In this document: positions 1 through 64,000 of the stretch, piece by piece
Layout of the letters: every line of letters starts with the position of its first letter
How positions within the stretch are numbered: position 1 is the first letter of the stretch
Assembly: GCA_040756055.1 (NCBI GenBank)
Contig: JBFLZR010000001.1
Coordinates: 63,849-127,848, forward strand
Length of the DNA stretch: 64,000 nucleotides
Origin: Candidatus Zixiibacteriota bacterium
Lineage (GTDB): Bacteria; Zixibacteria; MSB-5A5; GN15; FEB-12
Direction of reading: 5' to 3'
Notes under the pieces: generated by a model
Databases searched by the model: none
The model's input: only the letters and a program-made list of their open reading frames with translations
What the model was told of the DNA's origin: nothing
Program-made: the position numbers and the translations under genes

Positions 1-1082
1 TTCGCCTTCGAAGCAACAGAGTCTGCGTTAAACGAGTGCACCAGGGTCCGGGTCTGAATCAGCACCTGCCGGACATCTTTGAGCCGGAACTCCTCGTCGG
101 TGGTCATCATGCCCTTCAGAATGGCCTCGTTAAGCAGCGAATCAGCTTCATCGTGAGCGGCTACCAGATTGCCGATGGCGCCCGAAATATTGGATGCTGC
201 TTCGATGCCCATCGTGCCATCGTCAGCGCTGTGACAGTCCACACACACAGCCGGTGATTCAGCCCCAACCATAGCGTCAGTGGGTTTTTCGATCTTATGG
301 TTGGAGTGGCAGGTCTCGCACATCGGGTAGTCGTTTTCTTCAAAGGCGATTTTATGCGGGGAGCCATTGAAAAGATCGGCTTCGATAGCGTGGCACATGC
401 CGCAAACTGCGGACAGCGAAGAAACCCCCGGAGGGGCCGCCCCGTGATTGCCATGGCAGTCGTTGCAGGTGGGGGCGCTGACATCACCGCCTTCATACAG
501 GGCTTTAGCGTGCACAGATTCCATGTAATCATCCACCTGCGAGGTCGGTATCCTGTATTCGGCCATATAATCGGCATTGGCGTGGCACTGCCCGCAGGTC
601 AAAGCGATGTTGGTCGGATGGGTGCTCGAATGCGGCATCTTGGCGTCCCCGATTTCATGCACCGAGTGACAGGAAATACAGTTGGCCACCTTGGGGTCAT
701 TCTTTCCAAACAACCGCTGGCCGTGAATCGAAGTCTTGTATTTGTCAAGCTGGTCGGTCGCAAGAGCGGGATTGTGATTTCTCATATAAACAGCGTCGCT
801 GTGACACTCCGCGCAGAATTCAGGAACCTCCCGATGAGTTGGTATGCCCCGGTAGCCTTTGACCTGACGCACCTGCTCCATATCGTCAAGAGTCATATCC
901 CCGCCGTGACAGTCCACACATCCCAGCCCCTTCTGGATGTGAACATCGCGGACAATCTTGTGCGATGGACCGTCGTCGTCCTCAAAATCGAAATGGCAAT
1001 CGCGACAATTGTCCTGTGCCAGGCAAGGCGAAATGCCCAGCATCAGCAGAAAAACCAAAACTGTCGAACCTGTCTTGAACAT
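1..1082 (-). CDS. Multiheme c-type cytochrome (N-terminus in window, C-terminus beyond left edge)
   Basis: Own minus-strand translation from ATG (rc of 1080-1082). AAGAGGAG RBS lies in the 12 nt after the cyt b stop. Signal-like MFKTGSTVLVFLLMLGISPCLAQ. Nine CxxCH motifs (CRDCH, CVDCH, CAECH, CISCH, CGQCH, CNDCH, CGMCH, CETCH, CVDCH). Frame is open to position 1, so it is missing from the ORF track. Confidence 0.85.
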   Translation of the reverse strand, partial: MFKTGSTVLVFLLMLGISPCLAQDNCRDCHFDFEDDDGPSHKIVRDVHIQKGLGCVDCHGGDMTLDDMEQVRQVKGYRGIPTHREVPEFCAECHSDAVYMRNHNPALATDQLDKYKTSIHGQRLFGKNDPKVANCISCHSVHEIGDAKMPHSSTHPTNIALTCGQCHANADYMAEYRIPTSQVDDYMESVHAKALYEGGDVSAPTCNDCHGNHGAAPPGVSSLSAVCGMCHAIEADLFNGSPHKIAFEENDYPMCETCHSNHKIEKPTDAMVGAESPAVCVDCHSADDGTMGIEAASNISGAIGNLVAAHDEADSLLNEAILKGMMTTDEEFRLKDVRQVLIQTRTLVHSFNADSVASKA

Positions 1083-1094
1083 GAACTCCTCTTA

Positions 1095-2210
1095 CTAAAC
1101 CAGATAACCCATAACTGTCATGGCCAGAATAAATGCCACGACAAACCAACCAAACGCCATTAGATATTGCGCCTTCTGATCCGCCCGCTTCTTATCCAGA
1201 AAGGGCACCAGCGTCCAGACCAGGCCGCCAATACCAAACAGTATGATGCCGAACAATTCACCTTCGATAAACAAAACATGGGCCGGCAGAAGTTTCAGCG
1301 CCTGAAATGCGAACATAAAATACCATTCCGGACGAATCACTTCCGGCGGCGGGGCGAACGGATCCGCCTTGGCACCCAGCGGCCAGTGAACCACCCCGAT
1401 ACCATCGGGAAACAACACCGCCAGCACCGCAAGAATATTCAGCACGATGAGCCAGACCAGAAGATCCCTCAGTATAAAACTCGGGAAAAACCTCTGGTAT
1501 CGCTTTGCGCCTTCCGACTTCCCTGCCCACTGAACCGGTTCGCTCATCCCCTGGCGCTGGATGAAAATCAAATGGGCCGCCAGAAGCACCGTGAATATAC
1601 CCGGAAGAATCGCCACGTGAAGACCAAAGAAACGCCCGATAGTCGCCCCTGTCACTTCTTCACCGCCACGCATAATAACCATGACACTCTCACCGATCAG
1701 CGGAATGGCGCCGGCCATACCCGTACCGACCCGCGTCGCAAAAAAGGCCAGCTCGTTCCATGGAAGCAAATAACCCGAGAATCCGAACATCAGCGCCAGC
1801 CCCAAAAGGCCTATGCCGGAGAGCCAGGTCAACTCCCGCGGCTTGCGATAAGCGTGCGTGAAAAAGACCGTGAACATGTGAAGAAACACGGCCAGAATCA
1901 TCAGGTTGGCCGACCACGAATGAATCGAGCGAATCAACCACCCGAACTGAACATTGGCCACAATGAACCTGACCGACTCGTACGCCGAATCGGCTCCCGG
2001 ACGGTAATACATCAATAGGAGTATTCCGGTGACAACCTGAACGATAAACAGGAAAAGCGAAATCCCGCCCAGATAGTAGAATGCCGAATGGCCGTGTACG
2101 GGCACTTTCTTGTCGCCCATGTAATCGACAAGCGCATCGACCTTGAAACGCTCATTGACCCACGCATACAGGCGAGCATAAAGCCCCTCTTTGACTCCAC
2201 CGCCCGCCAT
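1095..2210 (-). CDS. Cytochrome b (fused b6/subunit IV type) of a Rieske/cyt b complex
   Basis: 371 aa polytopic protein. His-bearing helices (SIHSWSANLMILAVFLHMF) and PEWYF motif (IRPEWYFMFAFQALK). Start overlaps the Rieske stop by 1 nt. Confidence 0.9.
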   Translation of the reverse strand: MAGGGVKEGLYARLYAWVNERFKVDALVDYMGDKKVPVHGHSAFYYLGGISLFLFIVQVVTGILLLMYYRPGADSAYESVRFIVANVQFGWLIRSIHSWSANLMILAVFLHMFTVFFTHAYRKPRELTWLSGIGLLGLALMFGFSGYLLPWNELAFFATRVGTGMAGAIPLIGESVMVIMRGGEEVTGATIGRFFGLHVAILPGIFTVLLAAHLIFIQRQGMSEPVQWAGKSEGAKRYQRFFPSFILRDLLVWLIVLNILAVLAVLFPDGIGVVHWPLGAKADPFAPPPEVIRPEWYFMFAFQALKLLPAHVLFIEGELFGIILFGIGGLVWTLVPFLDKKRADQKAQYLMAFGWFVVAFILAMTVMGYLV

Positions 2211-2662
2211 CAGGCCTCCTCAAGACTTACAAAAATTGTCCCCTGTGTCTCTTTCACAAGATAGCGCGCCAAGGGCCTCGGGGGCGGACCGGAAATGTTG
2301 TTGCCATTGAAATCATATTTCCCGTTGTGACAGGCACACCAGATTATCCCTTCATCGGGCTTGTTCTGTACCGTGCAGTCCAGATGCGTACAAGTCGCCG
2401 ACAACGCATGCAGCTCATCCTTGTCGGTCAGGAAAATGATCCCCAGATCGCGTCCGTATTTGAAATACTTGGCCCGTTTGGGGTCGGCGGCTATATCTTC
2501 ACGCGTAAAGGTAAGCTTGAGTTGCGAAAGTTTGGCCTCACCCGCCGCAGGAGGTATGATGTACTTGATGACCGGATACAGTACAGCCCCAATGGTGGCC
2601 AGGATACCCCCTCCAAGAATTATCTCGAGAAATCCGCGCCGTGTAGGTTTATCTTCGGACAA
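2210..2662 (-). CDS. Rieske [2Fe-2S] iron-sulfur protein
   Basis: 150 aa. N-terminal RRGFLEIILGG anchor. Cluster boxes CTHLDC and CACHNG. TTG start preceded by GGAGG. Confidence 0.9.
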   Translation of the reverse strand: MSEDKPTRRGFLEIILGGGILATIGAVLYPVIKYIIPPAAGEAKLSQLKLTFTREDIAADPKRAKYFKYGRDLGIIFLTDKDELHALSATCTHLDCTVQNKPDEGIIWCACHNGKYDFNGNNISGPPPRPLARYLVKETQGTIFVSLEEA

Positions 2663-2774
2663 GTTGCCTCCGCAAAAGTGATACGGCAGTCACCCTTATT
2701 CTAACCCCCGGTGGACGACAAGTCAAACACAAAGACAAATTAATTACCAAAGATGACCCATTTAGATAAGGATC

Positions 2775-3158
2775 TTACAGAAACGCTGTGGCCTCGATCA
2801 TGATTTTCACGCCCCTGGGAAGACGGCTCACCTCACAGGCCGACCGCGCCGGTGGATTACTGTCGAAAAATGTCGCGTACACCTCATTTACCGAACCGAA
2901 ATCATCCATGTCCGTCAAAAATATCGTTGTCTTGACCACCTTGCTCAGATCGGCGCCGCCTGCCTTGAGCACTTGAGCTATATTATTCATCACCTGCGTG
3001 CACTGCTCGGCGGCTGTCCTGCCGACAATCTCCATCGTCGATGGATCGAGTGGAATATTCCCCGACAAAAACAACACCGTCCCACACGGAACTTTCACGG
3101 CCTGCGAATATGGCCCGATTGCCGATGGCGACTTATCGGTCTTGATAATCTCCTTCAT
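2775..3158 (-). CDS. ridA: RidA/YjgF-family enamine/imine deaminase
   Basis: 127 aa. The N-terminal run SAIGPYSQAVKV and the length are typical of the RidA family. Confidence 0.85.
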   Translation of the reverse strand: MKEIIKTDKSPSAIGPYSQAVKVPCGTVLFLSGNIPLDPSTMEIVGRTAAEQCTQVMNNIAQVLKAGGADLSKVVKTTIFLTDMDDFGSVNEVYATFFDSNPPARSACEVSRLPRGVKIMIEATAFL

Positions 3159-3267
3159 GTCAGCTTCCTCTCATTTCTCTATTTGCCGATCACCTGTAAT
3201 ACCCACTGAATCTACAGCAAACGGCACGGATATGAAATGATTTTTAAGGGATGAACAAAAAACGGAA

Positions 3268-4254
3268 TTACGATACCTGGGCCAGGCCTTCAGGGCCCAT
3301 CAGCTCAACGAAAGCGCGCAGCGCGTCTTCATCATACGCCCCTTTGAGCGAAAACATGATCTTCAACGATGGATACGTATCCATCGCCTTTTGATACACG
3401 CGCTCGGTCGTCATAGCATCGAATGAATCGGCAATCGAGACAATTCGCGAGTAAAGATGCATCTCGCTCAGGCTCAATCCGCTCGGATAACCGCTGCGGT
3501 CACCGCGCTCGTGATGCTGCAAAATCGGATAATACGCCGCGGCGGGAATGTCTTCGGTGCCGGTAAGAATCTCAATTCCCCACTTGGGATGTTTCTTCAT
3601 TATCTCGAACTCTATCGGATTCAAAGCCGAACGCTTGTTGAGGATACGATCCGAAATTTTCGACTTACCGATATCGTGAAGCAGCGCTCCAATACCGAGC
3701 TCGTGAAGAAACGCCCGTTCGGAATATCCCATTTGCTGCGCCAGCGCCACCGAAAATGTCGACACGTTCACCGAATGAGTATAAGTGTAATAATCGAACG
3801 AAGTTATCTTCAGCAGATTCAGAAACGCCTCGCGTCCGCTCAAGATATAATTGACTGTGTTAGCCACAAGATCTTTCGAACGGCGAATGTTCTCACCATA
3901 AGTGGGATTGGACAAGACCTCCTTGACGAGATTGGTCGAAGTCTCATAAAGAATCCCGGCCTTCTTCTCTTCTTTCACCTGCGGATCGGTAAGGATTTTC
4001 CCCAGGTTGTCTTCGATATATTTCTGATATTTGCCCCGGCTTTCGTCGGTGATATAAAGCCGGTCAACATGGTTTTCTATCAGCTTCTGCCGGGTGGCTT
4101 CGGTGAAAGGGAGATCGGCGGAGCGATAAAGGACCAGATTGCGGTTTACTTTGATAAAGAGGTCAAAATCCAGCACCGAATCTACCCGGATTGAGTCCAG
4201 ATAGATGGCCATATATTTCTGCCCCTGTACGAACTTGATGGGCGAAGTAACCAT
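3268..4254 (-). CDS. HD-GYP domain phosphodiesterase (cyclic-di-GMP turnover type)
   Basis: 328 aa. LLHDIGK plus HHERGDRSGYP motifs. Confidence 0.85.
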   Translation of the reverse strand: MVTSPIKFVQGQKYMAIYLDSIRVDSVLDFDLFIKVNRNLVLYRSADLPFTEATRQKLIENHVDRLYITDESRGKYQKYIEDNLGKILTDPQVKEEKKAGILYETSTNLVKEVLSNPTYGENIRRSKDLVANTVNYILSGREAFLNLLKITSFDYYTYTHSVNVSTFSVALAQQMGYSERAFLHELGIGALLHDIGKSKISDRILNKRSALNPIEFEIMKKHPKWGIEILTGTEDIPAAAYYPILQHHERGDRSGYPSGLSLSEMHLYSRIVSIADSFDAMTTERVYQKAMDTYPSLKIMFSLKGAYDEDALRAFVELMGPEGLAQVS

Positions 4255-4348
4255 AACTCTATAAACCGGCTCCTGTTTCGGCCTTCAGGGCACACCAATT
4301 TGCGGCTTTTCTGTCTGCATTATTATCGGCAAAAATGGCGCGGATATT

Positions 4349-4379
4349 AAAAAAACCCCCGGACGAGGCTGTCCGGGGG
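4349..4379 (-). terminator. Rho-independent terminator downstream of 4417-5037
   Basis: Stem CCCCCGGAC/GTCCGGGGG with a T-run on the minus strand (A-run 4349-4355 on plus). Confidence 0.7.
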
Positions 4380-4416
4380 CCCTGTAGGAGGGAAGAAAAC
4401 AACACAACATGCTCTT

Positions 4417-5037
4417 TTACGAGCCGTAATTCTTAACCGTATTGAGAACTGAATTCAGAGAATCAGTGATGTTCGTCAGAATCTTGGAGTAACGCCTCAG
4501 AAGCTCGGAGTATTGCCAGCGCATGTGGAAAGCGTTTTCCGGAAAATCAAACAGTTCGAGCAATGTTACCTTGTAGATCTCTTCGATGTATTTAATGACG
4601 TAGAAGGGATATTCGGGAATATTGGGGTCATCAACTTCACCCTTGCTGAGTCTCTCTTTATAGACCTCGATCTTCTCCAAAACCACCGTGCCGAAACACC
4701 ACGGAGTCATGACGATACCGAAATTCCCGCCATCGCAGTAGAAGCGACGGATGGCTTTCATGAGAATATCTACTATGACAGTCTTGGCCCGGTAATAAGC
4801 CATTGTTTCTTCGTGGGTTATCGGGGTATTGGCGATCTTGAGCGTCAACTCGTCACGATGCCTTTGAGCGTTGTCGTAGGTAAGTTCCAGAAAGCGGTAG
4901 AAGTCATCAAAATACACCTTGGTATTCTCTGACAGCGACATCGTGTAATAACCGGTCTCATCCTTGCGGACCCTGGGGTCGGTGCATTCGGCCAGTCGCT
5001 CGTTTGAAAATCCTCTTTGATATCTTCCCTCTAACAT
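4417..5037 (-). CDS. Hypothetical protein (206 aa)
   Basis: Long ORF with its own terminator. No motif recognised. Confidence 0.6.
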   Translation of the reverse strand: MLEGRYQRGFSNERLAECTDPRVRKDETGYYTMSLSENTKVYFDDFYRFLELTYDNAQRHRDELTLKIANTPITHEETMAYYRAKTVIVDILMKAIRRFYCDGGNFGIVMTPWCFGTVVLEKIEVYKERLSKGEVDDPNIPEYPFYVIKYIEEIYKVTLLELFDFPENAFHMRWQYSELLRRYSKILTNITDSLNSVLNTVKNYGS

Positions 5038-5408
5038 AAGCTCTCCTAAGGTTGACTGAGTTCAACTACCCTAAAAGCATCGCCTATGCCATTTCCGGCA
5101 AAAACGCCCCAAGCCATCCGCTGACACCCCTAACGCATTTATTTACAAGGCATTACAAGGGAAAGCGCGATTTTCGACAGCCGCGCCGGAGCCTTTTTGA
5201 GAGCGAAAATGTCTGCACACTATTTCGCAACCGAGCCAGGGATGTAAAGAAATGCATTCGCCTGACGATAAAAAACGTAGTGAGTACTGTTCAAATGTTG
5301 AACTGCAATTAACAATTTATGGGCTAAAATCTGCGGGTCATTCATACCGACATTTATAACAAACGTATTATTAGAGTCATTAATTAATGTATTCCTCGGA
5401 GGAATCTC

Positions 5409-5615
5409 ATGAGTAAGTCGTGGCGTGGCGTCAACAGGCCGCGCGGAAAGAAAGGAAAAAAGAACCGGCAACGTGACGGTTTCGAGCGCACCAGTTCGGA
5501 CGTCAACATCCGCCAGAAAGACCACTACAAAAGACACGGTCGAAGCGATGAGATCGATCTCGAAGACGAACAGTTTGAGGTTGATGAACAAATGGAGGCG
5601 GAATTGACCGAATAA
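5409..5615 (+). CDS. Small highly charged protein (68 aa)
   Basis: GGAGG 5-6 nt upstream of ATG. Strong terminator follows. Basic N-terminal half (RPRGKKGKKNRQR), acidic C-terminal half (DLEDEQFEVDEQMEAE). Confidence 0.55.
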   Translation: MSKSWRGVNRPRGKKGKKNRQRDGFERTSSDVNIRQKDHYKRHGRSDEIDLEDEQFEVDEQMEAELTE

Positions 5616-5654
5616 ACATCGAATAAAAATACAATTAATATACATGCATTTGAT

Positions 5655-5682
5655 CACCGGCCCCCGGGGCCGGTGTTTTTTT
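5655..5682 (+). terminator. Rho-independent terminator
   Basis: CACCGGCCCC/GGGGCCGGTG stem followed by TTTTTTT. Confidence 0.75.
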
Positions 5683-5752
5683 GTGTCGTCGCGAGACATC
5701 CGGCAGGTCACACTTCCCTCACGGGAACCAAGCCCTGCCAGAACACCAACGT

Positions 5753-5775
5753 CATTCCGTTGAAAAACGGAATCC
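5753..5775. repeat. Palindromic repeat CATTCCGTTGAAAAACGGAATCC
   Basis: The same 23-mer occurs in reverse orientation at 9276-9298, 9501-9523 and 9747-9769. Confidence 0.85.
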
Positions 5776-6094
5776 AGTCTTCCCGGTCATTTCGACCGGA
5801 GGGAGAAATCTTCCCGTTCGGTCAGGTCCTGGCCCGACGAAGTCGGGGTGTGACCTGACCGTCAAAAACCCTTTCCCCCAAATTGGCTTTGTTTCGTCAT
5901 TTTTAAAGGATCCTAAAACCGCGATTTTCTTCCCTAACCCATTTTTCCTGATATTGTTAACCCCTCCCCGGAAAGCCATTTGGATGCACCAAACATCACC
6001 CCTCCTGATTCTGCCCACTCTCCACCTCATACCTCACCAACCGCAAATGCATTCACCATCGATGTTGTTGGGAAAGTGCGGAGGGGGCGACAGC

Positions 6095-6658
6095 CTATTT
6101 TTCTGGAGGCAATCCAATCCTTGACAAGAAAAAAGCAAATCGATGGGATATTTGCTCGCGGAAGAGTTCGGCTACGCTACAGACGTAGTTCGTCTTGAGC
6201 AAACCTCTCAAGTATTCAACGGACACCGTGAAGTAATGCTTGAAGTCAATAACCGCCTCTGGCGTCAGTTCTGGCTGAGAACGAAAATCTAAGAAGTGAT
6301 ACCGGGGATCGTTGTTCTTCATTATATTCTTGCATGGAGTCTTGTTCCTGTTAAACGTCTGTGTAGTAATGTTCAGTTCAGATAAATGATCCCCAGATAC
6401 AAAGTGCTCGAAATTGTAGACCGGAGCTACAATCACGGAGAAGAGTTTAGAGTTAATATCAGAAGGTTGTTGGACCCCAAAGAGTCTGAACTCACTTTCC
6501 AAATCGCAATCTTGTGTTAATACTATCACTAGGGGGAATTCAATTTTCTCGATTGTGATAATTCCTTCTTTATCATCTGCCGACTCAATGACATTGACGT
6601 TTCTAAATATGTCGCCTTGTCTAATTCGCGTCGCTCGTTCCGTTGTCGTCTTCGTCAC
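6095..6658 (-). CDS. Hypothetical protein (187 aa), last gene of low-GC cassette
   Basis: ORF track. Same strand as, and contiguous with, the upstream cassette genes. No family recognised. Confidence 0.6.
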   Translation of the reverse strand: MTKTTTERATRIRQGDIFRNVNVIESADDKEGIITIEKIEFPLVIVLTQDCDLESEFRLFGVQQPSDINSKLFSVIVAPVYNFEHFVSGDHLSELNITTQTFNRNKTPCKNIMKNNDPRYHFLDFRSQPELTPEAVIDFKHYFTVSVEYLRGLLKTNYVCSVAELFREQISHRFAFFLSRIGLPPEK

Positions 6659-6935
6659 GACTTATCTTTCCCTTGATTGTTATCCTCTTCGGTTTGGCCG
6701 ATCCCCAACTAGTGGTATTTATCTCTGTCTCCATCCTAGCTTCAGCCTCCACCGTCAATTCGCCCACACCGGTTTCTGGGGTTGTGGAAGTGTCAGGCGT
6801 ACCAGATCGGTCGGCAGGCAGATCTGCTATAGTCCACGTTTCGTCAGGTGCGTCAGTGCCTTTTAACCTCGTCTTCTCTTTTGGCTTACACTCCTCGCCC
6901 GGGGGCCTGCTGACATCGTTGCACTCCATTTTCAT
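6621..6935 (-). CDS. Hypothetical Pro/Thr/acidic-rich protein (104 aa)
   Basis: ATG preceded by AAGGGGA, 8 nt after the stop of 6944-7684. Composition looks disordered. Overlaps the next ORF by 38 nt. Confidence 0.4.
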   Translation of the reverse strand: MKMECNDVSRPPGEECKPKEKTRLKGTDAPDETWTIADLPADRSGTPDTSTTPETGVGELTVEAEARMETEINTTSWGSAKPKRITIKGKISRDEDDNGTSDAN

Positions 6936-6943
6936 GTGTCCCC

Positions 6944-7684
6944 TTAGACAGAAATAACCTTTCGGAGCTCTTCCGTAATAGAATCCTCGAATAGTTCTTG
7001 GATTTTCTGATGAAAGACATCTAGTTTCTCTTTAATGTCATCGAGCTCCAGTGCACCCTGAACATATGCATCTAGATCCAGAACAAATATTTTGCGCCGA
7101 AGCGTGGCAGGAAAGTCTGGATTATGAAGCCCGAAGTTGCAGTTCATGTTGTAGTCGTCATAGGCCCAAGACACATTCTGAATAGCTTTTGTTAGGAATA
7201 ACTTTGTGTCATCTGGAATGGCACTCATGAACCCAAGACACGACGGCTTGATGTAACTGTTCCAGTCCGTCACGTCCCCCTCTCCTTCCATATCAAACTG
7301 ATTAACGTATCTCAAACCAAACCGTCTCACCATTAATTCCGGACATGACGCAAACAGCGGACCGAGAATACCCAGGAAATCTGATTTAAGTGTCTCATAA
7401 GAGTCGTACTTCTTGTACTCAAGAAACGCATGCTGCGGCGACAGTATAAACCTCTTTTGCTTGTTCTTACTGAAATACCTGTATTCGCGGACTCTGACCC
7501 AAGACGCACCTGGGTCTGTGGTCAATGGTTCTTCCTCGAGTGGCTCCAAAATGGGAAATCTACCGTAGAGAGCCTTCTGAAGGTCTTTACTCAGACCTGT
7601 TGCGATCTGCTTGATTGGGTGTGTATAATCAATTCTCGCTACGACATCTGTGAGCTTCGGGTTAGCGTAGTGTATGTCGGACAT
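6944..7684 (-). CDS. Uncharacterized protein, tentatively TIGR04255-like
   Basis: 246 aa. Assignment rests on recollection of the size and N-terminal pattern of that sporadically distributed family, and is not verified. Confidence 0.6.
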   Translation of the reverse strand: MSDIHYANPKLTDVVARIDYTHPIKQIATGLSKDLQKALYGRFPILEPLEEEPLTTDPGASWVRVREYRYFSKNKQKRFILSPQHAFLEYKKYDSYETLKSDFLGILGPLFASCPELMVRRFGLRYVNQFDMEGEGDVTDWNSYIKPSCLGFMSAIPDDTKLFLTKAIQNVSWAYDDYNMNCNFGLHNPDFPATLRRKIFVLDLDAYVQGALELDDIKEKLDVFHQKIQELFEDSITEELRKVISV

Positions 7685-7747
7685 AGATCCTCCAATTTAC
7701 TTTCAACGGGTCGAATGCCTCTTTTTTACAGCGGACGTATCCAATCA

Positions 7748-8020
7748 TCAACCCTTCTTTATCGAAATTGACGATCCTTCCTTGCGGAACAACTTTGCGT
7801 ATTGGCGAACGCGCGCTCGAATCTGCCAGTCACTAACGGCAGACCCATCTCTTTTTTGGTAGTTTTTTCTTCGGTTCACAGCGTCCGCTATGGCGTGGGA
7901 ATCCATGGGAGCCCCATTTTCTTTGAGAATAGCTATGATCTCGTCGTGTAACGTGACTTTTTCCATCATTACTTCCACCCCTGACTGTATGAATAGTGCA
8001 TCCTTTAATTTACTTCTCAC
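7748..8020 (-). CDS. Small winged-helix (HARE-HTH-like) protein
   Basis: 90 aa; the real start may be the internal MMEKV. The pattern HDEIIAILKENGAPMDSHAIADAVNRR resembles HARE-HTH-type domains (inference). Confidence 0.5.
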   Translation of the reverse strand: MRSKLKDALFIQSGVEVMMEKVTLHDEIIAILKENGAPMDSHAIADAVNRRKNYQKRDGSAVSDWQIRARVRQYAKLFRKEGSSISIKKG

Positions 8021-8453
8021 GCTGATCTCTTGCGAGGTTAATCAATCCCTTCACATAATTCAAGTCGTGAGGCACAAACTCTCCAGTTACCTGATCGATA
8101 GTCGACACGTATAGCTTCTGCTCGGTATCATGTTTATCCATCAGTGCCTCTCTATCACCTTTTGGAAGAATCACTTCACATTTGAGCGCTTTCTGTTGAC
8201 CGTCAATCACTGAAAAAATCGAGAAGTAGTTCTTTGCATTAGAGCGGGCTCTCTTTTCCTGCGGCAATCCAAAAACGATAAGACTTTTTGGTTTCCCTTC
8301 CCAATCCTGCAATACCGCGAAATTGTCCAACTGCCAGCAATAGTCAGCCAGTGTTTGAGCAAATTCTCTAATTTCGGGGGCTGCATTCGAAAACGCCGTG
8401 TCCCGAAAATTCTCAAATTCGCTTTGACTGATACTGTCTTTTTCTCTAACCAT
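8010..8453 (-). CDS. Hypothetical protein (147 aa), first gene of cassette
   Basis: ORF track. Has an 11-nt overlap with the downstream gene. Confidence 0.55.
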   Translation of the reverse strand: MVREKDSISQSEFENFRDTAFSNAAPEIREFAQTLADYCWQLDNFAVLQDWEGKPKSLIVFGLPQEKRARSNAKNYFSIFSVIDGQQKALKCEVILPKGDREALMDKHDTEQKLYVSTIDQVTGEFVPHDLNYVKGLINLARDQREK

Positions 8454-8700
8454 TTCTGTAAACCCTTCCTCTCCCGCTTATGGACCGCTCCCCTGTGAGT
8501 CGGGCATCTGATGTTGGGTCGATGATGATAAGCGTGTGAAAGAAGATAAAGAAATCGATGAGGGTTGTCAATGAGAAGACCGTCAGGTCACCATCCCCTG
8601 ATAGGGGCTCAAGACCCGCCACAAGGCGTGCCGAGAAGCCTGACGGAACGGGTGGACCTGTGTCCTGTCGGGTCTGAAGACCCGCCGGACACAACAAACA

Positions 8701-8825
8701 TATCCCACAGCAAGCTGTTGGGGCACCCGGGAATCCCACAGCAAGCTGATGGGGCACCGGGAATCCCACAGCAAGCTGATGGGGCGCCCGGGAATTCCAC
8801 AGCAAGCTGATGGGGCACCCGGGAC
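8701..8825. repeat. Tandem repeat, 30-31 bp unit x about 4 (GGGAATCCCACAGCAAGCTGATGGGGCACC)
   Basis: Units begin near 8701, 8729, 8759 and 8790, with a truncated unit at 8821. Each contains a CAGC-AA-GCTG mini-palindrome. Confidence 0.9.
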
Positions 8826-9275
8826 AGCAGTTTCCATACATAATCGGTGGTGATTGCGAGGGAACGGAGGGATGTAGGCGTTTGATTTATCAAACGCGAC
8901 ATTCCGACACACGGGACGAGGGGTAGCCGTCAGACGGGGCGTCTGACAGCACATGAAAAAAAGGCCCAGAATCCATCGAATGTCAAAAATGAGGAAACGA
9001 AGCCAAATCTGTGTAGCGCGATGAATAAAAGGACGATACAGGGGGTTTTCCACGGGCAGATGAGACATCTGCCGCGCACGGAACGGGCAGACGAGATCCC
9101 GCGAAGCGCCAGGCCGCGCACGGAAACGCGACATCACGCCTTTTTCTCCCTCGCCCCCCGGGAGAGGGTTGGGGTGAGGGGGGTTGATTGCGTTGCGGCG
9201 GGTTCTAAGAAGGACCCGCCCTACGGGGATCGCCGGGGATGTAGGCGTTTGATTTATCAAACGCGACATCCCTTT

Positions 9276-9850
9276 GGATTCCGTTTTTCAACGGAATGAC
9301 AAAAGGAAAGGCGGAATGACGCGACCCGGCGGCGGGTTCGAATCCTCCGAATGCGGACAGGGGCGCACCCGTCCGACGGCATTGCTGATGGCAGGAGACG
9401 AATCCCGCCCTTGGCGGGACTGCCCTACGAAGATATTCGGCCCAACAAAGAGGTTCGGCCGGGATGTAGGTGTTTGATTTATCAAACGCGACATCCCTCT
9501 GGATTCCGTTTTTCAACGGAATGACAAAAGGAAAGGCGGAATGACAAAAGGGAAGGCGGAATGACGCGACTCGGTGGCGGGTTCGAATCCTCCGAATGCG
9601 GACAGGGACGCACCCGTTCGACGGCCTTGCCGATGGCAGGAGACGAATCCCGCCCTTGGCGGGACTGCCCTACGAAGATATTCGGCCCAACAAAGAGGTT
9701 CGGCAGGGATGTAGGCGTTTGATTTATCAAACGCGCACATCACTCTGGATTCCGTTTTTCAACGGAATGACAAAAGGGAAGGCGGAATGACAAAAGGGAA
9801 GGCGGAATGACGCGACCCGGCGGCGGGTTCGAAGACGGACCCGCCCTACG
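9276..9850. repeat. Tandem array of a 225-246 bp unit (two full copies plus a partial third)
   Basis: Units start at 9276, 9501 and 9747. Long near-identical stretches recur, for example GGCGGGTTCGAATCCTCCGAATGCGGACAGGG and CCCGCCCTTGGCGGGACTGCCCTACGAAGATATTCGGCCCAACAAAGAGGTTCGGC. Confidence 0.9.
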
Positions 9851-9865
9851 AATGACATGACACTA

Positions 9866-12800
9866 TCACAGTTTGCCGAGCATCCCGCGAAGGTAACTCA
9901 GGCGAAGAGATTCGTTGACCGAGGTCATGTCGATTATAATCTGCGTGTTGCCGGTGAGCGAAAACTCCATCGGGCAGTCGGTCGCCTTACCCAGCGCCTC
10001 AACCTCGCTGCGCCTGAGCTTGCGGCCTTCTTTGAAGAAGAGATTGACGATCCCCTTGCGGATTTTCACTTTCTCGATCTCCAGAAGCGACGCCGAGATC
10101 TTCACCGCCGCGCCATCGAAAAGATTCGTCGCCGACTGCGACATCCGTCCGAACCTGTCCGCGACCTCGTCGCGAATCCTCTCGACATCATCGAGCGTGC
10201 GGCAATCGGCGATGCGGCGATAGATATCGACTTTCTGCTGACGGTTGTTGACATACTCGTTTTCGAGAAACATCTCGATATCGGTCTCGACCTTGGCCTC
10301 CGGAAGCCGCTGCACCTGCTGTCCCTTGAGTTCGGCGACAGCTTCTTCGAGAAGTTTGTTGTACAGGTCGAACCCGATTTCTTCGATAAACCCGGACTGC
10401 CGCGCGCCGAGGATAGTGCCCGCGCCCCTGATTTCCAGATCGCGCATGGCCAGCGCGAATCCGGCGCCCAGATCCGAGTGGGCCTCGATAGCCCGCAGCC
10501 GCTTGATAGCATCGGCCCTGAGCAGCCGCGTTGGGGGCGTGAGCAGATACGCATAGGCGCGGCGGGCGCTTCGCCCAACCCGCCCGCGAAGTTGATAAAG
10601 CTGCGCCAGGCCGAACCGGTCGGCTCTATTAATAATAATCGTATTGGCCGATGGAATATCCAGGCCGGATTCGATAATCGAGGTGCACAGAAGCACGTTG
10701 TAACGCTTTGCCAGAAAGGCCAGCATGATTCCCTCGAGCGACCGTTCGTGCATCTGACCGTGCGCGACAGCGATCTCGGCCTGCGGCACGACTTTCTTGA
10801 GGTACTCGTGCATGGCATCGATTGTCTGCACCCGGTTGTGCACGAAAAAGACCTGTCCGCCCCGGTCGATCTCGCGAAGGATGGTGGTAGCGATAATGGC
10901 CGGGTCGAACTCGACTATCTCGGTTATAATCGGCAGGCGGTCCTTGGGCGATGTCGTTATCAGGCTCATGTCGCGCGCGCCCATCAGCGACATCTGCAGC
11001 GTGCGCGGAATCGGCGTGGCGGTCATCGAGATAGTATCGACATTGACCTTGAGATGCCGGAGCTTTTCTTTGTGGCGCACGCCGAAACGGTGCTCTTCAT
11101 CGATAATCAAAAGCCCGAGATCCGGGAAATGAATGTCTTTGGACAGCAGGCGATGCGTGCCGATAACCAGCTCGACTTTGCCCTCGGCGAGGTCCTCGAC
11201 AATTTTGTCCTGTTCTCTCTTCGTGCGGAAGCGCGATAGCATCTCGACTCGTACCGGGAAATCTTTGAGACGTTCGCTGAAAGTGTGAAAATGCTGCTGG
11301 GCTAAAATCGTGGTCGGGACCAGCACCGCGACTTGTTTGCCCTGTTCGACCGCTTTGAACGCCGCGCGCACGGCGACCTCGGTCTTGCCGTAGCCGACAT
11401 CGCCGCAAATGAGGCGGTCCATCGGTTCGCCGGAGGTCATGTCGTGCTTGACATCGTGAATCGCCTTGAGCTGGTCGGGGGTTTCTTCGTAGATGAACGA
11501 TGCCTCGAGCTGCCTGAGCCAGACGGTGTCGTCGCCGAAGGCGAAACCCTCTTTGGCCTTGCGTTCGGCGTAGAGCTTGATGAGATCGGCGGCCATATCG
11601 GCGATGGCTTTTTTCGTTTTCTTCTTGAGTTTCTCCCATCCTGCTCCCCCAAGATGGGTGAGCACCGGGTTGGAGTCTTTGCCGGAGTATTTCGAGACGC
11701 GGTTGAACTCTTCGATGGGGATATAGAGCTTGTCGTTGTCGGCGTACTGAAGCAGAAGGCAGTCGCGGTTGCGTTTGTCGACCTGGAGCGTTTCGAGTCC
11801 GAGATAGCGGGCGATGCCGTAATCGGTGTGCACCACGAAATCGCCGCGGGTGAGAGCAGAGTAGTCGGAAATGGCGACACCCTCTTTGAATTTCTTGCGG
11901 CGGACGCGGCGGTGGTAGCGGTTGAAGATTTCATGGTCGGTGAGGATGACGAACCCGCCGGGCGTGCAAACGAATCCGCCGTGGAGGTCGGCAATTTCGA
12001 GATTGAGATTGTTCTCTATCTCGGCTCTTTCGGTGAGAAGCTCTTTGAGGCGCTCGGCCTGGGCCTCGTTATCGGTGGCGATGAGATAGGTGAGGCCGAG
12101 CGTGTAATATTCTTTGATGGCGGCGCCGAGCTGGTCGATACGTGAGCCGAACGCCGGATGAGGCTGGCAGTGAAAATCGATAACATCGTGGCGACCGCCG
12201 CGGAACGGCACTTTGTCTATCTTGAAAAACCGATCCAGCCCGTGAAACATGGTCGCGATCGGGAAATAGTATTTGTCGGGAGTGGGAAGGTTGGATAGGC
12301 GATTTTTGAATCGTTCGTACAGGGCGACGCCTTCTTCCATGATCGCCTCCGCTTCGGCCTTGAGACGGGACTCATCGTCCATATACACGATGCCGCCGTC
12401 GCCGAAATAATCGAGGATACTTCCCTGCTCGATACCGAACATGATGGCCAGCCATTCCAGGCCGGGAAGTTCCGGATCGTTGAGGTATCGTCCGCGGATA
12501 TACTCGGCGTCATCTTCATTGAGCCGCGCGAGGTGACTTTCGAGTGACTCGGGCGTGATGGGGATTTCGCGGCGCGGATAGATGGCGATGCGGTCGACGC
12601 GGTCGATAGTGCGCTGGCTGGCGACATCGAAATGACGGATGGTGTCGATTTCGTCGCCGAAGAACTCCACTCGCACGGGGGCTTCGGAGCCGGGCGAGAA
12701 GAAATCGATCACGCCGCCGCGCCGGGCGAAATCGCCCACTTCCTCGACATTGGGGACGCGGGTGAAGCCGAGGCTTATCAGGCGCTGGACGATTTCATCG

Positions 12801-13312
12801 AGGTCGGCTTCCTGTCCGGTTTTGAAGGCGATCGAGTTGCCGGTGAGGTCGGAGGTGCTGATAGTCGGTTCCAGGAAGGCGCGCACTGGGCAGACGACTA
12901 CCGAGAGCGAGCCGTTTTGCAGTCCGGCCAGCGTGGAGATGCGCCGTCCCATGATTTCGCCGACCGGGGCCTTGAAATCGTACGGGAGGATTTGCCGGGA
13001 CGGGAAGTGGCCGACCTGATCTTCGCCGAGCAGGAATGTAAGATCATCATAGAGATTGCCGGCGGTCTCGGCGTTGTGGGTGACAACCAGAATCGGTTGC
13101 TTTCTCTCTGAGGCGAGATTGGCTAATAGAAAGGCGGTTGATGAACCGCTGAGGCCGCTGACAGACGCGCTCTGGCCGTTGCCGCCATCGAGGCGGCGGG
13201 TAAGTTCTATCGATGGCGCGTGGAAGTTCCATTTGTCGAGTACCTTGAGGACCCGGGGAGCGATTTTTGCGGTCGTGACTTCCATGTTCTCAGCTTTGTA
13301 TGTTCGATGCAA
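9866..13312 (-). CDS. mfd: Transcription-repair coupling factor Mfd
   Basis: 1148 aa. Walker A GDVGYGKTEVA, DEEHRFG box, helicase C motifs, and architecture collinear with Mfd. Confidence 0.95.
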   Translation of the reverse strand: MHRTYKAENMEVTTAKIAPRVLKVLDKWNFHAPSIELTRRLDGGNGQSASVSGLSGSSTAFLLANLASERKQPILVVTHNAETAGNLYDDLTFLLGEDQVGHFPSRQILPYDFKAPVGEIMGRRISTLAGLQNGSLSVVVCPVRAFLEPTISTSDLTGNSIAFKTGQEADLDEIVQRLISLGFTRVPNVEEVGDFARRGGVIDFFSPGSEAPVRVEFFGDEIDTIRHFDVASQRTIDRVDRIAIYPRREIPITPESLESHLARLNEDDAEYIRGRYLNDPELPGLEWLAIMFGIEQGSILDYFGDGGIVYMDDESRLKAEAEAIMEEGVALYERFKNRLSNLPTPDKYYFPIATMFHGLDRFFKIDKVPFRGGRHDVIDFHCQPHPAFGSRIDQLGAAIKEYYTLGLTYLIATDNEAQAERLKELLTERAEIENNLNLEIADLHGGFVCTPGGFVILTDHEIFNRYHRRVRRKKFKEGVAISDYSALTRGDFVVHTDYGIARYLGLETLQVDKRNRDCLLLQYADNDKLYIPIEEFNRVSKYSGKDSNPVLTHLGGAGWEKLKKKTKKAIADMAADLIKLYAERKAKEGFAFGDDTVWLRQLEASFIYEETPDQLKAIHDVKHDMTSGEPMDRLICGDVGYGKTEVAVRAAFKAVEQGKQVAVLVPTTILAQQHFHTFSERLKDFPVRVEMLSRFRTKREQDKIVEDLAEGKVELVIGTHRLLSKDIHFPDLGLLIIDEEHRFGVRHKEKLRHLKVNVDTISMTATPIPRTLQMSLMGARDMSLITTSPKDRLPIITEIVEFDPAIIATTILREIDRGGQVFFVHNRVQTIDAMHEYLKKVVPQAEIAVAHGQMHERSLEGIMLAFLAKRYNVLLCTSIIESGLDIPSANTIIINRADRFGLAQLYQLRGRVGRSARRAYAYLLTPPTRLLRADAIKRLRAIEAHSDLGAGFALAMRDLEIRGAGTILGARQSGFIEEIGFDLYNKLLEEAVAELKGQQVQRLPEAKVETDIEMFLENEYVNNRQQKVDIYRRIADCRTLDDVERIRDEVADRFGRMSQSATNLFDGAAVKISASLLEIEKVKIRKGIVNLFFKEGRKLRRSEVEALGKATDCPMEFSLTGNTQIIIDMTSVNESLRLSYLRGMLGKL

Positions 13313-13435
13313 TAACGCGAAAGCCCCGGCTAAATGTTAACCGGGGTATCGCCATTAATTTTTTCGGACGGCAATATATATAAAAAGCCGTTTGTTTACA
13401 ACTTATAACTCGGAAAAGGCAAGTTTGCTTGCCGT

Positions 13436-14284
13436 CTAACCGGAGATTTCCTGCATCAGGTCGGAGCCGACTTCGACCTGGTCGTACTGGTTGGCGCGTG
13501 AGTCGTAGAGCACGACAATCGTGACACGTCGGTTGCGGTCGTCGTAGGGGTCGCTCTGGATCATCGGGAACTGGTCGGCAAATCCGCGGACCTCGCGCAC
13601 CTGGCCTCCCCAGAGTCCGGAGACATCCATAAGACTTCGCGCGGAGTTGGCGCGGTCGGATGATAGCTCCCAATTGGAATAGGCGCTGTTGCCGCCATAG
13701 GCAGCATCGGTGTGACCTTCTATCACAAGACGGTTTTGCAGTTTGCCCAGTTCTTTGGCGATCGTAATCAGGATGATAGCGCTTTTCTGCAGCAATTTGG
13801 CCGAGCCCGGCTCAAAGAAGGCTGGTGAGGCTTCGGATTCGTTCAGCACGATTCGGAGGCCTTCGGAGGTAAGTTGGATTTTGACATTGTCTTTGAGACG
13901 CTTGAACACCTCCTGGTCGGAGAGCGCCTGCATGATGTTTTTGGCTGCCAGGGTGAATTGCTCTTTTTCTTTGTCGGTGGGACCGGTGCCGGATTTTTCT
14001 TTGTCTTTGAGCAGGCCTTGGCTGGGGCCATCGGATTTTATCATCGAGCTGGCGCCGTCCAAAATACCCGATTGTCCTTCGGTGTTGTACTTGCCGGGGT
14101 CGCGGAAATATCCTGCAACCGCTTGTTTTACTTCATCTTTCTGTCCGACCAGCCACATCACCAAAAAAAAGGCCATCATGGCTGTCATAAAATCCGCGAA
14201 AGCGACTTTCCACGCCCCGCCGTGGTGGCCGCCGTGACCGCCTTTTTTCTTCCTGATGATGATCGGTTGTACGTCGTCGGCCAA
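13436..14284 (-). CDS. motB: Flagellar motor stator protein MotB (OmpA-like C-terminus)
   Basis: 282 aa. N-terminal single TM (FADFMTAMMAFFLVMW) and OmpA-like EGHTD...SNWELSSDRA. Immediately downstream of motA. Confidence 0.85.
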   Translation of the reverse strand: MADDVQPIIIRKKKGGHGGHHGGAWKVAFADFMTAMMAFFLVMWLVGQKDEVKQAVAGYFRDPGKYNTEGQSGILDGASSMIKSDGPSQGLLKDKEKSGTGPTDKEKEQFTLAAKNIMQALSDQEVFKRLKDNVKIQLTSEGLRIVLNESEASPAFFEPGSAKLLQKSAIILITIAKELGKLQNRLVIEGHTDAAYGGNSAYSNWELSSDRANSARSLMDVSGLWGGQVREVRGFADQFPMIQSDPYDDRNRRVTIVVLYDSRANQYDQVEVGSDLMQEISG

Positions 14285-14289
14285 TTTAC

Positions 14290-15147
14290 CTATTTCCTCT
14301 TTGTCGCGTTACAGGCATCTTCGAGTTCGGTAAACCCGGGTCTTACGTCGGCATAGAGTGTTCTCCGGGCAAACTCAACGGCGATAACGCCGGCCACACC
14401 TTTGTTAAAAGACAGCAGGGCATGTTTCATACAATTTATATACTGCCGGTTTTCACCGACACGGTGTTTCAAGCTCACGGAGAGGGGTCCAACAAATCCG
14501 TAACATCCGAGCACTCCCAGGAACGTTCCCACCAGCGCGGCCGCGATTTTGTGACCGATTTCCTCCGGAGGACCATCGATAGCCGCCATCGTGATAACCA
14601 CGCCGAGAACAGCCGCGACAATACCGAGTCCGGGCAGCGAGTCGGCAGTAGTGCTCAGGGCGTTGGCGGGCATCATTTCTTCCTCGTGCATAGCCTCGAT
14701 ATCGTTGTCCATCAGGTCTTCCAGATCGTGCGGCTGCACCGCGCCGGATATGATAACGCGCATGGTATCGACGAAGAACGCCACGGCGTGGTGGTTTTTG
14801 AGGAATTTCGGGTATCGCTTAAAAATATCGCTTTCGTGCGGGTGTTCGACGTGGTTCTCAAGACCGATGAGACCATCTTTACGGGCAACGTTGAAGACCT
14901 CAAACATCATGACCAGCAGTTCCAGATAATCTTTTTTGGCATAGCCGCCCCCGAGCACGCCTTTGAGCTGGGCTATGATGCCTTTGATCACGTTGAGTGG
15001 CGTCGAGATAAGTAGAGCGCCGACCGCTGCTCCGCCAATTATAAGCAATTCAAGGGGTTGATTGAGGGCAAGGATGTGCCCGCCCTCTGCGACGAAACCG
15101 GTTATAACGCCTCCCAGAACGACCGCAATACCGATAAAAATGAACAT
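14290..15147 (-). CDS. motA: Flagellar motor stator protein MotA (MotA/TolQ/ExbB channel family)
   Basis: 285 aa, four TM segments, paired with motB. Confidence 0.85.
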   Translation of the reverse strand: MFIFIGIAVVLGGVITGFVAEGGHILALNQPLELLIIGGAAVGALLISTPLNVIKGIIAQLKGVLGGGYAKKDYLELLVMMFEVFNVARKDGLIGLENHVEHPHESDIFKRYPKFLKNHHAVAFFVDTMRVIISGAVQPHDLEDLMDNDIEAMHEEEMMPANALSTTADSLPGLGIVAAVLGVVITMAAIDGPPEEIGHKIAAALVGTFLGVLGCYGFVGPLSVSLKHRVGENRQYINCMKHALLSFNKGVAGVIAVEFARRTLYADVRPGFTELEDACNATKRK

Positions 15148-15441
15148 AAGCCTTCCCTGGTGTCTGCTCAGCCAAATGAGTTTACTCTATGCCTATCGTT
15201 ATATAATTCGACAAATTTTGGATAAACCTGAGTGTTTTTGAGTGGGTTGTTTGGACCCCGGCCGGGCTCGAAATCGGTTGATATCAAGGGCTAACGGGCC
15301 GCTGTAGCTATTGAGGTGAGAGCGCAGTTGCCTACGCACTCGGTCGCAGGCAGAAACCGGTGAAAATGCTTGTCTTATTCGGTCTAAACCCCTAAATTCA
15401 CGCCTGTCATTTTTGAATGACAGCAATTTACTGGAGGTAGT

Positions 15442-16830
15442 ATGCGTCTTCTAACAAATAAACGTTTTTTCATTTTTCTATCGGTAATTGCGGTTTACTT
15501 CTTTTACGAACTGGCTTTTGCCTCGTCGGAAGCGGGGGCTCCATCTGGCGGCTCGGACGGACATGCCAGCACTGTTTTGGGTGTTCTGCTTGAACTCATG
15601 GTGATTTTACTCGCTGCCAAACTTGGCGGCGATTTTTTTGAACGTTTCAGACAGCCGGCAGTGTTGGGCGAACTGGTTATCGGTATGATCATCGGTAACT
15701 TGCATATGATCGGGTTGGATGTTTTCGAGCCTTTCAAGCACGACATGACGCTGGAGATTCTGGCGGAAGTCGGCGTTATCATTCTTCTTTTCGAGGTCGG
15801 GTTGGAGTCATCGGTCAGGGAGATGATGAAGGTCGGGCTGCCATCGTTCATGGTGGCCGTCTTCGGTGTTGTCACGCCATTCTTCCTCGGATGGGGTGTG
15901 AGCGCCATGTTTTTGCCGCAGGAATCGATCTATGTTCACATATTCATCGGGGCAACGCTGACCGCGACTTCGGTGGGTATCACGGCCAGGGTGCTTAAGG
16001 ATCTCGGTAAGGTGCAGACGCGGGAGGCAAAGATTATACTTGGCGCGGCCGTGATCGACGATATTCTCGGACTGGTGATACTGGCCGTAGTCGCCGGTAT
16101 TATTTCGGCGGTGGGCACAGGTCAGGGGGACGGTATCAGTTCGCTGGGCATCCTGTGGATTATTGCGAAGGCCGTGCTGTTTGTTGCGGGCGCCATAATC
16201 ATAGGTGGTGTGGTCCTGCCGCACTATTTCAATTTCGCATTTAAATTAAAGGCTAAGGGCGTTTTCCTCTCATTCGCGCTGCTGATCTGCTTCAGCCTGG
16301 CGTATATCGCCGGTGAAGTCGGGTTGGCTCCTATTGTCGGCGCGTTTGCGGCGGGTCTTATTCTGGACCCGATTCATTACACGAAGTTCAGAGAGCGCGG
16401 GGAACATTCGATTGAGGAGTTGATAGAGCCGATCGGTGTTTTCCTGGTGCCTATATTTTTCGTCCGCATGGGTATGCTGGTCGAATTGAGCACTTTCGCG
16501 CAGGTAGAGATTTTGGGCTTTGCGGCAGTGCTTACGTTGGCGGCGATTGTCGGCAAGCAGGCCTGCGCGCTGGCTATTTTTGACAAGCAGACCAATCGTA
16601 TAGCGATTGGACTTGGGATGATACCTCGAGGTGAGGTTGGGTTGATTTTCGCAGGGATTGGAGCTAAACTTATGCTCAACGGTCACCCGGTGGTATCATC
16701 GAGCACATATTCAGCGGTGGTCATCATGGTGATTGTCACTACACTGGTGACACCGCCCGCTTTGAAGGTGTCTCTCCTTAAAGGAGTTAAGAAAAAGGCT
16801 GAAACTGAGGCTAAAGCGGCCGAGGCTTAA
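15442..16830 (+). CDS. Cation:proton antiporter (CPA2/Kef-NapA type)
   Basis: 462 aa polytopic protein. GELVIGMIIGN-type first helix and GLESS motif region. Confidence 0.8.
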   Translation: MRLLTNKRFFIFLSVIAVYFFYELAFASSEAGAPSGGSDGHASTVLGVLLELMVILLAAKLGGDFFERFRQPAVLGELVIGMIIGNLHMIGLDVFEPFKHDMTLEILAEVGVIILLFEVGLESSVREMMKVGLPSFMVAVFGVVTPFFLGWGVSAMFLPQESIYVHIFIGATLTATSVGITARVLKDLGKVQTREAKIILGAAVIDDILGLVILAVVAGIISAVGTGQGDGISSLGILWIIAKAVLFVAGAIIIGGVVLPHYFNFAFKLKAKGVFLSFALLICFSLAYIAGEVGLAPIVGAFAAGLILDPIHYTKFRERGEHSIEELIEPIGVFLVPIFFVRMGMLVELSTFAQVEILGFAAVLTLAAIVGKQACALAIFDKQTNRIAIGLGMIPRGEVGLIFAGIGAKLMLNGHPVVSSSTYSAVVIMVIVTTLVTPPALKVSLLKGVKKKAETEAKAAEA

Positions 16831-16854
16831 CGCCCGGCCGCTTTTGGCGGCTCA

Positions 16855-17718
16855 ATGGAAATCAGAAAGCTCACACCGGAAATGCTCAGTTTCCGTCTGG
16901 GAGCGGATCCGGAGATTGACCCGGATTGGTTTGTAGCCCATCTTAACGACATCATCCGCTTTGACCCCGACGGTTGTTTCGCTTTGTGCGATGGCGATTC
17001 TGTAGTCGGGATGATCACTTCCACGACTTATCAAAAGATCGGTTGGCTTGGATGGCTTTTCGTGCTGGAAGAGTATCGATTTCGCGGGTACGGGGAGAGA
17101 CTTATGCGCGCGGCAACGGAGTACGTGCAGGCGCGCGGGGCATCGACCGTGGTTCTGGAGGCCGATGTAAAAGCGGTGAATTTGTACCGGCGGCTTGGAT
17201 TTATCGAGCAATTTCACACACGGCATTACAGTCTTTCGCGGGGGGAATTCGAGTGTGGGACAAGCGTAGGCGTTGAGGTTGATGTTGTTCGTATATCTGA
17301 TTTAACTGCTTTATCTGAGTTTGATCGCTCTTTTTTCCGCGAGGACAGGTCGCGACTTTTCGGGATTGTGATGGCAAATAAGAATTTCCGTGGTCTGGTG
17401 GCAAAACATGACGGGCGGATTGTGGGGTACATATTCACGAATGAAGCATCGGCCAATCAGCAAGTGAGCCCTTTTATTGTGGATTTGTCGCACAAGATGG
17501 CTCGCACGGCGCAGCGGGCGCTGGTTAAGGAAGCCTTGAAAGTCTGTGAAAAGCCGCTTTATTTCCGGATTCCGGTGCTCGGCGAGGGTTACGGTGGAAC
17601 GCTCGAACGGTTGGGGGCCAAGCCGGTGTACTATCATACGGTGCGGATGTATTTTGGGTCGGAGTACAAAACGGAGCGGGAAGGTGTTCTTTCGCTGGGT
17701 TGTCCCGGTAAGGGTTAG
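16855..17718 (+). CDS. GNAT-family N-acetyltransferase (two-domain)
   Basis: 287 aa. Acetyl-CoA motif A YRFRGYGERLM. Confidence 0.8.
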   Translation: MEIRKLTPEMLSFRLGADPEIDPDWFVAHLNDIIRFDPDGCFALCDGDSVVGMITSTTYQKIGWLGWLFVLEEYRFRGYGERLMRAATEYVQARGASTVVLEADVKAVNLYRRLGFIEQFHTRHYSLSRGEFECGTSVGVEVDVVRISDLTALSEFDRSFFREDRSRLFGIVMANKNFRGLVAKHDGRIVGYIFTNEASANQQVSPFIVDLSHKMARTAQRALVKEALKVCEKPLYFRIPVLGEGYGGTLERLGAKPVYYHTVRMYFGSEYKTEREGVLSLGCPGKG

Positions 17719-17770
17719 ACTGCATTGCCACATTCTTCTGTTGTTCATGCGATTAGTGAATTTATCAGGT

Positions 17771-17867
17771 AACAGCTTGACAAAGCGGTGAGGATTTCTA
17801 TATCAGCCGTTTAACATTGCCGGATGGAGTCCCGCTTTGCGGGAGTAGCTGGTCGGGCTCCTTTTTT
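17771..17867 (+). pseudogene. Duplicated tRNA promoter plus degenerate 5' half of tRNA-fMet, ending in a hairpin and T-run
   Basis: AACAGCTTGACAAAG-N-TCTATAT is identical to the promoter at 17881-17914. The downstream GGATGGAG...GTAGCTGGTCGGGCTC parallels tRNA GGGGTGGAG...GTAGCTCGTCGGGCTC and stops where the att core begins. Confidence 0.5.
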
Positions 17868-17886
17868 CATTTGTTTTGTTAACAGC

Positions 17887-17914
17887 TTGACAAAGTGTAT
17901 GGGATGTCTATATT
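17887..17914 (+). promoter_or_regulatory. Sigma70-type promoter of tRNA-fMet
   Basis: TTGACA (17887-17892), 16-nt spacer, TATATT (17909-17914). The tRNA starts 14 nt downstream. Confidence 0.6.
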
Positions 17915-17927
17915 GGACATTCTACAT

Positions 17928-18011
<84 letters not shown>

Positions 18012-18013
<2 letters not shown>

Positions 18014-18048
18014 CTCTGAATGTCAATGACTTCAGAGGTTCTTTTTTT
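18012..18048 (+). terminator. Hairpin and T-run after the tRNA
   Basis: CCTCTGAA/TTCAGAGG stem followed by TTCTTTTTTT. A diverged homologue follows attR at 44798-44835. Confidence 0.6.
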
Positions 18049-18075
18049 GGCGGGAGTTCCTTCAGAAACCGGATT

Positions 18076-18094
18076 TTCTAACAGTTTTCTAACA
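18076..18094 (+). promoter_or_regulatory. Doubled TTCTAACA motif (candidate integrase arm-type site)
   Basis: TTCTAACAGTTTTCTAACA also occurs at 44608-44626 (135 bp left of attR) and 52106-52124. Confidence 0.4.
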
Positions 18095-19303
18095 AAATTT
18101 CCGAAAACTGTTTTGTCCAACCTCCGAGCAGCATCATTTTCAAGGTTTGGCATCAAATGTCCATACCGATCAAGAGTCGTTTTCGCTGACGCATGACCGA
18201 GCTGTGATTGGATAAATTTAATGTTCTCGCCTTGAGAGATTAACAATGACGCATAGGTGTGTCGGAGATCGTGGAAGCGTATCCGGCGCAAGCCTGCTCT
18301 GTCCAGTGCGGGATGAAATTCCCGCTTAATCAAGTTTTCGGGATCAAGAGACGAACCGTTTTCATTGGAAAAAACCAAATCCATCTCGGATGCTCTTCCA
18401 ATGAAACGGTGCTGTTCAAGTGCCTGCCGAAGTACCGGAGACATTACTATCCTGCGGATCGAATTCTTCGTTTTCGGTTTAATGAATTCTCCTCGAAAGA
18501 TAGAACGCCTAATAGATATCTCGCTGGAATTCCAATCAATGTCACCCCACTGCAATGCCAGAAGCTCGCCGCGCCTCATGCCGGTCATTACCGCCGTCAA
18601 AAACAGCGTGTAATGGACAGGATTCACATTCTCCAGAAAAATCCGAATCTCCTCGGGTGTGAGAAAATCCATCTCTTCCTGCTCGACGCGGGGACGCTTT
18701 ACATACAAAGAAGGATCGCGCTTGATATAACCCCAGATAACGGCGTGCTTGAACATCTCCTTGAAAGGAACCAGGATGTTGACTACGGATTTCGGACTCT
18801 GTTTCTCCTTCGTAATCTTTTCAGATACGAATTTCTGGATATCCGAAGTCGAAATCCGGTGCAGGAACATCTTTCCAAAGCGAGGATTCAGGTGAAGCCT
18901 CACAATGGACTTGTAGCCGATGTAAGTAGAACGTTTCACGGAAATCTTGGCGTAATCGGATAACCATTTCGCGGCGAACTCTTCAAAGAGTATTTTCTCG
19001 CACTCTTGATAAGTTCCACTATTGATCTGATTCATCCGCTTTGCCAAAAGCTTCTCCGCAGCTCTCTTACTGCCACCGGCTCGTTCCCATCGCTGGGTTC
19101 CTCCGTCCCGATAAACCGCATACCAAGTATCAGAGCGTAACACAACGCTTCCTTTTGCCAATTCGTTCTCACCTCCTTTCTGTCTGGCAGATAGAATGTA
19201 TCGAACGGTATCCGACAGTATTGATGCTGAAGGATACGTTCCTTGGTTGTGGTAAACAGTTGCGAACATACCGCAATTTATTAATCCGGCGAAACATTGT
19301 CAA

Positions 19304-19522
19304 TCACATAGGCTGGCGCAGAGTATCGACGCATTTGAGTCTCAGGTAGTCAATGACCTCTTCTTCAGCAAAGCGTAAATACTTGCCCACCTTATAATGC
19401 GGTATGCAATCCGTGCTGCCGTTTCTCGTCCGGTCATAAATCCATGAGACCGGTACGTTTAGCTTTTCAGCCAGTTCCTGAACATTCAATAGTCGCTCCA
19501 TATAGTAATCTCCTATTGCCAA
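19304..19522 (-). CDS. Excisionase/AlpA-like HTH DNA-binding protein
   Basis: 72 aa. LLNVQELAEKLNVPVSWIYDRTR...YLRFAEEEVIDYL is typical of the HTH_17/excisionase family. Adjacent to int. Confidence 0.8.
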   Translation of the reverse strand: MAIGDYYMERLLNVQELAEKLNVPVSWIYDRTRNGSTDCIPHYKVGKYLRFAEEEVIDYLRLKCVDTLRQPM

Positions 19523-21288
19523 CGATTGTTGACGATTTCTTCTTCTTCGTGGGCTACGTCAATGACCGTCCCTTCTCTATGGACAATGCGAAGTCGGCGG
19601 TCTTCAATCAGTTTATCAACGATAACAGCCGGTAGCGCATACTTGTCATTTGAGTGTTGCACGACTTTCTGACAGTCCTTTTCTCGCGCCCGAATCTCAT
19701 CGACAAAAGCAGTCAGGATCGGAATCGCCTTGTCGTCTTTCACCTTGATTTGCGCGTGTCGCTGCGGCTGGCACATAACCCATGCGATATACTTCTCTTT
19801 GATTTCCTCAATCGAGTAATACTGACGATTTGACAGTTCCTGCTCCCGTATAAACTCATAGAAAGGAACAATGGATATGCTACTTGATTCCGATACGGAA
19901 TCACTAGTTACCTTACTCACACTTGATGACGACCCGGAAGACGACATAGAGTAGTCATTCGATGCGTGCCCGGAGGATTCCGATTCTGTCATGGAATGGA
20001 CCTCCATAGGGTACATAAATCCATCGGCTGGAATTAAGTGATTAGCACTTCCCGAACTGAAAGAGCTGGACGACCCCGAACCGCTTCCATGGCTATCAGA
20101 CATACCTTCCGTATTCACTTCACCTGATGTCTGAGTCTTTGACGTTCCGGTACTGATTACTTCTCTAGTTGATTCCTGCGGTACAAGAAGAGTGTGGTAA
20201 ATTTCATCCTTAATATTATCCCCACGAATCTGACCGGCGAATAATTCGCCAACCAACTCTTCGCTATCCTGACGACTCGACTTGAAAGCCACCTTTACAT
20301 CGCAGTTCGTCATGACATTTTCATAGTAGCCTGGAATCCGTTTTATTTGAGTCAGCGTCTGGTAGCACAGCGTGAAGTAAATGCCGAATTTACGAAGAGC
20401 CTGTAGTGAGTATGGCAAGTCGTTTGATGTCAGTTCGGCGGCTTCGTCGGCAATTACGAAAAATGGCTTCTTCGCCTGCCTTTTGGTTCGTTGGAAAGCG
20501 TAGTTGATGATCTGGTCAACCAGAAGTATCCCTAAAATCTGCTGGCACTCCCTTGAGACTCTCAGGGGTGCCAGATTAACCAAGATGATCTGACCCTTTT
20601 CTATGGCCTCGCCAATATTGACGGTGGATTCGCTCTGTCCGATAATGCGTCTGATTGGATCAGAAAGAATCATCTTCGCAGCCCTATTCAGTGGAGCCTC
20701 GATTAAATTCTCTTTTTCCGACCGTTTCGAGATTGCGTCAAACCCCTGCCATTCCCGTTTCACGTAATTGTTCTGAACACTGTCGAGAACCGATTCGCGA
20801 TACAGTGAACTTGATACCGACAGAAAATCGAGCATATCCGCCAGCGTCAGGTTTGCCTCGATTAGGGACATGAGAAGGTTCCGTTGCCAGCGTTCCAGTC
20901 TTGGTTTTGTTTCCCCTTCTGACTCGCCAAAGACCTTGGCGATTGCCTTCATAACCTGCGAAGCGTGTGCCGACACGTCCATACCGTTTGGCGATAGAAA
21001 ATTCAACCCGACTGAATTCTCACTATCATTAGGATTGATTAGAATGACACGGCTGCGGTATCCCGCGACGGTAATATAAGCCAGTAGGTCATCATACAGC
21101 GAGCCGTGCGGGTCAAGCAGGATCAGTCCATGTCGGTTGTCCAAATGATAGCGCATCCGCAATTCGAGCATTTTGCTCTTGCCTCTGCCCGTACCTCCGC
21201 AAATGAGCCAATGCAACAACAGGTCGTTATAATCAATGACTTGCGGTCTGCCGTTCAGCGTATTCTGACCAATATTGAATCCCTTCAT
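19513..21288 (-). CDS. FtsK/HerA/TraD(VirD4)-superfamily P-loop ATPase (coupling-protein-like), no TM segment seen
   Basis: 591 aa. Walker A GGTGRGKS, Walker B FFVIADEAAE. Ser-rich low-complexity stretch (GSGSGSSSSFSSGS...SSSGSSSSVS). Confidence 0.7.
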   Translation of the reverse strand: MKGFNIGQNTLNGRPQVIDYNDLLLHWLICGGTGRGKSKMLELRMRYHLDNRHGLILLDPHGSLYDDLLAYITVAGYRSRVILINPNDSENSVGLNFLSPNGMDVSAHASQVMKAIAKVFGESEGETKPRLERWQRNLLMSLIEANLTLADMLDFLSVSSSLYRESVLDSVQNNYVKREWQGFDAISKRSEKENLIEAPLNRAAKMILSDPIRRIIGQSESTVNIGEAIEKGQIILVNLAPLRVSRECQQILGILLVDQIINYAFQRTKRQAKKPFFVIADEAAELTSNDLPYSLQALRKFGIYFTLCYQTLTQIKRIPGYYENVMTNCDVKVAFKSSRQDSEELVGELFAGQIRGDNIKDEIYHTLLVPQESTREVISTGTSKTQTSGEVNTEGMSDSHGSGSGSSSSFSSGSANHLIPADGFMYPMEVHSMTESESSGHASNDYSMSSSGSSSSVSKVTSDSVSESSSISIVPFYEFIREQELSNRQYYSIEEIKEKYIAWVMCQPQRHAQIKVKDDKAIPILTAFVDEIRAREKDCQKVVQHSNDKYALPAVIVDKLIEDRRLRIVHREGTVIDVAHEEEEIVNNRWQ

Positions 21289-21293
21289 AGTAA

Positions 21294-21917
21294 TTATCTC
21301 CCTGCTCCCCGTTGGAAAATCTGCTGGTCATAAAAATCAACCAGTTCATCGGCCATATCGGGGAACTTTTCGTTTACCATGTTAATAAAGGTTGCCCGGC
21401 TCATTGCTTTCTTGGCAATCGAGTCCAAAACCGCCTGCTCTCGTGCTTGGGACACCTCTTGTTGTTTTTTGATTTGCGACAGCTCCTTCAAGTGATCGTC
21501 CTGCTTTTCAGCAGGTTTATGCTTGGCTCTAATCTGCATGAGCCGTTCAATTACATCCAATTTGCACATTACGCTATCCCGTTCGTATCGTGCCACCGCT
21601 CGGCTAGTTCGAGCTTTGAGCAGTCTCACTCTGCTGATAACATCTACGTATTTCTCAAATATGTCTATCTGCTTCTGAGCGATAATAAGCCGATGTTCCA
21701 CATTCTCTCTCTGTAGTTGGTGAGCTGCGAGCTGCTTTCTACGACAACGTTCCATTTCAATGAGAGAATCAAGCTCATTGATGATTTTTCTTCGTTGCCA
21801 CCAAGTCATACCCGGATAACGGCGAATGTTCTCTATGATCTTGCTTCGAACAATCTGCAAAGACGTGGTGCCGAGCACATGCTCGGCACCATCATCGTAT
21901 TTAGCTGGCAAGCTCAT
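21294..21917 (-). CDS. Hypothetical coiled-coil protein (207 aa)
   Basis: ORF track. Heptad-like charged composition. Contiguous with its neighbours. Confidence 0.55.
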   Translation of the reverse strand: MSLPAKYDDGAEHVLGTTSLQIVRSKIIENIRRYPGMTWWQRRKIINELDSLIEMERCRRKQLAAHQLQRENVEHRLIIAQKQIDIFEKYVDVISRVRLLKARTSRAVARYERDSVMCKLDVIERLMQIRAKHKPAEKQDDHLKELSQIKKQQEVSQAREQAVLDSIAKKAMSRATFINMVNEKFPDMADELVDFYDQQIFQRGAGR

Positions 21918-22117
21918 TAGTGCAATTCCTGCTCAACGATTCTATCGAGGATGCGAGAATTGACACCATTTTCCATTAGAGAGGCTTGGTTCGCTTCCTT
22001 TTGGAGCAGCTTATAGCCGCCATAGATGGCCAGACATACAATCGCGCCCGCAAAGATGGAAGGTCCAATATCGGGGACTTCCGGCCCATTCTTGCTGGTT
22101 TCTTTTTGTGATTCCAT
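21917..22117 (-). CDS. Small membrane protein (66 aa)
   Basis: Single hydrophobic helix IFAGAIVCLAIYGGY. Stop/start abuts the next gene. Confidence 0.5.
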   Translation of the reverse strand: MESQKETSKNGPEVPDIGPSIFAGAIVCLAIYGGYKLLQKEANQASLMENGVNSRILDRIVEQELH

Positions 22118-22223
22118 GATTCATCCTTTCATTTAAGGGTTGTTGTTCTAATCACAGAATCAATTTGCCTAATGGACGGAGTTTTGTCCACACAGGGGAA
22201 TTGTAAGGATTGTAAGGAGGGAA

Positions 22224-23732
22224 TTAGAGGTGAGGAATCTTGTAACCGGAGCCGGTTACGGTCTTGATAATCGTCTTACTACCGAGTTTCTTTCGGATTT
22301 CAGCAATGAAGTAATGCGCTCTGCGTGGGACTTCCTGCAGCTCATCGACGTACTTCTCATAGCATCCGATAATGTGTTTATTGCTAACGGCAGTACCTTC
22401 GTTTTCAACCAAAAGTCTGAATATCTCAAGCTGCAATTCGGTGAACTTGGTTCTGGGAAGTTTACCATCACCGTATATTTCACCGGTTCGCATATCAACA
22501 CGAACACCGTCTCGTGAGAACATAGCAATCTGGTCGGTCTTGATTGACTCAATAAGGATATTCAGTTCGCCTTCCAGCTTCTTAATGAGCAGTCCGGTTT
22601 GGGGCGAGCTGTCGATTCCCGAATTAGCCAGTTCTCCAACTTTGCCAGCCAATTCGCTTACCTGATTACTCTGCTTTTTCTTGTTGAGATACGCCAATGA
22701 CAGGCTCAATTGCACAAGCACCTGCTTGAGAATACCGCTATGCAGAAAATATGCCGGTGCTATGTTATCAAGAACTCGCCAAAAGTACTCCACAGCCCGC
22801 TTGTAGTCTTCCATACCGTTATAGGCGGTTCCGTATCCCAAGGCGACAAACGGAAAGAAAGATGATGATTTGAATTTCTTGGTTTGCTTTTCGCAGAAGC
22901 GATACCACTTAAGTGCTTCATTGTAGTTTCGTCTGTGCAGTAACAGATTGCCGACTCTTTTCAAAATCTCGACAGTCTTGGTCGGTAGGTTCCGTTTGTC
23001 GGATTTATCCAGAGCCAGATTATACAATCGCTCCGCTTTGTCAAAATCTCCTATCGACCGGAATATATCACCCTGATTCAAGATGCTCTCGACCTCGTAG
23101 TCGTAGAGCTTTTGCTTCTTAGATACCGCTTCGACCCGTTCAAAACAATCCAACGCACGGGCATAATCACCTGCGGAACTGCAGACGAGACCCTGCTGCA
23201 TGATTGTTTCAAGCATAGCTTCAGTGCGCTGCAAATGTTCGGAAATCTTCAATGCTTCTCTGAGATAGACAGTCGCTTCCCTGTAATTCTGTCTGAAACT
23301 ATCCAATGAAGCGAGCTGTACTAGTGAGTCGGCTTCAAGGTCAGGTAATGCTTCATCTCGGGCAATTATCAACGCCTCGACGGTGAGGTTTTCCGCATGT
23401 TCGTATTCCAGATACTGAAGATGGAGATAACCAGATTCGATCAGGGCATTTGCGTATGTCAAGCGAGAGCACTTATCACGAGCCAGTTTCAAAACATCTA
23501 CAGCTAATCGTTTGGCTTTGGATGAATCTCCCAAAGACATGTACGATTTCATCTGAACAAAAAGACACTCGACCTGGCCTTCGTAATCTTTGGCAGCCTT
23601 AGCTTGCTTAAGAGCTTTTTCAGAAGACTTTAGAGAGGAAGCGAAGTCATCTTGCCAATAAAGGCGTTCCGCCTTTTCAACTAATGAATATGTTCCCTTT
23701 CTTTCCAATACTTGCTCCTTTGGATCAATCAA
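22224..23732 (-). CDS. TPR-repeat protein with C-terminal OmpR/PhoB-type winged-helix DNA-binding domain
   Basis: 502 aa. Repeated TPR-like A/Y/L patterns. C-terminus LQLEIFRLLVENEGTAVS...IRKKLGSKTIIKTVTGSGYKI resembles trans_reg_C. Confidence 0.65.
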   Translation of the reverse strand: MIDPKEQVLERKGTYSLVEKAERLYWQDDFASSLKSSEKALKQAKAAKDYEGQVECLFVQMKSYMSLGDSSKAKRLAVDVLKLARDKCSRLTYANALIESGYLHLQYLEYEHAENLTVEALIIARDEALPDLEADSLVQLASLDSFRQNYREATVYLREALKISEHLQRTEAMLETIMQQGLVCSSAGDYARALDCFERVEAVSKKQKLYDYEVESILNQGDIFRSIGDFDKAERLYNLALDKSDKRNLPTKTVEILKRVGNLLLHRRNYNEALKWYRFCEKQTKKFKSSSFFPFVALGYGTAYNGMEDYKRAVEYFWRVLDNIAPAYFLHSGILKQVLVQLSLSLAYLNKKKQSNQVSELAGKVGELANSGIDSSPQTGLLIKKLEGELNILIESIKTDQIAMFSRDGVRVDMRTGEIYGDGKLPRTKFTELQLEIFRLLVENEGTAVSNKHIIGCYEKYVDELQEVPRRAHYFIAEIRKKLGSKTIIKTVTGSGYKIPHL

Positions 23733-23899
23733 TAGCCGAGTCTCTTTCTTCCAGCCTTATAACATGGCTTACAACGGCAGTGCCTGTATCCTTGCGAGGC
23801 ACCTTTTGAACGATCTCTGTAATAATCTGTGAGTGGCTTCCACTTGCCACAACTGGAACAGTATTTACCCTTAATTCCGTTTTTTATTACTACTGCCAT
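23729..23899 (-). CDS. Small zinc-ribbon protein (56 aa)
   Basis: CSSCGKW...CRCKPCY. Start chosen at the ATG 6 nt after GGAGGAG rather than the upstream GTG in the ORF track. Confidence 0.55.
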   Translation of the reverse strand: MAVVIKNGIKGKYCSSCGKWKPLTDYYRDRSKGASQGYRHCRCKPCYKAGRKRLGY

Positions 23900-23935
23900 T
23901 ATGTACTCCTCCTTCCACACCTATATTTATTGGCA

Positions 23936-24088
23936 GAATTCCAGCTTCACCATTCCGCATCGTTTAGAGCCTTAACAAGGTGAAGGCTCCAAAACGACCA
24001 GACCAACGCCATCACCTTTGACGAGTCTGCTCCTACATGACAGCTTGGTCATAGTGTGAGGAGAACGGAATGTGTGAAGCTGGAATTT
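23936..24088. other. Inverted-repeat-bounded intergenic element (candidate oriT or structured RNA)
   Basis: GAATTCCAGCTTCACCATTCCG (23936-23957) versus CGGAATGTGTGAAGCTGGAATTT (24066-24088). Internal hairpin GAGCCTT...AAGGCTC. Confidence 0.5.
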
Positions 24089-24092
24089 CATC

Positions 24093-25196
24093 TTACTCCA
24101 CCATACTCATCAGGTCGTTTTGCGGATTAGCCGTTATCCAACATTTTGAGAACATTCGATCCGGCTCAGTAATATCAATCGAGTCTGGCGAAGTAAACCA
24201 AAACAGCGAATTGGTCACATAGAATTTCCCCATTGAGGCGAATTCAGCAAAGATACTCGCAATACGACCCGACAATGTCTTATCTTGCCTTATCGCTCCG
24301 GGTGTCACGAAGAGCACCTGAAATCCCGTAATCATGTGACGACCTTCATTCGATTGATCGGCACGAATATCGAGCCCGACAATTTGACCATTTGGCAATT
24401 GGCGGTAGGCATAACGCTTCGGAAACTTCTTCGATTTGCGATATAACCGATACCCGATTAGTTTCCGCCGGATATCGGTTCGCTGTTTTGACGATGCGAT
24501 AGGTTCGGTACCTCGGTCGATTTCCAAGAAAAAGTGTGTTCTTCCCGCTCCAACGACTTCCAGACCGAAAAAAGCATCGGCATGGACTGGAATTCGCTCA
24601 TCCTCGCCCTCCTCGTTCTCGCCAATCACGAAATCCCTGATACAATCGCCCTGTTCCCAAAACAGGAGTTTGGCTTCGTCACTATGGCGTTCGCAGGCGA
24701 GTTCCAGCGTTGCCCGGAATGTAGCCACACCCAGAGCGTGCTTCAAAAACAGAGATTTGACCTTATTACTCTCGATAATCCGCCGAGTTATTTTGATCGG
24801 AATATCGTGCCGTTCTTCAAGAATCTTCGGGCAGGCCGGTCCAAGACCGTAAATGGCTCGCGGCGAGCCATGCCCTCTGCCCATTGGCTCGTCGGTGATG
24901 TAATGGCGTTCCAGATATCGGGCGTTAAAAAGCTGTTTTAACCGCTTGGACAGGGCCTGTCTGCCGAAACCGTATTGCGCTGGTCGCTGTTTGCCGTCCG
25001 AGCCAACGGCGTAGGAAACGCCGCTTGATACATCACCCGTCTGAAGTAAATGCCAGATTAACTCACTGCTCAAGAACCGATGGTCATAGACCAGCCTAAG
25101 GATCTTGTAATCCCGGTCTCTCAAAATCAAATCAGGGAAAGCCCCTTTATCTGGGACATATCGCGAGAGTCGTTTCTGTTGGGTGGGTTTGCTCAT
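24093..25196 (-). CDS. Replication-relaxation (Replic_Relax) family protein
   Basis: 367 aa. N-terminal LILRDRDYKILRLVYDHRFLSSELIWHLL matches my recollection of the family's wHTH start. Confidence 0.6.
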   Translation of the reverse strand: MSKPTQQKRLSRYVPDKGAFPDLILRDRDYKILRLVYDHRFLSSELIWHLLQTGDVSSGVSYAVGSDGKQRPAQYGFGRQALSKRLKQLFNARYLERHYITDEPMGRGHGSPRAIYGLGPACPKILEERHDIPIKITRRIIESNKVKSLFLKHALGVATFRATLELACERHSDEAKLLFWEQGDCIRDFVIGENEEGEDERIPVHADAFFGLEVVGAGRTHFFLEIDRGTEPIASSKQRTDIRRKLIGYRLYRKSKKFPKRYAYRQLPNGQIVGLDIRADQSNEGRHMITGFQVLFVTPGAIRQDKTLSGRIASIFAEFASMGKFYVTNSLFWFTSPDSIDITEPDRMFSKCWITANPQNDLMSMVE

Positions 25197-25241
25197 TTCC
25201 CTCTAATTCTCCTATCCGGCTTGCCGGAATCTTTCTCTTAT

Positions 25242-25684
25242 GACGCCCCCTCGTCGGAGGCCGAACTCGTCCCAAAAACCGCAATCCGCAGGAGGGTGGT
25301 TTTTGGCTGACGATTCGTGTCCGCCCGACTTCGCTCGCTTCGGTTTGCCCCTCCGCTGACGTTCGAAATGCGGGGCAAACCCGAGCAAGGAAACAATCCT
25401 TTGTTTCCGGCGAAGCCGATGGCTCTCCGGGTTCCTGGTCTGCTTCGGAAATAACTCACCAGCACATCCATAGTCGTTAGCACCAGAAGCAGACTAGGCA
25501 GAGAGCCAAGGGAAGGGAGCGAAGTCGGGCGGAGAACGACATCACTTTCCCTTTACCTCACAACACATTACATGTTGTGGAAAGTAGAAATGATAATACA
25601 TCATTTCTACTTTCAAGAAGCATTATTTTAGTGCTTCGAGCAAGGGAAAAGTGATGGAGAGAACCAGACCGACGAGGGGGCGTC
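25242..25684. other. About 440-bp non-coding element with nested long-range inverted repeats (structured RNA, single-strand origin or oriT candidate)
   Basis: Perfect 16-mers 25242-25257/25669-25684 and 25321-25336/25517-25532. At least six local hairpins, including a perfect 14-bp stem at 25580-25593/25601-25614. Confidence 0.7.
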
Positions 25685-25748
25685 TTCTCAACGACTGCGG
25701 ACTAAGCAGTCGTATTTCAATCGCAGATTGAAATGTCTGCTACGGAGC

Positions 25749-25883
25749 TTATGATGTACGTCGTTTTCGACAGTAGTAGCATAAGTCTCCGAATTCTATC
25801 TTCCGGCGGCATACGGAGCACCTGGACTGCTTCGGATATCGCCGCCTTCTGGCGCGAAATGGCCTGCCGGTAGTCCTATCCAT
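25749..25883 (-). CDS. Very basic 44-aa zinc-ribbon protein
   Basis: MDRTTGRPFRARRRRYPKQSRCSVCRRKIEFGDLCYYCRKRRTS. The ATG overlaps the RuvC-like stop by 8 nt. The ORF-track version (70 aa) is probably over-extended. Confidence 0.45.
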   Translation of the reverse strand: MDRTTGRPFRARRRRYPKQSRCSVCRRKIEFGDLCYYCRKRRTS

Positions 25884-26421
25884 TCTGGCGAGCCAGTAGC
25901 CAGTTCCGGAGCGAGCGGACGGGACTGATGTTCTGACGGATAAAGGTGATGCCGACCGCAACGGCGTCGAGCAAGTTGAGGTTATACCTCAATACCCAAG
26001 TCCTGTTTGACTGCAGATATACTCTTAGCTCGTCAAAGGTGCTGACGATTGTCTGGGCGACTCTGATTTTGCTCGCATTGCCGTCGTTGCATATTTCCTT
26101 TCTGATGGTTCTGGGGTCGTACTCGTACACCAGAACGCCAAACTTCTTGGCGATATGCCTCATCTTCGCGATAGCGAGCGTCAGGCGAAAATTCTGCTTG
26201 ATTTGAGAGAACGTATTTCGCTCCAAGACGAAATAGTGTGGAGCCTTTTCCCTTATCAGGCGGGTTACAATTTCCTCGACATGTTCGAGGATTATGGCCT
26301 CAGAACCCTGCCTGATTGTCTTGACTCCGTAGTCAACGAGTTCCGTACCTTCAAAAAAGGCGAATCCCATGTGTTTCGTGCCGGGATCGACGGCTAGGAT
26401 TTTGAATTTACTTTTCCGCAT
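25876..26421 (-). CDS. RuvC-like Holliday-junction resolvase
   Basis: 181 aa, collinear with E. coli RuvC. ILAVDPGTKHMGFAFF (Asp), YFVLERN (Glu), LLDAVAVGITF (Asp). Confidence 0.8.
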   Translation of the reverse strand: MRKSKFKILAVDPGTKHMGFAFFEGTELVDYGVKTIRQGSEAIILEHVEEIVTRLIREKAPHYFVLERNTFSQIKQNFRLTLAIAKMRHIAKKFGVLVYEYDPRTIRKEICNDGNASKIRVAQTIVSTFDELRVYLQSNRTWVLRYNLNLLDAVAVGITFIRQNISPVRSLRNWLLARQNG

Positions 26422-26638
26422 ATTTGTTCAATAGAAAGAAGAACAGTGCGGACCGGGACTTCTTTATTTTCTCAGGAGGCATCTTGATAACCTCCTCGAA
26501 CGCTTTCCGGACGATACCTTCGTCATGCTTTTCGACGATGTACCGGTACAGCTCGACCCGGTGCTGTTCCTGAAAGGTCTTCGCAATCTCTTCCGCGAGA
26601 TCACCCCTTGGGGTTATTTTCGCTTTTTTAGTGTTCAT
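26408..26638 (-). CDS. Hypothetical protein (76 aa)
   Basis: ORF track. Overlaps the RuvC-like start by 14 nt. Confidence 0.5.
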   Translation of the reverse strand: MNTKKAKITPRGDLAEEIAKTFQEQHRVELYRYIVEKHDEGIVRKAFEEVIKMPPEKIKKSRSALFFFLLNKYAEK

Positions 26639-26660
26639 GTTTGTTTTGATTAGTGAGTAT

Positions 26661-26969
26661 TTATAAAGCAGTAGTAGTCATCTCCATCCGCTCGCCGTAC
26701 ATGTCCAACTGAATCTGTTTGAAGTGGTCGGAAAACAACAGCTCGACGGGACATTTGAGCGCGGCAGATAGCTTGAGCGCGTTAATCAGGGTAGGTAGTT
26801 GATGACCGGTTTCCCAACGATACAGGTCGGTGTTGTGCTTGATACGTAGCAGTTTTGAAACGTCCCGCTGCCGAAGATACCGCCTCAAGCGGTACCTTCG
26901 GATTTGATTGGTCTTAATTTTTTTAAGATCGCAGGACATACAAAGTGCTATGTTTGTTTTTCTTGCCAC
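26661..26969 (-). CDS. XRE-family HTH transcriptional regulator
   Basis: 102 aa. LRQRDVSKLLRIKHNTDLYRWETGHQLPTLINALKLSAALKCPVELLF is an HTH_3 pattern. Confidence 0.75.
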   Translation of the reverse strand: MARKTNIALCMSCDLKKIKTNQIRRYRLRRYLRQRDVSKLLRIKHNTDLYRWETGHQLPTLINALKLSAALKCPVELLFSDHFKQIQLDMYGERMEMTTTAL

Positions 26970-27456
26970 TCAACCATAAACCTGGGCCGATTTAGCATCA
27001 ATATGCTAGAGTCCCACCAGTCTGGGGATAACATCACAACCATACTAGACGGGGGTAATTCGCTGTTTATAGCCATATATGTAAGGTTGTTTTCAAAAAA
27101 ACTGCTAACCTTACACGAATATTGGCATTTTGTCAAGGTGGGTTATCTTGCCTGCATTTGCCGTGTGTAAACATTAATGATAGATTTGCACTGGAAATCG
27201 GAGCAAATCGCTGCTTCAACATCATTTCTCTTTGCTGAAAGCTCTCTTTTCCACAGCAGAAGGGGGGTGTAGCATAGTTCGTCTCACTAGCGGCAATCTC
27301 AGCGATAGGTATAATTGGACGTTATGCCTATCACACAAAAACAAATACAAACATTCCAACGCCTCTATAGATTGCGCTATGAGAGAGACATATCTGAAGA
27401 AGAAGCTTTGGATATAATCAACCGCTTCTTGAATCTTATTAACATCATCCGGGACA

Positions 27457-29082
27457 ATGAATCACGTAACAATATACGCAAGAAAATCTACTGAATCAGA
27501 AGATAAGCAAGTAATGTCAATCGAATCCCAGGTCAAGGAATTGAAAGCACATGCCAAGCGGATGAATTGGATCGTAGATAGAGTGCTGACGGAAAGCAAG
27601 TCAGCTAAAGCTCCAGGCAGACCTGTATTCAATCAACTCTATGAATACATGGAGCAAAACAAGCTGAATGAATTGCTCTGCTGGAAGCTGGACAGGTTGG
27701 CGCGTAATCCTGTTGACGGTGGTGCTCTCATCTGGGCAATGGAGGAAAATAAGCTCACCCATATTCATACACCGCAACGGTCATTCTTCAATTCCGGGAA
27801 TGACAAGTTTTGGCTACAGCTGGAATTTGGCATGGCAAAAAAATACATTGATGACCTGAGTGATAATGTGAAGCGTGGTCTTAAGGCGAAATTAGAGAAG
27901 GGATGGTATCCTACACAGGCACCGCTTGGATACAAAAACAAGCTTGAGGATCATACAATTATCCCCGACCCTAAACGATTCAATATTATTCGCAAAATGT
28001 GGGATTTGATATTGACGGGAGGATACACCGTACCGCAGGTATTGGACATCGGAAATAACAAATTTGGCTTGCGCTCCCGAATGTATAGGTCGGGTGGCGG
28101 CAACCCAATTAGTCGTTCAACCATTTACTACATATTTTCAAATCCATTCTACTATGGAATGTTTGAATACCACGGGAAACTATATACAGGCAACCATAAG
28201 CCTATGGTTACCAAAAAAGAATTCGACAAGGTACAAAGTATTATTCACGCACCGATAACAACAAGACCAAAGCAATACACATTTCAATATACTGGACTAA
28301 TGCGATGCGGTGAATGTGGTGCCTCGGTGACTGCCGAACATAAAACGAATCGCTTTGGAAGCAAATATGTCTATTACCATTGCACAAAGCGAAAAACAAC
28401 GTGTTCACAAAAATATATCCAAGAGGAGCAACTGAATGACCAGTTTGAGTCCTTCATGAATCTAATCACATATGACCAATTCCTTCTGGAATTCATGCTT
28501 AAGATTAGTGAATCGCAACAAGACCCTCAGGAGGAAGATAACAAAATGGAAATAGCTTCTCTAAAAAAGAGAATTGCCCACAATGAAAAAAACACGTCGG
28601 AATTGCTAACAATCAAGCTGAGAGGTCTTTTGAATGATGCTGACTTTTTATCAAAAAAACAAGAATTGGAAAAGGAACGAGAGCTTCTGGGTCGCAGGAT
28701 CAAAAATGCTATAGAAGGCTACGACAAAGCAAAAAACGAAACAATAGATACTTTTAGATTCATGACAATGTTGAGAAAGACATTCACAACAGGGACAATT
28801 GAAGAGAAAAAAGGAGTCGTCCGTGACATCGGTTCGAACCTTATCTTATTGGACAAAAAACTGCTAATAGAAGCCAAAGAACCGTACGATATAATTTTCA
28901 ATCACATAGAATCCATTAAACCCTATAATATCCGGTTCGAACCCCTAATTCATGGCTTACCTAACGGAAAAAACCCCGCTTTAAACGAGGCTATTTCCAA
29001 GACTCGGGGATTAGTGGACGAAGTTCGCACCTTTTATCTCAATTCAGACAGTTGTCCACAAAGTGGTGGTAGTTCCGGATAG
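27457..29082 (+). CDS. Large serine recombinase
   Basis: 541 aa. N-terminal resolvase domain (IYARKSTESEDKQVMSIESQ, DRLARN), recombinase domain, Zn-ribbon CGECGASV...YYHCTKRK, and a coiled-coil tail. Confidence 0.9.
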   Translation: MNHVTIYARKSTESEDKQVMSIESQVKELKAHAKRMNWIVDRVLTESKSAKAPGRPVFNQLYEYMEQNKLNELLCWKLDRLARNPVDGGALIWAMEENKLTHIHTPQRSFFNSGNDKFWLQLEFGMAKKYIDDLSDNVKRGLKAKLEKGWYPTQAPLGYKNKLEDHTIIPDPKRFNIIRKMWDLILTGGYTVPQVLDIGNNKFGLRSRMYRSGGGNPISRSTIYYIFSNPFYYGMFEYHGKLYTGNHKPMVTKKEFDKVQSIIHAPITTRPKQYTFQYTGLMRCGECGASVTAEHKTNRFGSKYVYYHCTKRKTTCSQKYIQEEQLNDQFESFMNLITYDQFLLEFMLKISESQQDPQEEDNKMEIASLKKRIAHNEKNTSELLTIKLRGLLNDADFLSKKQELEKERELLGRRIKNAIEGYDKAKNETIDTFRFMTMLRKTFTTGTIEEKKGVVRDIGSNLILLDKKLLIEAKEPYDIIFNHIESIKPYNIRFEPLIHGLPNGKNPALNEAISKTRGLVDEVRTFYLNSDSCPQSGGSSG

Positions 29083-29154
29083 ATTCGTCTCACATATACC
29101 TTACCTACGATGTAGTCTCATATTTTGAAGGTGATAAATCATCACAGTATAAGA

Positions 29155-29185
29155 AAACCGCCATTTCTGGCGGTTTCAAAAAAAG
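29155..29185. terminator. Bidirectional hairpin terminator between the convergent recombinase and ardC genes
   Basis: AAACCGCC/GGCGGTTT stem flanked by A-run and T-run. Confidence 0.65.
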
Positions 29186-29200
29186 GGTTTTGTTAATCCC

Positions 29201-29986
29201 CTATGCCAAAGCGTCGAGGATTTTCCCGGAAATATCCTTGATGCGCTGGATTGAGGCGATGAGCGTGTCTTTGTTGCCTTTGTAGAGCTGGATGTAGTCG
29301 CTGAAAGCGGAATTGGTATCAAGACCAATGGACTGACAGACCACATAGGCAACCGCTTCAGCCTCAGTCTCCTTCTGAGTCTTGGACAGCGGCTCACCGG
29401 TGTGATGGAGAAACTCATGAGCCAATTCGTGGACTTTCACACTGAAGTCTTGAGCCGGTGACAAACCGGAGCGGATAACGATTTTGCCGCCGCCGGAACG
29501 GCCGTCAGCCCGCAAGGTGTCCGAATACTCAAGAGTAATGCCGTTAGCGGAAATAAAATTAAACAGCTTTTCCTGATAACGGGCAGGATCACCTTGCACC
29601 CGGGCGAATTCAGGCAATTCGTTTCCGTCGGTTTGACTGATGTCAAAAACGTAAACGGCTTTGAATCCGTTAACTGGAGCGACATCGGAACGGTTATCAT
29701 TTTCTTCAACCGTTTCCTTTTTATAAACCAATGGCGCGATGATAACGATGCCGTTGGCGCCTTTTTTGACGAACCGGCCAAGCTTCTTCCAAGTGTGAAA
29801 TCCGGCGACATGAGTGGCCTCCGGCTTCTGCAGAGCGATGAGCAGAATATTTCCGAAGCTGTAGCGATGGAATCGACTCATCGTCTGAAGATACTTCTTC
29901 AGCTCATCACTCTGACCGGCTTCGAGAGACTCGGTCAATGAAGTGAGAGCGTTTTCAATCATTTCTTTTGCTTTGTTGTTTTTCAT
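29201..29986 (-). CDS. ardC: ArdC-like antirestriction protein (ssDNA-binding N-domain plus metalloprotease-like HExxH)
   Basis: 261 aa. FHRYSFGNILLIALQ...AGFHTWKKLGRFVKKG is the DUF1738-type N-terminus. VHELAHEFLHH in the C-terminal half. Confidence 0.75.
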   Translation of the reverse strand: MKNNKAKEMIENALTSLTESLEAGQSDELKKYLQTMSRFHRYSFGNILLIALQKPEATHVAGFHTWKKLGRFVKKGANGIVIIAPLVYKKETVEENDNRSDVAPVNGFKAVYVFDISQTDGNELPEFARVQGDPARYQEKLFNFISANGITLEYSDTLRADGRSGGGKIVIRSGLSPAQDFSVKVHELAHEFLHHTGEPLSKTQKETEAEAVAYVVCQSIGLDTNSAFSDYIQLYKGNKDTLIASIQRIKDISGKILDALA

Positions 29987-30228
29987 AATGGTTCTCCTTC
30001 GTTAAGCGGGTTTTTGGTTCCTTCACCCACCGGCAAAGAGGAACCCAAAAAGCCGTGAGAAGGAGAACTTCCCCACGGAAACAACTAAGCGAATATGAAA
30101 TTACGCGAGATTATTGAACGCCCTGAATGCGGTCAGAGTGAAGACGTTGGCAACGAACGCAAGAAGCCTCTTTTATGGTAGCTAAGCTAAGAATGCAACC
30201 ACAGAAGAATAGGAGCGTAAAAAGCACA

Positions 30229-33219
30229 CTACAAATTCTTAGCTTTATCGGAAAGCTGATATTTTCTCTTCCTATTACTAAACGCGGTCTCCCCACCCTC
30301 TAGAATATCACACACCTGCTCAATAATACCATCCTCCAGATCTTCAACAGGAATATCAGGAAGTTTTTCCGCCTGATTCTCCAGTGAACCCGAAGTGTAG
30401 CGAAGTCGTGGAGTCTCTTTGCCTCTGTATTCGGCAATGATCACCTGCTCTGAATCAGTATTAACTACTAAGTTGGGATTATGCGTAACCATAATGATCT
30501 GCCGGTATATCTTCCTGTCTCTGAAATACTGAATCAAATCATTACACACTGACAAGCTGTCCAGATTCTCCTCTGGTTGATCTATTATCAGCGGTCTGGT
30601 ATCTTCTTTGTCAATGGCAAGATATAGCATCAGCAGAACGATTCCTTTTTGACCCGGAGACAATAGATACAACTCCACATCGTCAAATTTAAGTGATGAT
30701 TCAACGCTGAACACCGTTGGGTCATAGAGCCAATTGTAAAACTCCTCAATCGACATATTCTCCCTCAGCTGTTCTTCAATCGAAAGGTCATCGCCGTCCA
30801 TCTTCTTGAAAGAATCCTCGATATCAGTCAGTCTTTCAACAAGGGCACTATCTGTTGATCCTTGTTTAGTGCAATTATCCCAGGAAGTTTCAAGCTTTGT
30901 TCGTAAAGCAGGCAGGTCTCTATAATTCCCCTTACGTGTCCTATCAATAATATCTAATCCTGTCCTGTTATGCGTCGATAAGTCGTACCGTACTGTGGCC
31001 TCAAAAACGAGTTGCCTTTTTGTAGTAGAACCATGGGAGAGCGAGTCTTGTAATGGTTTATATAGTTGCTCAATCTTCTTCTTCTCGCGAGACAACACGT
31101 TGAAGAACGACTTGTAATGTGTCTGCCTTTCCGTTTCGAGAATAGACTTTCTTGGAATCTGCTCTTTTGTGATCGCCTCAATTTCCAACTCCAGAGATTT
31201 GATACTGGCGTTGCTGGTTTGTATTAACTTCTTTTGCCGCTGGTATTTCAACTTGAGGGTCTCAAATGCTTTCGTCTCTTTAGCCTTTTTTTCAATAGCA
31301 GTGCTTAGCTCTTCTAGATTCTTTGCCAGCAAATTATCTTCCACAATACCAACTAGAGAAGCCACATCTTTCTTCGCACCTTGACGTATTGTTTCTATCT
31401 CGCCATTGAGAGCTTTTCGCCTTTCATCTATAACTCCTGCAACACCTCTAGCGTCAAGCGTTACGTCAAATTCTTTTGACCTCGGCATACCTGCTGATGC
31501 CAATAGAGTCTTGATCTCTTCCTTAAACTCGTCTATAGCAAACTGAAATACAGCTACCCTAGACTCAACCTCGGATACATTTACCAATAGTTGTTGCTTT
31601 TCAGCAATAATATCTTCAATCAGAGACTTTTGCTCCTCGAGGTCCGATAACTGGTCCTGAGCCTCCTTGTCTTCATCTGGAAGCGTCGGAAGAGTTTTTA
31701 GTAGTTGCTCCAATTCTGTCTTCTTCTTATCGAGCAGTTTTTGCTTAGTCGATTGATTCTTAACGAGGTTAGTGATTTGAGCAATGTCTTTATTGATATC
31801 TCGTATTTTCGTGACTAACCGATCTTTCTCAAGAGCAAATTGTCTCAGTGATTTCTTCTGTAGCTCAGCAAACCCGGACGCACCAAGCTTGTCCCCAGGT
31901 TCCAAGGACTGAAAAATGACATTTTCGATCTGATCCTGTAGTTCACCAACATGTTGTGGTGAGCACAATTCTTCGACGGCTCCCTGGGGTAAATAACGAA
32001 CCAGTCCTCTATCGGAGTCGAGCTTACCAACTTGAAATTCAGTAACTGATTTATCAGCCCATTCCAGTTCAATGGAAGTTCCGGTTATTGATTCCTTGTG
32101 TTTTGCAGCTTTGTTTAGAAATGCTTCTGCGCGGTTGTCCTTACTGCCAGCACCATATGCAATTGCCTCTGCCAAAGCTGACTTCCCTGAGCCACGCCCA
32201 CCAATTATGGTCACCAAGTCCCTATTGAGATCAATTGAATAGTCTTCATCAAACCAATTGCTAGATGTTTTGACTATAATCCTCTTGATGACTTTATGGT
32301 CAGGTTTATAGTTCGGGGGTGTGTTGCCAACAAAAACTCTCGCTATTGGTTCGTTAAGTACTTGCTTCAGGCCGGTGAACGTCGGATCGGCTTTTATCCA
32401 CTGAAGTGTCTTACCAACGCGATCTATATTATGGGAGTCGGAGGCATGCAGGACTAACGAATTGAGACTATTGGAACGCAGGTCATCACGATGTTCTTCT
32501 ATTTTTTCGGGATCGTCCACGCAAGTCATGCTGAAGTGGCTTTTGTTTATCAGATTCCGCTTCTCAGCCGCTGATTGGTCCCATCTTGACTGGTCCCACT
32601 CAGAATAGCCCACGCCAAGAACGTATTTACCAGTGAAACAGGATTTCTCTAACAGCTTAAGTATATCATCAAGCTTATACGTGATATTCTGGAATCCAAC
32701 CTGAAGGTCGCTTTTTTGGTGGATGGTGTTGCCCACCGGCGCATTCGCTTTCATCTGTCTTCCCAGATCCTCGAGTGATCTACGTGTCGGTGTTTGCCGC
32801 CATTCAGTATTGTCATCAAGCTTATATCCACTAGAGAGGCAATTGAGGAGTTGATCCTTTATATCATTGACTTCAACAAATGGGCTGAAGAGAATGTGAA
32901 AGTTATGCCGCTGATGGCTGTTGGCGGAGCCACTGAAAGTATTTAGTCTAAACTCGATATTGGGAATTAGCAGCTTTATGTTTGGAATCTCATCGCGGCG
33001 CGTAAGTAAATGTTCGTACCCGTCGACAAAAAGATAGTCAGTAATACCCAAAACTTGAACTTCGGGAGGAAGAGAGGCAATCTTGTTAATGAATGCATCC
33101 CACACACTTGTCGTGTCACCTCCATAGTCCTGACAGATTGACTTCGGAGTATGCAGATGCAAATCCCACTTGCGCCATTCAGAGCCTCTTGAAAATGTAA
33201 ATTGGTGATCATTACTCAT
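30229..33219 (-). CDS. PHP-domain phosphoesterase fused to an ABC/SMC-like coiled-coil ATPase
   Basis: 996 aa. PHP start WDLHLHTPKS, later LHASDSHN. Walker A GGRGSGKS, long coiled-coil, signature LSPGQKG, Walker B LIIDQPEENLD, H-loop MVTHNP. GAGGAGGGG RBS. Confidence 0.85.
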   Translation of the reverse strand: MSNDHQFTFSRGSEWRKWDLHLHTPKSICQDYGGDTTSVWDAFINKIASLPPEVQVLGITDYLFVDGYEHLLTRRDEIPNIKLLIPNIEFRLNTFSGSANSHQRHNFHILFSPFVEVNDIKDQLLNCLSSGYKLDDNTEWRQTPTRRSLEDLGRQMKANAPVGNTIHQKSDLQVGFQNITYKLDDILKLLEKSCFTGKYVLGVGYSEWDQSRWDQSAAEKRNLINKSHFSMTCVDDPEKIEEHRDDLRSNSLNSLVLHASDSHNIDRVGKTLQWIKADPTFTGLKQVLNEPIARVFVGNTPPNYKPDHKVIKRIIVKTSSNWFDEDYSIDLNRDLVTIIGGRGSGKSALAEAIAYGAGSKDNRAEAFLNKAAKHKESITGTSIELEWADKSVTEFQVGKLDSDRGLVRYLPQGAVEELCSPQHVGELQDQIENVIFQSLEPGDKLGASGFAELQKKSLRQFALEKDRLVTKIRDINKDIAQITNLVKNQSTKQKLLDKKKTELEQLLKTLPTLPDEDKEAQDQLSDLEEQKSLIEDIIAEKQQLLVNVSEVESRVAVFQFAIDEFKEEIKTLLASAGMPRSKEFDVTLDARGVAGVIDERRKALNGEIETIRQGAKKDVASLVGIVEDNLLAKNLEELSTAIEKKAKETKAFETLKLKYQRQKKLIQTSNASIKSLELEIEAITKEQIPRKSILETERQTHYKSFFNVLSREKKKIEQLYKPLQDSLSHGSTTKRQLVFEATVRYDLSTHNRTGLDIIDRTRKGNYRDLPALRTKLETSWDNCTKQGSTDSALVERLTDIEDSFKKMDGDDLSIEEQLRENMSIEEFYNWLYDPTVFSVESSLKFDDVELYLLSPGQKGIVLLMLYLAIDKEDTRPLIIDQPEENLDSLSVCNDLIQYFRDRKIYRQIIMVTHNPNLVVNTDSEQVIIAEYRGKETPRLRYTSGSLENQAEKLPDIPVEDLEDGIIEQVCDILEGGETAFSNRKRKYQLSDKAKNL

Positions 33220-33246
33220 AGTGATACTTAACCCCTCCTCTTAATA

Positions 33247-33453
33247 TTACTCAATTTCCTCCGCAGAGCGACGCCAACCGGCTTTTATCATATCCGCCAA
33301 CACAATATAGGATACGTAAGGTTTATTATGGCGGAGAGTCGCACAGTATTTGTAGTCCTGAACGAACTGGTCGAAGTCATCCCACGACGATTGCGGTAGT
33401 GTGTTTCGCGCTTCAATTTCCTTCATGGATTTCTTATCGTATTCGTCGGCCAT
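33247..33453 (-). CDS. Small protein (68 aa) embedded in the operon
   Basis: ATG at 33453 lies 1 nt after the methyltransferase stop, with GGAGG inside the MTase 3' end. MADEYDKKSMKEIEARN... The ORF-track start (33486) is probably too long. Confidence 0.55.
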   Translation of the reverse strand: MADEYDKKSMKEIEARNTLPQSSWDDFDQFVQDYKYCATLRHNKPYVSYIVLADMIKAGWRRSAEEIE

Positions 33454-33454
33454 A

Positions 33455-36400
33455 CTATTCCTCCAATGACCTGCTGATGAGGGCAATCTCCTCCGGACTT
33501 ATCGAATATATTTCGTAAATAATGCCGTCCACAGCTTGCGATAGTTCGTCCACCTCTGATTTGAGTGCGGGAACTTTAACAAAGGCAGGCTTACATGTGA
33601 TTTGCAGTATTTTATCGACGATCGACGCGATGTGTTTCTGTTGCTCTTTTGATGCTATTCTAAAGGGCAGTTTCTTGACCTTGCCGATCTTAATCTGAGG
33701 GAACACTCGACCAGACTCTTGAACGAGTTGATTGTATTTATATCTAACATAACTCGAATTGAATACCGCCAATGCATATTTAAGGTCAACCTCTCCTTTG
33801 TAAGCAGGTTTTATCCATGCGCACTGAATTGTATTACGAAACCATCTGCCTTTGGTATCAATAGTGGCTCTTAAATACGATGCCGTTTGCCGCCACAGAA
33901 GTTTATTATTCTCGGCAAAAGCTTCGCGAGAGAAACTCACCGACTCATCCGGCTTCAGAACTGCCTTATAATCAAGGTTAAAACACTCATTCGATTGGTC
34001 GGAAATCCAATATCTGTCTATAAGTTTCCCATACCAAGTATCAACCGCATTAGCGAAACGTCCGTTGCTGGATTTATCAAAAATCCTATCATACAAATCG
34101 TTGCCACCCTTGTTCTTTAACCCAATGCCTGATCTATGATATTGAATTCCTCCATCTTTAATCTCAAAAATATCCTCAAAATACTTCTCGTCTGTCTTGA
34201 GAACAACAGACGGATATAGGCTGTTATCTTTGCTGGTAATCGCATCCGGAAGCGGGATAGTGGAAAACGACAAGTTGCTAAGCGCAGACACTTCCGTAAC
34301 CCTGTATTTTAGATCTGCAAAATAATACTGCCCTGTCTCTGATGGCGTCCTACCTGCAATTGTGACACAGACAGGAACAACTACTTCCGGAAATACTCCC
34401 ATGCCCAAATTGAGTATCTTCAGAATGCCATGCGATAGTAAGAAATTTCTTAGGTCGCGATGTCGAGGCTGGCTTAGATAGGTGTTAGGAGTTATGTAAA
34501 CTAGGTGACCGTTTTGTCTCAAAATCTTGCTCAGACCTAGAGCGAAGAAGAGTTTGAAAATGTCTGCATAATGAGTTATGACACCCGGGTACCGGCTTCG
34601 ATAAGTGCCAACAAGGCTGTCAATATCCGCACCGTAAGGTGGATTCGCCATAACAACGTCAAATCCACCGCGCTCGCGAAATATCTCGGCATAGTTGAGC
34701 CTCCATAGAAAGAAAGGGCTGCTATTGGTTCGCTGAAACCTCTGGACTTCATCAAGCTTATCGCCCTTACCCTCTTGCCTTAATGTTGCCTCTATCAATT
34801 CCCATGTTAACGTTTCAATTTCTTTGTGCAAACGATCCTTTGCGCTCTTATTATGGGTATCAAAAAAACAGCTATGAAGCTCTAATAGCTTGCCAGCCTT
34901 AGATTGTGCTTCTGTCTGACCAAAAATATCAAACCGATCCTGATCATTGATCTCTGGCTGGTCTAATGCCTTGATTTGCTTATCAATCTTCTTGAGGTTC
35001 TTTTCTATCTCTGACTTCTTTGTCCTCGACAGCCTGTTATTACTATGAAGGTCAAAGTACTCTTGCTGAAATGCGGTCTGTTGATCTCTAAGTCTCTTCA
35101 GAAGCTGTTCCTTTTCCTCATGCTTCTCAAAAAACCGTTCATCAATAAGCTTAATTCCCTCATATTCTTCAAGTAGGCTGTTTCCCTGCATTATTTTGTA
35201 ATCCAAGTTAGGTAGGGGCTTAATGTGCTTGTAGTCTTCCTCGTCAACAATGAGCGAAAGCCACAGTCGAAGCTTTGCTATTTCTACGGCGCCCAAATCA
35301 ATGTCAACGCCATAGAGTGAGCCTTGAATTGCGTCTCGCTTGAAGTCATAGATATTTGGCTCTTCGCCCGGTTTATTCAAACGGGCCAAGACCGACCTCG
35401 TCTTGACGATCTCATTCATCATTCCCACCAAGAAAGCTCCGGATCCAACGGCTGGATCGCAGACCTTGATATCGGCGAGCTTATCATCGATTAGCTGATT
35501 ATACGCACGGATGGACTTAGGAAGTTTATACTTATATCGGCTAGTTTCTTCTCCTTGCTCCGATACGAGGGTATCGTTTTCGAGTGCTGCCTCGCCGTGC
35601 TTTATCAGTATCTCGATGTCCTCTCTCTTGACCCGCTCGTTCAGCTCTGTGGCGAGATGATTTATGAGGCTTTCCTGGCACATGTAGTGGACTATTTCGC
35701 GCGGAGTGTAATATGTGCCTTTTGACTTGCGGTCTTTGACCTCGAGCAGATTTTCAAAGACCTTACCAAGCATCTCCGGGTCAACAGCCACTTCTTTTTC
35801 GAGTGGTTCGTCTTCCTTTACCGTAAAGTTGTAGCGGTCGAATACATCCAAAATACCTGTACCGATGTCTCCGTGCTTGGTCTTCTTCTTATTGGAAAAA
35901 AGCTCTTCCGGCAACAGAATGTCAGTATGGACCCAATCGTAATTGTTTAGGGGATCAAACAATCCACCGTTCAGGAATGGAATCTTGCATTTGAAGGGAC
36001 TGTAATAATCACCATTCGCATTCCGGTCAACAGCCAGCACTTCATAAAACAATGGTTCGAGAATGTCATTGAAGAAATTATCATATTGGGACATTCTACC
36101 TTCAAATAGTAGCCTCAGGAAATTCTTGGGGCCGGTTCCCCAGGCTTCGTTGCGGGCGACTCCAAACCAACCTTTCTTCTGAAGGAAATACAGGAATACT
36201 ATCTGACCCAGGAGCTTCTTGGCGAAGTCAACAGTATCAACACCTTTCTCCTCAAAGTCTTGCTTGATAGTCTTATCCGTCTTGGCAAGTTTGTCCAGAG
36301 CTTCTTTGATCTCATGAAATAGCTGCCGGTATTGCTCAAAGAATTCTTTGGTAACCTTTTCAATGTTGAAGGCTTCCTGAATATCCGCAAAGGTAGGATT

Positions 36401-36940
36401 GCTGTCTGTCTCTTCGAGTGTAGGCAGTAATTTGCTTTGAGCTGTGTGGCTACCTTCGTGTTCACCTACAAGGAAAGAGTACCGTCTGGCCGGGGTAAAC
36501 TCCTCCACTACTTTCGGTGTCCCTTTCTTTGTCGTATCGAACTTGTATTCCATTTTGACAAAGGAGAAACGCCAGTCGCGCTCGTCAGGCGAAACGAAAG
36601 CTACAAGGGCACCGTCTTTCAGCTCATTGCCGCGGCTGCCCTTTAAGTACTTAGCCACAAAGTTTCTCTGCTTTGATCGTGCTCGCTCAAGTGAAGGGGC
36701 CTTGAGAAGGCTGACTATAAGAACGTCGAGTTTTTTGCCGTCAGAGTCTTCGTACTTCCCTATTCGCTCAAGGGACTTGACGGAGTCACGATAGTCTTTG
36801 AAGATATACTCGCCCCGGTAAATGAATGGAGCATCCTCAAGCCTATTCAGCAGATTCTTTATGAATAGCTTAAATTGGCCCTTATCAAAGGGCTTCTCTA
36901 AAGTGTCTCGTATGAGTTTTTTGGCTGCTTCGCGTTGCAT
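33455..36940 (-). CDS. Eco57I/PglX-like gamma-class N6-adenine DNA methyltransferase (1161 aa) with C-terminal specificity region
   Basis: GTYYTP, motif I VCDPAVGSGAFLVG preceding motif IV VMANPPYG. Long N- and C-terminal extensions. Possible PD-(D/E)xK-like string PDERDWRFSFVKMEYK near the N-terminus (weak). Confidence 0.85.
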   Translation of the reverse strand: MQREAAKKLIRDTLEKPFDKGQFKLFIKNLLNRLEDAPFIYRGEYIFKDYRDSVKSLERIGKYEDSDGKKLDVLIVSLLKAPSLERARSKQRNFVAKYLKGSRGNELKDGALVAFVSPDERDWRFSFVKMEYKFDTTKKGTPKVVEEFTPARRYSFLVGEHEGSHTAQSKLLPTLEETDSNPTFADIQEAFNIEKVTKEFFEQYRQLFHEIKEALDKLAKTDKTIKQDFEEKGVDTVDFAKKLLGQIVFLYFLQKKGWFGVARNEAWGTGPKNFLRLLFEGRMSQYDNFFNDILEPLFYEVLAVDRNANGDYYSPFKCKIPFLNGGLFDPLNNYDWVHTDILLPEELFSNKKKTKHGDIGTGILDVFDRYNFTVKEDEPLEKEVAVDPEMLGKVFENLLEVKDRKSKGTYYTPREIVHYMCQESLINHLATELNERVKREDIEILIKHGEAALENDTLVSEQGEETSRYKYKLPKSIRAYNQLIDDKLADIKVCDPAVGSGAFLVGMMNEIVKTRSVLARLNKPGEEPNIYDFKRDAIQGSLYGVDIDLGAVEIAKLRLWLSLIVDEEDYKHIKPLPNLDYKIMQGNSLLEEYEGIKLIDERFFEKHEEKEQLLKRLRDQQTAFQQEYFDLHSNNRLSRTKKSEIEKNLKKIDKQIKALDQPEINDQDRFDIFGQTEAQSKAGKLLELHSCFFDTHNKSAKDRLHKEIETLTWELIEATLRQEGKGDKLDEVQRFQRTNSSPFFLWRLNYAEIFRERGGFDVVMANPPYGADIDSLVGTYRSRYPGVITHYADIFKLFFALGLSKILRQNGHLVYITPNTYLSQPRHRDLRNFLLSHGILKILNLGMGVFPEVVVPVCVTIAGRTPSETGQYYFADLKYRVTEVSALSNLSFSTIPLPDAITSKDNSLYPSVVLKTDEKYFEDIFEIKDGGIQYHRSGIGLKNKGGNDLYDRIFDKSSNGRFANAVDTWYGKLIDRYWISDQSNECFNLDYKAVLKPDESVSFSREAFAENNKLLWRQTASYLRATIDTKGRWFRNTIQCAWIKPAYKGEVDLKYALAVFNSSYVRYKYNQLVQESGRVFPQIKIGKVKKLPFRIASKEQQKHIASIVDKILQITCKPAFVKVPALKSEVDELSQAVDGIIYEIYSISPEEIALISRSLEE

Positions 36941-36941
36941 A

Positions 36942-39900
36942 TCATTCCCCTACAAAATATTCGGACAATATCACTTCTCGTGGGCCGCCCACTTTAGCCC
37001 CGGTCTCCGCAAGATGGCTTCCCAGCAGTTCTGCGGGAATGTTCTTCTGGAGCACGCCAAGTATCTTCAAGGGATTGATTTCCTTCTTTATCACAGAAGT
37101 CATATCTTTGAGAACCGTCTTGGCCGTCTGTTTTGGTAAACCGCCGTCCTGAAGTTCCTTAATCACTTTCCGGAGATATTCTTCCTGCTCGTCTGTAAAC
37201 TGCCGGTAGTCCTTGACGGCTCGCAAAATTTTCAGTAGCTGCGTTGCTGTATCTCTTCCGCCTTTTAGTTTTGTATCCGGCATGTCCTCGGTTGTGGCGA
37301 ACACAAACGCTTCCTTGTTCTTGCTAAGCAGGTCGTAAAATTTGGGGCCGAGCTTTTCCCGCTTGACGGTTGCTTTAGTTTCTAATTGCGCAGCGGCTGA
37401 CAAGAAATCCAATTCCTCTGCCTCGTCGGTGCCAGCGAGATAAAACTTTTGAAGCTTCCCCTTACGGAAGTAGGTAAGAAGTCGGTCTCCTTTGCCCGGC
37501 TCTTTTCTGGCAGTTCGGGCCTTCTTGGGCAATCGCTTGATTTGCTCAAACAAGTCAGGATCGTTATCCCGAATGTTGCGAATGAGCTGGAGATACTTAA
37601 GACCACTGTCCTCTTCGCCGTCTTCGCCGGTAATCGTTTTCTTGGATATCAGTCGGTCAAAAAGTTCGTGATGCTCAACAGCCTCACCCTCGGTCAGCAG
37701 TCTCGCGTCCGCTCCGAGAAGTGTAATGAAAGCCTGAATCTTGGCTTCGGCGGCTTCCTTCAGCTTTATCTGGTCATTCGACTGTTTAGTCGGGAAGAAA
37801 TTGAAAGTATAGATTTTGTCGAAGGTAGTATCAACCCGGTTTATGCGCCCGACTCGCTGCATCAGACGGGTGGGGTTCCAGGGGATATCATAATTGATGA
37901 CGACATTAGCGCGGTGCAGATTTACACCCTCCGAAAGCACTTCGGTAGCCACCAAAATACGATAGTCGTCTTTGGGATAACGGGCTCGGGCGTCAAAATT
38001 TTCAATTACCTTTTCCCTGACGCTTGCCCCTGATGAACCGGTATAATCGAGAATACCATCGCCGAAGTGCTGTTTTAGATTCTTAGTCAGGTAGTCAGCG
38101 GTCTCCTTAGACTCGGTAAAGACAATCAGTTTATTTTCCTTGAGGACTTTCCTTGATTTGAGAATATCCACAAACTTGAGAAGCTTTGGATCACGATTGA
38201 CACCTTGCCAAAGAGTGTTAATTTTCTTTAGAAGTTCAAGATCATGTTCCAAGTCTTTGCGGAATTCTGTCTTGAATCCCTTGGCCTCGAATTTCTCCGC
38301 TTTGCCCTGTTCAATCAGCTCCACTACCCGGTCTTCATCTCCATTTGCCAACAATTCAAAAATCTTCGCAGAATACTCCTTGCTGACATATACCGCGCCT
38401 TTATCGAACTGCTCGATGAAAAGCTCATAGGAAGCAATGAAGCGGTTGATAGAATTGCGGAAGGCGTAAAAGCTGCTCTCCAGACGCTTGACCAAGAGGA
38501 TTTTCATAAATCGGCCCATGTTCCGCTGGGCTAACTGTTCCGGCTGTTCAACCTCTCCGGTGTAATACAAGAGCGGCGTGTATCTGGAATATTTGAACTT
38601 CTGTGTAATGAGCTTGATAGTTTCGCTAAAGACCTTATCTTCTTCGTCGTTCAACTCGTAGAAAGCGGGTTCGGGGTCGATAACTTCCGGAAACTTCAGG
38701 CCCTGCTTTTTGAGGTCATCGGGGAAGTGTTTCTCAATCTCCTGCCTTGTGCGCCGAACCATCAAGTATTTGAGGACTTTGTCCCGTATTTCTCTGGCGT
38801 TTTCCTTGGTCACCTGAATGAATTTGGCTTGGTCTTTCTGGCGGTCAAGGCCTTTTAGACGATTCTCCAGCTTGCCAAAGAAGCGTTCCAAATCCGGCGT
38901 TCCAGGAATAGTGCTCTTTCGGGACTTCTGGAATAACTTGATCTGACTCAATATGTCCTTTGGCGAATTATTGAACGGAGTCGCCGTCACTAATATCACT
39001 CTCTTACCACGGCAAATCTGAGCCAGCTTCTCATAAGTGATATTGGTCTCCGTGCGGAACCGGTGCGCTTCATCAATGAATATATTCTTATACTTCTCTG
39101 TGCCCCGCTTAATAAGCGTTTCAAGCTTTCCAAGCGATTCAAAGTCCGCGCTCACTCTGAAGTCAGAGAATACGTTTGGCCACGAACCCGGGTTGTCCCG
39201 ATCTAGAAGCACTGGCGGAGCAAGGACTAGTGTGCGGCCTTCAATTTGACTAGCCAGCATGGCTGCCATGTAGGTCTTGCCAAGACCGACCACGTCCGAG
39301 ATAAAAGCACCGCCGTATTCGTCAATAATCTTTTTGGCATTTAGTACCGCTTGTTCTTGATATTCAAGACGTTTGAATTCAATCGGGACGTACTTAAAAA
39401 AGACCTCCTCCTGAATGCTGATTTCGTCTTTGAAATACTCGTAGAGAAATTTGAGGTATAGCTGGTATGGGGTAATGGTATCATTTAGCCAAGTCCGAGT
39501 CTGAATAGTATCAATGTATTTGTCTTTGACTTCGACGGCATCAGCCCAAAGCTTGTCGAACTGCTTCTTGGCAAAATCATAATCGTTGCCATCTTTCAGC
39601 TCGACATTGAACTCAAGGTTATCAATCAGACCGGCCTGCGTGAAGTTGCTCGAACCGGTGATAACCCTGCCCACATCGCGGTCGCCCTCAACAAAAGTCA
39701 TCAGATAGACTTTGGCATGGATGTTCTCGGAAGGGTATGCCCTGATTTCAAGTTTGCCGCTTCGCAGCCACTCCAGAAACTTGTGAACCCCTTCTTCAAT
39801 TTCCTTCTTATCCGCACAGTCGGCCAGCTCGGCGGTGACCGCCTCGCCAAAACATTCCTTAGCCTCGGCATGGGAAAAAGGCAAGCTTTCCTGTTTAGCT

Positions 39901-40118
39901 TGGTTAATTAGGTCGATGGTGGACTTACCGGTACCGATGCCAATCAGGATTCTGATTCTCTCTGTTTTTTCCAGAGACCGGTAGATGGCATAGAAACCGC
40001 TGGTAAAGAAATAGCCAACCAGCACGTCGAAAAAGCGGGTATCCTTAATCAGAACCCGGAAGCGATCAATTAGACGCCGGTCTCTTTCGTTGGTTATAAA
40101 AGTTAAATCTGTCTTCAT
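36942..40118 (-). CDS. PLD-family nuclease domain fused to an SNF2-family helicase
   Basis: 1058 aa. PLD HxK NIHAKVYL plus GSSNFT. SNF2 motifs DVVGLGKT, IFIDEAHRFR, LVTATPFNN, VATEVLSEGVNL, QRVGRINR. Confidence 0.9.
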   Translation of the reverse strand: MKTDLTFITNERDRRLIDRFRVLIKDTRFFDVLVGYFFTSGFYAIYRSLEKTERIRILIGIGTGKSTIDLINQAKQESLPFSHAEAKECFGEAVTAELADCADKKEIEEGVHKFLEWLRSGKLEIRAYPSENIHAKVYLMTFVEGDRDVGRVITGSSNFTQAGLIDNLEFNVELKDGNDYDFAKKQFDKLWADAVEVKDKYIDTIQTRTWLNDTITPYQLYLKFLYEYFKDEISIQEEVFFKYVPIEFKRLEYQEQAVLNAKKIIDEYGGAFISDVVGLGKTYMAAMLASQIEGRTLVLAPPVLLDRDNPGSWPNVFSDFRVSADFESLGKLETLIKRGTEKYKNIFIDEAHRFRTETNITYEKLAQICRGKRVILVTATPFNNSPKDILSQIKLFQKSRKSTIPGTPDLERFFGKLENRLKGLDRQKDQAKFIQVTKENAREIRDKVLKYLMVRRTRQEIEKHFPDDLKKQGLKFPEVIDPEPAFYELNDEEDKVFSETIKLITQKFKYSRYTPLLYYTGEVEQPEQLAQRNMGRFMKILLVKRLESSFYAFRNSINRFIASYELFIEQFDKGAVYVSKEYSAKIFELLANGDEDRVVELIEQGKAEKFEAKGFKTEFRKDLEHDLELLKKINTLWQGVNRDPKLLKFVDILKSRKVLKENKLIVFTESKETADYLTKNLKQHFGDGILDYTGSSGASVREKVIENFDARARYPKDDYRILVATEVLSEGVNLHRANVVINYDIPWNPTRLMQRVGRINRVDTTFDKIYTFNFFPTKQSNDQIKLKEAAEAKIQAFITLLGADARLLTEGEAVEHHELFDRLISKKTITGEDGEEDSGLKYLQLIRNIRDNDPDLFEQIKRLPKKARTARKEPGKGDRLLTYFRKGKLQKFYLAGTDEAEELDFLSAAAQLETKATVKREKLGPKFYDLLSKNKEAFVFATTEDMPDTKLKGGRDTATQLLKILRAVKDYRQFTDEQEEYLRKVIKELQDGGLPKQTAKTVLKDMTSVIKKEINPLKILGVLQKNIPAELLGSHLAETGAKVGGPREVILSEYFVGE

Positions 40119-40354
40119 AAATTCAAATAATAGTGAGCATTTAAGTCCTGCTATTGCCGGAGGATGCCTGCGTGGGAAGCATGCCTCCCCGTTTTCTTAA
40201 TATTAGCTCAAATTAGGCCATAAAGCAATGCTAAAGACAAGCAAGACTGGAACGGTCATGATTGCTGAGATCACCCGAAAGAGCAGTCCCCTCCCGACTA
40301 CCGTATTATATATATCCAGCTAACAAAGAATGTACAGAGAAAGAAGAGGAAAAA

Positions 40355-40555
40355 ATGACGCAATGGAGTGAAAAGCTTATTCAGGAAACGAAAGTCCTGT
40401 TCAAGGACAAATCGGGGAAAGAACTCTCCGCCGAAGATGCGATAGAGTGTCTTGACAACATGGCCAACTTTGCGGAGGTGCTGCTCGACATCTACTATAA
40501 AGAAAAAGCCAAAGGGAATGATATTCTGGCTGACAAGACTGAGACAAGGGGCTAA
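40355..40555 (+). CDS. Hypothetical small protein (66 aa)
   Basis: Internal ATG at 40355 after a purine-rich AGAAGAGGAAAAA. The ORF-track start at 40262 is probably over-extended. Confidence 0.4.
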   Translation: MTQWSEKLIQETKVLFKDKSGKELSAEDAIECLDNMANFAEVLLDIYYKEKAKGNDILADKTETRG

Positions 40556-40568
40556 TCGTTACAGAATG

Positions 40569-40760
40569 TCACCACCGCCTTCGCGCTTTTCTCGTACGGG
40601 TCTTAAGCCAACGTTCTATGTCCTCTTTTCGGAACCTGACCAAGTTGCCGAGCTTCAGGTGTGGTATCTTCTCTTCGTGAGTCCAGCCATATATGGTGGA
40701 TTTCTTGACATTTAGGTAGTCTGCTACTTCCTGTGGAGTTAAGAGCCTCTCTTTCGGCAT
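40569..40760 (-). CDS. Second excisionase-family HTH protein
   Basis: 63 aa. LLTPQEVADYLNVKKSTIYGWTHEEKIPHLKLGNLVRFRKEDIERWL. Confidence 0.8.
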   Translation of the reverse strand: MPKERLLTPQEVADYLNVKKSTIYGWTHEEKIPHLKLGNLVRFRKEDIERWLKTRTRKARRRW

Positions 40761-40963
40761 ATTGTAAACTCTTGGTTTATAGTTAAATCGACCGGATTAA
40801 AATCTCTTGTGGTGTCTTCCCGTTGGGGCTTGCCAGAGGCCCCTGTCTCTTCCTCAATTCTCGTCTTGGCGACCAGCCTAGCCAGTAAACTGAGAAAGTG
40901 TGCCAAATATTCGTCCGAGTTGGGTTTGCGTTTTGGGTCGATAATCACATTTCTATTGTTCAT
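40739..40963 (-). CDS. Hypothetical protein (74 aa)
   Basis: ORF track. Overlaps the downstream Xis-like gene by 22 nt. Confidence 0.4.
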   Translation of the reverse strand: MNNRNVIIDPKRKPNSDEYLAHFLSLLARLVAKTRIEEETGASGKPQREDTTRDFNPVDLTINQEFTICRKRGS

Positions 40964-41282
40964 CGCTTCCCGCTCTCATTAAATATTAGACTGGGTCCAA
41001 CGAGCATGATACGCCCTCTGCAATAACAGGACAAGTTGTCGTAAAAAGAAACCCTTCGTGAGGAACGGCAACGGGAAACCCAAAATTAGCAGGACGATCG
41101 TCCATCAACGGAAAAGCAATAAAGGACTAAGATTGTAGAAATTGATTTGCTTTACCGACAGAAAGTCTATCAGCCAAAATGGACAAATGATTGTACTTTT
41201 CAGGGGCTTTCGCTATATTGGCTGAAAGCACTCTTGGATTCGCCAGACAGAACTTATAGACAATTTGTAGGGAGGTTTTAAG

Positions 41283-43553
41283 ATGAAGACTGTCAGAACC
41301 TTGCTTTATAATGACTGCGAGTTTGAATTCTGGGAGCTTGAACTCCTCCACACACCGATATTGCAGCGAATGTACAATCTAAAGCAGCTAGGCTTCGCCG
41401 ATCGAATTTATCCTGATGCAGTGCATTCCCGTTTCAATCACATACTCGGTGTCACCAACAGGGCCGACAAGATCGTTTCGGGAGTCATCAGATCCCTTAG
41501 TAGAGAACAAGGGAATCTCCCCCCCGGACGAATGGACTTCGAGTACAACCGTAAGAGCATCCCTATTGCCAAACTGCAAGCTTATGTGGACAAGCGTCGG
41601 CCCGTCGTACGATTAATCGCGCTTCTTCACGATATCGGTCACATTCCTTTCGGCCATACGTTGGAAGATGAAATGCATGTCTTTTCCGTCAAGCACGACA
41701 ATCCTAAACGTCAGTGTCAGTTCTTTAACATCTTAGTTAGAGAGTTTGTATACGCGCTAATTCTTCGCCACGACCCGAACATAGACCCTGCTCTTCTGAC
41801 AATAGTCTGTAAAGACGAACCATCTCAATTAGAGAGCGATTACCTCATTTCTAGGCTCAAGACTGCGCTTGACAGAATTAAACGTTGCTACCAACCGGAT
41901 CTTATCCATGAGATTCATACATTTCTTGTCAACCTAGAGAGGGCGATGGTGGCGCTGTTCTATCTCGATGATGTTCACAAGGAACGGAACGGCGATGATA
42001 AGGGAGCAGAACAAGAGCGAAACGACGCCCGACAAAAGGCGATAGGGGAGCTCTTTATTTCAGTGGTGCTGTCCCAGTGCGAAATTACTGCCGGACCTGA
42101 CCAACCTGCGTTCAATCTCGATCTCGATGCGTTTTCGCTCGACATAATCGGCAATACAATCTGCGCTGATTTGCTCGACTATGCCAAACGAGATTCTCGA
42201 ATGTCTGGACTTCACTACGATTATGATGACAGAATTTTCAGGTACTTTAGCCTTGTAAGTTACAAAGCCAGGGGCGCAGACCACCCCATGATTCGACTCT
42301 GTCTACAGGTGTTCACAAACAAGCTGCGACTCGATGTTGTCTCAGAAATTGTGACAATTCTTCGTGCTCGATACCTTCTGTCCGAAAGAGTCATCTTTCA
42401 TCCAACAAAATGCGCTGCTGGCGCAATGCTCGGAACCGCAGTTTCTATGATGGGCATTCGAGAAGCCGAGTTGAATTTCTTCCGAATAGGCGATGCAGTC
42501 TTCATGGCGAAGCTCGAACAGCATGTGGTGAGATGCTTACAAATCACTAAAGAGGTCAGGGACTATACTGCCGTCGACGCTGCGGCGAACAAAGCCGAGG
42601 TCACAAAATTTCTTACTTGCTGCAAGAATCCGGATCAATATCAGCCGTTTGAAAGTGTATTGGAGACGCTATCAACGACCCTAAAGAGCTTACCAGATCG
42701 CTCCGGAATCACAATGGCTCTGCTAAAAATCTGCACTGAAGAGCTGGCGGCTATTGAAGTGAACGCCAACGAGAATCTGTTCGGTAGCCCCGAGACCGCA
42801 AAGGACTTAGCCGAAAAGATCGTTTTGCGATTGACCGAGGCCTCGCGCCTGATGTGGCAGATTCAAGCTCGACAGTACTACGATCTGGTGTTTCGAGTCT
42901 CTAGAATAGATAAGAAGACAAACGCCTTGGTTGTGAAGGAACTTGCGGATAAGTTCAAGAATCCCGCATTTCGGTTTAAATTCGAGCGTCGAGTGGAACA
43001 CGATGCAGACTTGAAGTATGGATCTCTTGTCATTCACTGTCCAAAGTCAGATACATCACTGAAGGAAGCCAATGTTTTGGTGTTCGGTTCCGATCCCAAG
43101 AGCGTGATCGAATTCAGCGCTATAAAAGAGGAACACGAATTACACAGCCTTAGCCCTCACATACAAGAGGCCATTGATCTGGCCAGTGCCTACAAGAGGA
43201 TATGGAACATGTATTTCTTCGTGCAAGAGGCTCAGATGTACAAGTGGCCGTTAATTGAAGAAAAGATTCGATTTGCCCTCACTGAGATAATCGGTTCAGA
43301 TGTATCCAATTGCGACGATTTGCATCGTCAACTCAAGTCCACGTACGGAGACGTTGCATTCCACCTAATTCGGGTCGTCGAATATATGCAGTCTTCCGAG
43401 AAGGTTCCCAAGGTTCCGCTAACGCCAGAATTTGTTGAATTTGTGGAAGGGGTAACCCCCCACGGCAGGAAAGTCGATATTTCCCCCGAAACGGTGGTCA
43501 AGCAGTGGTTAGCAATCTACCTGCGACCAGAAGAGAAAAGTGACAAGAAGTAG
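41283..43553 (+). CDS. SAMHD1/dGTPase-like HD-domain protein with a long C-terminal extension
   Basis: 756 aa. GGGAGG RBS. LLHTPILQRMYNLKQLG...HSRFNHILGV...LLHDIGHIPFGHTLEDE...ADLLDYAKRDSRMSGL matches the dNTP triphosphohydrolase motif order. Confidence 0.8.
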   Translation: MKTVRTLLYNDCEFEFWELELLHTPILQRMYNLKQLGFADRIYPDAVHSRFNHILGVTNRADKIVSGVIRSLSREQGNLPPGRMDFEYNRKSIPIAKLQAYVDKRRPVVRLIALLHDIGHIPFGHTLEDEMHVFSVKHDNPKRQCQFFNILVREFVYALILRHDPNIDPALLTIVCKDEPSQLESDYLISRLKTALDRIKRCYQPDLIHEIHTFLVNLERAMVALFYLDDVHKERNGDDKGAEQERNDARQKAIGELFISVVLSQCEITAGPDQPAFNLDLDAFSLDIIGNTICADLLDYAKRDSRMSGLHYDYDDRIFRYFSLVSYKARGADHPMIRLCLQVFTNKLRLDVVSEIVTILRARYLLSERVIFHPTKCAAGAMLGTAVSMMGIREAELNFFRIGDAVFMAKLEQHVVRCLQITKEVRDYTAVDAAANKAEVTKFLTCCKNPDQYQPFESVLETLSTTLKSLPDRSGITMALLKICTEELAAIEVNANENLFGSPETAKDLAEKIVLRLTEASRLMWQIQARQYYDLVFRVSRIDKKTNALVVKELADKFKNPAFRFKFERRVEHDADLKYGSLVIHCPKSDTSLKEANVLVFGSDPKSVIEFSAIKEEHELHSLSPHIQEAIDLASAYKRIWNMYFFVQEAQMYKWPLIEEKIRFALTEIIGSDVSNCDDLHRQLKSTYGDVAFHLIRVVEYMQSSEKVPKVPLTPEFVEFVEGVTPHGRKVDISPETVVKQWLAIYLRPEEKSDKK

Positions 43554-43561
43554 TAGCTAAC

Positions 43562-44524
43562 ATGACTGTATCTCGTTCTGGTAGGCGGTATGCTGGCTGG
43601 GCCTACGGCAGGTTCATGGAAGAGCTGATTAGAAAGCCGCTGACCATCAAGTTATCTCCGGTAGTGCAAGGCTTGTTATACAATAGGTCTGAATCTTCCT
43701 TAATAGAAATTGTGGCAGAATTTGCAGATAATTTGCGAGAGAGTCATGGAGAGCTGTTACAGAAGAGGAACTTCGCGACAGTTTCTAAATTGGCAACGGA
43801 GCTTGGGTATCAGGTTGTTGGTTCCCCGCGTCAGAATGTAGACTTCTACGTCGAGCGACCTTTCTTCGGTTCTTCGTTCAGACTCCGAGGCAAGAGAGTC
43901 ACTTACCTTTCCAATCCAATTACGGAGGAAGAAGCACGAGCCACGATTGCTCATGACATTATGCACAGTCTTTTCGAAACGACGGATGGTCAGCGACCGG
44001 GAAATCTGCCTTCGGATGAAATTGAGGAAAAGCTCTGTGACTACGGTGCTTGCAGGCTACTGATTTCCAAAGCTGAGCTGGCCACCGTAATTGCGCATGG
44101 GGCCGGAGGGAACGTAGCTAGTAACATCGCAAGGGTGGCAGGATATTTCAATATTCCCCGGCGATATGCGGCAATGCGCCTTTTTGACCCCCTTTGCCCA
44201 CTCTCAAACAGTGGACTTACGGCGATTGTCGAATGGCGAAGAAAGAGTGGCCCTACTGAGGAACCTCATACAAGTGTCGTTCCAACATGGTCAGTGTGTC
44301 GCAAAGCGTTTATTCCATGGCTCGGTAGCAAGCGAAGTTGTCACGCAAGACGCGAGAGCATCGTTGCCAATGCCATGTCGGAGGATCCATACTTTCGTTT
44401 TAGTGCAGTGGAGGATACCAATATTGGCTCGCTTAAGGGAAACTATTTAGTCTCTGTTTGCGTCCTTGGTCCGAAAGAATCCCCTTATCGGAGGGTAGTT
44501 TCTGTATTTGAAGACATTGGTTGA
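43562..44524 (+). CDS. ImmA/IrrE (M78)-like domain protein with HDxxH in place of HExxH
   Basis: 320 aa. ARATIAHDIMHSLF...EEKLCDYGACRLLISKAEL...IARVAGYFNIPRRYAAMRL parallels the M78 motif order. Starts 8 nt after the HD gene. Confidence 0.6.
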   Translation: MTVSRSGRRYAGWAYGRFMEELIRKPLTIKLSPVVQGLLYNRSESSLIEIVAEFADNLRESHGELLQKRNFATVSKLATELGYQVVGSPRQNVDFYVERPFFGSSFRLRGKRVTYLSNPITEEEARATIAHDIMHSLFETTDGQRPGNLPSDEIEEKLCDYGACRLLISKAELATVIAHGAGGNVASNIARVAGYFNIPRRYAAMRLFDPLCPLSNSGLTAIVEWRRKSGPTEEPHTSVVPTWSVCRKAFIPWLGSKRSCHARRESIVANAMSEDPYFRFSAVEDTNIGSLKGNYLVSVCVLGPKESPYRRVVSVFEDIG

Positions 44525-44603
44525 ACCACCCAAACCGGGGAAACGCACGAGTGGTCGATCGCGAATTGAATCGGCGTTAGCATTGCCCTCATTTGACATA
44601 CAC

Positions 44604-44718
44604 CCCTTTCTAACAGTTTTCTAACAAAACGAGCAAAAACACCAGATAATAAGGGAAAGCACCAGACACTGGGTTTCCCGTAAGTAATTGCTATTATTAC
44701 AGGTTAGTGTCTGGTGCT
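44604..44718 (+). repeat. About 115-bp repeat with the TTCTAACA doublet and a long hairpin (copy 1, just inside attR)
   Basis: Aligns with 52102-52216 at high identity. Hairpin arms CACCAGACACT (44660-44670) and AGTGTCTGGTG (44706-44716). Confidence 0.85.
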
Positions 44719-44742
44719 TTCTGGTGTCTGGACAGCTTAATC

Positions 44743-44798
44743 GGCTCATAACCCGAAGGTCAGGGGTTCAAATCCCCTCCCCGCTACCAAGTTTAAGC
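44743..44798 (+). repeat. attR core (displaced 3' fragment of tRNA-fMet)
   Basis: Character-by-character identical to 17958-18013. No tRNA 5' half lies upstream. Confidence 0.95.
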
Positions 44799-44982
44799 TC
44801 CTGAAGTTCAATCACTTCGGGAGTTTCTTTTTTGGGCGGGCGCCTTCAGGATAACGACTGTCTACCAGAAATTTTCTCAATTGACGCAAGCGACTTGCGT
44901 ACATAATGTTTAAGACGCTTTCGAACCATATTACCGGGACGAGTGTTCATAATAGCAGGGCTGTATATTCAAGGGATTCGAA

Positions 44983-45942
44983 GTGAGGTCATTGAACAGA
45001 CAGGCTTCTCAAGCTGCTCCTCCTGTCAGCACGAACGGGAATTTTCGGGCGCTCGGCGCCTTGCCGCGACGTTCTTGGCCCGTCAGAAGAATAATTCTTT
45101 CTTCATTATATCTGACGGCGCTGATTGTTTTGGTGGTTCTGATGATCGATGGATGGTCATACTACACGACTCCTTATACAGACCGACCACATCATCCCGA
45201 CTATAGATCGCTACGACCTGCCGGAAGCACCGGCGTGGTTTTAGGGATCGTCGGCGCAACAATGATGCTTCTAATGCTTGTTTATTCACTGCAGAAACGG
45301 TTGCGGCTGTTCGGTCGTCGTACGCCGTTGCGGCCGTTTCTCGATGGCCACATCTTTTTGGGGGTGATCGGGCCTTTGATGATCATAATGCATACTTCAT
45401 TTAAGGTTCAGGGGCTTGTCGCGATTGCGTTTTGGGCAATGATTGCAGTGGCTCTCAGCGGATATTTCGGTCGCTATCTCTACCAACAGATCCCGCGAAC
45501 CATCGATGACAAAGAGCTTTCCCTGACTGAGATTGAGCTATCATTGGATAACGCGTTGAATGAGATCAGAGTGCGCTCGGGTCTGGACGAAGAAGTTCTT
45601 GAGGATGTGCTGGCGAAGATTGAAAGGGTATACTTTGCGGAATCCACGAGAGTCTATAAGCTGCTTCCGATTCTGATAGTGAGGGATATCATCCGGCCCT
45701 GGTCGAAGCACAGGCTAAGGCACACCCTATCAGTTTCCGGTCACATTCCGCCGCAGGAAGTAAAAACACTGACCGAGCTTGGCGGCAAGAGAGCTTTGCT
45801 GAAACGACGGCTTCACATCCTTGGGCGCGTGCAGCGTATGTTCCATTGGTGGCACATAATCCATAAACCTCTGGCGATAATCATGTATGTAATAATGATA
45901 GTCCACATAACCGTAGCTGTTTGGACCGGATATGCATGGTAA
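44983..45942 (+). CDS. Polytopic membrane protein with His residues in predicted helices (possible b-heme or quinol-interacting subunit)
   Basis: 319 aa (start uncertain). Helices contain DGHIFLG, IIMHTSF, HWWHIIHKP and MIVHITV. Overlaps the next gene by 11 nt. Confidence 0.6.
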   Translation: MRSLNRQASQAAPPVSTNGNFRALGALPRRSWPVRRIILSSLYLTALIVLVVLMIDGWSYYTTPYTDRPHHPDYRSLRPAGSTGVVLGIVGATMMLLMLVYSLQKRLRLFGRRTPLRPFLDGHIFLGVIGPLMIIMHTSFKVQGLVAIAFWAMIAVALSGYFGRYLYQQIPRTIDDKELSLTEIELSLDNALNEIRVRSGLDEEVLEDVLAKIERVYFAESTRVYKLLPILIVRDIIRPWSKHRLRHTLSVSGHIPPQEVKTLTELGGKRALLKRRLHILGRVQRMFHWWHIIHKPLAIIMYVIMIVHITVAVWTGYAW

Positions 45943-47656
45943 AAAAATTCGGTCTTCCATCACGTCACCGCAACGTGTTCTTACTCCGACGGCGGTATTG
46001 GCTGCGGTTTTGATTTTTTTTACTACCGTAGTCGACAGTGTGCACGGGCAACTCTCCCCCGGAGAGCTGCACAGCTCCCATTCTCTCCTTGAGGGTGTTG
46101 AGAACTGTGGCAGGTGTCACTCAGCGGATAGAAATGAGTTGCCCGGCTTATGCCTGGAATGTCACAAAGCTATTGAGAAGCAGCAGGCAGCCGGCCGGGG
46201 ACTGCACTCTTCGCCTGATTACCGTGACTGCGCGCTTTGCCATGTGGAGCACCAGGGTCGAGACTACGAGCTCATTTATTTCAGCGGCGGACAGGAAGCG
46301 TTCGATCATTTACAGACCGGGTATGCGCTGGAGGGTGCTCATGCCGGGCTCGAGTGTCGAAAGTGTCATCGTCAGCAGTTCTTGTCCGACCCTCGGGCAC
46401 TTTCGGAGCAAGGGTCTTCGCCGGAAAGGACTTTTCTGGGATTGGAAAGAAAATGTGTGTCATGTCACTCTGATCAACACCGTGGACAACTTGGCACGGA
46501 TTGTGCCGGATGTCATGACTTTCAGCATTGGAAGCCCGCGGTCAGTTTCAGTCACGACACCGCACGATTTCCCCTTACCGGCCGGCATGCGGTTGTTCCC
46601 TGCGCCAAATGCCATCATCAGGTAACTGCCGCGGATGAATCGGAGTCAGCGCCGTCCGTTAATTATCGCCCCGTTGCTCACGGGACCTGCACCGATTGTC
46701 ATCGCGACCCACACGAACGGCGGCTTGGCGATGACTGCGAACGGTGTCACAACACCGGGGGCTGGCGAGAGGTACGGAGCGCCGAATTTGACCACGACCG
46801 GACGCGATATCCGCTCCGCGGCAGGCACGCCTCAGTGGAATGCGGGAAATGCCACGGTAAAGAATCCCGAAACGGGGCGCTACTGTTTTCGCGATGCCTG
46901 GACTGTCACGCCGACTTCCACGACGGCGCCTTCGCAGACAGAGAAGGAGGAACCGAGTGCGGGCAGTGCCACGTGGTCGAGGGATTCAGCCCGGCCAGGT
47001 TCACACAATCCGACCACGACCTGACCAGGTATCCCCTTCGCGGTGCTCACAAAGCAATCGCCTGTAGCCAATGCCACCGGGCGGATAGCGCCTCCGCGAA
47101 AATCGACCGCTTCGATTTCGAATCTGTGCGCTGCGCCGGTTGTCATCGCAACCCCCACGGCAGCCAGCTGGATCGCTGGATAACCGCGGAGGGTTGTGAG
47201 GCATGTCACAGTGTCGAGCAGTGGAGCACGGTCAGTTTCGACCATAATCAGACCGAATTCGCTCTTGCAGGCAAACACGGCGCCGTTGCCTGTATCCGGT
47301 GCCACAAGGACGAATCCGCGGCGGCGGGTGAACTTGTTTTTAAGCCGATCGATACGCACTGCGAAACCTGTCACACAGATATCCACGCCGGGCAGTTCGC
47401 CGATATTGGCTCGGACAGCGGCTCCAGATGCGTACGCTGCCACACGACCGACTCCTGGCGGCCTGACAATTTCGACCACAACCGCGATTCACGTTTTGTC
47501 CTGGAAGGCGCACACACCCGAGTGCCGTGCGCCGCCTGCCACAGGACTGAGACAGTCTCGGACGATGGCACGGCGCTCACCCGGTATCGCCCGCTCGATA
47601 TGACGTGCGCGTCCTGTCACGGAACCATTAAAGAGATGGGAAGGGTAAAGTTATGA
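45932..47656 (+). CDS. Multiheme cytochrome c, 20 CxxCH motifs
   Basis: 574 aa with an N-terminal hydrophobic anchor. I counted 20 CxxCH motifs in the ORF-track translation. Confidence 0.9.
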   Translation: MHGKKIRSSITSPQRVLTPTAVLAAVLIFFTTVVDSVHGQLSPGELHSSHSLLEGVENCGRCHSADRNELPGLCLECHKAIEKQQAAGRGLHSSPDYRDCALCHVEHQGRDYELIYFSGGQEAFDHLQTGYALEGAHAGLECRKCHRQQFLSDPRALSEQGSSPERTFLGLERKCVSCHSDQHRGQLGTDCAGCHDFQHWKPAVSFSHDTARFPLTGRHAVVPCAKCHHQVTAADESESAPSVNYRPVAHGTCTDCHRDPHERRLGDDCERCHNTGGWREVRSAEFDHDRTRYPLRGRHASVECGKCHGKESRNGALLFSRCLDCHADFHDGAFADREGGTECGQCHVVEGFSPARFTQSDHDLTRYPLRGAHKAIACSQCHRADSASAKIDRFDFESVRCAGCHRNPHGSQLDRWITAEGCEACHSVEQWSTVSFDHNQTEFALAGKHGAVACIRCHKDESAAAGELVFKPIDTHCETCHTDIHAGQFADIGSDSGSRCVRCHTTDSWRPDNFDHNRDSRFVLEGAHTRVPCAACHRTETVSDDGTALTRYRPLDMTCASCHGTIKEMGRVKL

Positions 47657-48900
47657 GAGCAGTCATAGCGGCAGTTGGTGTCGCCATTGTCGTTGCCGCA
47701 GGTTTGCTTCATGGAGCATCGACCGATCCGCACGGCAAACTGGCATGGGATTGTGTTTCTTGCCACACAACGGAATCGTGGCATCGGTTGGCTGAAGACA
47801 TGAAATTCTCGCATGCCGAGACCGGTTTTCGCCTTCTTGGGGCGCACAAAAAGGTGGCCTGTCGCTCGTGCCACAAGGACCTTCGCTTCAGCAATATCGG
47901 CACCGCCTGTGCCGACTGCCACGTGGATCATCACATGGGTCAGTTGGGGACGGATTGTCAAAGCTGCCACATAGTGCGCGACTGGGGCCCCCAAACAAAT
48001 CTTCTGTCACAGCACGCCGAGCGAGGTTTCCCGCTCACGGGTGTTCATGCGATCGCCGATTGCGACGCCTGTCACCGCAACGAAGACCGACAGGAATTTA
48101 CCGATACGCCGACTGAGTGCATAAGTTGTCATCGCAACGACCTTGAGGCGGCGGTGTCTCCCGACCACAACGCCCTGGCTTTCAACACCGACTGTCAGCG
48201 CTGTCACAGTGCCGCCTTTGGAAGCTGGACCGTTACCACCTATGCGCACCCCGCAGTGTTTCCGCTGACCGGCGCTCATGCAAACCTGGAGTGCACTGCC
48301 TGCCATCAGCAGACTTTTGTCGGAACCCCCACCGACTGCATTGGCTGTCATGATGCTGACTTTCGGGCCACCGCTGATCCGGATCACGAGGCAGCCGGTT
48401 TCTCCACCGATTGCGTCTTGTGCCACACCACTACCGCATGGACGCCGGCTTCATTCGATCACGCCAAGACGGCCTTTCCACTCGACGGGCAGCATGCCGT
48501 CGTTGACTGTGTGGCCTGTCACCAGACCGGCTATGCCGGCACCCCGACAGACTGTTATGCCTGCCATCAAAACGACTATGAGGCTACCTCCGATCCAAGC
48601 CATATCGCAGCGCATTTCCCGACCAACTGTGAATCGTGCCACTCCGCATCGGGATGGACTCCGGCAGACTGGGACCATGATGCCCAGTATTTCCCAATAT
48701 ATTCCGGTACCCACAGGGAAAAATGGCAGGATTGCAGCGAGTGCCACACCATACCGACCGATTTTTCTTCCTTCGACTGCACCAACTGCCACGAGCACAA
48801 CCAGACAGACATGGATGCCAAGCACACGGAAGTCACAAATTACCAATATCTGAGCAGCGCCTGCTACAGTTGCCACCCTACAGGAAGCAGTGATGACTAG
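47653..48900 (+). CDS. Multiheme cytochrome c, 16 CxxCH motifs
   Basis: 415 aa with a signal-like N-terminus. 16 CxxCH counted. ATGA overlap with the upstream gene. Confidence 0.9.
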   Translation: MRAVIAAVGVAIVVAAGLLHGASTDPHGKLAWDCVSCHTTESWHRLAEDMKFSHAETGFRLLGAHKKVACRSCHKDLRFSNIGTACADCHVDHHMGQLGTDCQSCHIVRDWGPQTNLLSQHAERGFPLTGVHAIADCDACHRNEDRQEFTDTPTECISCHRNDLEAAVSPDHNALAFNTDCQRCHSAAFGSWTVTTYAHPAVFPLTGAHANLECTACHQQTFVGTPTDCIGCHDADFRATADPDHEAAGFSTDCVLCHTTTAWTPASFDHAKTAFPLDGQHAVVDCVACHQTGYAGTPTDCYACHQNDYEATSDPSHIAAHFPTNCESCHSASGWTPADWDHDAQYFPIYSGTHREKWQDCSECHTIPTDFSSFDCTNCHEHNQTDMDAKHTEVTNYQYLSSACYSCHPTGSSDD

Positions 48901-50509
48901 GCTGACCGTACTTATCTTCATGCTTGCGGTCGTGTCTTTCGCTCCGGCAAGCCCGAGCTCAGATGGGGGGTTTGTCGTTTCTTATGTCTCGATTGACCAC
49001 GTTTATATCGATGGCGGTCGAGCCCGTGGTATCGAAGTCGGTGACACTGTTACGAAAACCGTCAAAGGAGAGATCGTCGCAAGGATGGAAGTGGAATATG
49101 TCTCGATGCATTCGGCGTCGTGTCGAGTCCTCGACGGTTCTCAGGCGGTCGGCACGGGTGATATAGTTACAATCGAGCGCAAGATGCATTCGCGCGAAAC
49201 AGTACCCCCAGCGTCTATCGTGACGAACACTCCTCCCTCGGCACCCATTGCCGTACCAGCCACACCGGCGAGTGGCAAGACCTCCGTTCCGGTGCGATAT
49301 TTTGGAAACGTGTCCTTAGCGATTTACCGATGGAATGACAACAGCGATGCCGATCTCGGTTTCACACAGACAAGCGCAAGGTTCAATTTTCGTGTCGACA
49401 ATATCTGGAAAAAGCATGCGACTCTCACTATACGTACACGGGGAAGGTATGATGTTCGCAACAGCGCCTACAACACGGGCAGTCCCGAGCAGGAGTGGCG
49501 CAACCGGCTATGGGAGTTGTCTTACAAGTACCATCCACCCGATGCCCGGCTTGGCTTCACGATCGGAAGGTTCATCCCGCAACATCTCGGAAACATCGGC
49601 TTTATCGACGGTGGTCTACTTAGCGTTCGCTTGGCCGACAATTTGCAGGTAGCCATGATGGCCGGACGCCGGCCCGAATGGGCGTACGGAGAGATTGACC
49701 ATGCTCTTGAAAGGTACGGGAGCTATGTTTTCTTTCGCCACCACAGTACAGCGGGGGCGACGTTCGAGCAAACTTTCGGTGCAGTGGGCGAGTTCCACGG
49801 CAGCATTCCCAGCCGCACGTTTTTGGCCTGGCGCGGCGTTGTCCGCCGCGGGACTTCCTTAGGCCTCAGCCATTCGGTCGAACTGGATATCAACAGCGGA
49901 TGGAGAAGAGAACGGGTCGGTCACCGTACGAGTTTATCTAACTTGTACATCCAAACGTGGGTCCACCCTCGTCGCGATCTGCGGTTTTCGGTTCAATACG
50001 ACAACCGGCAGAAGTATTGGTACTATGAGCTCATCTCCGAGGCAGACAGTCTATTCGATGATCGTATTCGCCGGGGAATCCGCGGTAGTGTTGACGTGGC
50101 GCTTTTAGCCCAGGTATGGCTGCACGCCTCACTTGGTTACCGAAAAACATCAAATGAAACTAAGGCGAGTATCAGCTACTCCGCCAGTCTTCGGAAATCC
50201 GGGTTTTTCGGGTACAGCGGCAGTTTATTGATATCGGCATTCCAATTCGACGGGGTCAACGAGAACGGCTTCGGATACAACGCCAGGCTTCAGCTGCCCC
50301 CCGTGGCGCTGGTCGATCCCTATATCGGAACTGGTGGATACTCATATTCAGCCGCGGGCAGCGATGGGTACCGTCGAAGCACTTCACTGGAATTAGGAGC
50401 GACTCTCGATCTGTCGCGGAAGTACTTTATCAGTCATCGTTCCGAATGGAGTTGGGGCGACGATATTGAGGGGCTGCGCACAACTCTTGAAATCGGTTAC
50501 AGGTATTAA
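48890..50509 (+). CDS. Putative outer-membrane beta-barrel protein
   Basis: 539 aa. Signal peptide MMTRLTVLIFMLAVVSFAPA. Alternating-polarity strands rich in Y/R/G. C-terminal ...LEIGYRY aromatic terminus is typical of OMPs. Confidence 0.6.
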   Translation: MMTRLTVLIFMLAVVSFAPASPSSDGGFVVSYVSIDHVYIDGGRARGIEVGDTVTKTVKGEIVARMEVEYVSMHSASCRVLDGSQAVGTGDIVTIERKMHSRETVPPASIVTNTPPSAPIAVPATPASGKTSVPVRYFGNVSLAIYRWNDNSDADLGFTQTSARFNFRVDNIWKKHATLTIRTRGRYDVRNSAYNTGSPEQEWRNRLWELSYKYHPPDARLGFTIGRFIPQHLGNIGFIDGGLLSVRLADNLQVAMMAGRRPEWAYGEIDHALERYGSYVFFRHHSTAGATFEQTFGAVGEFHGSIPSRTFLAWRGVVRRGTSLGLSHSVELDINSGWRRERVGHRTSLSNLYIQTWVHPRRDLRFSVQYDNRQKYWYYELISEADSLFDDRIRRGIRGSVDVALLAQVWLHASLGYRKTSNETKASISYSASLRKSGFFGYSGSLLISAFQFDGVNENGFGYNARLQLPPVALVDPYIGTGGYSYSAAGSDGYRRSTSLELGATLDLSRKYFISHRSEWSWGDDIEGLRTTLEIGYRY

Positions 50510-50526
50510 TCGGCGGGAAGTTTCAC

Positions 50527-51879
50527 ATGAGTGAGAGTGTTACCATCTGGTTCATTGCGAGTGGACTTATAGTGGCAATAGTGGTGCCCTATGCCATAGG
50601 ATTTTTTCGCAGACAGCACGTTGCCGCCGAAAGGCGAGCCGAGGCCAGAAAACTGGGCATTGACAGTGTGACCGGCCAATACCCGATGATAAACAGAACC
50701 CTGTGTATCGGATGCGGAGGGTGCGTTGACGCTTGCCCTGAGGGCGATGTGCTCGCGGTAGTATCGGGGGTCGCCGAAGTGGTCAACGGTTTGCGTTGCG
50801 TGGGGCACGGCTTCTGTGAAACAGCCTGTCCCGTGGGTGCAGTTAAAGTAGGCCTTGGGGACGTCAGGACGCGACCGGACATCCCCATTCTGTCGGAAAA
50901 AAATGAAACCTCCATTGCGAACGTCTTCATCGCGGGCGAACTGAGCGGGCTGTCGCTGATACGCCACGCCATCGCGCAGGGTAGGCTGGTGGCGGAAGAG
51001 ATTGTCGGACGTTGCGAAGTTCCTTCCAAGGATACTTCCATATACGACCTTGTTATTGTCGGCGCGGGACCGGCTGGTCTGAGCGCGGCGCTCGTCGCCA
51101 ACAACAACCACCTCTCGGTCGCCGTATTCGATCAATTCGGTCTCGGCGGAACTATCCTCCACTACCCCCGGCGCAAACTTGTCATGACACAGCCGGTAGA
51201 AATACCATCGTATGGGCCACTGAGTGCGGAGGAGTATTCCAAGGAGGAGTTGCTTGAAATCTGGCGGAGGGTGTGCAGTAGCAACGCACTCGAAATCCAA
51301 TCCGGTCAGAAGGTCTCGCAACTTGCACAAGTCGATAGCCATTTTCAGTTATTCTTTGAATCAGGTATCACGGCTAACGCCAGGTTCGTAGTGCTGGCTC
51401 TGGGTCGTCGTGGCTCGCCCCGACGACTGGGTGTCCCGGGAGAAGACTTGCCGAAAGTCATGTATCAGCTGGTCGATGCTCAGGCTTTTGATGGACAAAG
51501 GATGCTGGTGGTCGGGGGAGGCGACAGTGCGGTAGAGGCTGCTATAGGACTCGCCCGCCAGCCGGGCACGACAGTCTCGATATCTTACCGCAAGGACCGA
51601 TTCTTCCGAATAAAAAAGAAGAACGAGGAACGAATAACCCGTCTGATAGGCGATGGCGACGTCCGGGCTTATTTCGATTCCCGGTTGCTGCGAATTGAAG
51701 AAAAGTCGGTCATTCTCGAGACAAACTCCGGAGAGGTTGACCTGCCCAACGATTACGTTATAGTTCAGGCGGGTGGAGTTCCACCTTATGATATGTTGAA
51801 ATCGTGGGGCATCGCCTTTGGCGGCGAGGAACATACACTGGTTGAGCAGGATATTCGCCTGAATATAAAACGGGATTAA
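50527..51879 (+). CDS. Membrane-anchored 2x[4Fe-4S] ferredoxin domain fused to an FAD/NAD(P)-dependent oxidoreductase
   Basis: 450 aa. N-terminal TM. CIGCGGCVDACP and CVGHGFCETACP. Dinucleotide folds VIVGAGPAGLSAA and VVGGGDSAVEAA. Confidence 0.8.
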   Translation: MSESVTIWFIASGLIVAIVVPYAIGFFRRQHVAAERRAEARKLGIDSVTGQYPMINRTLCIGCGGCVDACPEGDVLAVVSGVAEVVNGLRCVGHGFCETACPVGAVKVGLGDVRTRPDIPILSEKNETSIANVFIAGELSGLSLIRHAIAQGRLVAEEIVGRCEVPSKDTSIYDLVIVGAGPAGLSAALVANNNHLSVAVFDQFGLGGTILHYPRRKLVMTQPVEIPSYGPLSAEEYSKEELLEIWRRVCSSNALEIQSGQKVSQLAQVDSHFQLFFESGITANARFVVLALGRRGSPRRLGVPGEDLPKVMYQLVDAQAFDGQRMLVVGGGDSAVEAAIGLARQPGTTVSISYRKDRFFRIKKKNEERITRLIGDGDVRAYFDSRLLRIEEKSVILETNSGEVDLPNDYVIVQAGGVPPYDMLKSWGIAFGGEEHTLVEQDIRLNIKRD

Positions 51880-52101
51880 GTCAGACCGCACATTAAACGC
51901 CATCCCCAACAGATTTCACTTTATTGGTGAATCGTGAAACCGTGACTGGAGTTCGGTAAACTGTCCCATTTGCTTGTGTGTGCGTCCACGGGGTCCGCAA
52001 TATGCAATTCACATTCCTCGGCCAGAATGCTATACTTCATAGTAACGTGATTTGAATTACTTCACCTGATAGTGTATGTATCAGTACACTTTCCGACAGA
52101 C

Positions 52102-52216
52102 CTCTTTCTAACAGTTTTCTAACAGAATTAGCCAAAACAACAGAAAATAAGGAAAAACACCAGACACTGTATTTCCCGTAAGTAATTGCTATTACTACGG
52201 GTTAGTGTCTGGTGCT
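52102..52216 (+). repeat. About 115-bp repeat (copy 2), no tRNA fragment beside it
   Basis: CTTTCTAACAGTTTTCTAACAGAA...CACCAGACACTGTATTTCCCGTAAGTAATTGCTATTACTACGGGTTAGTGTCTGGTGCT. Confidence 0.85.
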
Positions 52217-52233
52217 GTCTTATGTCGCGGCGG

Positions 52234-52437
52234 TTACTTATGCTTGCCCTTGCTCATCAGCATCCCGCCAACCGCAGCGCCGGCGGCGATACCCATCCCC
52301 ACACCAACCGATAACCAAACGGCAAGATCTTTTGTCACAAAACCAACCAGCACCCCAAAAGCGGCACCGACCGCGAATCCGATGGAAACACTCAGCGCCA
52401 TCCTGTTTGACTTCGCCCGGTTCATTTGTGCATTCAT
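52234..52437 (-). CDS. Small glycine-zipper membrane protein (67 aa)
   Basis: GFAVGAAFGVLVGF...GVGMGIAAGAAVGGM. Start chosen at the ATG after AAAGGGA. Confidence 0.5.
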   Translation of the reverse strand: MNAQMNRAKSNRMALSVSIGFAVGAAFGVLVGFVTKDLAVWLSVGVGMGIAAGAAVGGMLMSKGKHK

Positions 52438-52809
52438 TCCAATAGTCCCTTTCCGCAAGCAGCACTCATTAGTGTCCAATACCGTAATAATACTGAGTTT
52501 TGATCGAAAAGTTGCCCGATATACTGTTTGAAAAAATCTATTACAAAAATTCGGCCGAGGCTATAGGCGCTGCGTCATCATTTGTGGGCAATGCTCTGTG
52601 AGGGCTTCTCACATCACTGCGAGCCGAAATACAGCTTATATTCTGTCGCCAAAAGAGCGGGAAGACACGGGTCGTTAAACGGTTATTGCGCTCTTCAGGA
52701 TCGAGATTTATGGCCAGAATCAATACTTGCCAGTGGTTTTAACAAATTCTAATATTGCAGCATAGATCCGGAGTTTCGCGCTTTAACTCAAAGTCAAGGC
52801 AGGAGTGAA

Positions 52810-53217
52810 ATGGAACCGATGACAATCAATTATCTGGCTGTCATTGTGGCCGCGATAGTCTATCTGATAATCGGATGGCTGTGGTATGCACCGCTGTTCG
52901 GCGCGGCGTGGATGAAGGCGATCGGTAAAACAAAGGAGCAGGTGGCCGCCGGTGCCTCGGCGGCGAATTATATCATCGCGCTGGTGACATCATTTGTCGC
53001 CTGTTACGGTATCGCCAGGGTCATGTTGTGGTATGGTGATGTTTCCGTTCGCGGCGGCATCCTGGTCGGGGTACTCGTTGGCGTCTGTTTCGTTTTGACC
53101 TCCATGTTCGTTAACGACACCTTTGAGAAACGCCCGACGGGCCTGACTTTCATCAACGTTCTTTATCATCTCGTTTCGATGGTCGTGGCCGGCATCATCC
53201 TCGGCGTGTGGCACTGA
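52810..53217 (+). CDS. DUF1761-like membrane protein
   Basis: 135 aa. NYLAVIVAAIVYLIIGWLWYAPLFGAAW is the typical N-terminus. Confidence 0.65.
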   Translation: MEPMTINYLAVIVAAIVYLIIGWLWYAPLFGAAWMKAIGKTKEQVAAGASAANYIIALVTSFVACYGIARVMLWYGDVSVRGGILVGVLVGVCFVLTSMFVNDTFEKRPTGLTFINVLYHLVSMVVAGIILGVWH

Positions 53218-53370
53218 CTTCAAGCGTAAGGGCAGAAGTTACAGGCTTCTGCCCTGACATCTTCGGGATTAATTCTTGCCAGTTCAGTTCTTTCCGCTTA
53301 TGATTCATTTCCAGCCGACAGGTGGCATTTTCAGCTGGAAAAATAGTTATTTCCGAGAGGTTCAGACATC

Positions 53371-54408
53371 ATGACAGACTTCACATCGCTCGCAAATGGT
53401 ATCAAGATTCAGGCAAAGCAGCTGGATTTTTGCGGTGTGATAAGGCTGCGGGCAAAAGATACAACGGTTCTCGAGCAGGCATCGGGAATGGCCAACCGCG
53501 CCGAATCGATTCCCAACACACAATCGACTCGCTTCGCCATAGCATCGGGAAGCAAAATCTTCACCGCCGTATCCATATGCCAGCTTGTTGACAAAAATAT
53601 CTTTGGGTTTGACTCACGTTTGAAAGACCTGGTCGATTACACTTTTCCTCACTTCGATCCGGACATTACGATTCACCATCTTCTCACGCACTCGGCGGGT
53701 ATTCCCGATTACTGGGACGAGGAGACGCAGGAATTTGAAGAGTTGTGGCATGACCGTCCGATGTATCGCATGACGTCGCCATCGGATTTCATCCCCATGT
53801 TCCAGGACTCGAAGATGCGTAGCGGGCCGGGAGAGAGATTCAAGTACAACGATGCCGGTTTCATATTGCTCGGGCTGGTGGTGGAAAAACAATCGGGCAT
53901 GTCATTTCGCGAATATGTGATGCAGCACATATTTGATGTCTCGGGAATGAAGGACTCCGGTTATTTCTACATGGATCGTCTGCCTGAGCGCACAGCATAC
54001 GGGTATATAGAGAATAAAGAAGATGGTTCGTGGAAGACCAATTTTTTCGCAGTGCCGATAGTTGGTGGCCCTGATGGCGGAGCGTACACGACCGCATCGG
54101 ATATGACCCGTTTCTGGGCTGCCCTTCGCGAAAACAGACTTCTATCTGCTGACACCACGCAAGTACTTATTACACCTCAAATAGTGGCTGAAGACGAGGG
54201 TGCTGATATGCATTATGGTTATGGTGTCTGGATGACGGTGGTCGATGGTGAGGTGTTGTCATACAATGTAGGCGGCTGGGATCCGGGTGTTAATGTTTGG
54301 TCCGAGATTTTCCCGCGTGACGACATTGAGTTGACCTTGTTGAGCAATACCAACCGGCCGATGCTGGCGTTGAGGCGATTGCTAATCGAGGCAATAAGGG
54401 CCGATTGA
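53371..54408 (+). CDS. Serine hydrolase, beta-lactamase/PBP4-family
   Basis: 345 aa. SxxK motif (ASGSKIFTA), with LLTHSAGIPDY downstream. Confidence 0.8.
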   Translation: MTDFTSLANGIKIQAKQLDFCGVIRLRAKDTTVLEQASGMANRAESIPNTQSTRFAIASGSKIFTAVSICQLVDKNIFGFDSRLKDLVDYTFPHFDPDITIHHLLTHSAGIPDYWDEETQEFEELWHDRPMYRMTSPSDFIPMFQDSKMRSGPGERFKYNDAGFILLGLVVEKQSGMSFREYVMQHIFDVSGMKDSGYFYMDRLPERTAYGYIENKEDGSWKTNFFAVPIVGGPDGGAYTTASDMTRFWAALRENRLLSADTTQVLITPQIVAEDEGADMHYGYGVWMTVVDGEVLSYNVGGWDPGVNVWSEIFPRDDIELTLLSNTNRPMLALRRLLIEAIRAD

Positions 54409-54625
54409 GGTCGGATTCCAAAGTCCGGGCCGACTTGACAAAGTCGTACCTTTTGGTATTTTAAGCTATACGCGGCTCAAGATTTTTTTGTCAGTTACAT
54501 TACAAACAGAACGCCTGTCGGGCATTGCTGCAGTCGTCAGCCCACGCACCGTCAGGTCAGAAAATGCAGATCCTATGTTTAAAATATCCACCTCACAAAT
54601 CCATAAAAAACGAGGAGTGCTCATC

Positions 54626-55630
54626 ATGAGAGGACTGAAGACTACAGCGCATTTGCTTTTGTTCTGTCTGATCGCCGCCCCGGTGTGGTCGCAGCAGAGC
54701 AACAGCGGGCCTCACCGACCTGAGGGGGCTGACCTGGGGCTACGTGCCCCGAGTCCCGGCCAGGTTGTAATTGACGGTGTCCCGGCCTATCTTTGGCGAC
54801 ACGGCTGTGGACCCACCGCCGCCGGGATGGTGATCGGATACTGGGACAGCCAAGGCTATCCCGATCTAGTTGAAGGTGATGCTTTCACCCAGACGGCTGC
54901 TGTCCATGCGATGATAGCCGATGATGGCGGAGACCCCACGTGCGACACCGGTGAGTTAAACCATTACCAGGACTATGCCTGTCCGGTGGAGTGGTCGTGG
55001 GCACTCACACAGCCGGATAAGTCGGAGCTGGGCGGTGAGGTTCATCCCGATAACTGTCTGGCCGATTTCATGCTGACGTCCAGAAGCGCGGTTGACAACA
55101 ACTACGGGTGGACCTGGTTTATCCACGTGGCTCAGGCATTCCATGGATATGTTGGACTCAAGTACCCGGGCGTGGAAGTGAAGTCGGAGAATATTCGCTT
55201 CGCGGATTTCAGCTGGGAGCAGTACAAGGAAGAAATCGATAATAACAGACCGGTGGTTCTGCTGGTTGACAGCTATGCCCACTCCAACTCCGATCACTTT
55301 GTCACGGGGATCGGTTATGATGAAGAGACCATGGAGTTCGCGATTTACGATGAGTATGACACCGACATCCACTGGTACGCGTGGCACGAGAACGCCCCCG
55401 GCTGGGACTATGGCATTTATGGCATAACTACGTTCAGCCTGCCGGTCGAGAAGGGCCATCAAGCCAGCGGGGATTTTGATTGCTCCGGGGCACTCGACGA
55501 TGCCGACATTGTCGCGCTGACCAATTATCTTTTCAACAATGGACCGTGCAGCGAGTGTCCGCGGTCGGCCGATGTTAGCGGCGACGGTGTAGTTGACACC
55601 GATGACCTTATCGCGCTGCTGACCCGATAG
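54626..55630 (+). CDS. Secreted papain-like (C39-like) peptidase with a C-terminal dockerin-type repeat pair
   Basis: Start moved to MRGLKTTAHLLLFCLIAAPVWSQQ (GAGGAG upstream). WRHGCGPTAAGMVIGYWD (Cys), SDHFVTGIGYD (His). DCSGALDDADIVAL...DVSGDGVVDTDDLIAL. Confidence 0.65.
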   Translation: MRGLKTTAHLLLFCLIAAPVWSQQSNSGPHRPEGADLGLRAPSPGQVVIDGVPAYLWRHGCGPTAAGMVIGYWDSQGYPDLVEGDAFTQTAAVHAMIADDGGDPTCDTGELNHYQDYACPVEWSWALTQPDKSELGGEVHPDNCLADFMLTSRSAVDNNYGWTWFIHVAQAFHGYVGLKYPGVEVKSENIRFADFSWEQYKEEIDNNRPVVLLVDSYAHSNSDHFVTGIGYDEETMEFAIYDEYDTDIHWYAWHENAPGWDYGIYGITTFSLPVEKGHQASGDFDCSGALDDADIVALTNYLFNNGPCSECPRSADVSGDGVVDTDDLIALLTR

Positions 55631-55878
55631 GGCATTACAGAATACCGAGGTATTCCGCACCGGGGAGAGTGGTGGACTCTTCCCGGTCTACTTTTGCAGG
55701 TTTTCTGGTTCAGCTCGATACTGCAAAATTCTCTTGACTCAGTTGAGTTCTCAGCGCATAGATTGGTCAGGGAGGAGCCGGTATCTGGCCTCTCAGTAAC
55801 TTGTTGGGGCCACGAATCTGCACTCACACCGCATCGGCGAACGTCATCAAACTCAAACTCTAAAGCAGGGAGGAATTT

Positions 55879-56871
55879 ATGAACCAGCGTACTCACGCAT
55901 GGCTTGCTATCCGGGCGGTGAAACTGCTCGAGGATTCGAAGGAGGTTCGCGGTCTGGTGAAACTTTTGAAGCCTCATGTGAGAACGGCGGCCATCGGCGC
56001 CTGGATTCCAGACCTTCAGGATTCGAAGAGGGGCAGCGGCGACATAGACAACCATGTCCTTAAGATGGAGCTCTACGATGGTCTCCAGAAAATCAGGTTC
56101 ACGGCTTCGAAAGACGAGATGCTCAAGCGTCTCGGCCCGGGGCGGTTGATGACGTCGTATCTCAAGGCTGACAGTCACCTGACGTCGCAATGGTGGCAGC
56201 AGCCTTACAAAGCCTCGCCGCAGCCGGGTCAGCATTTGGGTAACAGGGCTATGGCGTTGTCGGTCACCATAATCGACCTCTTGATTCTGGGGGATCCTCC
56301 GGTGGCTAGGCTGGTACCGGGGGCGGTGAAATTCGCGGAGAGTCTCGATCCGGAGGCACGTTCAGCCGCCGAGCAGATAGCGACTTATTTTTTCATGCTG
56401 AGCCACTTTTTGGCGGACTCGTGCATGCCTTGCCACTGCGACGCGCGACCTTTATCGGCGTACGCCGCAAACCTGCACCACGAACTGGAGACAAGATGGT
56501 CCAAGAAGGTCGGCACCTATTTTGACAAGAGCAAACTTCTGAAGTGCACTGATACCCCTGACGCTGTCATGGCGAAGGCCAGGAGCATCGATAGCCAGTT
56601 CGGATATAAACTTCCCGTCAAGATACCGAAACTTCCGGTCGAGGATGTCTGGAAAGACGTAGTCAACGTGTGCCGGGGATCATTCGCTGTCGCAAACATC
56701 CTTGCCCCGGTAAAGGATTATCCATTGGACACGGATGAAAAGCCCAGCCTCGACAAGATCATAAAGGATTACGGTGAGCAGCATGTGGCCAAAATAGACA
56801 AGGTGGCGATGCACGACGCCATAGTCAACATCGCCCTGACCTGGAAGCATATCTGGCAGAAGTTCAGATAG
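55879..56871 (+). CDS. Hypothetical protein, possibly zinc-dependent phospholipase C / P1-nuclease fold
   Basis: 330 aa. N-terminal THAWLAIRAVKLL and LSHFLADSCMPCHCD resemble that fold. Weak. Confidence 0.4.
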   Translation: MNQRTHAWLAIRAVKLLEDSKEVRGLVKLLKPHVRTAAIGAWIPDLQDSKRGSGDIDNHVLKMELYDGLQKIRFTASKDEMLKRLGPGRLMTSYLKADSHLTSQWWQQPYKASPQPGQHLGNRAMALSVTIIDLLILGDPPVARLVPGAVKFAESLDPEARSAAEQIATYFFMLSHFLADSCMPCHCDARPLSAYAANLHHELETRWSKKVGTYFDKSKLLKCTDTPDAVMAKARSIDSQFGYKLPVKIPKLPVEDVWKDVVNVCRGSFAVANILAPVKDYPLDTDEKPSLDKIIKDYGEQHVAKIDKVAMHDAIVNIALTWKHIWQKFR

Positions 56872-56919
56872 TTTTTCAGCCTATCTCGCCAGGGTCAATA
56901 CCGTCACGATTCCGGCGCG

Positions 56920-57711
56920 TTAACCGGCCACGGGTTTTCGATGCGACCGGCCGCATCTTGCCCGATTTAGCACCTGCCTGAGGGTGTAGATGAGATCGAC
57001 GTTGTGGAACGGTTTAGTAAAGTAGCCGTCAGCACCCATGCTGATTAATTCCTGCGGCCCATAGCTGCCGGCAAAGCCCGTTATCATGATGACAGGTATC
57101 TCCAGGTCAAATTCTTTGACTTTCACCAGAAGGTCAATTCCGCTCATACCTTCCATCATAATGTCAGTTATGACGGCATCGATCGGCTGTTCCTTCAAGA
57201 CCTCCAGGGCGCGTTCAGCTGATTCGACGCAGATTGGTTTATATCTCTCGAGGAGGAGAAATTGCTCAAGCAAATCGCGGATAAGCGGCTCGTCGTCGAC
57301 CACCAGAATTGTCTCCTTGCCTCGGTCCGTGGCGTTACGAATTTTGGCCTCAAAGGTTTCCTTGGCGATAGGGAGCATTACGATGTCGTCTATTCCTTTC
57401 TGTAAATAATCCCTCACAACAGCATCATCGAATTGGGTATCGACGATAATCACCGGAATAGATTTTGTCCTCGGGTCCTGTTTAACGCTTTGGAGAAGCT
57501 TACTGCCGTGCCCCCGGGAAGCGCTTGCTTCGGCTATGACGAGATCGATGGTATGGTCGGAGTGAAGTATGCGCAGGGCTCGCCTTGGCGAGAACGCCAT
57601 GACCACTTGGCGCCCGAGATCCTCGAGCCACGAAACCAATTCACTCAACTTCCCTGCGCTGTCAGTCAGAAGGAGTACTTTCACGGAAGTTGTCCTTTCA
57701 TAAGATGACAT
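56920..57711 (-). CDS. Tandem-receiver response regulator (degenerate REC plus canonical REC), no output domain
   Basis: Start moved to MSSYERTT. REC2 has VVDDE...DAVITDIMMEGMSG...TKPF. REC1 has Glu (VIAE) at the phospho-acceptor position. Confidence 0.75.
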   Translation of the reverse strand: MSSYERTTSVKVLLLTDSAGKLSELVSWLEDLGRQVVMAFSPRRALRILHSDHTIDLVIAEASASRGHGSKLLQSVKQDPRTKSIPVIIVDTQFDDAVVRDYLQKGIDDIVMLPIAKETFEAKIRNATDRGKETILVVDDEPLIRDLLEQFLLLERYKPICVESAERALEVLKEQPIDAVITDIMMEGMSGIDLLVKVKEFDLEIPVIMITGFAGSYGPQELISMGADGYFTKPFHNVDLIYTLRQVLNRARCGRSHRKPVAG

Positions 57712-58404
57712 GTTACGGCGTGCGCCGAGGTATACACCCGCTATTATCGGTACTACTTCGCTTCTTTTGAGTTCGGGAAACAAAAATCCGCGGACGCACG
57801 ATTGACTCGCATGCGGAGTTGGCGGAAGCACAATATGTAGCAACGACTTGATTGATAAGAAAAGAACTCTTGAAAGAAATGCCGGCTGCTCACCAAGATT
57901 GACTCATGAAGCATTGCCTGAATTGACTAATTGCCTCTGACGTAATAGCAATTCACGCGAAAAGTCATTAAAGGGTTTTCAAGGTGTGGAACAGAGACCA
58001 AAAGGAAATCTCGGCGTTCTTCCGGGCGTTCATTCGCCGACCATCCTTACGATTCGCGGCGTCATCATGTACCTGCGTTTCGGATGGGTAGTTGATCACC
58101 TTGGTCTGAGTAAGACGATTATCACGGCGATCATAGGCGGGGCGATCACGTCGATTACGATACTTCCGTTTTCGTCGATGGCCACCAATAGGCGGGTCGG
58201 CGGAAGAGCTGCTGTCTTTTTGTGGGCAAACTGCTTCAGGCTGAAGACATCGAGCCGGAGTAAACAGCAGCTAAAACGAGAATCTGACATCTGGAGACTG
58301 TCCCCAAGACTCCATCCAAGCGTTTATATTCCATGGCAACTTAGGCCACTTTCACTCGTAAATTGCACTGTAGTTTTGGTCCTTTGTCAAGGAGGCGTTG
58401 TCGC

Positions 58405-58998
58405 ATGGGCAATAGCGAGTGGGTACAGCGGCTGACCGATGCGCTCAAGAAATACGCCGGAGGGTCGGTCTGTCAGGATGTCATGGTTGACAGCGATCAA
58501 TTGCTGTCGATGGATGAAAAACAGAAAGCCGAGTGGGTTTGCCGGGCTATGGAAAAGCTGGATTACCACATTGCCGATAACGATAAGCGCATAAAGATCA
58601 TGACCGAGTGCTCGTGCCGGTGCTACGGTGAGTTCATAGAAGAATTCAAACAGGAGTACCAGGCCAGCCGCGATATCGACAGACTCATTGACCTGATGTA
58701 TGGCAAGGTGTTTTTGAACCGTCCGGTCAGGGAGGGCAATATTGTCTATGTGACCAAAGCGCCTCGTTTTCCCGGCAAACATGCGAAGGCGAAGACACCC
58801 GAAGAAAGGCAGTATTATTTCTGCCATTGTGATTTTGCGCGCGCGGCCGAGGGGGAAATTTCGCCCACATATTGCTTATGCGGGGCAGGATGGTGCAAGC
58901 AGATCTGGGAGCAGGTGCTTGAAAGGCCGGTGCGGGTTGATGTGGTACAATCAGTGCTTCTGGGCGATGATATCTGCCAGTTTGCGGTGTACTTGTAG
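58405..58998 (+). CDS. Cys-rich hypothetical protein (197 aa)
   Basis: GGAGG 9 nt upstream of the internal ATG. CSCRCYGE, FCHCDFAR and YCLCGAGWC motifs. Confidence 0.55.
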   Translation: MGNSEWVQRLTDALKKYAGGSVCQDVMVDSDQLLSMDEKQKAEWVCRAMEKLDYHIADNDKRIKIMTECSCRCYGEFIEEFKQEYQASRDIDRLIDLMYGKVFLNRPVREGNIVYVTKAPRFPGKHAKAKTPEERQYYFCHCDFARAAEGEISPTYCLCGAGWCKQIWEQVLERPVRVDVVQSVLLGDDICQFAVYL

Positions 58999-59348
58999 AA
59001 ATACCTGAACGCTTCTGCGCTGAGAAATTCCTTTTCCAATAACAACTTAGATGAAAAAAACCCAAAAATAGCATATTTTTATAAAAATAAGTTCTATAGT
59101 TACAACACTATGCCGCCTTGGGAGGTTTACCGGCGGTAGTATCTCGAAGCGATCGGGTTGAAATAGCGACGGGCGGAGATGGTCAGTCTCCGCCCTTCTG
59201 AGTAAATTGTGGTTGAACCGTTATCGTTATACAAATTGACAGGGCAGTTTAACGTCGTACCCGGGACCACCGTATACAGCCGCTGCTACAATGAGCCACG
59301 CGCGGAATCGTAAAACGTATCATCGTGTCCTCCAGAGTTTAAGTTATA

Positions 59349-59540
59349 TCAATGTTTCCAGACCACGGCGATTGGGATTCTCCCTATCGTCGTGTGGTGT
59401 TTCGTTTTTGTCTGAGTAGTATTCTCTATGTCGCTTTCGGGGAAGCAGCAGCCGGCAGGCGTCTTTTCACCCGCGCCCGCGATGGCGGCCCGGTTGTCCC
59501 CCCGGACCGGCTTCAAAGCCTGATCGCAGCAGTTTTTCAT
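59349..59540 (-). CDS. Small protein with paired-Cys motifs downstream of arsR
   Basis: 63 aa. GGAGG 8 nt upstream. MKNCCDQ...PAGCCFPE. Confidence 0.45.
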   Translation of the reverse strand: MKNCCDQALKPVRGDNRAAIAGAGEKTPAGCCFPESDIENTTQTKTKHHTTIGRIPIAVVWKH

Positions 59541-59613
59541 CGTATTGACCTCCGTATGCCTATATATCTATATATAGATATACGCATAAGTCAATATATG
59601 TTTCCAAAATTTT

Positions 59614-59943
59614 TTATTTTTTCGGCTTTTTCTTGCCGGTAGCGGTTTTTACGGGGATATCCAGGCAGTCGCAGAATCCCGTGCAGCAGTTTTCGACCGA
59701 GTGTTTGTTGAGACTGTAATAAACCTGCTGGCCATCGCGTCGATCCACAACTATGTCGGCATCGCGAAGGATTCCCAGGTGACGGCTCACGGTGGGCTGG
59801 GACAGGCTTAGGGTTTTGGCTATATCGTTGACCGACATCTCCCCCGACGCCAGAAGCCGGATGATCTTGAAGCGCGAGGTATCGCCGAAGGCTTTGAAAT
59901 AGCGAGTGTAAATTTTTTCTTCCATATTATCACGTCCGGCCAT
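59614..59943 (-). CDS. ArsR/SmtB-family metalloregulator
   Basis: 109 aa. FKAFGDTSRFKIIRLLASGEMSVNDIAKTLSLSQPTVSRHLGILRDA plus a C-terminal CCTGFCDC. Confidence 0.85.
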   Translation of the reverse strand: MAGRDNMEEKIYTRYFKAFGDTSRFKIIRLLASGEMSVNDIAKTLSLSQPTVSRHLGILRDADIVVDRRDGQQVYYSLNKHSVENCCTGFCDCLDIPVKTATGKKKPKK

Positions 59944-60053
59944 TTAGGGTTGACTTGCGGGCCGGTTAACTATCTATATATAACAATATGTATATCGATA
60001 AATGTTCATTTTGTCAAAGGCTTTTGATGACTGACAATTAAGGAGATGATTTT

Positions 60054-61004
60054 ATGATTAATCAGCCGGCACGTATTGTTTGGTTCTTAACGATAACTTG
60101 CACGTTAATATTCGCGGTCGGGTCTTCTGCGCAGGATTCTGCCGAAACTACCGACTTCCCCACCCTGATCGGGCCATACCTCGGACAGGAGCCACCGGGC
60201 ATAGAGCCTGCGTTGTTTGCGGAAGGTATTATTGCGGTTGATGATATCGAACACTGTTTCCCCACGTTTAATTCCGATGGTACCGAGGTTTTCTGGATGA
60301 CCATAAAGAGAGGTTCCAGGCCGAAAATCATGCACATGGAAATGCGTGATGGTGTATGGACAGCGCCCGGGATAGCGCCTTTCTCCGGTGAGTTTTCCGA
60401 TCAGGCGCCGGTTTATTCGCTCGATGGAAACAGACTGTATTTCGCGTCAAACCGGCCGGGCGGCTTTGGCGGTAGCGATATCTGGTATGTGGAGAAGACC
60501 GATTCCGGATGGACTGAGCCGGTCAACCTCGGTTCTCCGCCGAATTCAGAAGACGGTGAGACGCAGCCGACTTTTACAAATGGCGGCAGCGTGTATTTTG
60601 TCGGAAAGATGGACAGCGTGCAGTGGGAACGCGGCATATATCGAAGCCGGTTGATCGATGGAAAATATGCTGAGCGCGAGGCCCTACTCTATCCCATTAA
60701 CACGGAATATGCCGATGCTTACCCGTTCATAGCTCCCGACGAGAGCTATCTCATATTTGCCTCGACCCGTCCCGGCGGCAACAGCGTGGAAACCGATTTA
60801 TACATCAGTTTCATAAACGATGATGGAACATTCGGCGAGCCGCAGCACATGGATGAATCAATCAACAACGGTAAGTCGGTGGGGTTTCCTTATGTTACTC
60901 TCGACGGCAAGTATCTGTTTTTCGGGAGATTTATCGACAGCGGCACCGACGCGTTTTTCTGGGTGGACGGCAAAGTAATCGACAAGTACAGACCTAACCG
61001 GTAG
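60054..61004 (+). CDS. Secreted TolB-like PD40 beta-propeller repeat protein
   Basis: 316 aa with a signal peptide. Repeated S.DG..L.FAS.RPGG.G..DI(W)Y patterns. Confidence 0.75.
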   Translation: MINQPARIVWFLTITCTLIFAVGSSAQDSAETTDFPTLIGPYLGQEPPGIEPALFAEGIIAVDDIEHCFPTFNSDGTEVFWMTIKRGSRPKIMHMEMRDGVWTAPGIAPFSGEFSDQAPVYSLDGNRLYFASNRPGGFGGSDIWYVEKTDSGWTEPVNLGSPPNSEDGETQPTFTNGGSVYFVGKMDSVQWERGIYRSRLIDGKYAEREALLYPINTEYADAYPFIAPDESYLIFASTRPGGNSVETDLYISFINDDGTFGEPQHMDESINNGKSVGFPYVTLDGKYLFFGRFIDSGTDAFFWVDGKVIDKYRPNR

Positions 61005-61749
61005 CCGCGAGTCCGGTCCGAAGCCACGCTGCCCAGTCGGGTCTGCCGTTTTTGGCAGCCATGGATGCAGCCTTGTCCCAGTCGTAATCAACGGCGACAT
61101 TCTCCGCTCTCCATGCGCCCTCACGCGAGGTAACGATGCCGTAGCGAGCGTGGGGCGTTTCGTTTTCTATCACGTGGAAAAGCGGATGGTCATCATCGTA
61201 TGCCTGCAGTCCCACACTTCCGGGATTGACGATTATTGTGTCGGGTAACAGATTCACCACGGCGGGTTTGTGGTCGTGTCCGCACAAAATGACAGGTTGT
61301 GTTATTGACGCGGTTAGACGTTTCAGCTTATCAGGTTTAGTCGATGATGTGCCGGTCTCGTTGACCTCGGTCAGGAGATACTGCTGATCATTTTCGGGGG
61401 TGCCGTGGCAAAGGAAGAATGATTCGAAGGCGACGGTTGTTTTGGGCAGAGATTCGAGCCACCTCAAATTCTTAGCGTTGAGTTGAGAGCGCACAAAATC
61501 AAGCGTAGGATTGGAATGCTCAACTCCGTGATCCTGATAGATGATTCTATCTTCGTTGCCGCATACGGTTGGTATGTTGAGAGACATCAATATTTCGGCC
61601 GTACCGGCGGGATCGAGCGGACCATAGACACAATCACCGAGATTGACGATCGATTCTATGCCCCGGCGCTGAATGTCGCGGAGAACTTCGTGAAGTGCCC
61701 ACGTGTTGCCGTGAACATCGGATATGACGGCTATCTGTAGTGCTTTCAC
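60994..61749 (-). CDS. Calcineurin-like metallophosphoesterase
   Basis: VISDVHGN, GDCVYGP, GNED, HGT and GHDH motifs. Start set at a GTG that forms a GTGA overlap with the upstream ATL gene stop. Confidence 0.8.
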   Translation of the reverse strand: MKALQIAVISDVHGNTWALHEVLRDIQRRGIESIVNLGDCVYGPLDPAGTAEILMSLNIPTVCGNEDRIIYQDHGVEHSNPTLDFVRSQLNAKNLRWLESLPKTTVAFESFFLCHGTPENDQQYLLTEVNETGTSSTKPDKLKRLTASITQPVILCGHDHKPAVVNLLPDTIIVNPGSVGLQAYDDDHPLFHVIENETPHARYGIVTSREGAWRAENVAVDYDWDKAASMAAKNGRPDWAAWLRTGLAATG

Positions 61750-62126
61750 TTTTGGTCCTTTCGGCGCGCCGGCATCCGGGGCGTCCACTGGTATCGCTTG
61801 AGGTCGACGGTATCATCGAGCTTGAACACAATGCCTTCATCGGCCAGCATGGCTCTTTGCATTTCGTAGCCGCGGCCGGGTTTGAGGGATATACAGCCTT
61901 TGGAGTTGATGACCCGGTGCCAGGGGAGCCGCTCTTTATCTGATGACGAGTGAAGAACCCTCACGACCTGCCGTGCCGCGCGCGGGTTACCGGCGAGCGC
62001 GGCTATCTGACCATAGGTAGCGACTCTGCCACGCGGCACTTTTTTTATAACCGTTATCACTCGCCGATGAAACGAGTTGGTCTTTTTATTTTGGCTCACC
62101 ACCATGAACAGAATATCTCCAGCCAA
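61746..62126 (-). CDS. Alkyltransferase-like (ATL) protein of the MGMT family, lacking the acceptor Cys
   Basis: 126 aa. VPRGRVATYGQIAALAG...PWHRVINSKG, with Trp where MGMT has the PCHR cysteine. Confidence 0.75.
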   Translation of the reverse strand: MAGDILFMVVSQNKKTNSFHRRVITVIKKVPRGRVATYGQIAALAGNPRAARQVVRVLHSSSDKERLPWHRVINSKGCISLKPGRGYEMQRAMLADEGIVFKLDDTVDLKRYQWTPRMPARRKDQK

Positions 62127-62259
62127 TGTCCTTTGTCACCGATCAACATTATTAGAGAATTTGCAGAATTCTGATAACTAAATCAACCCTTCAAAACAGC
62201 AAGAAGCGAAGGTCATCTCACCTTCGCTTCCAAATCCGCCGACCGTGAAGAATTCTGTA

Positions 62260-63051
62260 TCAGTAAACGTCCATTATCGGATAGTCATTGATCGGAACTT
62301 TGCGAATTACATAAGTGCCCGAATTCTCGTCCCATTCGCGAATAGCCGCGATAGTCGCCACCCATTCACCACGGGGACGCAGCAACATCATCGACCAGTC
62401 GTACGGCGGGATCATGACGTGGAAGCACACCCGGAATTCCCAGTCTTCGCTGAGAAAAGTGTAATGTTCGACGATGAGAATTTGCGGGTATGTTGCGTAT
62501 ATATCCCACGCCTGGCCGGAGAAGGTCCCCAACTGGGGATACTCAATCTCGAGCCAGTCAGCAAACTGCTGTTGTTTTTCCTGCCCGAGCTCGACGTTGC
62601 CAAGTCCCCAGTCGATAACGTCGACCTGGAGAGTAACGGTCTCGGTGTGCGTCAGGTTGGAGGCAGTCAGAATTATGAAGTGGATACCGAGGGGGATCAG
62701 ATCAGCCGGACTGACAGTAATCTCGAATATGGGCGAATCGGCGCTGGCGACGGGTGTCGAAACAGCGGCCGAAAGACCAGGATCAGCTTCGACACTCAGG
62801 GCCACGTTGCCTTCCAGACTGCCGTTCGGAGCCAGGCGGAGCACGAAAATACCGCCGCCGCCGGGATAGCTCTTCACGTAACTGTACTTGGACTTGATCG
62901 TAAACGAACCGCTACCGGTTAAAGGTTGATCCGGCATCAATTCAAGGGCAGCCCCGGCATACGTCGGCTGGACCGGATTGTCGGTCGAACAACTCGCGAG
63001 GACCATACCCAATACCGTAAGCGTCGCCGCAGCCATCAGAGTTAATCTCAT
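62260..63051 (-). CDS. Lipoprotein, paralogue A (263 aa)
   Basis: Lipobox VLASC. The C-terminal half is near-identical to the neighbour (HYTFLSxDWEFRVCFHVMIPPYDWS). Confidence 0.75.
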   Translation of the reverse strand: MRLTLMAAATLTVLGMVLASCSTDNPVQPTYAGAALELMPDQPLTGSGSFTIKSKYSYVKSYPGGGGIFVLRLAPNGSLEGNVALSVEADPGLSAAVSTPVASADSPIFEITVSPADLIPLGIHFIILTASNLTHTETVTLQVDVIDWGLGNVELGQEKQQQFADWLEIEYPQLGTFSGQAWDIYATYPQILIVEHYTFLSEDWEFRVCFHVMIPPYDWSMMLLRPRGEWVATIAAIREWDENSGTYVIRKVPINDYPIMDVY

Positions 63052-63131
63052 ATACTATTCCTTTAGTTCGATCATACAAGGCGGGAGCACAGTCGCCCCC
63101 GCCATGGAATTGCCAATAGATTCCGTGGATA

Positions 63132-63923
63132 TCAGTACCCGTAGATGACTGGATACTCTTCCACCGGTATCTCGTGAATCACGTAGGTCTGGCTGACTTC
63201 ATCCCATTCGCGTATCGCCGCAATGGTAGCATCCCACTCGCCGCGGCCACGCAGCAACATCTTCGACCAATCATACGGAGGGATCATCACGTGGAAACAC
63301 ACCCTGAATTCCCAGTCAGAGCTCAGGAAGGTATAGTGTTCCACGATCATGATTTGCGGATAGGTTCCGTAGATCTCCCAGTCCTGATTGGAGAAAGTGC
63401 CAAGCTCCGGATGGGCTACATTGAGCCAATCGATGAACCGGTCTTGGGTTTCCTGGGCGATGTTCATACTCAGAATACCCCAGTTGACCACTTCGACCTG
63501 CAGCTCCACGGTCTGGGACATACTCTGATTGTTGGCTGTGACAGTAACGATGTGGGTGGCGAGGGTGACCTGGTTGGTCGGGCTGATGGTGACTTCGAAA
63601 ACCGGGTCGACACTGTTGACCACCGGTGTTGAAACCGAGGCACCGAGCATCTTGTCGGCACTGACGCTCAGGGCAACATCACCAGTGAGATCCGCACCGG
63701 GCACCAGCCGCAGCACAAATATGCCGCCGCCGCCCGGGTAGCTTCTCACATAGGTGTACTTGGCTTCGACATTGAAAGAACCCTCACCGGTTGACGGAAC
63801 TACGGTTTTCTTTTCAACCGTGACCTGGTTCGCAGGCGACTGCACCGGGTTATTCGATGAGCAGCCAGCCACAACCATGCCCAGTATCGCGATAGACGCT
63901 ACCGTGGTCAGAAACAGCCTCAT
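63132..63923 (-). CDS. Lipoprotein, paralogue B (263 aa)
   Basis: Lipobox VVAGC. Same length as, and collinear with, 62260-63051. Confidence 0.75.
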   Translation of the reverse strand: MRLFLTTVASIAILGMVVAGCSSNNPVQSPANQVTVEKKTVVPSTGEGSFNVEAKYTYVRSYPGGGGIFVLRLVPGADLTGDVALSVSADKMLGASVSTPVVNSVDPVFEVTISPTNQVTLATHIVTVTANNQSMSQTVELQVEVVNWGILSMNIAQETQDRFIDWLNVAHPELGTFSNQDWEIYGTYPQIMIVEHYTFLSSDWEFRVCFHVMIPPYDWSKMLLRGRGEWDATIAAIREWDEVSQTYVIHEIPVEEYPVIYGY

Positions 63924-64000
63924 ATAATTCTCCTCTAGCCCCCCGTTGTTTGCGATTCGGCTTTATTGCCAGTTTAGTATCCGTAATAATAAGTCCAGTC

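Follow-up and report, generated by a model that had tools for sequence, protein, structure and literature searches.

A long-form SAMHD1-fold HD protein paired with an IrrE/CapP-type M78 peptidase-like protein: an undescribed candidate antiviral module

How do bacterial dNTP-depleting enzymes stay off until infection? Depletion of dNTPs is an immune strategy common to humans (SAMHD1) and bacteria, and to our knowledge Clover is the sole worked example of such control in bacteria. A gene pair on an island of a Zixibacteria MAG suggests a second, different solution to that of Clover, namely a dedicated IrrE/CapP-type sensor peptidase. The window, i.e. the whole analysed stretch of 64,000 nucleotides, contained this 26.8-kb tRNA-Met island. 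At its far end, a tRNA-Met gene (17928-18004, plus strand, detected with ARAGORN) and attL together spanned 17928-18050 on the plus strand, with the repeat at 17958-18050 and an integrase gene (17983-19269) adjacent. The attR site (44743-44835, plus strand) repeated the 3' part of the tRNA-Met gene and its flank with 89% identity to 17958-18050. The original prediction placed two plus-strand genes, 8 nt apart, as the last before attR, and the open reading frame (ORF) calls and the repeat at 44743-44835 confirmed that these were the last real genes ahead of that site. The other island cargo comprised a type IIG restriction-methylase, an HKD+Snf2 helicase and a Ppl-like ATPase. The only helix-turn-helix (HTH) gene near the pair within the window was an HTH_17 excisionase gene (40569-40760). 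Rfam gave no match in the spacer between the second gene and attR, and a promoter and terminator scan was uninformative, the sole promoter-like site upstream abutting the start codon.

The first gene (41283-43553, plus strand) encodes the presumed effector, a long-form SAMHD1-fold HD phosphohydrolase of 756 amino acids (aa), as assigned from the ORF, Pfam HD, an AF2 model and Foldseek. Since this protein had more than 100 full-length homologues (E<1e-90), the genes are real and not chance ORFs. Each motif previously quoted in support of a dNTP-triphosphohydrolase order was found in it. The N-terminal block QRMYNLKQLG (aa 28-37) to HSRFNHILGV (aa 48-57; 41364-41453, plus strand) contained the first metal-site His, and aligned to the counterpart block of SAMHD1/9MR6. 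Its residues Q28, R29, Q35, L36, G37, H48, R50, H53 and G56 were invariant in an alignment of 26 sequences, as were H116, D117, H120 and H125 of LLHDIGHIPFGH (aa 114-125; 41622-41657, plus strand), which carries the HD dyad and two further His within the Pfam HD region. DLLDYAKRD (aa 296-304; 42168-42194, plus strand), which contains the last Asp of the metal site as well as residues of the substrate site, aligned to 'DVDKWDYFARD' of SAMHD1, with D296, D299, Y300, R303 and D304 invariant. The complete H...HD...D metal-binding motif (H53, H116, D117 and D296) was therefore invariant in the 26 sequences, and the Pfam HD match scored 26.1 bits (cut-off 22).

The AF2 model of the HD protein (pLDDT 84, pTM 0.86) retrieved SAMHD1 orthologues or SAMHD1-containing complexes as its top 50 Foldseek matches in the PDB (E about 1e-8). 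The target-normalised TM was 0.5-0.64 over about 700 columns, which aligned to the roughly 450-aa SAMHD1 core. The protein is thus predicted to have a SAMHD1-type fold with the metal and substrate site intact. The 'about 350 extra C-terminal residues' noted earlier turned out to be the normal SAMHD1 C-terminal lobe together with helical insertions and a tail. There was no appended domain, because the Foldseek alignments spanned the SAMHD1 core and a 432-aa, partner-less relative (L069) retained the C-lobe motifs. The truly extra parts were helical insertions at about aa 140-290 and 400-530 and a tail at about aa 660-756. The second insertion, which separates the HD core from the C-terminal lobe (42480-42870, plus strand; model helices 404-528), was gapped and variable between clades in the 26-sequence alignment and much shorter in L069. 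The tail (43263-43553, plus strand) was missing from L069, which stopped about 20 aa past the YxxxWxxYxF motif; the window protein and the long form L063, by contrast, continued for about 100 aa. The tail may have a regulatory role.

By sequence scores, the HD protein falls outside the curated dGTPase and anti-phage dGTPase families. It scored 24 bits with TIGR01353 (cut-off 152) and 18 bits with NF041026, the anti-phage dGTPase model (cut-off 400), and the PADLOC dGTPase match (28 bits) covered only 104 residues. Grouping with partner-less housekeeping dGTPases was likewise not observed: the curated models were missed widely and the partner was essentially always present, so that the protein belongs to a distinct long-form family. 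The anti-phage dGTPase of Tal et al. and SAMHD1 have in common with it the HD metal site, the SAMHD1-type fold and the expected nucleotide depletion. In contrast, the HD protein is 250-300 aa longer than these enzymes owing to its insertions and tail, and its pairing with a peptidase is obligate, whereas each of the known defence dGTPases is encoded on its own.

The second gene (43562-44524, plus strand) encodes a 320-aa IrrE/CapP-type M78 peptidase-like partner, according to the ORF, a family profile, Pfam and Foldseek. The NCBI annotation gives 302 aa with the start at 43616, and the start at 43562 is supported by the alignment of the N-terminal residues with homologues. The ImmA/IrrE identity originally proposed stood for the family, whereas the window sequence alone fell below the Pfam M78 cut-off (17 versus 22 bits). 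Pfam M78 was matched by 6/7 family members (best E 2e-6), and the assignment holds at the family level only. The M78 fold was present: the family profile matched IrrE (1e-8), an IrrE orthologue (3e-8) and CapP (8e-4) in the PDB, and with Foldseek the model aligned over its full length to 6CZ6/6CYJ/6D2S (E 4e-5) and to CapP (7T5T, E 7.5e-4, TM 0.47-0.52). The model itself was of moderate quality (pLDDT 71) and built from 5 sequences.

The partner is predicted to be an M78 zinc peptidase joined by a helical linker to a GAF-like sensor domain. An invariant Glu-Glu pair (E155/E156; 44024-44029, plus strand; alignments A1 and A3) aligned with the region of IrrE and CapP that carries the conserved Glu, and is probably the third zinc ligand. 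The beta-rich C-terminal GAF/PAS-like domain (about aa 215-320; 44204-44521, plus strand; model strands 219-318), the presumed sensor, had weak Foldseek matches to PAS, Cache and LOV sensor domains and contained the invariant residues W225, W243, E284, G289 and R310. The conservation of R126, W225, W243 and R310 is compatible with a possible nucleic-acid groove. The alignment to CapP (peptidase-HTH-GAF) covered the full length with a TM of about 0.5, and the partner had no significant HTH match. The best full-length structural match was a Mycobacterium tuberculosis regulator (6CYJ/6CZ6/6D2S), which we take to be PrpR and in which an M78-like domain is followed by a GAF-like ligand-binding domain. 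It was deposited as a transcriptional regulator and presumably has a DNA-binding domain; the family of the partner, for its part, keeps an HExxH of the peptidase type.

The metal site of the window partner, HDIMH (aa 131-135; 43952-43966, plus strand), lies on the zinc-site helix within AHDIMHS (aa 130-136), with H131 and H135 invariant. The presence of HDIMH in the window copy was upheld, but it is not a trait of the pair or the family: position 132 was Glu, giving HExxH, in 51/51 homologous partners recovered from related loci and Asp (GAC) solely in the window copy. The Glu to Asp replacement is a single third-position codon change, and all other invariant residues were kept. In CapP, the mutant E98Q at the equivalent position is inactive. 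Cleavage by the window partner may therefore be slow or lost, i.e. its peptidase may be attenuated. This missing catalytic Glu and the distance of the HD protein from the curated dGTPase models were both counted against a defence module.

The partner was located directly downstream of the HD gene in 10/10 annotated contexts. Among close-family loci, 24/26 were partnered by automatic scoring and the remaining two by eye (effectively 26/26), across many phyla. Among distant relatives, the partner accompanied 17/22 long forms versus 2/22 short forms (Fisher p = 9e-6). The two proteins co-diverged over 253 locus pairs (r = 0.936), with 0/2000 Mantel permutations as high. We conclude that the two genes are inherited together as one conserved, horizontally mobile module. 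One apparent HD-peptidase fusion (L030), in which the HD ORF extended in frame over >1,011 aa, was not accepted, since the similarity to the partner N-terminus was weak (E 0.02-0.06) and the contig ended before HExxH.

The flanks of the pair differed in every locus and were often mobile or defence-like. An integrase adjoined it in L005, AAA_15/21 and PLD genes were found nearby in L006, a CHAT gene in L089, and a reverse transcriptase, a BilD/ThiF gene, a second M78 gene and rve in L088. In L004 and L006 it was flanked by tRNA genes. The pairs of L007 and L087 were bare two-gene insertions amid housekeeping genes; these neighbourhoods were counted against a defence module. No XRE/HTH repressor of the CapH, DdrO or ImmR type, which all characterised relatives of the partner are known to cleave, was conserved beside the pair in the 10 annotated contexts and the window. 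The family was rare, with about 56-109 clusters among 1.84 billion representatives, and its patchy distribution covered at least nine phyla, with many members from Terriglobales/Acidobacteriota. Compact related versions occur in many phyla and possibly in archaea.

That the M78 protein senses or controls the HD effector, as the original prediction proposed, is supported by the tight adjacency, the unrelated flanks and the co-divergence (r = 0.94); the HDxxH site as a feature of the pair and the extra C-terminal domain did not survive. CapP-CapH acts as a regulator in association with CBASS and other immune operons; IrrE/PprI-DdrO is known from Deinococcus. The partner has the same M78 core as these peptidases, in which an Arg precedes HExxH by five residues and a Glu ligand follows downstream, and probably the same overall layout of peptidase, helical linker and GAF-like domain. 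It differs in having no cysteine-switch loop (no Cys between H135 and E155) and, in the window copy, Asp for the catalytic Glu. In both known systems a CapH/DdrO-type HTH repressor is adjacent and control is transcriptional, in contrast to the pair, which had no such neighbour in the 10 annotated contexts. The conserved neighbour of the partner is an enzyme, so that control would be post-translational.

Two further precedents are informative. Clover consists of the CloA dNTPase and the CloB nucleotidyltransferase, and is a defence system in which the dNTPase is regulated by its partner (PMC12265719). Like the pair, it comprises two genes, of which the partner enzyme regulates a dNTPase effector and balances defence against toxicity. 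In Clover, however, a Pol-beta-type nucleotidyltransferase makes an inhibitory nucleotide, whereas the M78-type partner combines a metallopeptidase with a sensor domain; no homology to CloB was found for it, and it had no nucleotidyltransferase family match in Pfam, PADLOC or NCBIfam. In protease-effector zymogen modules, a protease licenses an effector, as supported by phylogenetic congruence (PMC12642450). The pair similarly links a protease gene to an effector gene with congruent phylogeny. [quoted passage not shown]

The architecture of the pair is solid. We hypothesize that it is a defence-type module in which the sensor peptidase controls the dNTPase-like effector post-translationally; to this reading, including the activity, the trigger and the defence role, we assign a probability of about 0.45. 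The module would act against phages or mobile elements through nucleotide depletion, most likely of dNTPs, with the peptidase as the infection sensor. It would be switched on, as CapP and IrrE suggest by analogy, by single-stranded DNA (ssDNA) or a different ligand that binds between its peptidase and GAF-like domains. As no repressor substrate was found, the peptidase would act directly on the HD enzyme, most likely by cutting a family-specific insertion or the C-terminal tail and thereby releasing activity. The window copy may act mainly by binding, or may be attenuated. It is doubtful, though conceivable, that the pair is the first case in which a metallopeptidase of the IrrE/CapP type, activated by ssDNA or a ligand, is wired directly to an enzyme effector in place of a transcriptional repressor and licenses a SAMHD1-like dNTPase by cutting an inhibitory insertion or tail.

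The control could also run in the opposite direction, with an antitoxin-like partner binding or continuously trimming a potentially toxic HD enzyme to keep it off until infection inactivates or titrates the partner; proteolysis would then not be what activates the enzyme. The Clover dNTPase is held in check by its partner, and the stop and start codons of the pair often overlap in other loci, suggesting joint production of both proteins. The partner also evolves faster than the enzyme (mean identity 31% vs 41%), as is often the case for components countered by phages, and the retention in the window copy of all invariant residues but the catalytic Glu fits a role that depends on binding. However, HExxH was strictly kept in the 51 other homologues, suggesting that the family depends on catalysis, and activators that sense a signal are the more usual carriers of a GAF-like sensor domain. 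We consider this restraint unlikely.

A role in housekeeping or stress, with the pair adjusting the dNTP pool in response to DNA damage instead of serving immunity, appears quite unlikely. An IrrE-like ssDNA sensor would cleave the dNTPase and thereby raise the dNTP pool for repair or lower it for a replication pause. IrrE is indeed a DNA-damage sensor and not a defence protein, the L007 and L087 pairs sit among core metabolic genes, and many members belong to one lineage (Terriglobales/Acidobacteriota). This reading is at odds with the rare and patchy occurrence over at least nine phyla and with flanks that change from locus to locus. Genes for integrases and transposases, tRNA genes and known defence genes often lay nearby, and the window pair is carried as cargo by an integrative island.

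It is just as improbable that the HD protein has a different chemistry, as a nuclease or a hydrolase of NTPs, signalling or modified nucleotides, with the peptidase still as its regulator. All curated dGTPase models were missed, and the large insertions have no assigned role. Additionally, some SAMHD1 positions differ: K312 presumably corresponds to Leu297 of the HD protein, and the allosteric D137 and R145 to His23 and Tyr31. On the other hand, the nearest relatives by structure and sequence were all SAMHD1/EF1143-type dNTP triphosphohydrolases, and the metal site and several substrate-site residues were invariant. An ImmA-like island switch, in which the peptidase cleaves an ImmR-like repressor encoded elsewhere and the HD gene is an unrelated passenger, was rejected as very improbable: ImmA/ImmR systems govern the induction of ICEs and prophages, and the pairs of the window and L001 adjoin an HTH_17 excisionase-type gene, but the pair was conserved and co-diverged in loci without mobile-element genes, no conserved repressor gene was nearby, and the adjacency to the HD gene persisted across phyla.

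The pair with its defence-type reading thus looks like an undescribed candidate antiviral module. No PADLOC model matched the partner and no description of the pairing was found in the literature, in agreement with the original statement that it had not been described; an earlier mention may exist in the survey of Nicastro et al. 2023. CapP is activated by ssDNA, and the authors of that work foresee that sensors related to CapP will turn up in new combinations (10.64898/2026.05.16.725639). If the proposed control is real, the role of this peptidase family would widen from repressor cutting to direct effector control, which the CapP authors had anticipated but not seen, and a prokaryotic SAMHD1-fold enzyme would be under post-translational control by a dedicated sensor protease. 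Most members came from uncultured soil, sediment and groundwater lineages (MAGs), which explains why screens based on E. coli or Bacillus missed the family. As the pair comprises only two genes, it is easily moved to a heterologous host for testing.

Partners were recovered with a locus-based HMM and an exhaustive profile search, which replaced word-indexed searches. With the latter, a single-sequence query retrieved only itself and a 7-sequence profile retrieved 5 sequences, since the partner family diverges too fast for such searches. Viral contigs yielded one distant match, with a partner-like ORF downstream; carriage by phages is not typical of the pair. In plasmid records, only distant HD proteins with other neighbours were found.

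The HD protein gene (41283–43553) and its partner gene (43562–44524) were located on the plus strand as ORFs of 756 and 320 aa, separated by 8 nt. Both protein sequences matched entries from a Zixibacteria MAG at 100% identity. All of the HD motifs quoted in the original prediction were found (QRMYNLKQLG, HSRFNHILGV, LLHDIGHIPFGH, DLLDYAKRD), as was HDIMH in the second protein.

The HD protein scored just over the cut-off of the Pfam HD model (26 bits) and weakly against the PADLOC dGTPase model (28 bits). Its scores against the NCBIfam dGTPase models (12–24 bits) were far below the cut-offs of 150–500, so that, judged by profile scores, it is outside the curated dGTPase and anti-phage dGTPase families. 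More than 100 full-length homologues of 700–820 aa were recovered (E < 1e-90). In an alignment of 26 of these, conservation spanned the whole length of the protein, and the metal-site residues H53, H116, D117 and D296 were invariant, together with many others. The AlphaFold model built from this alignment was confident (pLDDT 84, pTM 0.86), and its best matches among solved structures were all SAMHD1 orthologues, with approximately 700 alignment columns over a target of approximately 450 residues (E ~1e-8, target-normalised TM ~0.6). The HD protein is thus a SAMHD1-fold enzyme with an intact active site. The C-terminal motifs CPxxxxxKEA and YxxxWxxYxF were also present in a 432-aa Ectothiorhodospira relative (L069), which, with the SAMHD1 alignment, identifies the predicted 350 extra C-terminal residues as the ordinary C-terminal lobe of the fold and not an additional domain. 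What is family-specific are two helical insertions (approximately aa 140–290 and 400–530) and a C-terminal tail (approximately aa 660–756).

Alone, the window partner remained below the Pfam M78 threshold (17 bits, threshold 22), and neither a PADLOC nor an NCBIfam match was found for it. The M78 assignment holds at the family level: 6/7 family members matched Pfam M78 (best E 2e-6), and the family profile matched the solved structures of Deinococcus IrrE (1e-8), an IrrE orthologue (3e-8) and CapP (8e-4). In an alignment of partner genes taken from related loci, both histidines, a Glu-Glu pair 20 residues on and an arginine five residues ahead of the first histidine were invariant, with further invariant Trp, Arg, Glu and Gly residues in the C-terminal half. 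The partner model was of moderate quality (pLDDT 71) and aligned over its full length with Thauera CapP and a Mycobacterium tuberculosis regulator (6CYJ/6CZ6/6D2S). Its beta-rich C-terminal domain weakly resembled PAS, Cache and LOV sensors, and the partner appears to share the peptidase plus GAF-like layout of CapP and IrrE. On binding ssDNA in the interdomain groove, these two proteins cut a neighbouring HTH repressor (10.64898/2026.05.16.725639). The HDxxH metal site was present in the window copy, through a single GAC codon, and only there; all 51 recovered homologous partners carried HExxH, so that HDxxH characterises this copy and not the system. With Asp in place of the catalytic Glu, full peptidase activity of the window copy appears doubtful because CapP E98Q, the equivalent mutant, is dead; the copy may be attenuated or reliant on binding.

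The two proteins are inherited as a unit. In all ten annotated contexts found by exact-protein look-up, a same-strand gene of 267–388 aa was directly downstream of the HD gene, with overlapping stop and start codons in several, and the genes flanking the pair differed in each. The wider survey covered 70 non-redundant HD loci whose downstream sequence was long enough. A partner was scored automatically in 24 of 26 close-family loci, and the other two were settled by eye: in L020 the partner follows an interrupted HD gene, and in L025 it is a diverged HELAH ORF. Among distant relatives, a partner-like gene was found in 17/22 long forms versus 2/22 short forms (Fisher p = 9e-6), the latter two being split ORFs. 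Pairwise identities of HD proteins and partners were correlated across 23 distinct loci (r = 0.936; 0/2000 permutations as high), with faster divergence in the partner.

In L020 (5968–10350, an Acidobacteriaceae MAG), the N-terminal part of the HD gene stops at 7551 and the C-terminal part restarts at 8473, ahead of an intact partner, which could reflect an insertion or an assembly problem. The HD ORF of L030 (5974–9006, a Verrucomicrobiota MAG) extended in frame for >1,011 aa, as far as the contig reached, and its final residues showed weak similarity to the partner N-terminus (VKFQPLL; E 0.02–0.06). It may be a natural HD–peptidase fusion, but the contig ends ahead of any HExxH. Compact versions of the pair (L063, 5848–8586; L051, L047 and L060) combined an HD protein of ~520–585 aa with a HEIGH/HEIAH peptidase of ~270–300 aa whose C-terminal domain was similar. 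The M78 gene had the opposite orientation in L040, L046 and L054; L054 and L064 come from archaeal MAGs. Long-form HD proteins without an M78 partner were encoded on a Rhizobium plasmid (L092, 4457–7346) and a Mycobacterium plasmid (L093, 4355–6806), each with a small hypothetical gene (134–144 aa) directly upstream; these may be other partner-regulated HD systems.

We hypothesize, with a probability of roughly 45%, that the HD enzyme serves as an effector that depletes nucleotides and that the peptidase is its sensor and switch, with the enzyme as its direct target. Likely sites of action would be the HD insertions and tail, which are much reduced or missing in the short, partner-less L069. 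The model would join three documented principles: dNTPase-based defence, of which Clover is a regulated example (PMC12265719), the activation of CapP and IrrE by ssDNA (10.64898/2026.05.16.725639) and protease-licensed effectors (PMC12642450). CapP-related sensors in new combinations were explicitly anticipated by the CapP authors (10.64898/2026.05.16.725639). That the partner instead restrains the HD enzyme in an antitoxin-like role seems unlikely.

The pair was found in Zixibacteria, KSB1, Myxococcota, Acidobacteriota, Verrucomicrobiota, Gemmatimonadota, Planctomycetota, several Proteobacteria and one Firmicute, with weak matches in archaeal MAGs, and was nearly absent from viral contigs and sequenced plasmids. 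The partner family is rare, with 56 clusters (E ≤ 1e-30) or 109 (E ≤ 1e-10) among 1.84 billion representatives. In the window, the pair's island neighbours included a type IIG restriction-methylase (1161 aa, PADLOC 844 bits), an HKD(PLD)+Snf2 helicase (1058 aa, PADLOC C3a139) and a Ppl/SMC-like ATPase (996 aa), three large minus-strand genes (within 30229–40118) that resemble a composite defence block; the first two are one base apart. Elsewhere the pair adjoined an integrase (L005) or was near AAA_15/21 and PLD genes (L006), a CHAT protease (L089) or transposases (L004, L087), with tRNA genes beside it in L004 and L006. In L088 it occurred with a reverse transcriptase, a BilD/ThiF gene, another M78 gene and an rve integrase, and in L007 and L087 it was a bare two-gene insertion amid housekeeping genes. 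That the pair controls the dNTP pool in connection with DNA damage, with no role in immunity, is a rather improbable reading.

A different chemistry of the HD enzyme, which would be compatible with the other readings, is about equally improbable; the protein fails the models of the curated dGTPase families. In Clover the partner is a nucleotidyltransferase, unlike here, and the described protease–effector modules include neither M78 peptidases nor HD effectors (PMC12642450). CapP-CapH, IrrE-DdrO and ImmA-ImmR are defined by their repressor, whereas the SAMHD1-fold enzyme and its IrrE/CapP-type sensor peptidase are without it: no conserved XRE-type repressor was found beside the pair in the surveyed contexts. 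An ImmA-like island switch is accordingly very improbable. PADLOC 2.0 contains no model of the partner, and no description of an HD+M78 pairing was found in the literature searched, although an in-silico mention may exist in an earlier survey. The pair would resemble known families in its working but belongs to none of them; it is a well-supported candidate system of putative function.

The 3′ part and flank (17958–18050) of a tRNA-Met gene (17928–18004) were repeated at 44743–44835 with 89% identity. The two copies enclose a low-GC island of ~26.8 kb encoding a tyrosine integrase, a relaxase, a coupling protein, an ArdC-type protein, a serine recombinase and an HTH_17 excisionase (40569–40760), which places the pair as the final cargo ahead of attR, in line with the original prediction. 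In the minus-strand ORF at 29201–29986, also on this island, an ArdC N-terminal domain is fused with another M78-like domain that is unrelated (Pfam 20 bits), an arrangement usual for anti-restriction ArdC proteins. The spacer from the partner gene to attR contained a 127-nt element (44602–44728) with a predicted long hairpin fold (−45.7 kcal/mol, z = −4.55) and no Rfam match. A second copy (87% identity) was located 7.5 kb downstream (52100–52226), with no tRNA fragment after it. The first 20 nt of the element (TTTCTAACAGTTTTCTAACA) recur just inside attL, where the motif is at 18075–18108, and so could represent integrase arm sites or a small mobile or regulatory element.

Upstream of the island, a repeat-rich stretch (8700–9850) contained three tandem units of 30–31 nt (8702–8822), repeat units of 225–245 nt (9236–9833) and four copies of a 37-nt palindromic motif. 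Just outside attR, a run of genes with host GC (45932–50509) included multihaem cytochrome c proteins of 574 and 415 aa. Two adjoining paralogous ORFs of 263 aa were located on the minus strand at 62260–63923, with a 262-nt stretch repeated at 74% identity.
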